A stretch of DNA of 52,136 nt, taken from IMG/VR virus record IMGVR_UViG_3300036796_000098, positions 1 through 52,136 of that record; one strand, written 5' to 3'. Positions within the stretch are counted from its first letter, which is position 1; each line of letters starts with the position of its first letter. Shown here one piece after another: positions 1 through 52,136 of this stretch. The translations under genes and the position numbers were made by a program. Source of the stretch: a virus. Lineage: Duplodnaviria; Caudoviricetes. The notes beneath the pieces were generated by a model, which saw only the letters and a list, made by a program, of their open reading frames with translations, was not told the DNA's origin and searched no databases.

Positions 1-62
1 GCTGACAATGCCACGGCAAAAGCGAGCGCGGCGGCCCGACGAGAAACCGATAATGCGTTCAA
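1..62 (-). CDS. ybhC: 5' end of host YbhC-like outer-membrane lipoprotein (runs off the window)
   Basis: TTG start at 62 with GGAG RBS; MNALSVSRRAAALAFAVALSA resembles the E. coli YbhC signal peptide; expected neighbour of lambda attB. Confidence 0.75.
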   Translation of the reverse strand, partial: MNALSVSRRAAALAFAVALS

Positions 63-108
63 GGTTGCTCCTTGCTGTGCGGTTGAAAAGGGGGTGTCCT
101 CAAGGCCT

Positions 109-200
109 GCATTTTTATACTAAGTTGGCACGATAAAAACGCCTGCAATATCAGAATGTTAAAAGGCACAGGTCACTATCAGTCAAAATAAAATCACTAT
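109..200 (+). other. attL (B-O-P'): core GCATTTTTATACTAA, IHF H' site, Int arm sites P'1-P'3
   Basis: Core 109-123; TATCAGAATGTTA 149-161 fits the IHF consensus; AGGTCACTAT 170-179, CAGTCAAAAT 180-189 and AAATCACTAT 191-200 match the lambda P' arm. Confidence 0.95.
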
Positions 201-1267
201 TTTATTTCCAGCTTGTTCCATTCCCTGCCGCGATCGTCACGATATTGAGCCGCCATGCTGTCTGACTTATGACCCAAAAGGTGTTGAGAAAACTTATCAC
301 TTACCTGCTTCTCGTACTCCCTGGCAGATAAACTTCGTAACTCATGGAACGTTGGCGGGCTGTCGCCGAATGATAGTCCTGATGCCTTTCTAGCGCGCAT
401 AAAATAGCGTGATACCGTTCCCGATGAAAGGGGCATATTGCGGGTTGATGAAATTACCGTATCGCCTTTCAGGATAGTCTTGCATTTGAATAACGTATCG
501 CTCAGTACGAGGCCGAGCGAATCGAGTGATAGGTTTACAGGGATAGCCAGTTTCACGCCGGTTTTCTGCTGTTCAATATGAAGATGCTCATCGTGTATGT
601 CGCTCCACTTCATAGCGCATAAGTCACTTACGCGCTGCCCTGTGATAACAGCCAACTCTATCGACAGCGGAACCCACGGAGGCAAATCGTCAGTTGCTGC
701 CATTATCTGCTTGTATTCATCAAGCGTCAGTCGTTCGCGCTTAACTTCGGTTTTCGGTGAACGGGTGGCGGATACCGGGTTAGTCTGTGTGTGGCCTTCT
801 GCTATAGCCTCCCTGAATATGTCAGCAAGCATTGAACGTATAAGCTTTGCCGTGGCCGCCTTTCCGCTATCAACGTAGTCGTTGAGCAGTGATGCTATTT
901 GTTTCGTCGTTATGTCGACGATCGGCGCGTCGCTAATCCTTTCCCTGATAGCTTTCAGCTTGTTCCTGTAGTCAACAATCGTCTTCTTGCTTAACCCCCT
1001 CTCACCGATAATCACTTCATACCTGTCCAGCCATGAATGGACTGTCATTGCATCATCATTGCTAATCCTTGAAAGCAGTGTTTTCCTTTCATCTCCCGAA
1101 AATAGTTCAATGTTTGCCTGGATTGCTTCGGTAACAGCTATCCTCCTGTTTCTACCTAAACCAAATTCCTTACCCGTCCGTGGGTCGCGATAGCAGTAAT
1201 AACCGCTATTTCTGATGTAGAGATTCGGTGGTAAATCTCTTCTGTCATGGCTTCGCCTTCTTCCCAT
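197..1267 (-). CDS. int: Lambda-type tyrosine integrase
   Basis: 356 aa; MGRRRSHDRRDLPPNLYIRN N-terminus, TGQRVSDL, FHELRSLS, LLGHKS, catalytic Tyr in AQYRDDRG. Confidence 0.98.
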   Translation of the reverse strand: MGRRRSHDRRDLPPNLYIRNSGYYCYRDPRTGKEFGLGRNRRIAVTEAIQANIELFSGDERKTLLSRISNDDAMTVHSWLDRYEVIIGERGLSKKTIVDYRNKLKAIRERISDAPIVDITTKQIASLLNDYVDSGKAATAKLIRSMLADIFREAIAEGHTQTNPVSATRSPKTEVKRERLTLDEYKQIMAATDDLPPWVPLSIELAVITGQRVSDLCAMKWSDIHDEHLHIEQQKTGVKLAIPVNLSLDSLGLVLSDTLFKCKTILKGDTVISSTRNMPLSSGTVSRYFMRARKASGLSFGDSPPTFHELRSLSAREYEKQVSDKFSQHLLGHKSDSMAAQYRDDRGREWNKLEIK

Positions 1268-1463
1268 GTCTAATCCTCTTTAAAAGGCTGCCTGTTTGAA
1301 GTTCTGATGGATCAATCTTCACGGCTCTTTCATGAAACAGATATTCCCTGCCATCTTTAACTGGTGCGGGAACAATTCTGCACTCTCTTACCCAGCGTCG
1401 AACCGTTTCAATGCTTCGCGGTTTGCGCTGCCTGGCGTTCCATTCTGGAAGCGTTAAGTACAT
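1245..1463 (-). CDS. xis: Excisionase
   Basis: 72 aa; MYLTLPEWNARQRKPRSIETVRRWVRECRI closely matches lambda Xis; overlaps int start. Confidence 0.96.
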   Translation of the reverse strand: MYLTLPEWNARQRKPRSIETVRRWVRECRIVPAPVKDGREYLFHERAVKIDPSELQTGSLLKRIRHGKKAKP

Positions 1464-1489
1464 AGCTTTACCTCTGCAATTACACGCAA
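1455..1489 (-). promoter_or_regulatory. pI-like CII-activated promoter for int
   Basis: Minus strand TTGC-GTGTAA-TTGC (1476-1489); -10 TGTACT overlaps the xis ATG, as in lambda pI. Confidence 0.85.
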
Positions 1490-1490
1490 A

Positions 1491-1515
1491 TAAAAAGGCC
1501 GCCTCAGGGGCGGCC
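1491..1515 (-). terminator. Intrinsic terminator upstream of xis
   Basis: GGCCGCC-5nt-GGCGGCC hairpin followed by a T-run on the minus strand. Confidence 0.7.
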
Positions 1516-1536
1516 GTCAGGTCAGTGTTTGGTTTG

Positions 1537-2004
1537 TCATTCGGTATTGTCGGGCAACTTGTAAAACTGGCTTACAGGTTCGGCAGGGAGTTGCGGGGCG
1601 GCGGCTATCGCGGCGCGTAACTTACCAGGAACATCTGCCCACACTCCAGAGTAATAGCTAGTATTAGGGTCAGCATGCTCCAGCAGGTCCTCTATCGCTG
1701 ATGCAGCCATATGAAGTAAATCATCAGGCGCATTAGGAGATTGAGGTGCTGTGTAGAGTGGCAAAACTCGGCCGCCCCACTTCTTTACGCTATTTTCCGC
1801 GAAAACAAGATGCTCGGGGCGGTAATAACCAGGGGCATCAATATCCTTTCTCTCGCTATCCCACATGTAAACCACAGGCTTCTCCGCAGCTTCCCGCAGT
1901 GCCAGTAGCTCGCATAGTGTATTAGCCAGGCGATGATTACTGTCGATAGAGCAATCGTGGATAAACTGCGCAAGCTCTTCATTGCTCAGGTTTGTTGTTG
2001 TCAT
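1537..2004 (-). CDS. ea-region hypothetical protein
   Basis: ATG at 2004 with GAGGAGG RBS; ELLALREAAEKPV and PLYTAPQ motifs typical of lambdoid ea genes. Confidence 0.7.
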   Translation of the reverse strand: MTTTNLSNEELAQFIHDCSIDSNHRLANTLCELLALREAAEKPVVYMWDSERKDIDAPGYYRPEHLVFAENSVKKWGGRVLPLYTAPQSPNAPDDLLHMAASAIEDLLEHADPNTSYYSGVWADVPGKLRAAIAAAPQLPAEPVSQFYKLPDNTE

Positions 2005-2219
2005 AAAGCCTCCTCGTAACCCAATTCCCACTCTTTCATTTGATTTAAACGCCTAGCCGCTGCTCGGTTCTGCGCCGCACTCGGTGAAGAATGATTGACA
2101 AACTCCACACCAAACCGCCTCATTGCCAAAACCTTCCTGTTACTTATGCGTACTTCCATTCGCTGCATAATTACAGCCAACGCCCTGCGTATAGCTCTAT
2201 TGCTTGTGCGATTAGCCAT
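2001..2219 (-). CDS. Small basic hypothetical protein
   Basis: 72-aa ORF overlapping both neighbours. Confidence 0.6.
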   Translation of the reverse strand: MANRTSNRAIRRALAVIMQRMEVRISNRKVLAMRRFGVEFVNHSSPSAAQNRAAARRLNQMKEWELGYEEAL

Positions 2220-2859
2220 GAATAAACTCTCCGTACTTTTGCTTGTATAGCCTCAAGGTGTAGGCATCAGTGCGGTATTGTTTGATGTCCTCTCTGAGCT
2301 TATTAACTTCGGTTGCAACCCGGTTGTATTCACGATTGGCAGCGCGAACAAGGCCTTTTGCTTCTTCTGGGTCACCAAATCTCACCAGCGCGTGGGCCAG
2401 CATATCCAGCTCATGCGTTTTGTTTGCGTCGTGTTGCCAGAATGGGACTAGCTCTCCGCCCCGATAACCCCCGGTGATATAACAGGCAACATGACCAGCT
2501 TTTACCTTTACGTGGCCCCGTTTATTCACCCACAACAAACCCCAACCATCAGGTAAGTCTGCAATATCAATCAACCCTTCCGGGCAAATGTAATAGCGGT
2601 ACATCCCCATGCCTGGTACGGTGCCGTTGCGGTGCGGCTTTGCCCGGTCTGCCAGAAAATCCGAGCGGCTTACTTTCGACTCAACCACTATCGAGCCGCC
2701 ATCGAATCCCCAGCGATAACCAAACGCGTCAGCACGTTCACCACCATAAAGGCCACCAACCTCAGTTAAAGCCACCTGGCATCCTGGGCCGTTATTACTT
2801 TGCGGCCGCTTTAGCCATTTAGCTGCTATAGCATTAAGTTCGTCGTGAGTAATAGCCAT
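2212..2859 (-). CDS. PD-(D/E)XK nuclease-like protein (MmcB-like)
   Basis: E...RADAFG...IVVESKVSRSDF...RYYICP...LPDGWGLL motif pattern; ATG at 2859. Confidence 0.6.
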   Translation of the reverse strand: MAITHDELNAIAAKWLKRPQSNNGPGCQVALTEVGGLYGGERADAFGYRWGFDGGSIVVESKVSRSDFLADRAKPHRNGTVPGMGMYRYYICPEGLIDIADLPDGWGLLWVNKRGHVKVKAGHVACYITGGYRGGELVPFWQHDANKTHELDMLAHALVRFGDPEEAKGLVRAANREYNRVATEVNKLREDIKQYRTDAYTLRLYKQKYGEFIHG

Positions 2860-2860
2860 C

Positions 2861-3268
2861 TCACTCACTCCCCACGGTGCCGCGGCGGGCCACCAGCTCA
2901 GCGATGCGCTTATCTGCATCACTTAGAATTGCGCGCTCAAGCTTGAGACGTTGCCGGAACTCTTCGCGCTCTGTCTGCGCCAGCTCCAGCGCCGCTATCA
3001 GTGTCAGGACGTTTTCAGGTTGAGCCAGCGCAATGAACTCAGCGTTTGCTTGCTGTTCTTGCTGGAACGCCTCATCAAAGCCACTATCTGGATGAGCACC
3101 TTCAATCTTGGCTATTGCCATAAACCCCTGAACTTCACGTGAGATAATTGCGTCGTCACTTTCAAATGGGCTGTTACCATCCCCGTACTGAAGAAGCCAC
3201 TCGCCACTTGTGGCTTTCTCCGCTGCCGCTTTCATGCTGGCTATCAGCGCTTCGGTGTTATTGCTCAT
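2861..3268 (-). CDS. Ead/Ea22-like protein
   Basis: AAAEKATSGEW...ANAEFIALAQPENVLTLIAALE motif. Confidence 0.75.
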   Translation of the reverse strand: MSNNTEALIASMKAAAEKATSGEWLLQYGDGNSPFESDDAIISREVQGFMAIAKIEGAHPDSGFDEAFQQEQQANAEFIALAQPENVLTLIAALELAQTEREEFRQRLKLERAILSDADKRIAELVARRGTVGSE

Positions 3269-3804
3269 TGGCCTGACTCCTTGCGCAGCTGTGCGGCGAA
3301 ACTGACACAAAGCAGAACCACACCTTTCCACTTTCTCTGCGTAGATTTATCGCCAACAAAGCGCTGATATTCCTTACCGGCGAATGTCGCTAACTCATCC
3401 ACACCCTGCGCCTTTAGCTCTGCAATAGCGGCGTCTGTGGCTGGGGTTTCTAATTCGTCGAAAGCCTCAATTGCCGCCTCAATTGCAACTTGCTGTATGT
3501 GCGCCTCTTGGCACCCCTGAATTCCAGTTCCAGTCCCGTTTAGGTCGCTGTGCATTTCTGAAAGTCTTTCTCCAAATTTCTTCAGCCCTACATTCTCCGC
3601 AACCAGCGCATAGCACTTGAGTGATGCAACCGCTGCGTCGGAAAAGTAACCTTTGCATTTTGCCTCCGACATGCAAAGTTCACGCTCCAGCGCATCACGC
3701 TCTTTGAATTTGCGGTAAATGTACTGAGCATTGCTCTCTCCTACCAACAAATCACCAGGCAGGCATTTACCGCGCAAGAAACCTTCAATTTCGTATAATT
3801 CCAT
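3265..3804 (-). CDS. ea-region hypothetical protein
   Basis: ETPATDAAIAELKAQGV...FAAQLRK motifs common in this region. Confidence 0.7.
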   Translation of the reverse strand: MELYEIEGFLRGKCLPGDLLVGESNAQYIYRKFKERDALERELCMSEAKCKGYFSDAAVASLKCYALVAENVGLKKFGERLSEMHSDLNGTGTGIQGCQEAHIQQVAIEAAIEAFDELETPATDAAIAELKAQGVDELATFAGKEYQRFVGDKSTQRKWKGVVLLCVSFAAQLRKESGQ

Positions 3805-3814
3805 CTCTTATCCC

Positions 3815-3976
3815 TCAGTGCTTAGTCGTCTTAATGAATGCGTCGATGTGCCGGTTATTGTCCGGGCCGGGGAAGCTGCTCTTGCCTTTGATTTCTTCAT
3901 CGGTGATGGGCCGCTGTCTGCGTTCTATCCTCAAATCCCCGGGTGTTAAGTCAGGGTTGTATTGATTGCTGCGCAT
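3815..3976 (-). CDS. Small protein, DUF2737/Eaf-like (missing from ORF track)
   Basis: 53 aa MRSNQYNPDLTPGDLRIERRQRPITDEEIKGKSSFPGPDNNRHIDAFIKTTKH with GGAG RBS. Confidence 0.6.
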   Translation of the reverse strand: MRSNQYNPDLTPGDLRIERRQRPITDEEIKGKSSFPGPDNNRHIDAFIKTTKH

Positions 3977-4253
3977 GTTCACGCTCCACGTATTCAGTTA
4001 TGGATTTGCTTACTGTCTGGCTGAGGTTTTCGATATGCAGAACGAGCGCCTGCAATGTCTGCGCTTCTGACGCGAGGATTTCCCGGTGGTACAACTCTTT
4101 CACCAGATGCTCAAGCTTCGAGTAATAACGTGCTGAGCTGAGAGTTTCTTTCCCTGCGTTATCACCTTTTTCGATGATTACTTTCTCGCGTAAAACGAGG
4201 TCGTGAGTAGTCCCGGTAATGACGTATTTACCGATTTCAATATTGAGTTTCAT
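3951..4253 (-). CDS. Hypothetical phage protein (DUF5405-like)
   Basis: IEIGKYVITGTTHDLVL...AGKETLS...YYSKLEHL pattern. Confidence 0.65.
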   Translation of the reverse strand: MKLNIEIGKYVITGTTHDLVLREKVIIEKGDNAGKETLSSARYYSKLEHLVKELYHREILASEAQTLQALVLHIENLSQTVSKSITEYVEREHAQQSIQP

Positions 4254-4262
4254 TGGGTGTCC

Positions 4263-4460
4263 TTAATGGCGGCGAAGCTTTATGCCTTCGCGCTTGGCTA
4301 ACTGCCTGATTGATTCGTAGGAACGATCGAAGAGTTTGGCGATTAGTTTTGGCTGGGTTGTGCCAGCCATTAATCTGATAAGCTTGATGTCGATATCCAG
4401 CCAGTGGCGGCCTAGTGATTTCTGGTTTCCGCGCTGCTTGCGATAAGTGCTTTCCTTCAT
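4263..4460 (-). CDS. Small putative HTH DNA-binding protein
   Basis: W...PKLIAKLFDRSYESIRQLAKREGI. Confidence 0.6.
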   Translation of the reverse strand: MKESTYRKQRGNQKSLGRHWLDIDIKLIRLMAGTTQPKLIAKLFDRSYESIRQLAKREGIKLRRH

Positions 4461-4462
4461 AG

Positions 4463-5017
4463 CTAGTCTGCCTCAGATAGCTCCGCCTTCCTGCTGCTAT
4501 AGGCCTCGTCAAGTTTTTTCAGTTTTTCATCGCTACCGGACAATGCTGTTTTGGTTTTCTGATAGAAGCGCTCAAGCTTTTCAGAATCTGCGGTAATTGC
4601 CTGCTCACAGAACCAAGAAAGAGGATCAATGACTGTTAGTTTTTCCACTCGGTGCTCGGTACGCTTGCCGCGTGCCGTAGAAATCATCAATGAAAACGCA
4701 GCATCGATATGGCTCATGGCTTTTATTTTGATGCCGCCAACTGCAACGCCTCCATATTTAACTGATGAGTCGCCATATAGCGTCAGGGACTTTCCTACCC
4801 ATGAATGCCCATCAGCACTCCATGCATCAATGAGTACGCGACGCATGCCTTTGGATGGCTTGTACGGACGTCCGTCATACCCTTCCAGATCGATATTCAC
4901 CGGCTGTTCTTTATTTCCCCTGCGGACAGCCTTAATAACCGCTGTGATGCTTTGTGACTGAACATCCTCAAAGTTGAGCTGATCGGACTTTGGAATGATT
5001 GTTTGTGAAAGATCCAT
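4463..5017 (-). CDS. Conserved hypothetical protein in the recombinase position
   Basis: 184 aa; coupled (TAATG) to the exonuclease gene. Confidence 0.75.
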   Translation of the reverse strand: MDLSQTIIPKSDQLNFEDVQSQSITAVIKAVRRGNKEQPVNIDLEGYDGRPYKPSKGMRRVLIDAWSADGHSWVGKSLTLYGDSSVKYGGVAVGGIKIKAMSHIDAAFSLMISTARGKRTEHRVEKLTVIDPLSWFCEQAITADSEKLERFYQKTKTALSGSDEKLKKLDEAYSSRKAELSEAD

Positions 5018-5838
5018 TAGAAAATTACCTCGTCGTCGAATTCTTCTTCAAACAGATAGCCAGGTACGTTTATTTCGCTGGACGGTAAAACCATCCCTTC
5101 ATATTGGAGAGAGGGGTCGTCCATGCATCCCAAAAGCATATCCATTGCTTCAAACATGACCTTTCTACCGAGTTCCAGTGATTCCTCACCGATGTAATAC
5201 ATGCAGTTTTTGAACGGTGCGGTGTTTTCGATGGCGAAGAATGCAAACTGGTTAAGCTCTCGCCCGGTGACTAGCTTCAACACGTACAAATAAAAGGCTG
5301 CCTGCACATGGTAGTGATACTGACCGAACGCCTGACTGAACCCGCGCTGCGTTGCATCCCTGCAACTTTTCACATCCAGAGGGTAAGGGTGGCTATCTGA
5401 AAGTCTGTCGAATCGGCATTTTAGATTTAGACCGGTAACAGGGCAGGTGGCGAACATTGATACTTCTGAGTGGCCTTTAGCGGAAAGATAATCAGTAAAG
5501 TCATCATTCAGATTTGACGATTCAATCATCCGGTTTATCGTGTCAACTTCATTGCCGATAAGTATGTTTTCGGGATTAGCGCCTGGCAGAAGTGCCTTGT
5601 ACTCTTTCGATGCCCGAGTGCTGATATCCGGTTTTAGCAAAAAGTCCTTTTCAAACACGCTAGGCTCAAGTAATGCTGCGTGTATGGCAGTGCCAATCTG
5701 TGCCGACTTACTTCCTTTGAATGGGTTGAAATACAGGTTAGCCGGACTAACGCTAATGGCCTTTATTGTCGTCGAGCCTATCGCCTCATCCCTGTGATAA
5801 TCCTCATTCGACAAGTCGTAATAAATTCCCGGTTCCAT
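5017..5838 (-). CDS. RecE/ExoVIII-like PD-(D/E)XK exonuclease (DUF3799-like)
   Basis: [42 protein letters not shown]. Confidence 0.85.
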
Positions 5839-6146
5839 TATGCCGCTCTCCTGTGCTCATGCTTTGCTTTGAAAACGCCGACAGCGTACTCAGCCGTTAC
5901 CCTGGCCGTTAATGCATCCCAGCGCCATTTCTCGACGCTCTCTTGATAGCTGATGTCATCACCTTCGAGATAGTCAACGGCGTCGCCTGTGTGTTCGTCA
6001 GGCTGGAAATTGCGGAGTAGGGAAGTGATGGGGTTTGATGCTTTAGCCAGGCGTTCGACTTCAGCGTAAATCCGCTCGTTGTCCTGCTCATTTAGGGAGG
6101 AAATGATGTTCTTAATTTCCTGCTTGTCTGCGAATGTTAACTTCAT
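5838..6146 (-). CDS. Hypothetical protein
   Basis: ATG at 6146 with GGAGG RBS; coupled to neighbours. Confidence 0.65.
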
Positions 6147-6259
6147 TTGAATGACCTCCGTAGAAGTTGCATTGCCATAGCCCACTGCACTGAATTTCCA
6201 TAAAGCACCGCTGCCCGGGAAAGCTCCTGAGCCTTTGTGAAATACCGGTTAGTTTTCAT
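6143..6259 (-). CDS. kil: Kil-like host cell-division inhibitor (missing from ORF track)
   Basis: 38 aa [38 protein letters not shown]; AQ..A...G(D/N)S..W..A spacing like HK97-type Kil; directly after cIII. Confidence 0.55.
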   Translation of the reverse strand: MKTNRYFTKAQELSRAAVLYGNSVQWAMAMQLLRRSFK

Positions 6260-6396
6260 TACGGTGTCCCGGGCTGGTTTAATGTGTCGATTAACCACTT
6301 CCAGCCAGCACGTAGCTGGCGAGTGATTCGGTCTAGCTGGGATTCATTTAGCTGGAAAGCACCCATGCGAGCGCCTCCCGCGATTGCAACAATCAT
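6259..6396 (-). CDS. cIII: CIII FtsH inhibitor (missing from ORF track)
   Basis: 45 aa MIVAIAGGARMGAFQLNESQLDRITRQLRAGWKWLIDTLNQPGTP matches P22 C3 / lambda CIII. Confidence 0.92.
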   Translation of the reverse strand: MIVAIAGGARMGAFQLNESQLDRITRQLRAGWKWLIDTLNQPGTP

Positions 6397-6421
6397 GGGG
6401 TTTCCTTAGATATGATTTGAA

Positions 6422-6823
6422 TTAGTAGGTGATGCGGATGGCGGTTACTTCGCCTTTAGCGATGGCTGCAACACATTTCTGAGCGCAGTCTTCTGGAAGG
6501 CCAGAAGCAACAAGCTCGGCGACAGACTTACGGTTAACGGTGCGGCGATGCTCAATATCAGCTTCACGACGAGCCTTCTCGTCTGCGACACGCTTTTCTT
6601 CTGCCAGACGAGCAGCTTCCTTGGCCTCTGCTTCACGACGAACACGATCTGCTTCTTCCTGAGCCTTGCGATTCGCTTCTGCAATAGCTTCCTGCTTTTC
6701 ACGCTCAGCGCGTTCGGCGGCAGCTTTTGCGTCGGCAATGGCTTTCTGTTCTGCGGCGATGCGGTCACGTTCAGCTTGCTCGGCTTTGAGCTTTAATTCA
6801 GCTTCACGACGAGCCGCTTCTTT
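6422..6823 (-). pseudogene. 5'-truncated remnant of an Ala/Glu/Arg-rich coiled-coil (TolA-like) phage gene
   Basis: Open frame KEAARREAELKLKAEQAERDRIAAE...ADIEHRRTVNRK...IAKGEVTAIRITY* with no ATG/GTG/TTG start. Confidence 0.7.
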
Positions 6824-6843
6824 GCGGACTGTGCGATGACCAA

Positions 6844-7446
6844 TCAGGCCGCTAAATCTTTGAGCTTTTGCACTGCTTTATTCAGCGTGTCGATACAGTC
6901 GATAAACTCATCTGTTTTGCGCTGTAACGCGCCAGCGGCCTGACAAACTTCTAGTTTTACCGGGGCCAGCTTCTTGTTGAAGAAGTCGTTATCGTTGCGT
7001 TTGCGCTCAAGCTCTTCTGCCTGCTTCAAAAGCTGCTCAGCTTGTTTACGAATTGCTTCCGGCGAATTTGGAATAGATAACGTTTCCATTACTGGCTCCT
7101 GCTTAGTTGTTGTCACTGGCTGCTGAATGCTGGCAACTGCCTTTGGCTCTGTTGTCTTGGTCGGATATTTGTAGCCAGGAATGTCTTTTGGATATCCGTA
7201 TTTCTTGTGACGCAAGAACGTCATCATGTTCTTTCCGTTAACCGGTATTGCCTGAATAACCAGAATGCTTTCTCTCTGCTCCAGAAACTCGATAAGACTG
7301 TCTTTTTCGCGCTTGGTAAGAGAGCCAAATGCGCCGATCTTGTTGCTTAGCTTCGACAGGGTGACGCCATCCGGCATCTTCTCTACGTAGCTTTTAACTT
7401 CTGCAAGCGGTCGGTATAACTTCGATGGGATAGTTGCTGGCGTCAT
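6844..7446 (-). CDS. Hypothetical protein with C-terminal coiled coil
   Basis: 200-aa ORF with AGGAGG RBS, directly after N. Confidence 0.75.
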   Translation of the reverse strand: MTPATIPSKLYRPLAEVKSYVEKMPDGVTLSKLSNKIGAFGSLTKREKDSLIEFLEQRESILVIQAIPVNGKNMMTFLRHKKYGYPKDIPGYKYPTKTTEPKAVASIQQPVTTTKQEPVMETLSIPNSPEAIRKQAEQLLKQAEELERKRNDNDFFNKKLAPVKLEVCQAAGALQRKTDEFIDCIDTLNKAVQKLKDLAA

Positions 7447-7454
7447 GTGCCCTC

Positions 7455-7739
7455 CTAAATAAGTGGAATGCTGTGGCCTTTCATTTTTTGCCGCGCGTTA
7501 ACCTGCTGGCCAAGCGGATTTCGAACCTTGCGATATTGCGGGCTTTCTCTGGTCACGAATTGTTCTTCTTTAGGCTGACGTAAGCCCGGTAAGCTGAGAG
7601 CTTTACAAATACGCTCTGAGCCTTCACCAGACAGCTTTGCAAATGCCCGGTTAATTTTTCCTGCATAGTTGCAGGCATCAATCTGCTGAGATGCTTTTCT
7701 GGCGTTGTACTCAGCCATGCGGCGTTGATTTCTGTTCAT
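7455..7739 (-). CDS. N: N-type antiterminator
   Basis: First gene of the pL operon; Arg-rich NRNQRR N-terminus; C-terminal QKMKGHSIPLI like the lambda N terminus (SIPLI). Confidence 0.8.
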   Translation of the reverse strand: MNRNQRRMAEYNARKASQQIDACNYAGKINRAFAKLSGEGSERICKALSLPGLRQPKEEQFVTRESPQYRKVRNPLGQQVNARQKMKGHSIPLI

Positions 7740-7752
7740 GGGTATTCCTCAG

Positions 7753-7980
7753 TGAGTGCTTTGGTGATTGGATGACCGGGTCTGAAACCGGCTTAGGGAT
7801 TCCACCTTTTCATGACGAGTTTGAGACCGTGGAGCGTCTTCCTCAGTGCGGTTGCCCGCCACCAGTAAACTGGCGTTTTGTGGTCCATCGTCTTTCCTGA
7901 GTCGTGTCTTAACCAGATCGGGATACCGGCACGTAATCAGGGCGCAGCAACTGCGCATTCATCCAATCCCAAAACACTCA
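7753..7980 (-). promoter_or_regulatory. Structured N-leader RNA (RNase III-type closing stem with a 183-nt multibranch insert)
   Basis: 22-bp stem 7959-7980 / 7753-7775 ending beside the N RBS; several internal hairpins. Confidence 0.7.
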
Positions 7981-7988
7981 TGTTCTGG

Positions 7989-8022
7989 CCTGTGTATTCA
8001 CAGGGCTAAATTTTTAAAGAGC
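7989..8022 (-). promoter_or_regulatory. nutL (boxA + boxB)
   Basis: boxA GCTCTTTAA (8014-8022), then hairpin CCTGTG-AATA-CACAGG (7989-8004). Confidence 0.8.
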
Positions 8023-8069
8023 CAGCAACTCAGTTCCTTGTTGCAGTTCAGCGTCCTGCTGATGGAGTA

Positions 8070-8134
8070 AAATTAGCATCGTGCTAAAACTTATGCAATA
8101 GCCGCGCGCTAAAAATTTTAGCGTTAATTGCTAA
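8070..8134 (-). promoter_or_regulatory. pL and OL operators
   Basis: TTGCAT-17-TAATTT on minus strand; palindromes TTAGCATCGTGCTAA 8073-8087, ATAGCCGCGCGCTAA 8098-8112, TTAGCGTTAATTGCTAA 8118-8134. Confidence 0.75.
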
Positions 8135-8196
8135 ATTCATGAATTTTAATAGACTTTATTTTAGCGGTGGGTTTAGCGTCTATTGAATTGAGGCAC

Positions 8197-8221
8197 AAAA
8201 AAACCCGCACTAAGCGGGTTT
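8197..8221 (-). terminator. Terminator after cI
   Basis: AAACCCGC-5nt-GCGGGTTT with a T-run on the minus strand. Confidence 0.8.
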
Positions 8222-8239
8222 AAATGTTTTATTGAGGGG

Positions 8240-8959
8240 TTAATATGTTACGGACGACCAAAAGACCTTTCCTATTACTCTAATCTGATCCCTATCTCTG
8301 ATTTCTTCTTCGTGTTCTTCACTGTTGTAACTACGGATTCTCACCTTGCCGCCAGGCACTGCGTAAAGCAACTTTACACGTAGGAGGTCGCCATAATCGA
8401 TGGCATACATTTTGCCATCTTTTATTTCGGTGCATCCCATGTCCACCCCAACGGTTGCACCGTTCGGGAGAACGGGCTCCATGCTGTTACCAATGACTTC
8501 CACGCAGACCGCATTATTAAATTGAACGTTCAATCTGCGCAGAGTTGATTTTGCAAATCTCAACTTAAACCCATTGTTGTCTTCCTGAAATGTGCTTCCG
8601 GTGCCGGCAGCTAACTGAACCTCTTTCAAGAACGGAACTTCTATTTCATCGTCCTCAATAGCAGTTGCAGAATCCCATGGCTCAATATCGCCAATGATCT
8701 TTGCCTGGCCTTTATTTTCCTCATTCTCTAATTCTGGGTGCTGCTGGTCAAGCCATCCGCGCGGAAGCTCAAGATGCATTTCTATTTTTCTTGCTAACTC
8801 ATCTCCAAGATTACGCACGGCTTTATCACCCAGAATCTGACTCAGCGTAGATGAAGACGTGCCAACTTTATCTGCAAAATCTGACTTGCTTAAGCCAGCC
8901 CTGACAGCTTTGTGTTGCTGATAACGGAGGTTAACCCGCCTGATCTCTTTTATGTCCAT
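8240..8959 (-). CDS. cI: CI repressor (HTH + S24 autopeptidase)
   Basis: N-terminal HTH, AAG cleavage site, GNSMEP (Ser) and RVKLL (Lys); probable ATG at 8959. Confidence 0.93.
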   Translation of the reverse strand: MDIKEIRRVNLRYQQHKAVRAGLSKSDFADKVGTSSSTLSQILGDKAVRNLGDELARKIEMHLELPRGWLDQQHPELENEENKGQAKIIGDIEPWDSATAIEDDEIEVPFLKEVQLAAGTGSTFQEDNNGFKLRFAKSTLRRLNVQFNNAVCVEVIGNSMEPVLPNGATVGVDMGCTEIKDGKMYAIDYGDLLRVKLLYAVPGGKVRIRSYNSEEHEEEIRDRDQIRVIGKVFWSSVTY

Positions 8960-8978
8960 GCTTAAATTTTCCCACCTT

Positions 8979-9046
8979 TTAGCACGGCGATAAATATGCA
9001 TGTTGCTAAACGACTCCTTGCAATTATTTTAGCGTATCGCTAATAT
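8979..9046 (+). promoter_or_regulatory. OR operators and pR
   Basis: TTAGCACGGCGATAA 8979-8993; TTAGCGTATCGCTAA 9029-9043; TTGCAA(9018)-17-TAATAT(9041). Confidence 0.75.
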
Positions 9047-9076
9047 TATCCGTATGCATTAGCAACGGGAGCATCT

Positions 9077-9349
9077 ATGGAAAACACCATCTCAGCATTT
9101 GAGCAGATTAATGATCTGCTTCGCTGGAAGAAACAGGCGACAAAAGAGAAGTGGGAAAAGCTCGCAAAGCTGGCAAACACTTCCGTTGGTAACCTGGATC
9201 AACTGGCTTATGGCTGGCGCGGAGCGTCGGCAAAAAAAGCGAGTGATATTGCGAACGCAACGCTTAATTTTCGTGACCCTAAGCCAGTGACTAAAGAGGC
9301 GATTGCATTCGCTCCTGTTCGTAAGGTCCAAAAAGACAACGCAGCATAA
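9077..9349 (+). CDS. cro: Cro-like repressor
   Basis: Divergent from cI; LAKLANTSVGNLDQLAYGWR HTH. Confidence 0.8.
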   Translation: MENTISAFEQINDLLRWKKQATKEKWEKLAKLANTSVGNLDQLAYGWRGASAKKASDIANATLNFRDPKPVTKEAIAFAPVRKVQKDNAA

Positions 9350-9356
9350 GCAACAC

Positions 9357-9394
9357 CGCTCTTTAACATCCTGCTATCCCTCGGAACACCAGGG
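9357..9394 (+). promoter_or_regulatory. nutR (boxA + boxB)
   Basis: CGCTCTTTAACA 9357-9368; hairpin CCCTCGGAACACCAGGG 9378-9394 shares GAAYAC with nutL boxB. Confidence 0.8.
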
Positions 9395-9405
9395 AACCAA
9401 TTCAA

Positions 9406-9430
9406 GTGGCATACCCCACGGTATGCACAC
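9406..9430 (+). terminator. tR1-like hairpin
   Basis: GCATAC/GTATGC stem between nutR and cII. Confidence 0.55.
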
Positions 9431-9463
9431 GTAACTACTTATTCACCATGGAAAGAATACCTA

Positions 9464-9778
9464 ATGGACTTTGCAAGAGAACGCAAAAGCGCTAAGCGCA
9501 TTGAAAGCCAGCTACTCGGTAAGCTGGCGGTAGTAGGGCAAACGAAGCTAGCCCAGTTCATCGGAATGAACGAAGCAGCGATAACACGCATGAAGCATGC
9601 GGCAGGTAACCAGAAGCACAGCTTCTTTGAGCTGATGAGCATGGTAATGGCGATGCTGGAAGTGGAAGCGCCCAGGTCTGATATAGCGCAGTCGTTATTG
9701 AGGATTGAGCGGATGCTGACAAAGAAAAAATGCCCGGTTGCACCCGAGCATTCAGATCAAATCACCATGGAATTCTGA
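9464..9778 (+). CDS. cII: CII transcriptional activator
   Basis: AKRIESQLLGKLAVVGQTKLAQFIGMNEAAITRMK; C-terminal SDQITMEF. Confidence 0.92.
   Translation: MDFARERKSAKRIESQLLGKLAVVGQTKLAQFIGMNEAAITRMKHAAGNQKHSFFELMSMVMAMLEVEAPRSDIAQSLLRIERMLTKKKCPVAPEHSDQITMEF
9473..9486 (-). promoter_or_regulatory. pRE CII box
   Basis: TTGC-GTTCTC-TTGC on the minus strand within the 5' end of cII, as in lambda. Confidence 0.8.
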
Positions 9779-9801
9779 GGAATAACTGGATCAATTCACA
9801 G
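9721..9801 (-). ncRNA. oop-like antisense RNA to cII with LexA box (ends approximate)
   Basis: Hairpin plus T-run on minus strand at 9721-9752; CTGGATCAATTCACAG 9786-9801 at the position of the lambda oop LexA box. Confidence 0.6.
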
Positions 9802-9813
9802 GAGTAATCATAC

Positions 9814-9960
9814 ATGAAAAAGCAGCGGTTTTACCAGGCTGGCGTGCATAAAAATATCGAGCGGGATCGCATTATCCGTTCGGTAAACCAGAAAGGGTGT
9901 GAGGCTCTCCGGGCAATGCTGGAAGAGAACAAGCGGAAACAGGAGAAGGCTCATGAGTAA
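9814..9960 (+). CDS. Small protein between cII and the replication initiator (missing from ORF track)
   Basis: 48 aa MKKQRFYQAGVHKNIERDRIIRS..., AGGAG RBS, overlaps the next start. Confidence 0.65.
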   Translation: MKKQRFYQAGVHKNIERDRIIRSVNQKGCEALRAMLEENKRKQEKAHE

Positions 9961-10921
9961 CGTCGCATACGCAACAGAAAGATTCAGGGGAGGAAACTCT
10001 TCCGGGAGTTCGCGGATGGATAACCAAAAGCAGGGGCATTTTGCGCTGTTCAGGAGCGTCCTTACTGCTGAGTGGGCCACTGATTACGCAAAGCTATCCT
10101 TGTGGGTGAGAATACTTGGCATGGCTCAGCACAAGCCACGCAAGGTAGATTTTGATGGTGTTGAATGGGATTTGTCTGCCGGGCAGTGTGTTACGCAAAT
10201 AGCGATACTCGCCCGGAAGCTCAAAGACCCGAAGGGAGTAGAAAAAACACCTAAACAGGTTCGTGACATGCTGGAATTTTTCGCTAAGGAGAAGATGATC
10301 ACCTTCGCAGGAAGCCGCCATGGAACTGTGATAACGGTCATAAATCATGCCGATTATCAGGGTGATTTTGGGGTAACAAAGCTGGTAACGAACGAGGTAA
10401 CAAACAAACCCAGCGCTGGCGCGGCCTCCGCGCCTATTGAGGTAACAAAGCTGGTAACGAACGAGGTCGAACAGAGTAAGACGTTAGTTAGTAAGAATAT
10501 AAAACATACCCTAACCCACGATGTGGGAATGTCGGGTGAAGAAAAATTAACACCCCGTCAGGCAGGAACAAACCCAAGAGCCAAAGGCACCAACCCACGC
10601 TCTGAAATTCCACCGTTTGATCGTGAACGCCTGAAGAACACCTGGAACTGCAAAGCCGAAACATTCGGGCTACCAAAAATCCGTAGCGTCACCACCACCA
10701 CGGAAAACGGCCTGAAGCGTCTCTGGAAATCCTATCTGAAGCAGTGCAAAGAGTTGGGTACCACTCCGAAAGATATCGACGCATTCCTGAACGGCTACCT
10801 TGAACACGGCTACAAGCCCACACCGTGGGCATGCGGCGCTAATCCTGAAGGGAAAAAGTTCGGCATCGATACCGCACTACGGCAGGAAAAGATTGATCAG
10901 ATTCTGGGAGAAAGCACCTGA
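9953..10921 (+). CDS. Replication initiator (O-like)
   Basis: Position; GHFALFRSVL N-terminal motif; internal iterons. Confidence 0.85.
   Translation: MSNVAYATERFRGGNSSGSSRMDNQKQGHFALFRSVLTAEWATDYAKLSLWVRILGMAQHKPRKVDFDGVEWDLSAGQCVTQIAILARKLKDPKGVEKTPKQVRDMLEFFAKEKMITFAGSRHGTVITVINHADYQGDFGVTKLVTNEVTNKPSAGAASAPIEVTKLVTNEVEQSKTLVSKNIKHTLTHDVGMSGEEKLTPRQAGTNPRAKGTNPRSEIPPFDRERLKNTWNCKAETFGLPKIRSVTTTTENGLKRLWKSYLKQCKELGTTPKDIDAFLNGYLEHGYKPTPWACGANPEGKKFGIDTALRQEKIDQILGEST
10372..10467 (+). repeat. Replication-origin iterons
   Basis: Exact 27-bp repeat GGTAACAAAGCTGGTAACGAACGAGGT at 10372 and 10441, built of GGTAACRAA units spaced 12 bp apart. Confidence 0.85.
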
Positions 10922-12258
10922 TGGACAGCTACGATTTTGAAGAACAACTGGTTGGGGCAATGATGATTCAGGGCGATCACATCGAATGCCGCGATGTCAT
11001 CGGTAAGCTACCTGCTGAAGCTTTTGATAATTACCACCTCCGCACGATGTACAAGGTGATCATAGCCCTGCTGAACAAGGCCGAGCCACTGGACATTTTT
11101 ACTGTTCAAGCCGCTGTTTCAGATGACACAAAGCACTACGTTCTGGAAGTGGCCGGACGCTGTAAATCCGCAGCAAATATCCGTGGCTGGGCCAAGCGTG
11201 TTCGTCAGTGCTGGATGCTCCGCAAGGGTGAGGCAGAATTGATTCATGCAGCCTCGTTGCTTCGCGAAGCTGGTACGCACGACATCAACGACCGCATTGC
11301 TGAAGTGAGCGGCATCGTTGGCAGGCTTCAGTTTGAAACCAACGATAAACTACCGCGCCGCATTGGTGACTTACTTGATGATTACATGGTTGTGCTGGAA
11401 AACCGCATGCAGGGCGAGGAATCTGGCCTGTATCTGAAAACCGGTATTCAGGCGATGGATGACGAGTATGGCGGCTTTGACAGAACAGACCTGATCGTAA
11501 TCGCTGGTCGCCCTGGCATGGGTAAAACTGAGCTGGCAATCAATATCGCTAACTCGATTGGACGGCAGAAAGGGACCGGATTATTGGTTTCAATGGAAAT
11601 GTCCGACATGCAGGTTGTTGAGCGCCATGTTGCAGACAGAGCCGGAATAGCTATCGGGGCTTTACGCAATCCGCTCGGCATGATTCAGGAACAATATACT
11701 CGCCTCACCGCAGCCACGGGAACGTTGCTGGACGAAAACAACCATGTCATTGACGGCTCTTTCAGCGTTGACGAATGCATCGCTCATGCCGAGCGCATGA
11801 ACATGGATGGCGGCCTGAGCTTTCTGGCGATTGATTACCTTGAGCTGATGAACCTGCCAAAAGCAGATCGGTACGACCTTTCCATTGCGGCCGTAACCAG
11901 AAAACTGAAGCAGTTCTGCCTCAGAAATAAAGTCCCGGTAATCCTCCTGGCACAGCTCAACCGCAATGCTGAAGGCCGACAGGATAAGCGCCCGAATATG
12001 AGTGACCTGGCAGGCTCCAGCTCAATCGAGAAAGATGCTGATGTACTTATCTTCCCCTATCGGGACGAGGTTTATAACAAGAACAGCAGCATGAAGGGGC
12101 TTGCAGAAATCATTATCGGCAAATATCGCTCAGGCCAACCAAAAACGTTTTATATGGGCTGGCGCAACGGGCATTTCACAAACATCGATCAGGAAGAAGC
12201 CGCCCGCCAGTTTGCAGAATACGAGCGCAAACAGGAGCCGTCTAAAGACTGGAGATAA
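10921..12258 (+). CDS. DnaB-like replicative helicase
   Basis: GRPGMGKT, SMEM, IDYL, LAQLNR, IEKDAD, KYRSG. Confidence 0.95.
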   Translation: MDSYDFEEQLVGAMMIQGDHIECRDVIGKLPAEAFDNYHLRTMYKVIIALLNKAEPLDIFTVQAAVSDDTKHYVLEVAGRCKSAANIRGWAKRVRQCWMLRKGEAELIHAASLLREAGTHDINDRIAEVSGIVGRLQFETNDKLPRRIGDLLDDYMVVLENRMQGEESGLYLKTGIQAMDDEYGGFDRTDLIVIAGRPGMGKTELAINIANSIGRQKGTGLLVSMEMSDMQVVERHVADRAGIAIGALRNPLGMIQEQYTRLTAATGTLLDENNHVIDGSFSVDECIAHAERMNMDGGLSFLAIDYLELMNLPKADRYDLSIAAVTRKLKQFCLRNKVPVILLAQLNRNAEGRQDKRPNMSDLAGSSSIEKDADVLIFPYRDEVYNKNSSMKGLAEIIIGKYRSGQPKTFYMGWRNGHFTNIDQEEAARQFAEYERKQEPSKDWR

Positions 12259-12260
12259 CC

Positions 12261-12536
12261 ATGACTACCACCAGACAACGCATACACACATACATCTCAA
12301 ACCATCCCGACACATCAGTAAACGAAATAGCCGCCGCGATGGGAGTAACTCGCAGCTGCGTTAGCCCGCAGGTATCGAACCTGTTTCGTGATGGCCTGCT
12401 GACACGTAGCGTATTCAATCAGGGCTATCGGTATGCAGCTATTGGCATAATTACTGAGCCAGCCTCAGCCCCGGCAACGCACATGAGCGAGGGTATGGCG
12501 CTGTTTAACAAACTACTTCGAGAGGTGAGGGCGTGA
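12261..12536 (+). CDS. Winged-helix DNA-binding protein
   Basis: IHTYISNHPDTSVNEIAAAMGVTRSCVS. Confidence 0.7.
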   Translation: MTTTRQRIHTYISNHPDTSVNEIAAAMGVTRSCVSPQVSNLFRDGLLTRSVFNQGYRYAAIGIITEPASAPATHMSEGMALFNKLLREVRA

Positions 12537-12826
12537 GCATTTATCAGGTAACAAAGCCAGATTTGCTTGTTAGCTTTTTTGTGTTTGCAGATATGGGTAA
12601 GCCAATGATGGTTGCCGTCGATGGGACAATAACACTTCCTGAGCTAAATGATATTAACCGTGAATTTTCAGATAACCATATGGATGCAGGATTTCAGGAA
12701 GACGGTAATTACGAAATCAAATGCTCATGGTATCCCGGTCAATTCGATGAAATGGGAAGGTGTGAGGCCTCGCCGGGCTGGGAGTTCGATTTAGTAAAAT
12801 ATGACCCATTACCAACAGAAGACTAA
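12533..12826 (+). CDS. Hypothetical protein
   Basis: GTGA overlap with the upstream gene. Confidence 0.6.
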   Translation: MSIYQVTKPDLLVSFFVFADMGKPMMVAVDGTITLPELNDINREFSDNHMDAGFQEDGNYEIKCSWYPGQFDEMGRCEASPGWEFDLVKYDPLPTED

Positions 12827-12828
12827 CA

Positions 12829-12853
12829 GGCTCGCAAACCGCGGGCTTTTTTT
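12829..12853 (+). terminator. tR2-like intrinsic terminator
   Basis: GGCTCGC/GCGGGCT stem followed by a T-run. Confidence 0.7.
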
Positions 12854-12864
12854 ATGGAGGATTT

Positions 12865-13134
12865 ATGCAAATTATCAAACTGAGCCAGAGGGCTGTTTTA
12901 TCGAAGCGCGTAGACCAGCCCTGGGAATACGAAGAGTCGGTGATATACGAGCCGATTTATGTTGTCGCTGAGCATATCGAATCGTTCTCATGGGCCGGGA
13001 ATACTTACCTGAAAATGATCAGCGGTGAGCGTATCGAGGTGAGAGAGACAGCAGAGGAAGTTATTGACCAGATTCAAGGTGGGGAGCCAGCAGATTCTCT
13101 TGGTGTCTGGGCAGGGCTTGGAGAATCTGAATGA
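12865..13134 (+). CDS. Hypothetical protein
   Basis: GGAGG RBS; 89 aa. Confidence 0.65.
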   Translation: MQIIKLSQRAVLSKRVDQPWEYEESVIYEPIYVVAEHIESFSWAGNTYLKMISGERIEVRETAEEVIDQIQGGEPADSLGVWAGLGESE

Positions 13135-13301
13135 CAAACGAAACACTAAAGCTTGATGAAGAGCGCGCGAAGTTTGAAAAATGGGCCAGAACTAAAAACT
13201 GGAGTATTAAACGGGATTGGGAAGGTGATTATAAGGACGAACCAGTGAACGGGTTCTGGATTGGATGGCTGGCTCGCGCACAACTGGAGACATCATCATG
13301 A
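13131..13301 (+). CDS. Small hypothetical protein (missing from ORF track)
   Basis: 56 aa ...EERAKFEKW...WIGWLARA; ATGA overlaps at both ends. Confidence 0.6.
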   Translation: MTNETLKLDEERAKFEKWARTKNWSIKRDWEGDYKDEPVNGFWIGWLARAQLETSS

Positions 13302-13429
13302 GCTACGAAACTTTCGTAGGTCTGTTATTCATGCTCGCAGAAACAGTGTTTGGCCTGTTGATTATGGCAGCTGGAATGCTGGCTCTGTGTTCAATTTTCG
13401 GCAGCAAGAAGGAAGGGAAGAATGGATAG
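13298..13429 (+). CDS. Small membrane protein (missing from ORF track)
   Basis: 43 aa MSYETFVGLLFMLAETVFGLLIMAAGMLALCSIFGSKKEGKNG; GGAG RBS. Confidence 0.55.
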   Translation: MSYETFVGLLFMLAETVFGLLIMAAGMLALCSIFGSKKEGKNG

Positions 13430-13694
13430 CCGGCAGCAGTTTGAAGAAGCATTTGAAGATTTGTCCGGGTGGGAATTTAACGAGCATCCAAACAGGTCTT
13501 ACTGTGATGATCTGCTCGAAATTTGGGAAAAAGCATGGGAAGCCAGTCGCGCTGCAATCGTCGTAGATACAGGCTATCTGCTTGGCGATGGAGACAACGA
13601 AGACAGCGACTACACGCTCGGCTTTAATCAAGGCATAACAAAGGCAGACAAGGCCATCCGTGCAGCTGGGATAACCGTTAAAGGAGATAGCTGA
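13422..13694 (+). CDS. nin-region hypothetical protein
   Basis: SRQQFEE...AWEASRAAI...AIRAAGITVK pattern. Confidence 0.7.
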   Translation: MDSRQQFEEAFEDLSGWEFNEHPNRSYCDDLLEIWEKAWEASRAAIVVDTGYLLGDGDNEDSDYTLGFNQGITKADKAIRAAGITVKGDS

Positions 13695-13873
13695 TGTATC
13701 CACGAAGCGTATTCAGAAACGAAATGGCATCAATATTAATCAAGCAATATTCAATGTCTGAAAAATCACTGCCAGCGGTGGCTAAGTGGGCCGACTGGGA
13801 TGATTTGTTTGATGTTGGTTACCGAGCCGCTAACTCCGGTGAGGCATTCCAGGAATGGCTACGTTGCCAATAG
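13694..13873 (+). CDS. Small hypothetical protein (missing from ORF track)
   Basis: 59 aa; AAGGAG RBS; TGATG coupling. Confidence 0.55.
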   Translation: MYPRSVFRNEMASILIKQYSMSEKSLPAVAKWADWDDLFDVGYRAANSGEAFQEWLRCQ

Positions 13874-13882
13874 GAGGCATCC

Positions 13883-14059
13883 ATGACAGCCACAATCCAC
13901 CAACTACGACCTGACTATACCCGCCGCGCTTTTGATTTAATCGACTCTCTCCACGAAACAGGACTAAGCAACCATCAGCGAGAAATCGTTGAGGCGGCGC
14001 TGTCGTGTCTGGAGAAAGCTATCGAGGTGAAACATGAAACAGACCCTGATGCTTCGTGA
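13883..14059 (+). CDS. Small hypothetical protein (missing from ORF track)
   Basis: AGGAGG RBS; MTATIHQLRPDYTRRAFDLIDSL... Confidence 0.5.
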   Translation: MTATIHQLRPDYTRRAFDLIDSLHETGLSNHQREIVEAALSCLEKAIEVKHETDPDAS

Positions 14060-14441
14060 CGAACGAGTCAGGCAGAACGCAATAAACATCATCAATTCCC
14101 TCCTCACTGACAAAGACCGACCAGTAACAATCCGCATCTCCGACTACAAACGCAACCTTGACCAGAATGCCAAGTTCCACGCCATGCTGGGTGATATAGC
14201 CGCACAGGTTCAGTGGTGCAACAAAAAGCTGAAGCCTGAGCAGTGGAAGGTGTTGCTAATTAGCGGTCACGCCGTTGCGACGAAGCAAGAAGCTGAGGTG
14301 GTTCCGGGTATCGAAGGCGAGTATGTGAACATCCGGGAGAGCAGTGCAGAAATGAGCGTCAAGCGCATGGCTAGCCTGATTGAGTACACGACGGCCTGGG
14401 CGGTTGGGCAGGGAGTGAGGTTTACAGAAGGACGGTATTGA
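14034..14441 (+). CDS. ninB: NinB/Orf recombination mediator
   Basis: KRNLDQNAKFHAMLGDIAAQVQW...RESSAEMS. Confidence 0.9.
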   Translation: MKQTLMLRDERVRQNAINIINSLLTDKDRPVTIRISDYKRNLDQNAKFHAMLGDIAAQVQWCNKKLKPEQWKVLLISGHAVATKQEAEVVPGIEGEYVNIRESSAEMSVKRMASLIEYTTAWAVGQGVRFTEGRY

Positions 14442-14641
14442 TGCGAAAGACCTGGTTTCGCCACCACGATTTAACAACCGCAGAAGCAGACGAACTCATT
14501 CAACGCTACACACTCCGCAACGTACAAACCCAACGAACGCTAAGCGCCGACCCTAGGTATTGGGTTGTGGCCGCGCTTTTGCCCGAGGGTCGAACGGAGC
14601 CGAGGGCGAGCAATACATTTCAGCAGAGGTGCTGGCAATGA
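14441..14641 (+). CDS. Hypothetical protein
   Basis: TWFRHHDLTTAEADELIQRY pattern common after ninB. Confidence 0.65.
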   Translation: MRKTWFRHHDLTTAEADELIQRYTLRNVQTQRTLSADPRYWVVAALLPEGRTEPRASNTFQQRCWQ

Positions 14642-15474
14642 CAGCCTACTACAACGAATTTAATCCTGAAGCTGCGGCTCATTTACGCAATCTCATAAAG
14701 CGTGGATTGATTGCACCCGGCGATGTGGACGAAAGGAGCATTATTGATGTCAGAGCAGACGATCTTATCGGATATAGACAGTGTCACTTCTTTGCAGGAA
14801 TCGGCGGCTGGCCTCTCGCTTTGCGATTCGCAAAGGTCAGAGACGATGCGCCAGTCTGGACGGGATCGCCGCCGTGCCAGCCTTATAGCTGCGCTGGAAA
14901 GAAACTCGGCTTCTCCGACCCGCGACACCTTGCCCCAAAACTACTTGACCTCATCGCAGAGCGAAAGCCTTCAATGTTCTTTGGAGAGCAAGTTACGCCG
15001 GCGATTGGGAAAAACTGGCTCGACTTTGTACACCTTGAAATGGAAGCAGAGGGTTACGCCTGCGGGACGGCAGTACTGCCAGCTTGCTGCATCGGTGCGC
15101 CTCACGAAAGAAAGCGAGCATTCATCGGAGCGGTTAGGGGTCTGGTATACGCCAACAACCAATGTGAATTATCAGCCAGCAACGCCTCGGGGAATGGAGA
15201 CATTGACGGGACAGGCTCTGCATCTAACGAGTCATGGAATAGGTCAGAGTGGATTCCCTGCAAGGACGGCAGGTCGCGCCCAATTGAACCCGGCCTTAGC
15301 CCGGTGGTTAATGGGATACCCAAAGGAATGGGACGAGGAAAGCATTCACTGGCAGCAATGGCAGCAGCTAATCGCCGATCGCGAATTAGAGGTTACGGAA
15401 ATGCGATAGTCCCGCAACTTGCAGCTCAGTTCATTATGGCTTTCATGGAGGCGACATATGCTCCGGCCATCTGA
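14638..15474 (+). CDS. DNA cytosine-C5 methyltransferase, alpha-type polypeptide
   Basis: Motifs I FFAGIGG, IV GSPPCQPYS, VI GEQV, VIII HERKR and X GYGNAIV; no clear motif IX. Confidence 0.88.
   Translation: MTAYYNEFNPEAAAHLRNLIKRGLIAPGDVDERSIIDVRADDLIGYRQCHFFAGIGGWPLALRFAKVRDDAPVWTGSPPCQPYSCAGKKLGFSDPRHLAPKLLDLIAERKPSMFFGEQVTPAIGKNWLDFVHLEMEAEGYACGTAVLPACCIGAPHERKRAFIGAVRGLVYANNQCELSASNASGNGDIDGTGSASNESWNRSEWIPCKDGRSRPIEPGLSPVVNGIPKGMGRGKHSLAAMAAANRRSRIRGYGNAIVPQLAAQFIMAFMEATYAPAI
14747..15409 (+). CDS. Nested alternate-frame methyltransferase beta-type polypeptide carrying motif IX
   Basis: Long open +1 frame; AAGGAG 8 nt before ATG 14747; QLNPALARWLMGYPKEW near the C-terminus. Confidence 0.65.
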   Translation: MSEQTILSDIDSVTSLQESAAGLSLCDSQRSETMRQSGRDRRRASLIAALERNSASPTRDTLPQNYLTSSQSESLQCSLESKLRRRLGKTGSTLYTLKWKQRVTPAGRQYCQLAASVRLTKESEHSSERLGVWYTPTTNVNYQPATPRGMETLTGQALHLTSHGIGQSGFPARTAGRAQLNPALARWLMGYPKEWDEESIHWQQWQQLIADRELEVTEMR

Positions 15475-15625
15475 CATCACCACATACCAGCGAACCTGCA
15501 ACGCAGCAGCAGGATATTGCGCAGCATGTACAAAGCCACTCAACAACGAGACGTATGTATGTGATGAGTGCGCTCATGAGGCGTATGTAGAAACTAAACC
15601 GAATGGAGATAGTGATGATAATTAG
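15458..15625 (+). CDS. ninF: NinF-like zinc-binding protein
   Basis: CAACTKPL...YVCDEC; GGAGG RBS. Confidence 0.75.
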   Translation: MLRPSDITTYQRTCNAAAGYCAACTKPLNNETYVCDECAHEAYVETKPNGDSDDN

Positions 15626-16007
15626 CAGGTATGGGCCAATAACGCTCAGGCACTTTCTGGATAATCCATATTGGGCAGCGGCGGCCGGTTACGACTTTAA
15701 TTACCTCGACTGTTTATCGGCATCAACTCAAGTCATGAGCAATGTAGCAAATAATGCGTGGGATGAAATTGTAGAGTTTCCTTATACCGAAATAAGGGAT
15801 TTGCCAGCCTTTATCATTAAGTTGACCTTGGCGGCACTCCTGTTAGTCATTCTCGCCTTCGCCTACCCGATACTGGCACTCGTTATTAACATCCGATGCA
15901 AGTCGTGGAAAGAGAAGTACAAGGGGCCGCACAACAGCACCGTCACCAACAACATGAACGGCTGGATTCGACAATGCAACCGCAAGTGGGGTCGCAACTA
16001 TGGCTGA
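15615..16007 (+). CDS. Hypothetical membrane protein
   Basis: Hydrophobic segment LTLAALLLVILAFAYPILALVI. Confidence 0.65.
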   Translation: MIISRYGPITLRHFLDNPYWAAAAGYDFNYLDCLSASTQVMSNVANNAWDEIVEFPYTEIRDLPAFIIKLTLAALLLVILAFAYPILALVINIRCKSWKEKYKGPHNSTVTNNMNGWIRQCNRKWGRNYG

Positions 16008-16599
16008 CAGGCGAAAGCCGCCGAAGCCTAAGAAATGCGCTATCTGCTCCGTAGAATTTACCCCTTACAAATCTCTCCAAAGAACCTGCTCAATCCCCTG
16101 CGCCATTACCCATGGCAAGCAGAAGGAACAAGCCAAGCAGGACAAATTAAACCGCGCAAACCTTAAAGCCAGACGGGAAAAACTCAAGACCGCATCCGAC
16201 TGGAACAAAGAGGCTCAGATAGCTGTTAACCGGTTCATCTTCTGGCGTGACTACGGCAAACCCTGCATAGCATGCGGTAAGCCACTGGTTTATGGAGTGA
16301 GAGGTGGGGCAGTAGATGCAAGTCATTACCGCTCGAGAGGCTCGGCAGCACACTTAAGATTTAACGTTTTCAACATCCACGCAGGCTGTGTGAGATGCAA
16401 CAGGGAGCTATCCGGCAACCTGATCCCCTTCCGTATCAATCTCATCAAGAAAATCGGCCCGGAGCGCGTAGAGCGCATTGAGCACGACAACAAACCACGA
16501 AAGTTCGACATCGACTATCTGAAGCGAGTGAAAGCAATCTTCACGCGCCGGGCACGTCATTACGAAAAACTACGTAAGCAACAGGAGCAGGCAGCATGA
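16000..16599 (+). CDS. ninG: NinG/Rap endonuclease
   Basis: PCIACG, DASHYRSRG, LRFNVFNIHAGCVRCN. Confidence 0.92.
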   Translation: MADRRKPPKPKKCAICSVEFTPYKSLQRTCSIPCAITHGKQKEQAKQDKLNRANLKARREKLKTASDWNKEAQIAVNRFIFWRDYGKPCIACGKPLVYGVRGGAVDASHYRSRGSAAHLRFNVFNIHAGCVRCNRELSGNLIPFRINLIKKIGPERVERIEHDNKPRKFDIDYLKRVKAIFTRRARHYEKLRKQQEQAA

Positions 16600-16898
16600 G
16601 CAAAGCAACCTACGTAGATGACTTAGTGAAAGCATACGAAGCAGAGCGCCTGGCTAACCAGAACCGCACTCGCTCGCCGTACAAGAATATGCATAAAGAC
16701 CGCTGGATTGAAGTTTGCAGCGCCTATAACCGCAGGGCGATCGCCAAAGGAAAGCGCGGTGTTGGCAAGTCAAACAAGCGCAGATTCAGACTGACATCTC
16801 TGGGACTGGCTCGGGCAATTCAGGATTGCAGCTCATGGACGAAAATATGCCGCGACAATCGTGCGTATTTGGCTAAGCAGCGGGAGCAAGCAGCATGA
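16596..16898 (+). CDS. Basic hypothetical protein
   Basis: ATGA coupling; AGGAG RBS. Confidence 0.6.
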   Translation: MSKATYVDDLVKAYEAERLANQNRTRSPYKNMHKDRWIEVCSAYNRRAIAKGKRGVGKSNKRRFRLTSLGLARAIQDCSSWTKICRDNRAYLAKQREQAA

Positions 16899-17074
16899 AA
16901 ATACACACAGCAATATCTACCGCCCTTGAAGCACTGAATATCCGCTGGCAGCCAGCTCAGATAGCCGAACCAATACGCGAATCTTGCTACTCATACCCCA
17001 TCACCAACAACCGTCACACTGGTAAAGCGGCAGAGCGTAGGGCAGCTAAACAGCGTAGGAGGGCGAGACTGTGA
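16895..17074 (+). CDS. Small basic hypothetical protein (missing from ORF track)
   Basis: 59 aa ending TGKAAERRAAKQRRRARL; couples to Q start. Confidence 0.55.
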   Translation: MKIHTAISTALEALNIRWQPAQIAEPIRESCYSYPITNNRHTGKAAERRAAKQRRRARL

Positions 17075-17883
17075 GACTTGAAGCAATCGGGAAATACTTT
17101 GCACCAAAATCACCACACATCACAGACGCACCCAGGGCAACAGCTTCTGACTCGTTAAGTATCAGTGAAGTGATGGCCGCATTAGGTCTTGCAGGACTTA
17201 AAAGCGGCATCGGTCTGGATTTATATTTGGCGAAGATTGGCATCAGCGCACCAGATAAAGCAGTGGAGGGACTTTATGAAATTGCAAAACGCCTGGCCGG
17301 GCAATGCAAAGCAATCTCAGAACTTGAAGAAGATATTAAGCAAAGGGTTCTGCAAATACTCGCAACTTTTGCCTACCAGGATTATTCACGCAGCGCGGCT
17401 AGTGTTCGTCAATGCGAATGCTGTGCTGGGGAAGGATTCATAGAGGCTGAAGTATTCACTCTGAAAGCGGCAATGGGAAAGCTGACGCAGCTATCTGAAG
17501 TGAAGCTTGTGCGATTCGATACGCCGATGCCTGGCAACGACCTCAAACCAAAGCGGGAGATCGTTCGTGCTCTCTGTAGAGCATGCAAGGGTAAGAAGGT
17601 AATCAGCAACTCATGCCGATGTCATGGGAAAGGGAAGGTTGTAAACAAGGATAAGACTGAGGCTCTCGGAGGTATTCCAGTTTGGGAAGAATGCGATAAG
17701 TGCTCGGGCCGTGGTTACCGAAGGCTCAAGTTTTCAACTGTGCTGGAAGGTATTCAAACTGCGTGGGATGTGAAGAAGACATTTGCATATGACCACGTGC
17801 AGCCATTCTTTGAAATGCTGGTTACCGAATGCCACAAAGAAGAAGCGCAAGCCGACTTGATGCTGTCAAAAGTGACTAACTGA
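17071..17883 (+). CDS. Q: Late antiterminator Q
   Basis: KYFAPKSP...ATASDSL...DYSRSAAS followed by CxxC zinc-finger repeats; precedes pR' and lysis genes. Confidence 0.88.
   Translation: MRLEAIGKYFAPKSPHITDAPRATASDSLSISEVMAALGLAGLKSGIGLDLYLAKIGISAPDKAVEGLYEIAKRLAGQCKAISELEEDIKQRVLQILATFAYQDYSRSAASVRQCECCAGEGFIEAEVFTLKAAMGKLTQLSEVKLVRFDTPMPGNDLKPKREIVRALCRACKGKKVISNSCRCHGKGKVVNKDKTEALGGIPVWEECDKCSGRGYRRLKFSTVLEGIQTAWDVKKTFAYDHVQPFFEMLVTECHKEEAQADLMLSKVTN
17333..17365 (-). promoter_or_regulatory. paQ-like CII-dependent antisense promoter
   Basis: TTGC-GAGTAT-TTGC with TAATAT exactly 17 bp from the N6. Confidence 0.7.
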
Positions 17884-17925
17884 TAATTTATTTCTACTGA
17901 AATGGACTTTGGTAGAAATTAACTA

Positions 17926-17967
17926 TTGTATGTCGCGGAAAAAAAGACTAACCTCAATCCTAACACT
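17926..17967 (+). promoter_or_regulatory. pR' late promoter
   Basis: TTGTAT-17-TAACCT, then AACACT, a -10-like pause element. Confidence 0.6.
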
Positions 17968-17995
17968 ACAAATCCGTCTGATGTTACGGTGGATT

Positions 17996-18030
17996 AAAAA
18001 GAGGCCTCGCTTATGCGGGGCCTTTTGCGT
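17996..18030. terminator. tR' / hicB bidirectional terminator
   Basis: AGGCCTCGC-TTAT-GCGGGGCCT flanked by A- and T-runs. Confidence 0.8.
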
Positions 18031-18462
18031 TTAAGCGAGCTTAGAAATAGACACTGAAACCTCATATCCAAGGAGATATAAGGCTTGTTCCAGTGTTTCT
18101 ACTTTTGATGCGTGACTGACGTCAAGAAGCCGGTCAATCTGCGGCCCCTTCTGGTTAAGCTTTCGCGCTAAATCAGCTTTTCGTGTGCCAGTGCTAATCA
18201 TTGCATTGTGCAAGGCAGCTTTGAGACATGTAAGAACAGGAAGATGAATAATAATCTCACCTTCCTTCGCGCTTGATGGTTCAGCAATAGGTATGCGCGA
18301 ATCAATAAGATCGCCAATCATACCCGTTAAGGCGTCCCGCGCTTCAAGTTCGATATCGTCCTCAGTAAATGCTACTGAATGCAGATTATCGAAGTCACGA
18401 AAGCTGATTTCGTATTGCCCGGTATCTTCATCAAAAGATACTGATGCTGCGTATTTAAACAT
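18031..18462 (-). CDS. hicB: HicB antitoxin with C-terminal HTH
   Basis: YEISFRDF...EARDAL...RIPIAEPS...RKADLARKL...IDRLLD. Confidence 0.88.
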   Translation of the reverse strand: MFKYAASVSFDEDTGQYEISFRDFDNLHSVAFTEDDIELEARDALTGMIGDLIDSRIPIAEPSSAKEGEIIIHLPVLTCLKAALHNAMISTGTRKADLARKLNQKGPQIDRLLDVSHASKVETLEQALYLLGYEVSVSISKLA

Positions 18463-18520
18463 AAAGCCTCTTTCCGGTTATGGTCTCAATGACCAGATTC
18501 AGTGTCGAAAAGGGTGGGGC

Positions 18521-18703
18521 CTAAAGCCCCAGATCCTTGATTATCTATTTTCTTGTTCCCTCTGGTATCTCCTTGGAGCCGTGGAAGGGAAATATTGACA
18601 TCCTTCCGTTGATTGTTGCTTTCCGGTGACTACCTCCACCTCTTGCATTTTCAATCATGACTCCTTGGGACTTTAACCAGCGAAGGAACTCGCTGTATTT
18701 CAC
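18521..18703 (-). pseudogene. hicA: HicA mRNA-interferase toxin interrupted by an in-frame TAG (18545-18547)
   Basis: GGAGG RBS, GTG start; MKYSEFLRWLKSQGV...GGGSHRK...FPFHGSKEIPEGTRK*IIKDLGL*. Confidence 0.85.
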
Positions 18704-18888
18704 TGAATCCTCCTGTTCGTTGATGATGTAATCATATTAACATATAAGATTATAAATACAACAAAAATGTTGTGTTTTGTTGTGCCTATTCGCGCCCATC
18801 CAAACAGCTAACCATTACCCTCTTATTGCATTGGATGAGGCGCTTTCCCAACTACACAGAACAGCACCCCGAAATACGGAGGTGTGGA

Positions 18889-19206
18889 ATGCATCGTATG
18901 AATGACCAGTCGGGTAATGTGATTACCCAGTTCTTCGCATGGCTGGCGGCTATCTCAGCGGCGCTAGGATTATCAACACAAGATATCGTCTTCATGTTTT
19001 TTGGATTTATAGGCGTTCTTCTCTCTCTTGGTTCTTTTATCTTCGGTCGTGTGGATGCTCGAAAGCTACATAAAGAGGATGAGAAGCGCACAAAATTACT
19101 CGAAAAATACTTCGAAGATGCTCATCTGCTGCCGCCAGAGCAACGCCCCGCCAGTGTCAAAGTTGTTACCGACGCAATTAACAGGATCAGCGCAAATGCA
19201 AAATAA
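18889..19206 (+). CDS. Holin with dual-start motif (M-H-R-M)
   Basis: Two hydrophobic segments and a charged tail; ATGs at 18889 and 18898; RBS inside a hairpin at 18864-18885. Confidence 0.8.
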   Translation: MHRMNDQSGNVITQFFAWLAAISAALGLSTQDIVFMFFGFIGVLLSLGSFIFGRVDARKLHKEDEKRTKLLEKYFEDAHLLPPEQRPASVKVVTDAINRISANAK

Positions 19207-19720
19207 AAAAGCAGGTGCGGCCGGAGCTGTTTGCTCGGTAGGCGCAATCATCGCCATTGTGCTTGGTAGTGGAAACGTAAGGACAAACGAACGTGGATTG
19301 GAGTTAATCGGCAATGCCGAATCGTGCCGCCGAGACCCGTATGTATGCCCGGCAGGTATTTCCACTGATGGGATCGGCAACACGCATAACGTTATAGCAG
19401 GAACTCATAAAACTGATGCACAGATTGCGGCTGACTGGGAGAAAAACATCCTCGCTGCAGAGCGCTGTGTGAACAGTTATGGCAATGGTAAAAAGCTATC
19501 AGACAATACTTTCTCTGCGGTTGCCTCCATCACGTTCAACGCAGGATGCGGCTCTATGCAGAAGTCCACGCTGTTCGCCATGCTGAGAGAAGGCCCGGTG
19601 GCGTATAAATCCGCGTGCAACCAATTTCCGCGCTGGGTATATGCCGGGAAAACCGTTTTACCAGGACTTGTTAAGCGTCGTGAGGCGGAAAAACAACTGT
19701 GTCTGGATGGCCTGAAATGA
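19196..19720 (+). CDS. SAR endolysin (P1 Lyz-like lysozyme)
   Basis: Gly/Ala-rich N-terminal anchor; C13, E42, C44, C51, T57. Confidence 0.92.
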
Positions 19721-20175
19721 GTCGAATAACCTCCATCGTCGTCGCAGTGATTATTTGCATCATTGTGTCGCTGGCGTGGCTGGTTAATCACTACCGCGAC
19801 AACGCCACCGAATATAAGAAGCAGCGAGACGATAAGGCTCATGAGCTAAACCTGGCTAACTCGGTAATCACAGACATGCAGACACGGCAACGCGACGTTG
19901 CCGCTCTCGACACCAAATACACGCAGGAACTTGCCGATGCTAAATCCACTATCGAAGATTTGCAGCGCGATGTTTCTTCTGGCAAGCGTCGGTTGCAGCT
20001 CAACGCCACCTGTAAGAACAGCTCCACCACCTCCGGCAGCCTGGGCGATGCTTCCACCCCCGGACTTAACCCAGATGCTGAGCGGGATTATTGGCGTCTC
20101 AGAACCGCAAACGAAACAGTGACAGGGCAAGTGAAGTATTTGCAGGGCTACATCCGGCAGCAGTGCCTTAAGTAA
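19717..20175 (+). CDS. Rz: i-spanin
   Basis: N-terminal TM; [19 protein letters not shown]; [10 protein letters not shown]. Confidence 0.92.
19937..20122 (+). CDS. Rz1: o-spanin lipoprotein nested in Rz
   Basis: Lipobox SVGC, Pro-rich PPPPAAWAM. Confidence 0.88.
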
Positions 20176-20199
20176 TTCGTCACCCACTATGACAAACAG

Positions 20200-20224
20200 A
20201 GCCTGACTTCGGTCGGGCTTTTTT
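20200..20224 (+). terminator. Terminator after the lysis cassette
   Basis: AGCCTGAC-TTCG-GTCGGGCT followed by a T-run. Confidence 0.8.
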
Positions 20225-20379
20225 ACATCTGAATTCCACCGCGCACCGCAATGCGCATGTAACCACACCGAACCAACCACTTTGAAATGAGCCTTTGAGG
20301 AAGTCAGTTAGTGCTGGCGAGCCTTCGGTGGGCTGATTTCCATTGCGGCAAGGGTTCATCTCAAAGTAAGGCAAACGCT

Positions 20380-21135
20380 ATGAGCAACATCATTCCGATG
20401 ACGTTTGATGAACAACAGTTTCCTTTTTATTCAGATTGCTGGTTTAACGCTACTGTGGCAGCAAAGCACCACGGCAAGAGGGTAAAGAACTGGACAATAC
20501 TGGAATCAAGTCGGGAGTACATCGCAGAGTTGGCGCAAGAACTTGATATTGAGCCATTCGATTCTAAAGGGCAGATTTCTACCCTTTTAGTTCGTGCAGA
20601 AAAAGGCCGTTACGGCGGAACCTGGATGCACCCCGAACTGGTGGTTGAGTTTGCCCGCTGGCTATCAGCGAAGTTCGCCCGCGCCTGCGATCGTCACATC
20701 AAAAATCTTCTTCTGAGTAAAAACTTCCAGCTTACGGAAGACCAGATTGTTGGCCTGATGGTGTATCAGCAGCCGACATCATGGGAGAAGCGCTTTAAAG
20801 AGCCGTTCTACCAGGCGCTGGCAAAGATGACCGGGCTTCCGTACTTCGGTCACGTAGGCGGCTGTCCATCATTATTTGGGCAAATCACCGCCAGGTGGGT
20901 ATATGCCGTTGCGTTACCAGACTTTGTGTACCAAGCAGCAAAAACAGCGGCAGGAGAAAGCGGAGAGAAAATTCACCAGCACCTTAAACCTGACGCGCTA
21001 GGAAAAGTCGAGCAGCAGCTCATCGCAGTAACGAATATTGCAAATTGCAGCATTGATACAAAGGACTTTGAAGCCCGCTGTATGGCTGCATTCCCGGTTA
21101 AAGGTCAGATGAAGTTGCTCTATGCAGCGGCATGA
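20380..21135 (+). CDS. KilA-N domain protein with P63C-like C-terminus
   Basis: WFNATVAAKHHGKR...GGTWMHPELVVEFARWLS; WEKRFKEPFY. Confidence 0.82.
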   Translation: MSNIIPMTFDEQQFPFYSDCWFNATVAAKHHGKRVKNWTILESSREYIAELAQELDIEPFDSKGQISTLLVRAEKGRYGGTWMHPELVVEFARWLSAKFARACDRHIKNLLLSKNFQLTEDQIVGLMVYQQPTSWEKRFKEPFYQALAKMTGLPYFGHVGGCPSLFGQITARWVYAVALPDFVYQAAKTAAGESGEKIHQHLKPDALGKVEQQLIAVTNIANCSIDTKDFEARCMAAFPVKGQMKLLYAAA

Positions 21136-21532
21136 AAGCCAAGAGAGCCACTTTCACAACGGCTCTTATCAATTCCGTGGTGGAAACGAGGTGATCACTC
21201 ATCTTGCTGACGGGTAAGCCGTAAGTGGGGAAGTCCTGCTGTGAAGCACCGCAACCCTGCGCTCCAATTATTTAATCGTGTCATATCGTCACCGCAAACT
21301 TACGTTAGCTAAGACGGCAGCCCCTCTTCTGCTAGAGCGCGTGAGGTTTATCAAAAACGATAATACCAGGCTAGCGCCACAGGCGTAATCCCATTCATGC
21401 CGCAATCTCAAGCGGTGGTAGAAGAATTGAGAATGTAATACAGAGCATTCTTCCAAGAGCGCTCGATATTGCAGTGAGTTTTATGTGTTGGCCTACGGGC
21501 TGGATATCAACCAATCAGCAGGAAATTCTATT

Positions 21533-21754
21533 ATGAGCACTAAATGTATCTCCACGGGAGGATATCCGGTTGAAGTGGCAACCATGGACGATGTTGATGG
21601 TGAAGCTTATACACTTCCGGCCGCCACTACGACGGCACTCGGAGGCGTGAAGAAGATGGCGGCACAGGCAGACTCAACCGCAACAGATGTTGCTGGCTTG
21701 CTGGCTGACTTCAACGCTCTGCTGGCTAAAGCTCGCACTGCCGGACTGATGTGA
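21533..21754 (+). CDS. Head fibre/decoration-like small protein
   Basis: YTLPAATTTALGGVKK...DFNALLAKARTAGLM. Confidence 0.65.
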   Translation: MSTKCISTGGYPVEVATMDDVDGEAYTLPAATTTALGGVKKMAAQADSTATDVAGLLADFNALLAKARTAGLM

Positions 21755-21945
21755 TGGGAAGAGTAATTATCATGAACGCATCGGTGCTATTAAACGATTC
21801 TGATGAATGGGTCGAACTAGGTGCGTGTTACCCGGGAAAGACAGTAGAAGAACACGGATTCGTTCAGTTTCACCTACGGAGCGGGTCTATTGAATACTTC
21901 AAAACTGATACCGTGCTGCGGTTCAGGCTGAAAGAGAAAGAATAA
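21754..21945 (+). CDS. Hypothetical protein
   Basis: Coupled ORF. Confidence 0.55.
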   Translation: MGRVIIMNASVLLNDSDEWVELGACYPGKTVEEHGFVQFHLRSGSIEYFKTDTVLRFRLKEKE

Positions 21946-22122
21946 ATGGCAAAGCTCACTGACAAGCAAGAACCAGTAGATTGGACGAAAGCTCAAGCAT
22001 CGTTTCGGCAGTGGCACGAAGAACTGCATTCAAATATGACCAACGAAAAGTTCATTGATTTGTATGTTGGAAGGGTCATACCACTAGAACCAACAAAAGA
22101 AGATGAACGCTTAAGGAAGTGA
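21946..22122 (+). CDS. Small chimeric-looking ORF starting MAKLTDKQE (missing from ORF track)
   Basis: 58 aa filling the gap before terS. Confidence 0.5.
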   Translation: MAKLTDKQEPVDWTKAQASFRQWHEELHSNMTNEKFIDLYVGRVIPLEPTKEDERLRK

Positions 22123-22124
22123 TT

Positions 22125-22601
22125 ATGGCTAGGCCAACCAAGTACCAGAAGGCGTACGCCGAGCAGGCTCGCAAGCTGTGCATGCTTGGCTACACCGATG
22201 CTCAATTAGCAGACTTCTTCGAGGTCTCTGAAGCAACTATCAATACGTGGAAGAAAGAGCACCCAGGGTTTCTGGAGTCCGTAAAAAAGGGGAAAGACCT
22301 TGTTGATGCTGAAGTGGTAGATAGCCTCTTCCAGAGAGCAATGGGTTATGTGGCCCCGGACACTGATATCCGCGTGATTGATAACCAGATAGTCAAGACG
22401 CAAATCAAGAAGCATTACCCGCCCGACACGGCAGCTGCAATCTTCTGGCTTAAGAACCGACAGAAGAAAGACTGGCGCGACAAAATCGACCACGGCATTG
22501 AAGGTGCTGATGGCGGTCCGGTGCAGGTAGTGAACTACACCCCAGCAGACTACGCGCTCGCGCAGAAAGCGCTAGAGGGGAAACTCGAAGACCTGGATTA
22601 A
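22125..22601 (+). CDS. Terminase small subunit
   Basis: MARPTKY...HTH...PPDTAAAIFWLKNR; precedes terL. Confidence 0.88.
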   Translation: MARPTKYQKAYAEQARKLCMLGYTDAQLADFFEVSEATINTWKKEHPGFLESVKKGKDLVDAEVVDSLFQRAMGYVAPDTDIRVIDNQIVKTQIKKHYPPDTAAAIFWLKNRQKKDWRDKIDHGIEGADGGPVQVVNYTPADYALAQKALEGKLEDLD

Positions 22602-22605
22602 GCCT

Positions 22606-24282
22606 ATGAGCGGAATTATCGAATGGGAAGATTTGACATTTCCTGAGCGTGTTGTGCTTAAGTCAAAATCCACAAAATCATTCCTGAACCATACGAGAAT
22701 ATGGTTCGAAATTATCCAGGGTGATCGGCTACTAGTTAACTGGCACCATCGGCTGATGGCCTCGAAAATTGATGATCTAATTTACCGACGCTTAGAGCCA
22801 GGTAACTTGATTATCAACGTGCCCCCTGGTGGGACGAAAACAGAATTCTTCTCAATTCACCTTCCGTCGTATGTCAATGCACTGGTGCAGGAAGGGAGAT
22901 TAAAGCGCTTCCGAAACCTGAATATCTCATTTGCTGACACGCTGGTTAAACGTAACTCACGCCGAACCAGGGACATCATCGCCAGCCGTGAGTATCAGGA
23001 GTTCTGGCCTTGCTCGTTTGGCGTTAACCAGGCTGAAGAGTGGGAGATAAAAGACGATCGAGGTCGCTCAATAGGGCAGACGGTATCCCGTTCAAGTAAC
23101 GGACAGATAACCGGCGGTCGTGGTGGATACTTCGGGCCCGAGTTCTCTGGCATGGTTATGCTGGACGACTACAACAAGCCCGTCGACATGCTGAGCGAAT
23201 CACGCAGGAACAGCGCTAACACGCTCCTGGTGAATACCATCCGCTCCCGTCGTGGTGATAAGTCCAAAGAGCATCCAACTCCGTTTGTGAGCATTCAGCA
23301 GCGCTTACACACTGATGACGCTACCGGCTTCATGCTGGGTGGTGGCATGGGCGTTAAATTCCATCACGTTGCCATCCCGGCGATGATTGATGAGAAATAT
23401 ATCCAGTCTCTCGCTGAGCCGTGGCGCTCGTTGTGCTGGGAGACGGTTAAAGACACCGATTATGTCGAAGTGTCCGGGACGCGCTACTGGTCATACTGGC
23501 CTCAGATGGAAGACGTGAATGACCTCCTGCAATTGTGGGAGAAAGACCGTTACACATTTCTCTCTCAGTATCAGCAAAACCCAATGGCGCTCACCGGCGG
23601 CATTATCGACACAGGCTGGTTCCAGACCTACACCACGCTTCCTAAGCTGACTCACCGCGCCGTATACGTTGATACCAACAGCGGTAAGGTAGAGGACTGG
23701 CTCGACTACACCGTATTCACTTTGGTGGGCATGGGTGTTGATGGCAATCTCTACATCATCGATGTCGTGCGTGGCCGCTGGGACCCTGAAGACCTCCTGA
23801 AGAAAGCAGAAGAGGTCTGGGAGAAATGGCGCATGCAGGGTTCAATGCGAATCATGCCGATGCGCCATATGGCTATCGAAGAGAAACAGGCCGGACAAGG
23901 GTTGATCACCACCCTGAAGAAACGAAGTGCAACACCTGGGCAGATCGCTATTCCGGTGAAAGAGATTCCACGCGGCGCAGGCCAGAACAAACTGGTTCGC
24001 TGCCTCAACGTCATTCCTCAGATTAAAACTGGCAAGGTTTATGTTCCTGCCACTCATGATGAGCACGGAGCTATTAGGCCTCATGTTTACTACGAAGATG
24101 GAACGGTTGCCGGAACAACCTCATGGGTTATCACCGCAATGACTGAATGCGCCGCGTTCTCTGCTGACGACAGTCACGACAATGACGACATCCTTGATAC
24201 CTGGATGGACGCCATCGATGACAACCTTATTTCCGGTCGCCAGCCAATGGTGATCGACCCAAGTCAACTCAGGAGAATTTAA
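22606..24282 (+). CDS. Terminase large subunit
   Basis: NWHH, PPGGTKT, MLDD, QQRLH, QYQQNP, nuclease acidic residues (VDT, HDNDDILD). Confidence 0.93.
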   Translation: MSGIIEWEDLTFPERVVLKSKSTKSFLNHTRIWFEIIQGDRLLVNWHHRLMASKIDDLIYRRLEPGNLIINVPPGGTKTEFFSIHLPSYVNALVQEGRLKRFRNLNISFADTLVKRNSRRTRDIIASREYQEFWPCSFGVNQAEEWEIKDDRGRSIGQTVSRSSNGQITGGRGGYFGPEFSGMVMLDDYNKPVDMLSESRRNSANTLLVNTIRSRRGDKSKEHPTPFVSIQQRLHTDDATGFMLGGGMGVKFHHVAIPAMIDEKYIQSLAEPWRSLCWETVKDTDYVEVSGTRYWSYWPQMEDVNDLLQLWEKDRYTFLSQYQQNPMALTGGIIDTGWFQTYTTLPKLTHRAVYVDTNSGKVEDWLDYTVFTLVGMGVDGNLYIIDVVRGRWDPEDLLKKAEEVWEKWRMQGSMRIMPMRHMAIEEKQAGQGLITTLKKRSATPGQIAIPVKEIPRGAGQNKLVRCLNVIPQIKTGKVYVPATHDEHGAIRPHVYYEDGTVAGTTSWVITAMTECAAFSADDSHDNDDILDTWMDAIDDNLISGRQPMVIDPSQLRRI

Positions 24283-25803
24283 GTGCGGTGGAAATGGTGG
24301 AAGAAAGAAATCGCCGCGCCTGAGCCGGTGAAAGAGCCTGAAAAGGTTGAGATGAAAATCAAGCAAGAGGCGGTCGCTGATATCCAGGCTAAACCGCCTC
24401 GTGAGTTTCAGCAGTACAAGCCACCAAAAGGAGTTATCCCGGAGAGTATCGAGAAAGGTGTACTGGCTATGGACTCAACCCCATACGCAACGCTGAATGA
24501 AGCTTACACCGGATACACCTACGGCTACCCTGATAGCTTCCCAGGCTATCCATACCTGGCGACGCTGGCGCAGAAGCCGGAATACCGGAAAATGGTCGGG
24601 ACCATCGCCGAAGAGATGACACGCAAATGGATCAAGCTCAAGACTGCAGGTGATGAGGATAAGTCAGAGCGCGTTAAGCAACTTTACGACGCACTCGACC
24701 GGTTCAAGGTTCGTGACCGGTTCCGCGAGGCTGCGGAGCATGACGGCTATTTCGGCGGCGGCCAGATTTACATCGATGTGCAGTCAACGCGCGGAGTATC
24801 TGCCTGGACTGATGATGTTGAGCTGCAATCCAAGTTGTTCCTGTCTGACAAGAAGATCAAGCAAGGCAGCCTGAAGGGCTTCACTGTGATTGAGCCTGTC
24901 TGGACCTATCCCGGCGTGTACAACACAGCAAACCCGATGAACCCTGACTTTTACAAGCCGACAGAATGGTTTGTGATGGCTAAGACGGTGAACTCAAGCC
25001 GTATGCTGGACTTTGTTTCTCGCGAGGTTCCTGACCTTCTAAAGGCCGCCTATAACTTCCGTGGTCTGAGCCTGACACAGATAGCAGAGCCGTATGTGAA
25101 TAACTGGCTGCGCACCCGCGACAGTGTCAGCGACATGATTCACTCGTTCAGCATTCCGGTCATCGGAACGAACATGAGCACTATCCTGCAAGGGGGAGGT
25201 GCTGAGTCACTTCTTGCCCGATTACAGATGTTCAATCAGTGCCGTGATAACCGAGGGGCGTTTGCGAAGGATAACGACGCAACACAGCCTGAGACGGTGG
25301 AATTCGTCAATGCACCTCTCGGCACTCTGGACGCTCTACAGGCCCAGGCACAAGAGCAGATGGCGGCAGTATCAAGCATCCCTCTGGTTAAGTTGCTGGG
25401 CATATCACCTGCCGGGCTTAACGCTTCGTCAGATGGCGAAATACGCGTCTTCTATGACTACATCCACGCTCTGCAGCAATCGATGTTCAAGGACAACCTG
25501 AAACGCGTTCTGGACATCATTCAGCTTTCAGAGTTCGGCGACATCGACCCGGAAATCTACTTTGAGTTTGAGCCTCTCTACGAGATGAGCACGAAGGAGA
25601 AAGCAGAGATTCGGAAAATTGATGCAGACACTGACGCGGTTTATGTGGCTGTTGGCGCGCTGTCAAATAACGAGGTGCGCGAGAAGATTGCCGAAGACCC
25701 TGAATCACCTTATCACTCACTGGACCTAAGCGATGACATCGACCTCGAAGAAGAAGATGGCGAAGACATCGACCCAGAAGACGATACCGCCAGTCAGACC
25801 TAA
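24283..25803 (+). CDS. Portal protein (DUF1073-like)
   Basis: Follows terL; [21 protein letters not shown] motif. Confidence 0.88.
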
Positions 25804-26545
25804 CGCAGGTGTGGAGGCGTGGTATCGACGCCAGCTCGATAAGCAGGTCCGAGAGATGCAGAAGTCTGTTGTGTACTGGCTCACCGCTAACTACAAAGCG
25901 AGCGGTGCGGCGGTGGCAATGGACGCATCTCCGGCTGTATTTATGCGTGACGCGATGAAAAAGCTGGCTAAGCGCTGGACTAAATCATTCGACAACATTG
26001 CTCAGAAACTTGCCGATCGGTTCGCTGGCGACGCCATGAAGAACTCTGACGTGTCGCTGCATAACGCGCTGGAGACTGCTGGCTTCACGGTTGAGTTCAA
26101 AATGACCGCGCCAATGAATAACGCGCTTCAGGCGACCATTGCTGAAAACGTCGGGCTGATACGCTCCATCCCGGAGAAGTATTTCACCGAGGTAGAAGGT
26201 CTGGTCATGCGCTCAGTGGCTCGGGGGCGTGACCTGTCATACCTCACCGATGAATTGCAAAAGCGTTACGGTATCACCCGCCGACGGGCGGCGCTGATTG
26301 CTCGCGATCAGAACAACAAGGCAACCTCCGTGATGCAGGCGGCTCGGCAGAAGTCACTCGGCATCACGCAGGGCATCTGGAGGCACTCTCACGCTGGTAA
26401 AGAACCTCGTCCATCGCACGTTAAGGCCGATGGAAAGGTGTTTGAACTCAGCAAGGGGATGTACCTGGATGGAAAATGGGTGATGCCGGGAGAGGAAATC
26501 AACTGTCGTTGCACCTGGTCACCAGTCATACCCGGTCTTAGCTAG
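25733..26545 (+). CDS. Head morphogenesis protein (MuF / SPP1 gp7 family)
   Basis: [22 protein letters not shown]. Confidence 0.9.
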
Positions 26546-26557
26546 ACGGAATAAACA

Positions 26558-27760
26558 ATGAAAACAACTGAACGGTTGGCATTTGACCGCGCATCCGTGC
26601 GCACATTTGATGGCAACGGCAGGCTTCAGGTAAAGGTAAGCAATATCAGCAAGGCGAATGTCTGTCCCTACTTCGGGCGAGAGATTCCAGGCGCTGATGA
26701 GTTAGGCCTGGACCCCGAGAAGATTTACCAACTCTGGCGACATCCTGACGAACTGAAGAAAGCCGTAGCGACATTCAACAACATCCCACTCCTTTCAATC
26801 CACACCCCTGACTTCCCCGGTGACCCACCTCGCGAATATCGCGTAGGGGTTACTCACTCGAACGCTGACTTTGACGGAACGTATCTCACTAACGGCCTGT
26901 CCGTGTGGGACAACTCCGCTATCGCCGGTATCGAGACGGAAGAACAGGAAGAATTGTCTTCGTCGTACCAATACGTCGCTGACATGACCCCCGGCACGAC
27001 ACCAAATGGTGAAGTCTATGACGGCATCATGCGGGAAATTATCGGGAACCACGTAGCGTTGGTCGAAACTGGCCGCGCAGGAAGCGACGTATTGGTCGCA
27101 GATTCTTTACCACCGGAGTTAAAGCACATGAGCAAACGCAAAGCTGCGGCTATTCGCGCCACGCTGAAGCCATTACTGGCAGCAGACGCGGATCTGGAAG
27201 CAGAAGTACGCAAAGCACTTCTGGCTCTCGATGAAGCCGACAAAGAAGACGAGAAAGACAAAAAGACGGCTGATGACGAGGACGACGAAGAAGACGATAA
27301 GAAAAAGAAAACCGCTGACGATGAAGATGAAGATGACGAAGACGACAGCGACGACAAAAAGAAAAAGACCGCCGATGACGAAGACGATGAAGACGATGAC
27401 AAGAAAGACGACAAAGTCTCCAAAACGGCTATGGACTCCGCGATCCGCTTAGCAGCTGACAGTGCAACAAAAAAGGCCGCTCAGAACTTCCGCGAAATCC
27501 GCGAGGCTGAACTGGCTGTTCGCCCTCTGATTGGCGATGTGGTGGCGATGGATTCTGCGGCTGATGTCTACCGTACCGCCCTTGAACAGTCCGGCGTCGA
27601 CATCAAAGGCGTCCACCATTCCGCGTTCCCGTCACTGGTGAAAATGGCGATCAGCCAGAAAGAAAGCTCACGTCCTGCCGCTTTGGCTCAGGATTCCGCA
27701 TCAATTAGCGAGTTCGAGAGCGCATTCCCGACCGCTGGCAAACTGAAACGAGGTTTCTAA
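26558..27760 (+). CDS. Prohead protease/scaffold (DUF2213-like)
   Basis: [19 protein letters not shown]; acidic/lysine KKTADDED repeats. Confidence 0.85.
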
Positions 27761-27761
27761 C

Positions 27762-28244
27762 ATGGCAGGTTTTCAGAAGGTAATTAATCAGTATCCAGCC
27801 CCGGGTGTCGAAGGTGGCTTTGCGAGCACCAACCAACACGCAACATACCTCGCTGGCGAAGCGGCTCTGGTAGCTGGCGCCGATGGTCTGACCGTCGGGC
27901 GTTTCGCATGGGATGTAAACGGCAAAGCCACTAATGCAGGTACCGGCGCACCATCAGGCTTTGTACTTCGTGATGGGCAAGCTTCAATCACCGCATGGTT
28001 GGGTGAAGCGTCCATGCTGATTCAGCCGGGCCGCGAAGTCACCCTGGTGACAGCTGGTGATTTCTGGGCTCGGACTTCTACCGCAGCAACACGCGGCCAG
28101 AAAATCTTCGCGTCACTGACAACTGGGCAGGTACAAACCGGTGCAGCTGGCGCAACCATCTCTGGTTACGTCGAGACCGTATTCTCTGCTGGTAGCGCTT
28201 GCGACGCTAACGAGCTTGTCAAAATCAGCACCTGGAGCAAGTAA
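27762..28244 (+). CDS. Capsid cement/decoration protein
   Basis: Between scaffold and major capsid genes; GDFWA motif. Confidence 0.7.
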
Positions 28245-29281
28245 TGAGCGAATTTCAGAAGCACTACTCAGCCGCAAGCGGCAAATACGGCATCATCCTG
28301 CCGGGCGCACGTGAATACCTGAAGCCTGACTTCGCCCAGAACTACCAACTGGCGATGGATGCGCAACCAACAATGGTTACCGCAAACAACGCAGGTATCC
28401 CGGCATACTTCACCAACTACGTTGACCCTGAGCTGATCCGCGTACTGGTAACCCCGATGAAGGCAGCTGAAATCATCGGTGAAACCAAAAAAGGCGACTG
28501 GACCACACTGAGCTCTCAGTTCCCGATCGTCGAATCAACCGGTGAGACCAGTTCTTACGGTGACTTCAACAACAACGGCATGACCTCCGCAAACGTGAAC
28601 TGGGTTGCGCGTCAGTCCTACCACTACCAGACCCACACCCGCTGGGGTGAGCGTGAGCTGGATATGTACGGCGCAGCGCGTATCGGTTACGCCGCAGAGC
28701 TGAACGTAGCGTCTGCTCTGGTGCTGAACAAGTTCCAGAACAAATCCTACTTCTTCGGCATTGCTGGCCTGGCTAACTACGGCCTGCTGAACGATCCGTC
28801 TCTGTCTGCACCGGTTACACCTGGTGCAACTGGTACCGGTGGCGCAATCACCTGGGCAAGCAAAGACGGTCAGGCTGTCTACGACGATATCGCTGGCAAG
28901 CTTTACGCGCAGCTGGTTTCTCAGACCAAAGGCCTGATCGAACGTACCGACTCCATGACGCTGGCTATGTCGCCAACTGCAGAAGTCAATCTGACCAAGA
29001 CCAACATGTACAACGTGAACGTGTCGGACCTGCTGAAGAAAAACTTCCCTAACCTGCGCGTAGAAACAGCGGTGGAATACTCCAATGACGCAGGCGAGAT
29101 GGTTCAGCTGATCGCCGACCGTCTGGGTGAGCAGGACACCGCTTACGCAGCGTTCACTGAGAAGATGCGCGCCCACGCTGTTGTGGTCGAAGAGTCTTCA
29201 TGGAAACAGAAAAAATCAGGCGGTACCTGGGGTGCGATTATTCGCCAGCCACTGGGCATTGCTTCAATGCTGGGAGTGTAA
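28244..29281 (+). CDS. Major capsid protein (DUF2184-like)
   Basis: 345 aa; YGLLNDP; position; strong codon bias. Confidence 0.88.
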
Positions 29282-29284
29282 TTG

Positions 29285-29626
29285 ATGTCCGAGAAAATCG
29301 TAGTGGGATGCAAACTCCCGAATGGCCTGGTTGTTGAAGTCGGTGGCTATTCAGTCACCCTGAACGGCTCAAATTCAGCCATCGTCGTTGGCGGTTACGG
29401 CCTGACGGAAGGTGTCGATAAAGATGCCTTCGATAAGTGGCTGGAGGTACATAAGGACCAGCCATACGTGAAAAACGAACTGGTGTTTGCACAGGCCAAA
29501 GCAGCGAGCGCACAGGCCAAAGCAGCCGAGAACGAAGAGGTTAAATCTGGCCTCGAAGGCTTGCCGCAGGATAAGCCGGCACCGGGCATCGAGAAAGACA
29601 AAGAGGCCATGAAGGCTAAGGGGTAA
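29285..29626 (+). CDS. Virion-associated hypothetical protein
   Basis: VGCKLPNGL motif, after the capsid gene. Confidence 0.7.
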
Positions 29627-29628
29627 TC

Positions 29629-30072
29629 ATGGCGATCGTTGTCTTTGACATTAACGCATTTCGTGAGCGTTACCCGGAGTTTGACACCGTAAGTGACTCG
29701 CTGCTGAATGCGTATTTTGTCGAGGCAACGGTCTACCTGAATAACACCGATTGCAGCCCGGTTGTTGATCCGACGATTCGAGCCGTCTACTTGAACATGC
29801 TGGTAGCTCACCTTGCCGCGCTAAATTCTGGCGTGGGAGGTCAGGCACCATCTGGTCTGGTTGGTCGTATTGCCAGCGCGTCAGAGGGTTCTGTTTCGGT
29901 ATCCACAGGTGATGTGCCTACAAGCTCATCTTCATGGTGGTATCTGCAGACTCCTTATGGCGCAGCATACTGGCAGGCTACAGCGGCCTATCGAACCATT
30001 CAGTATGTTCCTGGCGCGTCTCCTTCGCTTTACCCGTCGCACTATTACAGCAGACCAGTTACCCGGAGATAG
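29629..30072 (+). CDS. Head-tail adaptor (DUF4054-like)
   Basis: FRERYPEF...QTPYGAAYW. Confidence 0.8.
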
Positions 30073-30074
30073 TT

Positions 30075-30527
30075 ATGGCTACGCTCAGTGGTGGTGATGA
30101 ACTGCAAAAACGACTGGCGGAGATTGCCACCAATCTTGGTGACGGGAAGACATTGAGAGTTGGCTTTCTTGAGGGGGCAACATACCCAGACGGGAAGTCA
30201 GTTCCCATGATTGCGGCAGCCAACGAGTTCGGCGACCCGGCAATGAACAGGCCTCCGAGACCGTTTTTCAGGAACATGATCGCCGACAAATCCCCAGAAT
30301 GGCCTGAAGACCTGGTGAAGATTGCAGAAACCACAGGCTACGAAGTTGAAACAATGCTCGGGATGATGGGGGAGCACATCAAGGGTCAATTACAGGGTTC
30401 CATCAGAGACTTGATGGAGCCAGCCCTTTCGCCAGTGACAATTGCCAAAAAAGGATTCTCGAAGCCGCTCATTGAAACCTCACACATGCTAAACAGCGTC
30501 GATTACGACATTAAGGATGGCGTATGA
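30075..30527 (+). CDS. Neck/tail-completion protein
   Basis: NEFG...PPRPFFR...KPLIET. Confidence 0.75.
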   Translation: MATLSGGDELQKRLAEIATNLGDGKTLRVGFLEGATYPDGKSVPMIAAANEFGDPAMNRPPRPFFRNMIADKSPEWPEDLVKIAETTGYEVETMLGMMGEHIKGQLQGSIRDLMEPALSPVTIAKKGFSKPLIETSHMLNSVDYDIKDGV

Positions 30528-30892
30528 ACCTGAGAGGCATAGCTAACAGAGCGACTAGCACAATCAATCCGAACGTGTCGGGAGTGTTCCAGGTTAACAC
30601 CGGATTCACCACGCTACCCGGCGGGAAGAGAGTGCCTTCGTACAACAGTGTCGATGTGACCGTGCAGCTTCAGGAGTTGTCATCAACAGACCTGCGGCAA
30701 GTGGACTCAGTCAATATTCAGGGAATCCTGCGCAGCGCCTATCTGAACGGCAATTTTAACGGTGTGAATCGGCCTGAACAAAAAGGTGGAGACATCCTGA
30801 TGATTGGCGAAGAAAAATGGCTGGTCGTTAAGGTTCCAGAGCTCTGGCCGGACTGGTGCCGGGTAATCATCAACCTTCAGAGGTCAACATAA
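30524..30892 (+). CDS. Head-closure protein
   Basis: Synteny; ELWPDWC. Confidence 0.65.
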   Translation: MNLRGIANRATSTINPNVSGVFQVNTGFTTLPGGKRVPSYNSVDVTVQLQELSSTDLRQVDSVNIQGILRSAYLNGNFNGVNRPEQKGGDILMIGEEKWLVVKVPELWPDWCRVIINLQRST

Positions 30893-31440
30893 TGGCAACT
30901 CTCGATATCAAAGAGATTGACCTGCTTGTTCCGCTGCAGGCGTTCCTGATGCAAATCACCGGGCTGACTATTGACGACGTGCTGGATGGGCAGCAGAACC
31001 TCACTCCAATGCCGCTTGGCGACTTCATCGTGATGACTCCAATGAAACAGATTGGCCTGTCTACAAACCGCGTGAAGTATGTTGATAACGGCGTGTATGG
31101 CGACGGATTGCAGCAGAACCAGCGCAGTACGCAATGGCCTTGCCAGATTGACTGTTACGGCGATAGCGCTGCTGACAACGCATCAGTGATTGGCACACTA
31201 ATCCGGTCAGATTTCGCTTGCGAATGGTTCCGACAGAATGGCAGCACACTATCCCCTCTTTACTGCTCAGACCCTCATCAAACCACGATGATTAACGGCG
31301 AGCAACAATACGAAAGCCGCTGGACGCTGGACTTCATCGGGCAATACAACCCGACGGTATCCACGCGACAGGACTTTATGGACAGCATCACCGTCGGCGT
31401 AATTGCCGCAGATTTAAAATACCCACCGGAGAGTGCATAA
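30892..31440 (+). CDS. Neck/tail terminator protein
   Basis: Precedes sheath; QIDCYG. Confidence 0.7.
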   Translation: MATLDIKEIDLLVPLQAFLMQITGLTIDDVLDGQQNLTPMPLGDFIVMTPMKQIGLSTNRVKYVDNGVYGDGLQQNQRSTQWPCQIDCYGDSAADNASVIGTLIRSDFACEWFRQNGSTLSPLYCSDPHQTTMINGEQQYESRWTLDFIGQYNPTVSTRQDFMDSITVGVIAADLKYPPESA

Positions 31441-32919
31441 ATGGCAATCCCATTACGCAAAGATATCCAGATTAACCCTGGCGTTTTGCCTGCGGGCGGT
31501 TCAGCGCTTGATCTGAATGGCCTTATCCTTACCGACAGCGGTTATGCTCCGGTAGGTACAGTAATTTCGTTCACCACCAAAGAAGATGTTGCGGCCTACT
31601 TCGGGAGTGCATCTCCTGAGTTCAGCATGGCTGAGGTGTATTTCCAGGGCTATGACAATTCTACCAAAACTCCTGGCGCACTGTTGTTTGCCCGGTTCAA
31701 CCCTGACCCGGCGGCAGCGTGGCTTCGCTCTGGCTCAATGGCAACTGTTACTCTCGACCAGATCAAGCTGCTGAGTGGCGTTCTGACCCTGTCAGTTGAC
31801 GGCACATCGCACACTTCCGCCAGTATAGACCTGAGCACCGCAACCAGTTTTGCGCAGGCCGCAGACCTGATTGAAACAGGAATCGGGTCCAGCGTAACCG
31901 TTGAGTTCGATACCACGCAGAAGCGCTTCATCATCACCTCTGCAACAGCAGGTGATGCCAGCACTATCACATACGCCACCGGCACATTGTCGGCAGGCCT
32001 GAAGCTGACTGCTGCGACCGGCGCGTCACTGTCACAAGGTGCTGATGCTGCGGTAATTACTGAGGCAATGCAGGATGTTCTGGATGCGTCGCAGAACTGG
32101 GCAATCTTCACTACTTCTTTCACACCGAGTGAGGAGCAAGCTCTGGAGTTCTCAGCGTGGGGTAACGCTCAGAATTATCGCTTTGGCTACGTACCATTCA
32201 CCCTGGAAGAGTCGGCTCTGATATCTGGTTCAACGGACACCCTGGCATATAAAATCATCACAACGTACGACTACTCGAACGTGATTCCGGTATACGGTGA
32301 CCAAAGTCATGCGGCCAGCGTTCTCGGCTACGCTGCCTCACTCGACTTTGACCGTCAGGAAGGCCGCGTGCCGTTTAAATTCCGCTCGCTGGGCGGGCTG
32401 CTGCCGGAAGTCACTACGTCAGCGAACTACGATGCGCTGATCGCCAACGGGTACAACTTTTACGGCGCGTACACGGCTAACAACTATGACACGCGCTACT
32501 GGGCCGATGGCACTGTAACTGGCGACTTTAAATGGTTCGACTCCTTCTGCTTCCAGATTTGGCTAAACGCCAACCTGATGCAAGATGCTATCGAGCTGTT
32601 CCAGTCTAACCGCAGCATTCCGTACAACGCTCGTGGCAAGGCAATCATCGAGGCTTCATTTGCTGACACCCTGAATCAGGGCATCACGTTTGGCGGCATC
32701 CGTACAGGCGTTAACCTTTCCAGCTCTCAGATTTCCGAGATTCAGAATGCAGTCGGCGCTGATGTCTCCCCATCGCTGATCGCGAAAGGCTACTACCTGT
32801 ATATCGCAGACGCTACACCTACCCAGCGTCAGGAGCGCACAAGCCCAAGTATGACCCTCTGGTACTGCGACGGCGGTTGTGTGCAGAAAATCACTCTCGC
32901 CAGCATTGAGGTGCAATAA
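31441..32919 (+). CDS. Tail sheath protein (DUF3383-like)
   Basis: 492 aa; YNFYG, IPYN, RQERTSP. Confidence 0.87.
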
Positions 32920-33360
32920 ATGTCGAACACTATTACAAGCGCTGATGCAATCTTTGCCCTCACCGTTACCAACCTGTTCCCCAGTGCGCAGACTCTTGAG
33001 GGCTACGCAGCTGACGCTATGTTTGCGCTGGGAGATACAGAGATGGCAGTTGGGGTTCGTGGTGCTGACGGTAAGCTTTCAGGAGGGTTCGTATTTGGTG
33101 AGTATCTCCAGACGATCACCATCATGCCAGACAGCCCATCGCGGGACATGTTCGAGACGTGGCAACTAACCTCGCTGACGTCAAAAGCCATCTTCCGCTG
33201 CAACGCGACAATCATCCTCCCGGCAATCAGCCGTAAATTCACGCTCACCAACGGCATCCTGCAGCGAGTTAAAGCCATCCCGGATGCGCAGCGCGTACTT
33301 CAGGCGATGACCTTCCAGATCAACTGGGAAACCGTAGTGGGCGAAGCGTACAACGCATAA
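32920..33360 (+). CDS. Tail tube protein
   Basis: Follows sheath; GADGKLSGG...PDSPS. Confidence 0.8.
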   Translation: MSNTITSADAIFALTVTNLFPSAQTLEGYAADAMFALGDTEMAVGVRGADGKLSGGFVFGEYLQTITIMPDSPSRDMFETWQLTSLTSKAIFRCNATIILPAISRKFTLTNGILQRVKAIPDAQRVLQAMTFQINWETVVGEAYNA

Positions 33361-33368
33361 GGGATCAC

Positions 33369-33773
33369 ATGGCACGTAAAGAAATTTACTACACCGTCGA
33401 AGACAAAGGCCGTGACCAGGGCAAGGTGTTCTTCATTCGCGAAATGGCTGCTTCACAGGCTGAATGGTGGGCTATCCGCGCGGGGCTGGCGATGGCTAAG
33501 AACGGCGTTAATCTTCCTGATAACTTTTCAGATATGGGCATGGCAGGCATGGCGAAAGTCGGCCTCGAAATGGTGGCTAAAATCCCTCCAGAGGATGCAC
33601 GGCCTCTCCTGGACGAGCTGATGAAATGCATTCAGGCAGTTCCGGACCCAGCGAATCAGAGCGTTAAGCGCAACCTGATTGATGACGACACTGAGGAAGT
33701 CATGACGCGCCTGAAACTTCGCGGTGAAGTATTTAAGTTGCACGTCGATTTTTTAACCGCCGCCGCCAGCTAG
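33369..33773 (+). CDS. Tail assembly chaperone (G-like)
   Basis: Between tube and tape measure; slippery T TTT TTA at 33749-33755. Confidence 0.82.
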   Translation: MARKEIYYTVEDKGRDQGKVFFIREMAASQAEWWAIRAGLAMAKNGVNLPDNFSDMGMAGMAKVGLEMVAKIPPEDARPLLDELMKCIQAVPDPANQSVKRNLIDDDTEEVMTRLKLRGEVFKLHVDFLTAAAS

Positions 33774-33982
33774 ACATTCCTCCAGTAATGGGCCAGCAGG
33801 TCGTTGGGCTTGCTGACTATACCAACGTGCCAAAAACCATAGCGACAGTATTGTCGTCTGGTAAGTGCTCTCTTACAGAGTTGAGCACCACACTTGGCGT
33901 TGAGGATATGTGGTGGTGGCTTGAAATAATCACAGTCGACAATTACAACCAGATGGTCATCAACAGGGCGGAGAGTGGCTGA
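33755..33982 (+). CDS. -1 frameshift extension of the chaperone (T-like)
   Basis: -1 frame open from the slippery site to TGA at 33982; includes the track ORF 33788-33982. Confidence 0.75.
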   Translation, partial: NRRRQLDIPPVMGQQVVGLADYTNVPKTIATVLSSGKCSLTELSTTLGVEDMWWWLEIITVDNYNQMVINRAESG

Positions 33983-35745
33983 TGGCGACGATTATTGATT
34001 CACTGGTCGTTACCCTCGGCCTCGACCCATCCGGCTTTAAAAAAGGTCAGGATGAGGTTAAGAAGGGCCTGAACGATACCAGAAAGAACGCGGATCAGAC
34101 CGCAAAAGATATGGAGGCTGCCGGTAAAAGGGCAGCCTCTTTCTTTGGGTCAATTCGCACTGAGTTACTGGCGCTTGTAGGTGTCACCCTGTCAGCGCAG
34201 GGCATTAAGACGTTCATCACATCCATGACATCGGATCTGATGCGTCTCGGTATTGAGTCCCGCGCACTGGACATCTCTGCCAAGTCTCTTGATGGGTGGG
34301 AAAGAGCGGCGGCCGCTGCAGGTTCCAGTGCTGAGAAAATGGCTGGCACTCTGGGTTCATTCCAGAAAGTGCTGACCCAAATCAGGACTGGTGGCGGGCA
34401 GGATGACCCGCTTTTCGGTGCACTTGCTGCTTTCGGTGGCGCTACCGGCGCGAACTTCGATTATCAGAATGATAACTCTGAAGCGATCATTCGAAAAATT
34501 GCCGCTAACTGGGGCAAATTAAGCAAAGATGCGCAGCGCAGATTCGGAGGCATGTTCGGGTTCGACAATGCTACCCAGCAAGGCCTGGCTAATGGCAGTC
34601 TGGTTCAGGATGCAGATCGGTTCGCCAAGATATCCAAAGCGACTGACGAAGCTACCAAGAAGGCACTAGAGTTCAACCGTCGCCTTGAGGAGATGAAGCA
34701 AAACTTCGCTGCTGCATCTCAGGTGCTGTACGAGGCCCTGATCCCTTATGTCGAAAAGCTAATTCCTCTCATAGAGAAATTCGGCAACTGGATTGCCAGT
34801 CACGGCCCTGAAATCGAAAAGTTCTTCTCTGATTCTGCAGATGAAATCAGCAAGGTTGTCGATGCAGTAGGCGGACTGGAGAACGCGTTAGAGATTCTGC
34901 TGGCCTTTGTGGTTGGCAAGTGGGCTCTTGGGATGGTTGGCGCGATAGCCCGCGTCGGTGGCTCTCTCGGTGGTCTTGCGGCAAACCTCGTTGGCATTGT
35001 TGCTAAAAACCCCTGGCTGCTGATGCTTGTCCCTGCGAACAACACCCCTAACACCACAGAGGAGCTTTCCTCTATCGGTGGAGTTGGCAGCAACGTCCCG
35101 AAAACTGACATGGAAAAGCTTCAGGCTGGATGGAGCTACGATGACAGCAAAGGCGGCTGGATTGCTCCCAAATCTGCCCCGCGTGGGATTAGGAATAACA
35201 ACCCGGGAAACCTCAACTTTGCGAATCAGACAGGGGCCACGAAAGAGGGTGGACAGGGCGGACGGTTTGCTGTTTTCGAGTCGATGGAGCATGGAGTGGC
35301 GGCTCTATATAAGCAGCTGCAGATTTACTTCAAGAAAGGGGTAAACACCCTTTCCTCAATCGTCAAGACATACGCCCCAGCATCCGATGGGAACAACGTC
35401 GATGCGTACGTGTCAGCTCTCTCAAAGGCAACCGGCAAGGGGGCCAATGAGGCGATTGATGCCGGAGACACCACGACCATCGCTAAGCTAATGAAGGGGA
35501 TCGTCGACCATGAGAACGGGAAAGGATACATCAGCTCGTCCGATATCATGGGAGGCATTCAGTTAGGTGCTGGCTCATCAGCCGCGCGTAACGCACCATC
35601 CCAATCTGGCAGCCAGACAACCATCAGCATTGGCAAAATCGACATGCAGACATCAGCGGGTAACGCCAATGCGCTTGGTGCCGACATCCAGAGAAATCTT
35701 CAGAGAAACCGGCTGGTGACACCGGCAATGACAGGGCAGGGTTAA
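33982..35745 (+). CDS. Tape measure protein with lysozyme-like C-terminal domain
   Basis: MATIIDSLVVTLGLD; helical body; RGIRNNNPGNL...YAPASDGNN. Confidence 0.85.
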   Translation: MATIIDSLVVTLGLDPSGFKKGQDEVKKGLNDTRKNADQTAKDMEAAGKRAASFFGSIRTELLALVGVTLSAQGIKTFITSMTSDLMRLGIESRALDISAKSLDGWERAAAAAGSSAEKMAGTLGSFQKVLTQIRTGGGQDDPLFGALAAFGGATGANFDYQNDNSEAIIRKIAANWGKLSKDAQRRFGGMFGFDNATQQGLANGSLVQDADRFAKISKATDEATKKALEFNRRLEEMKQNFAAASQVLYEALIPYVEKLIPLIEKFGNWIASHGPEIEKFFSDSADEISKVVDAVGGLENALEILLAFVVGKWALGMVGAIARVGGSLGGLAANLVGIVAKNPWLLMLVPANNTPNTTEELSSIGGVGSNVPKTDMEKLQAGWSYDDSKGGWIAPKSAPRGIRNNNPGNLNFANQTGATKEGGQGGRFAVFESMEHGVAALYKQLQIYFKKGVNTLSSIVKTYAPASDGNNVDAYVSALSKATGKGANEAIDAGDTTTIAKLMKGIVDHENGKGYISSSDIMGGIQLGAGSSAARNAPSQSGSQTTISIGKIDMQTSAGNANALGADIQRNLQRNRLVTPAMTGQG

Positions 35746-35746
35746 C

Positions 35747-36550
35747 ATGGCCTTTTCACTGAACGAAACAACGCTACTCAGCGCGATAAACAGCGGCAAT
35801 ATCTTCTCGATCATCAACAGCACCCTCTCTCCAGGCTACGGAATTTATCTCAAGTCGGGATTGAGAGCGCTGTCTCCTTCATCATTTTTGGGAATTGAGT
35901 ACGGTGCGGATGCTTCAGTTGTGTCCGCGCCTATCGAGAAGGGTTCGTACAGCTCATTCAATAAGGTAAAGCGGCCGCCGGTTATACGAGTTCTTTTCAC
36001 GCTTGAAGGATGGACCGGGTTTAGTGGCAGCATTCCAAACCTGACCAACTTCACCCTGACCAGCCGATCGGACATGCTGGCGGCGCTGGATGCGATGGTT
36101 GCTGATGCGCAGGTATACGACATTGAGACGCCGGATACGACGTATGAGGATTATGACCTTGTTCGTTATAACTACCGGACATCAGATCGCGATGTGACCC
36201 TTCTCACCGTCGAGGCTATTTTCCAGTCTGTTCTGGAAGAGGCGGAGGTCACACTGACCAGTACTACCGCCAATAGCAACACAACGGCCAATGCCACGAG
36301 CAAGGCCGCCAGTGCAGTAACGGAAAAGGCGAACTCAACAGCGACAAACTCCACGCTTGAAGATGTTAAAGGCGCATTAACCGGTCTGAAAGAGTCGGTA
36401 TCAAGCGCATCTACCACTGTAGCGACATCGGTAAGTAATGCGGTGAGCAGCGCGACATCAGGTGCTACTAGCGCCATTAATGGGGCGGCCACATCTGCAA
36501 TAAACAACCTCGCTACGACGGTTGATGAGCTGGTTGCGGGGTTATCCTGA
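35747..36550 (+). CDS. Baseplate/tube-initiator protein
   Basis: [13 protein letters not shown]; synteny. Confidence 0.7.
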
Positions 36551-36855
36551 TGCAGAACATATCCCTAAAGCCTTTAAAGGCGCAGGAAGTGAGCGTAAAC
36601 CTCGCAGGGCAGTCAGTGACGCTACGTATCGTACAGCGGTCCACAGGTCTGTTTATGGACATTGGCGTGGATAATCTATGGATAGCGCAGGGCGTTCTCT
36701 GCCTGAACTGCAACAAGGTTGTCCGATACCCCTACCTGAAGTTCAGTGGTGAGCTTTTCTTTGCTGACACGAAAGGAAGCCTTGACCCGGTTTACGATGA
36801 GCTTGGAACGCGATTCAAGCTCTTCTACGCCACAGCCGAAGAGATGGCGACATGA
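36550..36855 (+). CDS. Small baseplate protein
   Basis: Synteny. Confidence 0.7.
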
Positions 36856-37706
36856 CGTACAAAAAGAGAACGCTTAAATTTGAGTTCACGTTAAAAGACG
36901 GCGCGTTTGATGAATCTGGCAACAATATCCTCACCATAGACAACATCAAAGCTGAAATTGAAATCGGGGCGTATGGCGGTATCACCGGTACCACGCTTGA
37001 GGCTCGAGTTTATGGCCTGAGCATCGATAACATGGCCCTGCTCAGTTATAAGGGCATCCAGTTGAATGGTGCCAAGCAGAACATGATGAAGGTGTGGGCC
37101 GATGATAGACCTGTTTTTTTCGGGTCGATAACGAACTGTTTCGCGGATCTGAACCAGATGCCGGATGCTCCGTTGATTATCAGTGCGTTTTCAACCGGCT
37201 TTGACCAGTCGATTGCCGCCGCGCCATTCTCAAAAGAGGGGGTGGCCAGCGTCAACGAAATCATCACCACGATCGCCGCAAGCATCGGATACACAGTGGT
37301 CAACAATGGTGTGCTGGCGAAGCTTGAGAATCCGTACTTTGAAGGAAACCCGATAACCCAGATTCAACAGTGCGCCCACGCTGCAGGTATCGAAATTGAC
37401 TTCCGTCTTGGCGCTATTTATATCTGGCCGCAGGGAGGAAGCATTGACGACACCATCCCGCTTATTTCTCCGCAGCATGGGCTCATCGGGTATCCCGTGT
37501 TCAGCAACTACGGCATCAACTTCCAGTGTCAGTATAGCGATCTGATATTGAGGGGGCGCAAGGTTCAACTGGAAACGTCATTGCCAAATGGCAGTGGTGT
37601 TTACACGGTTCAGTCAGCAGTCCACCACCTGTCAACATGGACAGAGGGTGGGCCATGGGCATCCATCGTCTGGGCGTCTATTGGTCAGCTTACTGTGAGG
37701 CAATGA
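36852..37706 (+). CDS. Baseplate hub protein
   Basis: GLIGYP motif; synteny. Confidence 0.72.
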
Positions 37707-38407
37707 TGAATCTATTCACTAACCGCCCGCAGGACACATCGTCAGAAGCAAACGCGCAGCAGTTCCTGATGCATCAGTTCCTAATGGGCAAAGCGTTCAT
37801 CACTCTCGCTCTGGTGACTGGCGTCAATGACAGCGGGGAAGTGGTATCAGTTAAGCCAATGGTCGACGGCTTCACCGGCGGTGGAGATCGGATTCCTTCT
37901 GGTGTGATCAGCGGTGTTCCGGTGTGGAGACTACAGCGCGGTGCAAGTGCCGTAATCATGCCTCCGGTTGAAGGTGATATTGGCCTGATCGCAATCTGCG
38001 ACCGGGACATCACTGCGGTGAAAGCAACAAAAGACGCCGCACTACCTGGCTCAAACAGAACGCACAGTTACTCTGATGCCATTTACCTCGGTGGGGTGCT
38101 GAATGCAGAGCCAAGCCAGTACGTTAAATTCGCCAACGATGGTATCGACATCGTTTCCCCTCTTGTCGTTCAGGTAAACGGGAATACGGTCCTCGTTAAT
38201 GCGGGTGAGAAAATATCTCTCAATGCTCCAATTATTGAGGCGAACGGACAACTTACACAGGGCTCAGGAAGCTACGCCGGTAACGCAACGTTCGGCGGGA
38301 CACTAACGGCAACCGGCGAAATAACAGGAAACGGAATCCGCCTCAGTACGCACAAGCATGGGGGAGTGCAGACAGGGTCCGGAAACACCGGAACACCAAC
38401 AAACTAA
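37703..38407 (+). CDS. Baseplate spike protein
   Basis: OB-fold-like N-terminus, beta-repeat region, HKH metal-binding tip. Confidence 0.85.
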   Translation: MMNLFTNRPQDTSSEANAQQFLMHQFLMGKAFITLALVTGVNDSGEVVSVKPMVDGFTGGGDRIPSGVISGVPVWRLQRGASAVIMPPVEGDIGLIAICDRDITAVKATKDAALPGSNRTHSYSDAIYLGGVLNAEPSQYVKFANDGIDIVSPLVVQVNGNTVLVNAGEKISLNAPIIEANGQLTQGSGSYAGNATFGGTLTATGEITGNGIRLSTHKHGGVQTGSGNTGTPTN

Positions 38408-38427
38408 CCCGCTCCAGCGGGTTTTTT
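38406..38427 (+). terminator. Intrinsic terminator
   Basis: AACCCGC-TCCA-GCGGGTT followed by a T-run. Confidence 0.75.
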
Positions 38428-38443
38428 ATTGCCCGGAGTTTAC

Positions 38444-38803
38444 ATGCTCACCAAAAGCTTCAATTTGAACGTCGAAAAGTGGGACATCTCACTGGACGAC
38501 ACCGGAAGCATTGCTATCACCTCTAATCCCTACGCAGTGGCTCAGGATGTAGCCTGCGCGTGCTCAACCTTCATGGGCGAGGCATGGTACGACACCACTC
38601 TCGGAATCCCGTATTACGAGCGCATCCTCGGTCACTGGCCAGGCACTCAGTTAATCAATACGAAGATGGCTACTGAAGCCAAAAAGCTCCCATACGTCCA
38701 GTCAGCGTTCTGCACAACCACCGTAGGCAAAGTTGACCGCCTCGCATCTGGCGTCATGACCATAACCGACACGAACAACATCCAGACCACAATCCAATTC
38801 TGA
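38444..38803 (+). CDS. Baseplate wedge/sheath-initiator protein
   Basis: GEAWYDTTLGIPY. Confidence 0.78.
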   Translation: MLTKSFNLNVEKWDISLDDTGSIAITSNPYAVAQDVACACSTFMGEAWYDTTLGIPYYERILGHWPGTQLINTKMATEAKKLPYVQSAFCTTTVGKVDRLASGVMTITDTNNIQTTIQF

Positions 38804-38811
38804 GGTAACAA

Positions 38812-40044
38812 ATGGCTGAAGTAACAGTTAGCACAGCCGTCCCCTCCGTCACGTTTTCCGATACCGGCATTGCCGTTCCTGATGAGATAGACATTCTCAA
38901 TGGGCGTTTAACTGACCTTGATACCGCCATGGGCGGCGGGATGAGTAAGAGTCTGACGACTCCGCAGGGACAGATTGCCATGAGCGATACGGCAATCATC
39001 GGAGACAAGAACGACAATCTGGCATGGCTGGTTAACCAGATTAACCCTGACTTTGCCGAAGGGCGAATGCAGGATGCGATCGGACAGATTTACTTCATTG
39101 ACCGGATTGCGGCGATCGGGACAACGGTAACGGCCACGGCTACCGGTCTGGTGGGAACGGTAATTCCGGCTAACAGCATCGCGCAGGACTCAAGCGGCTA
39201 TCTCTATTATTCGCTTGCTGATGCGGTTATCCCGGCGTCGGGCGCAGTTGATATCGTTTTCCAGAATCAGGCGGCAGGTCCGATCGCATGTCCTATTGGC
39301 GCACTTAACACCATCTATCGCGCCATATCTGGCTGGTCTGGCATCACCAATGCTACCGCCGGTGTGCTCGGTAACGAGGTGGAGAGCCGGGCAAACTTTG
39401 AGTATCGCCGCAAGCAGTCGGTCGCCGGTAACTCCAACAATCAACTTGGCGCAGTGTATGCAAACGTGCTCGCTGTTCACGGGGTGACCGATGCATACGT
39501 GACGCAGAACAACACCGGACTGACAGTGGAGAAGGGATTTACAGACTTTGAGCTTGAGCCTCACTCCCTGTACGTGAGCGTGTACGGAGGAGCATCGGCA
39601 GACATCGCAAAGGCGATCTGGCAGAAGCTCCCACCGGGCCCTTCAATGGTTGGCAACACGAGCTATACCGTCGTCGATGACGTTGATTACGTTCAACCCT
39701 ACCCGGAATACGAAATCAAGTGGCAAACGCCTTCAGCGGTCAGCGTTTATTTCAAAGTTGAACTTGCCAATAACAACGCACTTCCTGGCGATATCGTAAC
39801 CAGAGTTCGAACCGCCGTTCTCAGCGCATTCAATGGCGAGGACGGCGGAACTCGGGCAAGGATTGGCTCGACTATTTACGCTGGTCGTTACTATGCCGGT
39901 GTTCAGGCTATCGACAGCGATAACGTGGATATTTTCAGCATCACGATCAGCAGAGACGGAACTACATATCAAACCTCTGCATCATTTGGCATCGATGAGG
40001 TGCCTACGCTCGATGCAACCAACATCTCGGTAACACTGGCATGA
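38812..40044 (+). CDS. Baseplate J-like protein
   Basis: TPQGQ, NPDFAEGRMQDAIG, ESRANFEYRR. Confidence 0.87.
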   Translation: MAEVTVSTAVPSVTFSDTGIAVPDEIDILNGRLTDLDTAMGGGMSKSLTTPQGQIAMSDTAIIGDKNDNLAWLVNQINPDFAEGRMQDAIGQIYFIDRIAAIGTTVTATATGLVGTVIPANSIAQDSSGYLYYSLADAVIPASGAVDIVFQNQAAGPIACPIGALNTIYRAISGWSGITNATAGVLGNEVESRANFEYRRKQSVAGNSNNQLGAVYANVLAVHGVTDAYVTQNNTGLTVEKGFTDFELEPHSLYVSVYGGASADIAKAIWQKLPPGPSMVGNTSYTVVDDVDYVQPYPEYEIKWQTPSAVSVYFKVELANNNALPGDIVTRVRTAVLSAFNGEDGGTRARIGSTIYAGRYYAGVQAIDSDNVDIFSITISRDGTTYQTSASFGIDEVPTLDATNISVTLA

Positions 40045-40628
40045 TAAACGTCGCGGATACCATCCTGACGCAATATGCCGACAGCCCGAAACTTAAATCC
40101 CTTATTTATTCGTTTAATCAGTCCGTAGGTATTGAAGGCTTTCTTGATGATTTCTATGACGTGATCTGGAACATAGAGACGGCAGATACTTACGGCCTCG
40201 ACGTATGGGGGAAAATCGTGGTTGTCAGCAGACAGCTGACGGTGACAGAGAACAAGATTTACTTCGGCTTTAATGAGGCATCGTCCGACCCGGTTTTGGT
40301 CGACGACCCGCAGCCATTTAATCAGGCACCCTTCTATTCAGGCGATCTTTTAACTTCAACAGTAACGCTGTCAAATGATGTTTACCGAAAGCTAATCATG
40401 ATGAAGGCAGCGGCGAACATTTCAGACTGTACTATCCCCAATCTCAACAAGCTACTGACATTTATGTTTGGCAACAGCGGGCGGTGCTATGTGAGGAATG
40501 ATGGCGAGATGGTGATGAGCTACGTATTTGAGTTCCAGCTTTCGACGTCAGAACTGGCGATCGTGCAAAGCTCAGGAGCGCTTCCTGCCCCGATCGGGGT
40601 GACAGTAAATATCGTTCAGCAGGTATAA
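40041..40628 (+). CDS. Baseplate wedge protein (DUF2612-like)
   Basis: QYADSPKL, GLDVWGKIV, LPAPIGV. Confidence 0.82.
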   Translation: MINVADTILTQYADSPKLKSLIYSFNQSVGIEGFLDDFYDVIWNIETADTYGLDVWGKIVVVSRQLTVTENKIYFGFNEASSDPVLVDDPQPFNQAPFYSGDLLTSTVTLSNDVYRKLIMMKAAANISDCTIPNLNKLLTFMFGNSGRCYVRNDGEMVMSYVFEFQLSTSELAIVQSSGALPAPIGVTVNIVQQV

Positions 40629-40629
40629 C

Positions 40630-41802
40630 ATGAACTCTTCTGATACCCCATCAAGAATCGTAAAAGCATTCGGCGTTAATGGGCTAAAAAATCCCATACC
40701 TGTTGATTCCAGCACAACGACTGATAACAACGGCGTAGCGACTTTTGATAAAGGCTTTCCCCCGATTACCATGCAGCCATTGAGCGCAGGTGGCATACCA
40801 CCATCCGGTAAAGATATGAACGGCGTCCTGTACTCGACCACACTTCAGCAGCAATGGCAGAATGCCGGGATGACATACCCATTCAGTCAGGATTTCTCTG
40901 ACGTTGTAAGCGGATATCCGAAGGGTGCAATTGTTCCAAGCTCTGTCTATACAGGGCAATGGCTCAACCTAAATGAGGCAAACGGCACCCCTCCGGAGTC
41001 ACCAACCGGAGCAAATACGGGATGGGTGCCAATTAATAACTATGGTGTAACCCAGATCACGATGACATCCGGCAGCGTCGTAATGTCATCACTTCAGGCG
41101 GCAAAAGACAGAATTATTATCAGCGGCACGCTTACAGCGAACGTAAATCTGATTTTCCCAGCCTGGATTAAGTCATGGGTAGTTCATAACAATTGCACCG
41201 GTAATTTCACTATCACCTGCAAAACGGCTGCGGGGTCAGGGATTGTCGTCATACCGGGTCTTGTTTCTCGCCTGTTCTGCGATGGCGTGAATATCAGCGA
41301 TGAAACATTTAACGCCAATAACGACATGACTGGAGCGGTACTTAGTTTCGCAATGAACAGCGCTCCGGAAGGGTGGCTTATCGCAGATGGAAGGGCGGTA
41401 AGCAGAGTAACTTACGCTCGTCTGTTTTCCAGAGTCGGCACGTTATATGGCATAGGGAATGGGTCAAGTACATTCAATCTTCCTGACATGCGAGCTGCAT
41501 TTGTACGTGGCGCAGATAATGGGAAGGGATCGGATGCTGGTCGAGTATTCGGTAGTTATCAGGATGACTCCCTACAAAATATCACCGGCACCTTTGGACG
41601 AAATCAGCTTTTCGATACCTCTTCATACTCAGGCGCATTCACTACGGCCTCAACAAACATACTCACGAAAGGCCTGACGCTCTCCACAGATGGCGGAGGA
41701 TACGGATCTATTATCTTTGGATTTGACGCTTCTCGCGTAGCAAGAACATCAACTGAGACGCGCCCGAAAAACTTCGCACTCCTTTACTGCATAAAATTCT
41801 GA
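40630..41802 (+). CDS. Tail fibre with collar domain
   Basis: GFPPITM...GGIPP N-terminus; APEGWLIADG...FNLPDMR...ETRPKN collar motifs. Confidence 0.87.
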   Translation: MNSSDTPSRIVKAFGVNGLKNPIPVDSSTTTDNNGVATFDKGFPPITMQPLSAGGIPPSGKDMNGVLYSTTLQQQWQNAGMTYPFSQDFSDVVSGYPKGAIVPSSVYTGQWLNLNEANGTPPESPTGANTGWVPINNYGVTQITMTSGSVVMSSLQAAKDRIIISGTLTANVNLIFPAWIKSWVVHNNCTGNFTITCKTAAGSGIVVIPGLVSRLFCDGVNISDETFNANNDMTGAVLSFAMNSAPEGWLIADGRAVSRVTYARLFSRVGTLYGIGNGSSTFNLPDMRAAFVRGADNGKGSDAGRVFGSYQDDSLQNITGTFGRNQLFDTSSYSGAFTTASTNILTKGLTLSTDGGGYGSIIFGFDASRVARTSTETRPKNFALLYCIKF

Positions 41803-41810
41803 GGTAATAA

Positions 41811-44447
41811 ATGTCATTTTCAGATACGGCAAATGCGAGAAAATATGCCTCTATCGCAGAGGTAGCTGCTGCCCAGGCAAAACTGAGCGCGGATAAGCTT
41901 GAAAATGCACCAGATTATGCAGAGCAGGCCGCCGCGTCAGCCAGTGCAGCCGCTGCATCTGCCCAGGTGGCGGTATCGGCTGAAGGGGTTGTGAATAACC
42001 TGGCTATTTCAGCAAGTGAATCGGCAACTAGCGCAGCAGCCTCGGCTGCTGAAGCTGGCAATGCGGCCGCAGCAGAGATTGGAAGAACAGTTAGAGCGCC
42101 AGACGGGGAATTGCTGAGTAATCTTCCTGGGGCATCAGAACGTCAAAACAGCGTCATGGTATTCGGGAATGACGGTGATTCAGATGTAAAACCAATCACT
42201 GAATTTGCCACGTTGGATAGCAATGGGAAAATACCGGTTTCGGTAATCCCATCCATCGCACTAAACGAGCCTTTCGTCGTGAATAGCGAGGCTGAAATGT
42301 TAGCGCTGGACGCCCAGGTTGGTGATATTGCCAAAAGGACAGATCTAGGGTACTCGTTCTGCTTAGGTATCATGCCACCATCCACCCTGGCAAACTGGGT
42401 GCAACTGACTGATGACGTCCTCTCGCAGCTTGGACAATCATCAGGGGCAGGCATGGTTGGAGCACTGGATGACGGAGGAAGCCCCAGCACTGTCCAGGCT
42501 CTTTTAACCGAAAAAGCCAATAAATCTTCACTTTCATCCACAACAGGCGCAACGCTAATTGGTTACGGAAGCAAGACTGTAGACCAGGCACTTACTGACC
42601 TTAATGGGGTAAAAGACGACATTCTTGCAGATTTCGCCGCAAGCAATGGCATCACTTTGGTGGGCAGTTCTGTTTATGTGGCAAACAGTTTTGCCTCTGC
42701 AAAATCTTCAAACCCCGGCAACAGCACCTGCATTGTCACGAAGGGACATACCAACACTGGCATTGGCTCGGCAAAGTATATTAAAGACGGAACCACCGGC
42801 ACCGCTTCAACTGGTGACGAAATCAAATTCTTTGATGCATCAGGTAATGGATGGTCAATGGATCTTTCTGATGCAGTAGGTATTCCAATTACACGCTTTG
42901 GCCTGATTCCAGGCGTAGACACTCCGACGCAAGCCACTGCAAACGCCGTAGCAATGAAGAGAGGTGGGGAGAGGACTTTTGATGTTGGGCTTCGGGTGAT
43001 TCTTCCTCCCACGAAATCATATATTGATGATGTGACGTTCAGCAAGCCGGTTGGGATCATGGCATTCACTGCTGGCCTGGGGGCAAACCAAACAGGAGTT
43101 GGTGGTGGGTATGACGGGATATCAGAGTGGGTCCATCGCGGGACTGGCTGGGGTATCTACTATGAGCCGTGGTTAAGAACAAACGGCAGCTTTAACCCTG
43201 ACGGAATATTCCTGAAAGGATTTGGCTTTAGGGGAAATGCTTCAGGGGGTTGCCTTGGAGGTATAAAGATCAATGATGACTCAGTAATTGGCGATGAAAG
43301 CAGAGCCAAGCGAGATGTTGTTATTGAAGATGTAACGATCACCGGGTGCTGGAAAGGTTATGGGCTGAGGTTAATTTGGTGCTTCATCAACAACTTCTCC
43401 AACCTGAAGATATGGGATTGTGCTGTTGCTTACCTCGCGGTTAGGGCGAATCAAACAAACCACTTCGGCTTCGAGACAGAAGGTTGTCTGCAGGGAGTGA
43501 CTGCGATAAACACTGCAGGGTTTAATTTCTATGGCCCTATGATTGAATACATTAATAACTCCCGGACATATTACACGATGCCTGCCGACTACCCGGTGGA
43601 TAGTGTTTGGTCATCTAGCTTGTCAAACTACGTGGGAATTGGCCTAAGAAACAGAGGAAGCAAGGTTTCTGTTTACGGTGGCTACTCTGAAGGGGTTCCA
43701 GTTGTTTTCCAGACTGAGATCGATAGTGAGTCTCTTGTCAGCGGGGTAAGATTCCAGGCGCTTAGTGATTCTACAAATCACATATGTCGTATTCATGGCG
43801 GGCGCTCGGTTGTGTTCACTGATAACTTAATTGAAGGGAGTGTTATTGGCACAACTCCGTTCTACCATACCCCGTCGATGCCGTATGCGGTTAGTCACAG
43901 GGTCATCACTAACACCTATAATGGGACTGCAAGACCTGTTGTAAACCCATTCCTAGGGTTCTTTGGTGAGTTTGATGTTTTCCGCACAAACAATTCTGAC
44001 GCAGGAATGATTAGGCAGACTCAAGGCATTTCCGCAACGCGTAGTAATTTAGGAGGGATAGCTGACACTGCAGGATATCCAGTTCAAACTGGTGGGGATG
44101 TTCTATCATCAAGGCAAGTAAATATATCAGCGACGGGATCGGCGTTTACATGCACGATAGGCACCACTGTTCTCAATGCCGGTCTGGTTAACATAAATGT
44201 TCCTGCTGGATGCTCGCTCACGGTAGCGCTGGCTGATTCTACTAAATGGGATAACGGAAGCGTACTAACCGTATGCATTGTCTCCTCTGGTACATCTGGT
44301 AGTCCTATTGCTGTTGCATTCAGTTCATCCTTCAAATTGGCTACCGGAAATGATGATATATCAGCCGCCACTGGTAAAAGAGCCTTGTTTGAATTCAAGA
44401 TGATAGGTGGGGTCTTCTTCCAGCAAGGCGTTGCAAAATCAGTGTAG
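41811..44447 (+). CDS. Tailspike / putative beta-helix depolymerase
   Basis: Ala-rich anchor, particle-binding region, long Gly/Asn/aromatic-rich beta-repeat body; 878 aa. Confidence 0.75.
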   Translation: MSFSDTANARKYASIAEVAAAQAKLSADKLENAPDYAEQAAASASAAAASAQVAVSAEGVVNNLAISASESATSAAASAAEAGNAAAAEIGRTVRAPDGELLSNLPGASERQNSVMVFGNDGDSDVKPITEFATLDSNGKIPVSVIPSIALNEPFVVNSEAEMLALDAQVGDIAKRTDLGYSFCLGIMPPSTLANWVQLTDDVLSQLGQSSGAGMVGALDDGGSPSTVQALLTEKANKSSLSSTTGATLIGYGSKTVDQALTDLNGVKDDILADFAASNGITLVGSSVYVANSFASAKSSNPGNSTCIVTKGHTNTGIGSAKYIKDGTTGTASTGDEIKFFDASGNGWSMDLSDAVGIPITRFGLIPGVDTPTQATANAVAMKRGGERTFDVGLRVILPPTKSYIDDVTFSKPVGIMAFTAGLGANQTGVGGGYDGISEWVHRGTGWGIYYEPWLRTNGSFNPDGIFLKGFGFRGNASGGCLGGIKINDDSVIGDESRAKRDVVIEDVTITGCWKGYGLRLIWCFINNFSNLKIWDCAVAYLAVRANQTNHFGFETEGCLQGVTAINTAGFNFYGPMIEYINNSRTYYTMPADYPVDSVWSSSLSNYVGIGLRNRGSKVSVYGGYSEGVPVVFQTEIDSESLVSGVRFQALSDSTNHICRIHGGRSVVFTDNLIEGSVIGTTPFYHTPSMPYAVSHRVITNTYNGTARPVVNPFLGFFGEFDVFRTNNSDAGMIRQTQGISATRSNLGGIADTAGYPVQTGGDVLSSRQVNISATGSAFTCTIGTTVLNAGLVNINVPAGCSLTVALADSTKWDNGSVLTVCIVSSGTSGSPIAVAFSSSFKLATGNDDISAATGKRALFEFKMIGGVFFQQGVAKSV

Positions 44448-44452
44448 CAAGG

Positions 44453-44503
44453 TTGACCTGGCTAGCGTGGTGACGATAATGATGGCTTTACGTCACCACG
44501 CTA
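44453..44503 (+). promoter_or_regulatory. Moron promoter embedded in a 13-bp inverted repeat
   Basis: TTGACC(44453)-16-GATAAT(44475); TAGCGTGGTGACG 44463-44475 / CGTCACCACGCTA 44491-44503. Confidence 0.6.
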
Positions 44504-44509
44504 AGAGCT

Positions 44510-46471
44510 ATGAACCAAAAAATAAACTACAGACCTGAACTAGATGGATTGAGAACCATAGCTGTGATGGCCGTGCTTTTTTATCACGCAAAAATATCAC
44601 TAATGGGAAGGGAGTTACTGCCTGGTGGATTCCTTGGTGTGGATATATTTTTCGTCCTTTCAGGATTTCTTATCTCTTCAATAATTATTAAATCATCGAA
44701 TTCTGGTGGTTTTTCCTATGTTGATTTCTACATAAAGAGGGCCAAGAGAATTTTCCCCGCGCTTCTCGCGGTGCTTATCGCCACATCATTTGTAGCGTAT
44801 AGAATGCTTCTTCCGGATAGCTTTGTTGCATTCTCAAAATCTCTGGCTGCTGCCGCATTTTTTGTGTCTAATATTTTCTTTTATGGGGAGGACTCATACG
44901 TTTCAGAAGCAAGCGATATGAAGCCTCTACTTCACACGTGGAGTCTTTCTGTAGAATGGCAGTTTTATTTATTGTTCCCTGTGATTATGCTTATGATTTT
45001 AAGGTGTGCAAAAAATAAAAGCATATACGCAGTGTCCATCCTATGGGTCGCCTCCTTTGCTCTCTCTGTGTATCAAGCTAAGTTTAGCGAAAATGCGGCG
45101 TTCTACCTCCTTCCTTCAAGGGTGTGGGAGTTATTGTCTGGGTGCTTAGTTGCATTAATCGGAAGAAAAAATAATAGATTTGCAGCATGGATTGGCGGGG
45201 CTATGGTGGTGTGTTCATTGCTGTTTATGAATGACAAGATGCAGCATCCTTCATTCCCGGCATTACTCCCAGTTCTTGGTTCAAGTCTTATCATGCTGTA
45301 TTCAAGTTCAACCATTGGGATTGGAAGGTTTCTGTCAATTAAGCCCATTGTATTCATAGGGGCGATCTCATACTCATTATATCTTTGGCATCAGCCAATA
45401 TTTGTCTTCTATAGAATAGGGTATGGAGGAATAGACAATCTCGTTGGTATTGCACTTATAGTGGCATCCATTGCAATGGCGGTTGTATCATATTATGTAA
45501 TTGAAAAACCGTTTAGAACACAAAGATACAACTCGTTTAAGAAGCTTGGATTTACAGGATCATTTCTTTTCTTGTTGCCATTCTCATATTACGTGAATGC
45601 AACAAATGGAGATGTGGGTAGGCTCTCCCCTCAGGCGCAAGATATATATAAGAACTATGCAGATCCTGAGTTTCGTAGACTGACTGGGCAGCCTGGTGCA
45701 AACCTAAGGAGTGGTGCGATAAGCGCATCTTGCTATCTTAGAGATCCGTATCAAGCGTGTGCGTCTGGCGATGCCTCGTGGATTACTATCGGAGATAGTT
45801 ACGCTGGAACCTTAGATTATTATTTAAGCGAAAAACTTAATGAAAATGGTCATGGATTGCTGTCTTTAACTTACGAGCAGTGCCCATTCGTTAACGATAT
45901 CTGGTTCGGAAATGTTCCTGAGTGCGTTGAAGTAAACAAACGCAGATGGGACATTATAAATAACTTAAAAGGCAAGAAGACAATTGTTCTTGCTGCTAAC
46001 TACTTCTTCTTTGTAAATGGTAAAAAGGCGACTCCAGATCCAATCGGTGACGGAAGAAAGAATGTCACTTACGGGGAGAAGGTTGATGAAGATATCGTCT
46101 GGAAGTCATTTGCTGATAATGTTAAGAGACTTGTTGGTATGGGGCATCACGTCATCGTTGTTTACCCGATACCTTCTGTTAGCGAGGATGTTAAGACTGA
46201 GTATTTCTCATTAATAACCAATCCAAACTCTAAGTTTGATGGTGTTATTTATGAAAAAAGTAAAACAGGGAAGATGGTGGCAGATGTGTTTAGTGCAAAA
46301 CTTGATTCTCTTCTCCCGAAATCAGATGGTCTGACAATTATTAAGCCGACAGATAAGATCTGCGATGATAGAGGATGCCAGATAATAAATAAAATGGGCG
46401 GCCTTTATCACGGAGGGAACCACCTATCAAATGCTGGCGTCAGACTTCTTTTCAGCAATACTCAATTTTAG
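44510..46471 (+). CDS. Acyltransferase-3 + SGNH protein (OafA/OafB-like surface polysaccharide O-acetylase)
   Basis: YRPELDGLR, GVDIFFVLSGF, HTWSLSVEWQFY, multiple TM segments, GDSY and NHLS; AT-rich. Confidence 0.92.
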   Translation: MNQKINYRPELDGLRTIAVMAVLFYHAKISLMGRELLPGGFLGVDIFFVLSGFLISSIIIKSSNSGGFSYVDFYIKRAKRIFPALLAVLIATSFVAYRMLLPDSFVAFSKSLAAAAFFVSNIFFYGEDSYVSEASDMKPLLHTWSLSVEWQFYLLFPVIMLMILRCAKNKSIYAVSILWVASFALSVYQAKFSENAAFYLLPSRVWELLSGCLVALIGRKNNRFAAWIGGAMVVCSLLFMNDKMQHPSFPALLPVLGSSLIMLYSSSTIGIGRFLSIKPIVFIGAISYSLYLWHQPIFVFYRIGYGGIDNLVGIALIVASIAMAVVSYYVIEKPFRTQRYNSFKKLGFTGSFLFLLPFSYYVNATNGDVGRLSPQAQDIYKNYADPEFRRLTGQPGANLRSGAISASCYLRDPYQACASGDASWITIGDSYAGTLDYYLSEKLNENGHGLLSLTYEQCPFVNDIWFGNVPECVEVNKRRWDIINNLKGKKTIVLAANYFFFVNGKKATPDPIGDGRKNVTYGEKVDEDIVWKSFADNVKRLVGMGHHVIVVYPIPSVSEDVKTEYFSLITNPNSKFDGVIYEKSKTGKMVADVFSAKLDSLLPKSDGLTIIKPTDKICDDRGCQIINKMGGLYHGGNHLSNAGVRLLFSNTQF

Positions 46472-46477
46472 GTTAGA

Positions 46478-46493
46478 GCCCGCCACGGCGGGC
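46478..46493. terminator. Hairpin between convergent genes
   Basis: GCCCGC-CACG-GCGGGC. Confidence 0.55.
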
Positions 46494-46955
46494 CTAAGGT
46501 AAAATCTTTGGTTTTACAATGCACCCACATCCAACTAACTGCCCTGCATGTATTCTTTTGAAGAATCCAATCCTGATACCTTTCTTTAATGAAATAGACT
46601 TACCATTCAGCTGTGAGTGGCTAGGGTGCTTACACAAATAATTCTCATAAACCCATATGCCATGAGTTATGCCCAAACCCAACTGCCTTGCCCTCTCAAA
46701 CTTCTGCCTAACAAGACCCCAAAGGACCCTAGATAAGGCTCCAGACATGGGCATGCTCAGCCCGGTAATTTCTGCGATTTTGGCTCGAGCTGAGTGTAGA
46801 TCTGCTCCGAATTTAACCACCTCGCTGTAAACCCCTTTCTCTTCTTTCACATCCAGCGCGCACTTTCTTATTATTAATAAATCTGTGTCAACGGTTTTTC
46901 CTGAAAGCATTTGGCGGATTATTAAGTCTTCTTCCTTGCTGAGGCTAGACATCAT
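46494..46955 (-). CDS. Divergent, shortened MuF-like protein
   Basis: Aligns by eye with the C-terminal ~110 aa of the 25733-26545 product (ARQ..LGIT.GIW, PSH, GK, KG, CxC...P). Confidence 0.75.
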
Positions 46956-47218
46956 TTACCCTTATTCTTAGGAACCAAATCGTAGCTTCTGGAAATCTCT
47001 TCTGCGAAAGCCTTTGTCGCTATGCGAATCACGCGGTCAACGCTCTGTTCTGATAGGATTTGCCCCTGCTCACCGGACAGCCAAGCCTCAAGAGCAGCAA
47101 TTATCTCCGAGTTCATTGATCTCCCATTGCTCTTAGCTCGATCAGCAATCGCATCTCGCATGCCATCCGGGAAACGAACCACAAACTTCTCGAAATCTTT
47201 AACCTGTTTTTCAGCCAT
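46952..47218 (-). CDS. Arc-family ribbon-helix-helix repressor (Mnt-like)
   Basis: [30 protein letters not shown]. Confidence 0.9.
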
Positions 47219-47242
47219 AACACCACCTCAAAAAAAAGTGAT

Positions 47243-47302
47243 GATGGCATATTGCTATTTATATTCAATGATGGCATTCTGCTTTCAAGGCATAATGCCA
47301 TC
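47243..47302. promoter_or_regulatory. Divergent promoter region with three RHH operator-like palindromes
   Basis: GATGGCA-TAT-TGCTATT, GATGGCA-TTC-TGCTTTC, CAAGGCA-TAA-TGCCATC. Confidence 0.7.
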
Positions 47303-47318
47303 ATCAATGGGAGGGATT

Positions 47319-47477
47319 GTGGAAAAAAATGAAGCAAAGACAACTCTGCGTTACCCGCAGAAATTGAAAGAAGAGTTTAAGCGCATTGCAGAAGAGGAGG
47401 GGCTTTCAGAGAACGCAGCATTGGTTCAGGCGCTTGTATGGGCTTTGAAATTCCGAGGTCAGATGCATGTGCAATAA
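47319..47477 (+). CDS. Arc-like RHH repressor
   Basis: GTG start, GGAGG RBS; TTLRYPQKLKEEFKRIAEEEGLSENAALV. Confidence 0.82.
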   Translation: MEKNEAKTTLRYPQKLKEEFKRIAEEEGLSENAALVQALVWALKFRGQMHVQ

Positions 47478-47550
47478 AAACAGCGAAGCCCAGAAGTGCT
47501 CGAACACTCTGGGCCTCTTATCGAACAAATCCAAGCAAGGAAATATCGAC
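47476..47550 (-). ncRNA. sar-like antisense RNA 1 (ends approximate)
   Basis: Minus-strand GTGAAA-17-TATACT within the first codons of the antirepressor; hairpin 47488-47514; covers the RBS. Confidence 0.6.
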
Positions 47551-48120
47551 ATGAAAAGTATAGCGAAAGTAGAAAGTAATTTCACCTCATTCAAATTCGA
47601 TGATCGCGATGTGCGTGTAGTGACGAAGGACGGAGAGCCTTGGTTCTTGGCTGCCGACCTATGCGATGTTTTGCATTTAGATACCACATCAATTCGCAAA
47701 CTGGATGACGATGAAAAGGGTCTGCATTCAATACAGACCCTTGGTGGAGCACAGCAGATGGCGGTTGTTTCCGAGTCTGGCATGTGGACTTTAGTTCTTC
47801 GTTGTCGTGACGCAGTGAAGCCTGGAACGATCCCTTACCGTGTGCGTAAGTGGGTTACCGGCGAAGTTCTTCCTTCCATTCGTAAAAATGGCGAATACAA
47901 AGACAACAAATCAGCAAGTGTTTCTCTGAAAGAGAAAGAATGCCGCTACCGCGTCAGAGTCATCATCTATGACGATCTGATGGGCGGCGGCGCTGAGATG
48001 CTCGGTAAAGGAGAAACGATACGTGATATCGCATGGGGTATCGCAAGCGACCTTGGATATCGCCCTAATGCGTTTACTCACGTTCCGATGAATAAAGAAA
48101 AGATCAGGAGAATTCACTGA
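47551..48120 (+). CDS. BRO-N domain antirepressor-like protein
   Basis: VRVVTKDGEPWFLAADLCDVL, VSESG, KWVTGEVLPSIRKNG. Confidence 0.87.
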   Translation: MKSIAKVESNFTSFKFDDRDVRVVTKDGEPWFLAADLCDVLHLDTTSIRKLDDDEKGLHSIQTLGGAQQMAVVSESGMWTLVLRCRDAVKPGTIPYRVRKWVTGEVLPSIRKNGEYKDNKSASVSLKEKECRYRVRVIIYDDLMGGGAEMLGKGETIRDIAWGIASDLGYRPNAFTHVPMNKEKIRRIH

Positions 48121-48140
48121 CAGGCGCACAGGATGGCGCA

Positions 48141-48207
48141 AAAAGAAAAACCGCCAGGTAGGACTGGCGGCTTACATCAACTACCGACAAGGTATAAATT
48201 AATGCTT
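48141..48207 (-). ncRNA. sar-like antisense RNA 2 (ends approximate)
   Basis: Minus-strand GTGACA-17-TAAATT; terminator CCGCCAG/CTGGCGG 48151-48170 with a T-run. Confidence 0.58.
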
Positions 48208-48903
48208 ACAGGTAATTTAGCAGTTAAGACAGCCCCTGTCACTATGTCCAGCCTTGAGATATCTGAGCTTGTTAAGTCAAGGCATACGGATGTTCGTCGT
48301 TCAATCGAGCGACTGATGCAAAAGGGAATTATTACTAGTGCGCCAATGGCGTTTCTTGCAAATATCAATGGGTTAGGAAAGGTCGTGAAGGTTAAGGCCT
48401 ATCTTCTTGGTAAGCGTGATAGCTATGTTGTTGTTGCTCAGCTGTCACCTGAGTTTACAGGTGCCTTAGTAGATCGCTGGCAGGAGCTTGAGTCGCAAGT
48501 GTCGATGCCATCTCTGCCAAAAAATTACAAGGAAGCTTTGCTTGCTCTGGTCGTTGCGGAAGAGGAAAAAGAAAGGATTTCCATTGAACGTGATGAGGCA
48601 ATCGAAACCAAAGCGTGGATCGGTGAGAAACGTGAAGCCACTGCTATGGCAACTGCATCGGTTGCTGTTCGTGAAAAGAACAAGCTCGCTGAGCGTATTG
48701 GTGAAGGAAAGAAATACGCTGCAATCATTCCTGTAGAGAAAAAAATGGACAGGGAATATAAGTGGCAGCCGTTGCGTAAGTGGTGCCGTGAAAATTGTGT
48801 TGAGCCGCACGATGTCGAAGATAAGCGCTTCGGTACGGTTAAGGCATGGCCGCGAGCGGCATGGATGGCCGTTTATGGCGTGGACCTGAAGAAGCTTTTC
48901 TAA
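48202..48903 (+). CDS. Rha-family antirepressor-like protein
   Basis: TMSSLEISELV..RH...SYVVVAQLSPEFTGALVDRWQELE; LPKNYKEAL. Confidence 0.85.
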   Translation: MLTGNLAVKTAPVTMSSLEISELVKSRHTDVRRSIERLMQKGIITSAPMAFLANINGLGKVVKVKAYLLGKRDSYVVVAQLSPEFTGALVDRWQELESQVSMPSLPKNYKEALLALVVAEEEKERISIERDEAIETKAWIGEKREATAMATASVAVREKNKLAERIGEGKKYAAIIPVEKKMDREYKWQPLRKWCRENCVEPHDVEDKRFGTVKAWPRAAWMAVYGVDLKKLF

Positions 48904-48973
48904 GACCATAAAATATTTTGCTGCTAGCTACAACCACATAGCTCTCTCCGGAGGGCTTTCTCGTATCTAGCAC

Positions 48974-49016
48974 TTGATCAAAACCAACTGATGAAATACT
49001 GTTTATACATACAGTA
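48974..49016 (+). promoter_or_regulatory. SOS promoter with LexA box
   Basis: TTGATC-17-TACTGT; TACTGTTTATACATACAGTA 48997-49016. Confidence 0.88.
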
Positions 49017-49035
49017 TTTACCAGAGGTACCCATC

Positions 49036-49416
49036 ATGGCATTCCCATCCCCGGCAACAGACTACACAGAGCAGCGCGTAAGCCTGGACGCTAAGTGCAT
49101 CACAAGCCCAAGCTCAACATATCTTGTCCGGTCAGGCGACACGCACTGGCGAGCTGGCATCATGAGTGGTGCATATCTCGTCGTAGACAGCGGCCAGAAG
49201 CCCTGCGATGGCTCTATCGTGATAGCGACAGTGCAAGCCGAGTTTCGCGTTCTGCGCTACAAGACGTTACCCAAAGAGCATTTAGAAGACATAGACAATC
49301 CAGATCTAAAATTCGTGATGGATAGCAATTTTGAAGATGATGGGGTATTCGGAGTCGTGACGTGGATTTTGAACGATGCGCGGTCAGGTGAGTTCGATGA
49401 TGTGCCGGTGATGTGA
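49036..49416 (+). CDS. UmuD'-like (HumD-type) S24-fold protein
   Basis: Begins MAFPSPATDY; lacks the UmuD leader and apparently the catalytic Ser/Lys. Confidence 0.8.
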   Translation: MAFPSPATDYTEQRVSLDAKCITSPSSTYLVRSGDTHWRAGIMSGAYLVVDSGQKPCDGSIVIATVQAEFRVLRYKTLPKEHLEDIDNPDLKFVMDSNFEDDGVFGVVTWILNDARSGEFDDVPVM

Positions 49417-49420
49417 AGAC

Positions 49421-49461
49421 AAAAAATTAGCGCAAGATGACGGATGCCGCCTTGCGCTAAT
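49421..49461 (-). terminator. tI/sib element
   Basis: ATTAGCGCAAG/CTTGCGCTAAT stem with a T-run on the minus strand, next to P1 as in lambda. Confidence 0.85.
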
Positions 49462-49471
49462 GCTCTGCTTG

Positions 49472-49625
49472 AGGTCACTAATGATGTGTAAGTAACTGAT
49501 TGTTAGTGACTGGATATGTAGTGTTTAAACGTGTTTTGTAGTGTGTTTGTTGGACAAATTGTTATTCAACGATATGAAAAATAAGCCATTTAACACTTCC
49601 ATGACAGCTTTTTTATACTAAGTTG
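49472..49625 (+). other. attR (P-O-B'): P1, H1, P2, Xis sites and core GCTTTTTTATACTAA
   Basis: AGGTCACTAA 49472, TAAGTAACTGATT 49489, TTAGTGACTG 49503, TGTAGTGT repeats, core 49607-49621, then host-like TTGAGCGAAACGGGAAG. Confidence 0.95.
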
Positions 49626-49673
49626 AGCGAAACGGGAAGCCGATTTGCACAATCGGCCTCATAAAAGATGGGA

Positions 49674-50150
49674 TTAGCTGAACAGAGCGGTAATTGAGGC
49701 GCTGCCTAACGAGTGAAAATGGACGTTAAAGCCGACCAATGCGCCGGAAGCATTTTCATCCACCTCCAGCTTTTCGACGTCCAGCGCGTGGACGGTGAAA
49801 ATATAGCGGTGGGTTTCCCCTTTCGGCGGCGCAGCTCCGCCGTAGCCTGCTTTGCCAAAATCCGTGCGGGTTTGTACGGCGGGTTCCGGCAGCGCGGCTA
49901 AATCAGAGCCTGCTCCCTGCGGCAAGACGCGCGTGTTTGCGGGGAGGTTAGCCACCACCCAGTGCCACCAGCCTGAGCCCGTTGGCGCGTCCGGATCGTA
50001 ACAGGTGACGACGAAGCTTTTCGTGCCCGGAGGCACGTCGTCCCATGCCAGGTGTGGCGAAATGTTGTCCCCCGAGTAGCCCATGCCGTTGAATACGTGG
50101 CGGGCGGGCAGCTTTTCACCTTCTTTAATATCCTGACTAATCAGTTTCAT
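49674..50150 (-). CDS. ybhB: YbhB/YbcL (PEBP/RKIP-like) protein
   Basis: YDPDAPTGSGWWHW; synteny with attB and bioA. Confidence 0.95.
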   Translation of the reverse strand: MKLISQDIKEGEKLPARHVFNGMGYSGDNISPHLAWDDVPPGTKSFVVTCYDPDAPTGSGWWHWVVANLPANTRVLPQGAGSDLAALPEPAVQTRTDFGKAGYGGAAPPKGETHRYIFTVHALDVEKLEVDENASGALVGFNVHFHSLGSASITALFS

Positions 50151-50165
50151 ACCGGTTCCTTGCGA

Positions 50166-50846
50166 CTAGAGATCGAGTAGTTTTAGCAGCTCTTCGGCGG
50201 CAATAGTAGACGAGGCTGGATTTTGGCCGGTAACCAGATGCCCGTCGACCACCGCATACTCGCCCCAGTCGTCGGTGCGTTCGAACAGGCCGCCCGCCTT
50301 TTTCAGCTCATCTTCCACCAGGAAAGGCACGATGGCGGTTAGCCCAACGCCGTCCTCTTCGCTATTGGTAAAGCCGGTGACGCGTTTGCCTTTCACCAGC
50401 GCAGCCCCGTCAGGGGTTTTTACCCGTCGCAGTACCCCCGGCGCGTGACAAACTGCGCCCACAGGTTTGCCTGCCGCCCAGAATTGTTCGATAAGCCTGA
50501 TTGAATGCGGGTCTTCGGCCAGATCCCACAGAGGGCCGTGGCCGCCGGGGTAGAAAACGGCATCAAAATCTTCGGCAGGTAAAGTTGAAAGCTGAAGGGT
50601 ATTAGCCAGTAATTTTTGTGCCGCCGCATCGCTGCGGAAGCGGCGCGTGTCGTCAGTCTGGGCGTCCGGCTCGTCGCTTTTTGGGTCCAGCGGAGGCTGG
50701 CCGCCTTTGGGGGAAGCGAGAGTCACCTCAAGCCCGGCGTCGTGAAAAACGTAGTAAGGCGCGGCAAACTCCTCCAGCCAAAAGCCGGTGGGTTTGCCGG
50801 TATTGCCCAGCTTATTGTGGGATGTCAGTACCATGAGAATTTTCAT
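50166..50846 (-). CDS. DJ-1/PfpI family (class I glutamine amidotransferase-like) protein
   Basis: GFWLEEFAAPY, PGGHGPLWDL, AVCHAP, TGQNPAS. Confidence 0.92.
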   Translation of the reverse strand: MKILMVLTSHNKLGNTGKPTGFWLEEFAAPYYVFHDAGLEVTLASPKGGQPPLDPKSDEPDAQTDDTRRFRSDAAAQKLLANTLQLSTLPAEDFDAVFYPGGHGPLWDLAEDPHSIRLIEQFWAAGKPVGAVCHAPGVLRRVKTPDGAALVKGKRVTGFTNSEEDGVGLTAIVPFLVEDELKKAGGLFERTDDWGEYAVVDGHLVTGQNPASSTIAAEELLKLLDL

Positions 50847-50913
50847 CAGGATCTCCCGGAATGCGTGAAAAGATCCTCGAAGTGTAGTTCATCCTCACCC
50901 GGTGCGGAGGCGA

Positions 50914-52136
50914 TCAGCCTTTGAAAAACGCGGGATTATCAACCGCGCCTGCCACGGCAGCGATGAGTTTATCCAGCTGTTGCGGGCTGATGATATAAGG
51001 CGGCATCAGATAAATCAGGTGGCCAAACGGGCGGATCCACACGCCCTGTTTGACGAAGTAGGCCTGAAGCGCGGCCATCTCTACCGGGGTGCGGGTTTCC
51101 ACTACGCCAATCGCCCCCAGCACGCGAATATCCGCGACCTGCGGGCTTGCGCGCAACGGCTCCAGGCCTTCAAGCAGCTGTTTTTCAATCGCCGCGACCT
51201 GCGTCTGCCAGCCGCCTTCCAGCAGCAGTTCAAGGCTTTCGCCTGCCACCGCGCAGGCCAGAGGATTGCCCATAAACGTTGGGCCGTGCATGAAGCATCC
51301 GGCCTCGCCGTCGCTGATTGTTTCAGCCACATGGCGGGTAGCCAGCGTGGCGGACAGCGTCATAGTGCCGCCGGTTAGCGCTTTGCCCAGGCACATAATA
51401 TCCGGGGCAATTTCGGCATGTTCACAGGCAAACATTTTGCCGGTGCGCCCAAAGCCGGTGGCAATTTCATCGGCAATCAGCAGGATGCCTTCACGATCGC
51501 ACATGCGGCGAATACGCTTCAGCCATTGCGGATGATAGAAGCGCATGCCGCCCGCACCCTGCACGACGGGTTCAAGAATAACGGCGGCAATTTCATGCCG
51601 GTGAGCCGCCATCAGCCGCGCAAACGGCACGATATCCATTTCGTCCCATTCATCGGTAAAACCGCACTGCGGCGCAGGTGCAAAAAGGTGCTCCGGCAGA
51701 TAACCTTGCCACAGGCTGTGCATCGAATTGTCCGGGTCACATACCGACATCGCCCCAAAGGTATCGCCGTGGTAGCCGTGGCGGAAAGTCAGAAAACGCT
51801 GCCGGGGCTCGCCTTTAGCATGCCAGTATTGCAGCGCCATTTTCAGCGCCACTTCTACCGCAACCGAGCCAGAATCGGCCAGGAAAACGCACTCCAGCTG
51901 CTCGGGTGTCATTGCCACCAGCCTGCGGCACAGGGCAACCGCCGCGGGATGGGTGATGCCGCCAAACATCACGTGCGACATCTGGTCTATCTGGGCCTTC
52001 ATTGCCTGGTTCAGGCGCGGATTGTTATAGCCGTGAATCGCCGCCCACCAGGACGACATGCCGTCCACCAGCGCTCTGCCATCGGCTAGGGTTAGCTCGC
52101 AGCCGTCGGCTGAAACAACCGGATACACCGGCAGCG
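50914..52136 (-). CDS. bioA: DAPA aminotransferase (5' end beyond the window)
   Basis: [50 protein letters not shown]. Confidence 0.97.

What the first reader, a model, noticed from the sequence alone, without database searches (positions are those of the whole stretch)
46494..47218. Lysogen-side decoy of the phage's own MuF head protein: candidate new superinfection/anti-phage system
Seen: the 153-aa ORF aligns by eye with the C-terminal part of the structural MuF protein (25733-26545). The match is ungapped over ~55 aa (VKFGADL/VARGRDL ... [26 protein letters not shown]) and continues HPSH/RPSH, NGK/DGK, LKKG/LSKG and [16 protein letters not shown], roughly 30 identities in ~110 aa with the His and CxC kept. 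It lacks the N-terminal part, is AT-rich, lies 20 kb from the head genes on the opposite strand, and is ATGATG-coupled to the Mnt-like repressor. Established: MuF/SPP1 gp7 binds portal and DNA and aids genome delivery, and P22 mnt is transcribed in the lysogen. Inference: a repurposed structural paralog made in the prophage state that poisons head assembly or DNA entry of related phages, or senses their portal, and is shut off with mnt on induction. I know of no description of this arrangement.
Basis: partly seen in the sequence, partly recalled or inferred. Interest (0 to 1): 0.85.

Follow-up and report, generated by a model that had tools for sequence, protein, structure and literature searches.

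The report
Head-protein paralog in prophage immunity operon
A temperate phage carries a second, shortened and remodelled copy of its MuF head protein directly behind an Mnt-type repressor gene, which makes it a plausible but untested anti-phage or regulatory accessory gene.

Summary
The 153-aa ORF (46494-46955, minus strand) is homologous to the C-terminal ~150 residues of MuF/gp7 minor head proteins, including the phage's own MuF (BLASTP 28% over 115 aa, E 9e-10; profile-profile 99.5%, E 2e-22). It overlaps the stop codon of an Mnt/Arc-type repressor gene. It belongs to a small conserved family of 152-158 aa under purifying selection. I found it only in one lineage of enterobacterial temperate myophages. 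In all 7 loci with upstream sequence it sits directly behind the Mnt-like gene of an mnt | arc-ant switch. In sister prophages this slot holds unrelated cargo or nothing.

The decoy or exclusion function remains an inference. Four findings argue against simple mimicry. The family has replaced MuF's most conserved polar residues. It lacks two of MuF's four long helices. It does not track its own phage's MuF (51% identity against 95%). It coexists with a second related prophage in one E. coli strain. A toxin-antitoxin reading is weakened because the repressor often occurs alone or with other partners. I rate it a real new variant of a known domain family with unknown function and moderate interest.

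The parts
46494..46955 (-). ORF153: stand-alone, remodelled paralog of the C-terminal ~150 residues of MuF/gp7 minor head protein (152 aa if the second ATG at 46952 is used, as in relatives)
46952..47218 (-). Mnt/Arc-type ribbon-helix-helix repressor gene whose stop codon overlaps the ORF153 start (ATGA)
   Evidence: Pfam Arc 1.5e-16; phrog_7906 9.4e-30; junction read; match to an annotated mnt
46478..46493 (.). GC-rich inverted repeat (GCCCGCC-GTG-GCGGGC) between the convergent ORF153 and acyltransferase genes; a possible two-way terminator with no T-run
   Evidence: read directly; not listed by the terminator scan
47239..47306 (.). operator-like repeats (ATGATGGCAT..TGC, three copies, two inverted pairs) in the mnt/arc divergent intergenic region
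47307..47477 (+). small divergent ORF (56 aa) in the position of arc; it looks ribbon-helix-helix by eye but has no Pfam hit at E<=0.001
   Evidence: the 77%-identical E. coli region is annotated 'hypothetical protein'
47467..48120 (+). Bro-N domain antirepressor-like gene
   Evidence: Pfam Bro-N 7.6e-14
48133..48903 (+). Rha-family regulatory protein gene
   Evidence: Pfam Phage_pRha 1.2e-07
25733..26545 (+). the phage's own full-length MuF minor head protein (270 aa): four long helices plus a C-terminal His/Cys beta module
   Evidence: PF04233 7.5e-15; TIGR01641 1.7e-13; AF2 model pLDDT 94.0
24283..25803 (+). portal protein (DUF1073 / PF06381 type) whose 3' end overlaps the MuF ORF
44510..46471 (+). 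context: AT3 + SGNH acyltransferase (likely surface-polysaccharide acetylase, a lysogenic-conversion type gene), convergent with ORF153, GC 40.6%

Best explanation
SHOWN:
- ORF153 encodes a basic (pI 9.8) 152/153-aa soluble protein. It is a diverged stand-alone paralog of the C-terminal module of MuF/gp7 minor head proteins: helices 3-4 plus the small beta module with the invariant His and CxC.
- It belongs to a small monophyletic family under purifying selection. I found it only in one lineage of enterobacterial temperate myophages, which also carry a normal full-length MuF next to a DUF1073 portal.
- The gene always lies directly behind an Mnt-like repressor gene, overlapping it or 23 nt away, in an mnt | arc-ant (P22 immI-type) switch. 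In related prophages this slot holds unrelated genes or none.

INFERRED:
- It is co-transcribed with mnt and therefore made in the lysogen, as mnt and the neighbouring sieA are in P22.
- It acts as a prophage accessory protein that interferes with a MuF-dependent step of superinfecting relatives. That step could be handling of the incoming DNA and ejected internal proteins at entry, or portal/head completion during assembly.
- Because the family has replaced MuF's hallmark polar residues and rebuilt its helical part, I expect a neofunctionalised MuF-derived binding module rather than a one-to-one competitive mimic of the phage's own MuF.

The descriptive part is near certain. The confidence given below is for the mechanism.
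For: Homology and fold:
- BLASTP E 9e-10; phrog_324 E 9.1e-8; hhalign 99.5%.
- A profile search of 1.84 billion representatives gave 157 hits at E<=1e-3. Seven of these fall below 1e-10 (the short family and fragments of it); the rest are mostly ~260-290-aa proteins aligned through their C-terminal 110-150 residues.
- 55 of 83 members of alignment A2 match PF04233.
- The AF2 model has pLDDT 93.8. All 11 BFVD matches at E<=1e-3 are either named minor capsid proteins or unnamed.
- The ESM Atlas's own single-sequence model matches a 157-aa PF04233 cluster at TM 0.66/0.65.

Real gene under selection:
- 7 clusters of 152-158 aa at 49-100% identity.
- pN 0.16-0.40 with synonymous sites saturated; dN/dS 0.19-0.36 for the three diverged pairs where measurable, and 0.53 for one near-identical pair.

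Conserved context:
- An Mnt-like RHH gene lies immediately upstream in 7 of 7 distinct loci with upstream sequence: window, L003, L004, L005, L006, L007, L013. The same holds in annotated E. coli prophages.
- Divergent arc/antirepressor genes are present wherever the sequence extends that far.

Accessory slot:
- The closest Mnt homolog (66% identity, Edwardsiella phage GF-2) is ATGA-coupled to an unrelated 171-aa ORF.
- Two P22-like E. coli prophages have other unrelated ORFs coupled to mnt.
- Two prophages of the same lineage have mnt alone.
- In P22, sieA, orf59a and mnt are contiguous and sieA is prophage-expressed (passages of PMC10883804).
- One locus has a SocA/Panacea antitoxin gene next door.
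- GC is 43.1% against 50.0% for the prophage, next to a 40.6% GC acyltransferase at the prophage end.

Lineage link: 3 of 3 complete genomes with the short gene also carry a full-length MuF.

Expression hint: contigs from RNA libraries of three studies cover the E. coli-type short gene and bridge its junction with mnt.

Background on MuF: SPP1 gp7 binds the portal strongly, is targeted to the procapsid interior, and only ~25% of virions lacking it are infectious (passages of PMC6316719).
Against: - No phenotype is known, and there is no hit in PADLOC or NCBIfam.
- In 14 short against 84 long sequences, the short family has replaced positions conserved in 86-96% of the long MuFs: R185, A186, I189, D192, Q193, K196, H218, R226 (own-MuF numbering).
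- It lacks helices 1-2, and helices 3-4 are broken into five short ones. It may therefore not bind what MuF binds.
- It does not co-vary with the resident MuF. Window against G004 gives 95% identity for MuF and 51% for the short protein.
- E. coli Z1323CEC0009 carries a cassette-bearing prophage plus a second prophage of the same lineage. Exclusion of relatives is therefore not absolute, although the order of acquisition is unknown.
- The family is rare: 5 of 5426 complete E. coli genomes carry the cassette, whereas 34 carry this MuF type.
- gp7 is dispensable in SPP1, so displacing MuF alone would give only a mild effect.
- A protein that blocks head assembly would also threaten the prophage's own progeny unless a counter-measure exists, as for Tab (abstract of PMC10884400). 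No such counter-measure was identified here.
- The RNA evidence comes from contigs only and gives no strand or level. One of the four runs covers the whole prophage stretch evenly, as DNA would.
Confidence: 0.33

Rival explanations
1. Regulatory partner of the immI switch. The MuF-derived basic protein binds nucleic acid, Mnt, Arc or the antirepressor, and tunes the prophage's own maintenance or induction rather than acting on other phages.
For: - It is translationally coupled to the repressor in 3 of 7 loci and 23 nt away in 4 of 7.
- All 14 family members are basic, pI 9.0-9.9.
- gp7 is called a DNA-binding protein in the title of Stiege et al. 2003, seen only as a reference entry.
- The two Mnt C-terminal types go with the two main short-protein clades. 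Linkage alone could explain that.
Against: - The same Mnt types work without it: mnt stands alone in two prophages of the lineage, and a 66%-identical Mnt has an unrelated partner.
- L004 and L007 share a 96%-identical Mnt (dS 0.06) but their short proteins are only 74% identical (dS 0.52). The two genes therefore recombine apart.
Confidence: 0.2
2. Type II toxin-antitoxin or abortive-infection pair. The RHH protein is the antitoxin and autorepressor, and ORF153 is a toxin.
For: - Small RHH gene first, overlapping a ~150-aa second gene.
- The RHH also matches the FitA-like antitoxin RHH model below its cut-off (E 7.9e-06, 26.2 bits against cut-off 27).
- The neighbourhood is rich in accessory genes, including a TA-type gene.
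Against: - The RHH gene faces arc/antirepressor genes as P22 mnt does, and it resembles an annotated mnt over residues 11-84.
- It occurs alone or coupled to unrelated ORFs.
- Repressor and ORF recombine independently.
- ORF153 matches no PADLOC, Pfam or NCBIfam toxin model.
- MuF domains are described as structural carriers, not toxins (passages of PMC5576092 and PMC5512222).
Confidence: 0.1
3. A second internal virion or ejected protein of the phage itself: a short MuF that is packaged through the portal and delivered with the DNA to act early in the next host.
For: - Stand-alone MuF-domain proteins of ~150-170 aa exist as minor capsid proteins. Examples are the 160-aa protein of Pseudomonas phage NP3 in BFVD and Atlas clusters of 157-167 aa.
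- MuF domains are the known handle for head packaging.
Against: - It lies 20 kb from the head genes on the other strand, in the repressor operon.
- It has lost the hallmark MuF residues.
- Its GC content and phylogeny differ from the head module.
Confidence: 0.1
4. A decaying or functionless remnant of a duplicated head gene.
For: It is rare, and at least one RefSeq record leaves it unannotated.
Against: - The frame is intact in every copy seen, including the unannotated one.
- 59 columns are invariant across 7 proteins that are only 49-70% identical to the window's.
- Non-synonymous change lags far behind saturated synonymous change.
- The predicted fold is confident.
Confidence: 0.03

Closest known systems
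MuF / SPP1 gp7 minor head proteins (Pfam PF04233 Phage_Mu_F, TIGR01641)
   Same: Homologous over the whole 153 aa to the C-terminal ~150 residues of MuF. The core positions are kept (G50, W101, H113, G118, G126, P/A137-G138, C143-x-C145), as are the basic charge and the C-terminal beta module.
   Different: - It lacks the first ~115 residues (two long helices).
- The remaining helices are re-broken.
- The hallmark polar residues are replaced.
- It falls below Pfam's threshold.
- It is encoded in the repressor operon rather than next to the portal, alongside a normal MuF in the same genome.
P22 immI region with prophage-expressed genes beside mnt (sieA, orf59a)
   Same: An Mnt-type RHH repressor is divergent from arc/antirepressor genes, with extra genes directly behind mnt on the prophage-expressed side. 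P22 SieA targets internal ejected virion proteins of superinfecting relatives (abstract and passages of PMC10883804).
   Different: SieA is an inner-membrane protein unrelated to ORF153. ORF153 shows no hydrophobic membrane-type stretch by eye (not tested with a prediction tool) and derives from a head protein. The phage here is a contractile-tailed type with a DUF3383 sheath-type protein, not a P22-like podovirus.
Prophage-encoded blocks of virion assembly or packaging (Tab of Pseudomonas prophages; the TERi locus of Listeria phage)
   Same: Both are proteins constitutively made by a prophage that let infection proceed but stop formation of infectious progeny (abstract of PMC10884400; search-listing abstract and passages of bioRxiv 10.1101/2025.02.27.640495). 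One branch of the proposed mechanism would work this way.
   Different: They target the tape measure or terminase. I saw no statement that they derive from a structural protein. Tab comes with an anti-Tab gene for self-protection, and no such partner was identified here. No phenotype is known for ORF153.
Satellite-encoded homologs of helper-phage structural proteins (for example capsid or scaffold look-alikes of SaPIs/PICIs); recalled from memory, not checked in any call
   Same: A structural-protein homolog is used by one mobile element to divert or spoil the assembly of another.
   Different: Those are encoded by satellites and expressed during helper lytic growth. Here the gene sits in a complete prophage's repressor operon.

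Membership tests
MuF / Phage_Mu_F (PF04233, SPP1 gp7 family) | Match to the curated family model at its threshold | tested here: not met
   No PF04233 or TIGR01641 hit for ORF153 at E<=0.1 or E<=1. The own MuF scores 56.1 bits against a cut-off of 29.6.
MuF / Phage_Mu_F (PF04233, SPP1 gp7 family) | Demonstrable homology to family members (superfamily level) | tested here: met
   phrog_324 E 9.1e-8; hhalign against 61 MuFs 99.5%, E 2e-22; 150 listed profile hits, of which the sampled set is 55/83 PF04233-positive.
MuF / Phage_Mu_F (PF04233, SPP1 gp7 family) | Conserved core residues (Trp, His, Gly, Pro-Gly, Cys-x-Cys) | tested here: met
   H113, G126, C143 and C145 are invariant and W101, G118 and G138 nearly so in 83 sequences. 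They are shared between 14 short and 84 long sequences.
MuF / Phage_Mu_F (PF04233, SPP1 gp7 family) | Hallmark polar motif of helix 4 and the Arg before the invariant His (own MuF R185, D192, Q193, K196, H218, R226) | tested here: not met
   Each is present in 86-96% of 84 long MuFs and in 0 of 14 short proteins.
MuF / Phage_Mu_F (PF04233, SPP1 gp7 family) | Encoded in the head module next to the portal gene | tested here: not met
   ORF153 lies 20 kb away on the opposite strand behind mnt. This holds in all 7 loci.
MuF / Phage_Mu_F (PF04233, SPP1 gp7 family) | Binds the portal and is incorporated in the procapsid | not testable with these tools
   Needs pull-down or virion proteomics. The one modelling attempt gave no verdict (see Tried and rejected).
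P22-type immI switch (mnt | arc-ant) | Mnt/Arc-family RHH repressor divergent from a small arc-like gene and an antirepressor, with operator repeats between | tested here: met
   Arc domain 1.5e-16 and Bro-N antirepressor-like 7.6e-14; three operator-like repeats; relatives annotated Arc family plus antirepressor. Caveat: the 56-aa arc-position ORF has no Pfam hit.
Type II toxin-antitoxin system | Antitoxin and toxin form an obligate, co-inherited pair | tested here: not met
   The repressor is found alone or with unrelated partners. Mnt at 96% identity against short protein at 74% in L004/L007 shows independent recombination.
Type II toxin-antitoxin system | Second gene belongs to a known toxin family or is toxic | tested here: inconclusive
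   No PADLOC, Pfam or NCBIfam toxin match. Toxicity itself is not testable here.
Prophage superinfection-exclusion / assembly-blocking defence | Expressed from the prophage in the lysogen | tested here: inconclusive
   Contigs of RNA libraries from three studies cover the E. coli-type gene and bridge mnt-ORF. Contigs give no strand and do not exclude DNA carry-over.
Prophage superinfection-exclusion / assembly-blocking defence | Reduces infection or progeny of other phages | not testable with these tools
   Needs plating and burst assays.

The most novel reading that the evidence does not exclude
The MuF-derived protein is a sensor wired to the immI switch. In the lysogen it sits with the Mnt repressor or its operator. 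When a related phage injects its DNA with MuF/portal-associated proteins, or starts building portals, the short protein is titrated away. That releases the antirepressor, so the resident prophage induces or the cell aborts before the invader completes its cycle. A phage structural domain would then have been recruited as a detector of kin phages that controls a lysis-lysogeny switch.
Probability: 0.06. Interest if true: 0.85.

Novelty: new variant of a known kind. Interest (0 to 1): 0.52.

Why it matters
MuF is one of the most widespread phage head-associated domains, yet its own function is poorly known. Here the domain has been duplicated, cut down, rebuilt and moved into the arm of a prophage's immunity region that is expected to be expressed in the lysogen. 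Exclusion genes such as P22 sieA live in that position.

If the protein does act on incoming relatives, it would be a defence built from the attacker's own structural part. It would also give a handle on what the MuF C-terminal module binds. If it is instead a regulator, it would be a new component of Mnt/Arc/Ant switches. Either outcome can be tested directly in E. coli K-12 with the E. coli allele.

The family is unannotated or labelled 'hypothetical' wherever I saw it.

Tried and rejected
Complex modelling: portal (alignment A3) with ORF153 (alignment A2) as partner scored 0.00 in both runs, with no controls run and a verdict of 'no answer'. It counts neither for nor against binding.

Solved structures:
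- A sequence profile search of the PDB with A1 and A2 found nothing meaningful; the best E-values were 0.53 and 0.084, on unrelated helical proteins.
- Foldseek against the PDB gave no match at E<=1e-3 for either model.
- VIA-align wide gave a best Z of 5.2 on unrelated helical chains.
- No solved relative of the MuF fold was therefore found. This does not show that the fold is new.

Zn site: the idea of a His/Cys zinc site, with C108 replacing long-MuF H218 as a ligand, rests only on conservation patterns. I had no coordinates to measure distances.

Wider distribution:
- A scan of GTDB species-representative genomes found 0 relatives among 55 pattern matches.
- The phage-record tblastn found only full-length head proteins, in 28 records all below 60% identity.
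- Context searches for the more distant short MuF-like proteins P0014 and P0012 found no viral contig. Whether other short MuF-domain proteins sit outside head modules remains open.

RNA cover: in runs X6 and X7 the laid contigs fall only within 4802-8626 of the 9761-base L004 stretch and not on the baseplate genes. Run X1 covers everything evenly, as DNA would.

Mnt-only count: 142 of 147 matching E. coli genomes matched only the mnt part in a blastn search. blastn could miss diverged short alleles, so I rely on the four annotated regions I opened from this and the earlier search, not on the number 142.

Supplementary files of papers were closed and not requested. The supplementary tables of Jamet et al. 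2017 (1515 MuF proteins) could list short MuFs outside head modules.

Considered and dropped:
- A recent duplication of the resident MuF. GC is 43% against 55%, identity is 27%, and the family forms a separate clade.
- A fused or longer form of the family. All hits below E 1e-10 in the length-unrestricted search are 80-169 aa.
Full report
WHAT IS THERE. The window is a complete prophage with flanks. An integrase lies at 197-1267 and a CI-like repressor at 8240-9001. The head-tail genes run from 22.6 to 44.4 kb. Host genes (PEBP, DJ-1/PfpI, class-III aminotransferase) follow from 49674.

The right end of the prophage reads as follows:
- a tail fibre gene (41811-44447, +);
- an AT3+SGNH acyltransferase (44510-46471, +);
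- on the minus strand, ORF153 (46494-46955) and an 88-aa Arc/Mnt-family gene (46952-47218);
- a 90-nt divergent control region with three operator-like repeats;
- on the plus strand, a 56-aa ORF in the arc position, a Bro-N antirepressor-like gene, a Rha gene and a UmuD-like gene.

The repressor's TGA overlaps the first ATG of ORF153 (ATGA) and abuts a second ATG. A GC-rich hairpin separates ORF153 from the convergent acyltransferase.

- ORF153 aligns with the phage's own MuF (25733-26545) at 32/115 identities, E 9e-10. MuF is its only other match in the record.
- At profile level the link is firm. phrog_324 'head morphogenesis' matches at E 9.1e-8.
- A profile of the short family found 157 proteins at E<=1e-3 among 1.84 billion representatives. 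Seven fall below 1e-10: the family and fragments of it. The rest are mostly ~260-290-aa proteins aligned through their last 110-150 residues.
- 55 of 83 sampled members carry PF04233.
- hhalign against 61 long MuFs gives 99.5%, E 2e-22.
- Pfam's own model misses ORF153.
- H113, C143 and C145 are invariant across 83 sequences.
- The gene is AT-rich: 43.1% GC against 50.0% for the prophage and 55.4% for MuF.

A SMALL, REAL FAMILY.
- The 5.8-billion-protein collection holds 7 clusters of 152-158 aa at 49-100% identity. They carry names from Enterobacter kobei, E. coli and Salmonella enterica, and all are labelled 'hypothetical'.
- Fifty-nine alignment columns are invariant.
- Between loci, synonymous sites are saturated while pN is 0.16-0.40. 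Where measurable, dN/dS is 0.19-0.36 for the three diverged pairs and 0.53 for one near-identical pair.
- In a tree of 144 MuF-domain rows, the 14 short proteins form one clade (SH-aLRT 95-97).
- The three MuFs of the phages that carry the short gene rank 3rd, 4th and 8th of 130 by path distance to that clade. This fits an old duplication inside this phage lineage, but the node joining them is weak (66).
- The family is rare. The cassette occurs in 5 of 5426 complete E. coli genomes, against 34 with this MuF type. No species-representative genome had it. No phage record has a close homolog.

CONTEXT IS CONSERVED.
- In all 7 distinct loci with upstream sequence, an Arc/Mnt-family gene lies directly in front on the same strand. 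These are the window and L003, L004, L005, L006, L007 and L013.
- The two genes overlap in 3 loci and are 23 nt apart in 4. Divergent arc/antirepressor genes are present where the sequence reaches that far. Annotated E. coli prophages show the same arrangement.
- All loci belong to one phage type: DUF1073 portal, MuF, DUF3383 sheath-type protein and baseplate J.
- All 3 complete genomes have a full-length MuF as well.

THE SLOT BEHIND mnt IS A CARGO SLOT.
- The nearest Mnt homolog (66% identity, Edwardsiella phage GF-2) is ATGA-coupled to an unrelated 171-aa ORF.
- Two P22-like E. coli prophages have other unrelated ORFs coupled to mnt in the same way.
- Two prophages of this very lineage have mnt alone, abutting the transglycosylase gene.
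- L004 and L007 share a 96%-identical Mnt (dS 0.06), but their short proteins are 74% identical (dS 0.52). Recombination therefore separates the two genes.
- In P22, sieA and orf59a lie beside mnt, and sieA is expressed from the prophage and targets ejected internal proteins of relatives (PMC10883804, abstract and passages).
- These points favour an accessory gene riding on the repressor transcript. They weaken the toxin-antitoxin reading.

WHAT THE PROTEIN LOOKS LIKE.
- The AF2 model of ORF153 (pLDDT 93.8) has five short helices followed by a small beta module. Its alignment contained MuFs, so the fold is not fully independent.
- The ESM Atlas's single-sequence model also matches a PF04233 cluster (TM 0.66/0.65). 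BFVD matches are minor capsid proteins.
- The own MuF (pLDDT 94.0) has four ~40-residue helices (25-63, 67-115, 126-163, 168-208) plus the same beta module.
- The short protein thus lacks helices 1-2, and helices 3-4 are re-broken.
- A comparison of 14 short with 84 long sequences shows that the core is shared: I29, G50, I96, W101, H113, G118, G126, G138, C143, C145.
- It also shows that positions conserved in 86-96% of the long MuFs are absent from all short proteins: R185, D192, Q193, K196, H218, R226. Mostly hydrophobic or new invariant residues take their place: L78, W79, C108, H110, F132, G144.
- All members are basic, pI 9.0-9.9.
- No solved structure resembles either model.

EXPRESSION. 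Using the E. coli-type cassette (L004), 11 runs on record as RNA hold part of it. I laid four. Contigs from three studies cover the short gene and bridge its junction with mnt: X3 record 10, X6 record 16 and X7 record 21. The fourth run covers the whole stretch evenly, as DNA would. This is compatible with transcription in natural samples, but it does not show strand, level or the lysogenic state.

MECHANISM. What is known of MuF comes mainly from SPP1 gp7. It binds the portal strongly and is placed inside the procapsid. It is dispensable for assembly, and only ~25% of virions lacking it are infectious (PMC6316719, passages). It is used widely as the handle for packaging effector domains (PMC5512222, PMC5576092, PMC9503650, passages).

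My best reading (about one in three) is as follows. The short protein is made with Mnt in the lysogen. It interferes with a MuF-dependent step of incoming relatives, either at DNA delivery or at head completion. The latter would resemble the prophage-encoded assembly blocks Tab and TERi.

Several points argue against a simple decoy:
- the lost hallmark residues and rebuilt helical part;
- the lack of co-variation with the resident MuF, 95% against 51% identity between the window and G004;
- a natural double lysogen of two lineage members, one with the cassette;
- the mild phenotype expected from displacing MuF;
- the unsolved question of self-protection.

The rivals are a regulatory role in the immI switch (0.2), a toxin-antitoxin or abortive pair (0.1), a packaged second MuF (0.1) and a dead remnant (0.03). 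The remaining probability is for functions I have not thought of.

NOVELTY. Five full-text searches returned no paper describing a MuF-domain gene in an immunity or repressor operon or as a defence. Supplements were not available. The domain family and the kind of locus are both known, but the combination is not. I therefore rate it a new variant of a known kind, of moderate interest and readily testable.

Noticed in passing
window 49674-52136 and 197-1267: The 'virus record' includes about 2.5 kb of host DNA at the right end (PEBP, DJ-1/PfpI and class-III aminotransferase genes; GC 59%). An integrase lies at the left end, so the record is an integrated prophage with flanks.
   Followed up: partly
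window 44510-46471: An AT3+SGNH fused acyltransferase with the lowest GC in the region (40.6%), convergent with ORF153. L003 has an AT3-only acyltransferase in the same place behind its short MuF gene. It is likely a surface-polysaccharide-modifying conversion gene.
   Followed up: partly
L017 3267-3782 (Edwardsiella phage GF-2 ORF-20); L019 2753-3118; L020 2753-3067: Unrelated small ORFs are coupled by a 4-nt overlap to mnt homologs in other phages and prophages. None has a Pfam family (only GF-2 ORF-20 was scanned) or resembles the short MuF family. The slot directly behind mnt therefore looks like a general cargo site.
   Followed up: partly
L007 6857-7730: A SocA/Panacea-domain antitoxin gene (E 1.9e-24), with an overlapping 164-aa ORF of no known family, lies about 0.4 kb downstream of that locus's short MuF gene.
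   Followed up: no
E. coli NZ_CP148453.1 at 1.47-1.49 Mb and 3.35 Mb (L018; H37): One strain, and two sister strains from the same source, carry two prophages of this lineage. One has mnt alone and the other has mnt plus the short MuF gene.
   Followed up: partly
L016 3271-3738 (E. coli TW10590, NZ_CP035850.1): The short MuF gene is intact (155 aa) but has no CDS in the RefSeq annotation of this record.
   Followed up: yes
window 25733-25803: The MuF ORF as listed overlaps the 3' end of the portal ORF by 71 nt. In an E. coli relative the annotated minor head protein starts after the portal stop, so the true MuF start here may be a later ATG.
   Followed up: no
window 26558-27760: The 400-aa protein after MuF (DUF2213 in the E. 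coli relative) carries a repeated, highly acidic [14 protein letters not shown]-like tract in its middle.
   Followed up: no
proteins P0014, P0015, P0121: Other 160-190-aa MuF-C-domain-only proteins exist outside the short family. One has a hydrophobic N-terminal stretch. Their genomic context could not be found.
   Followed up: partly
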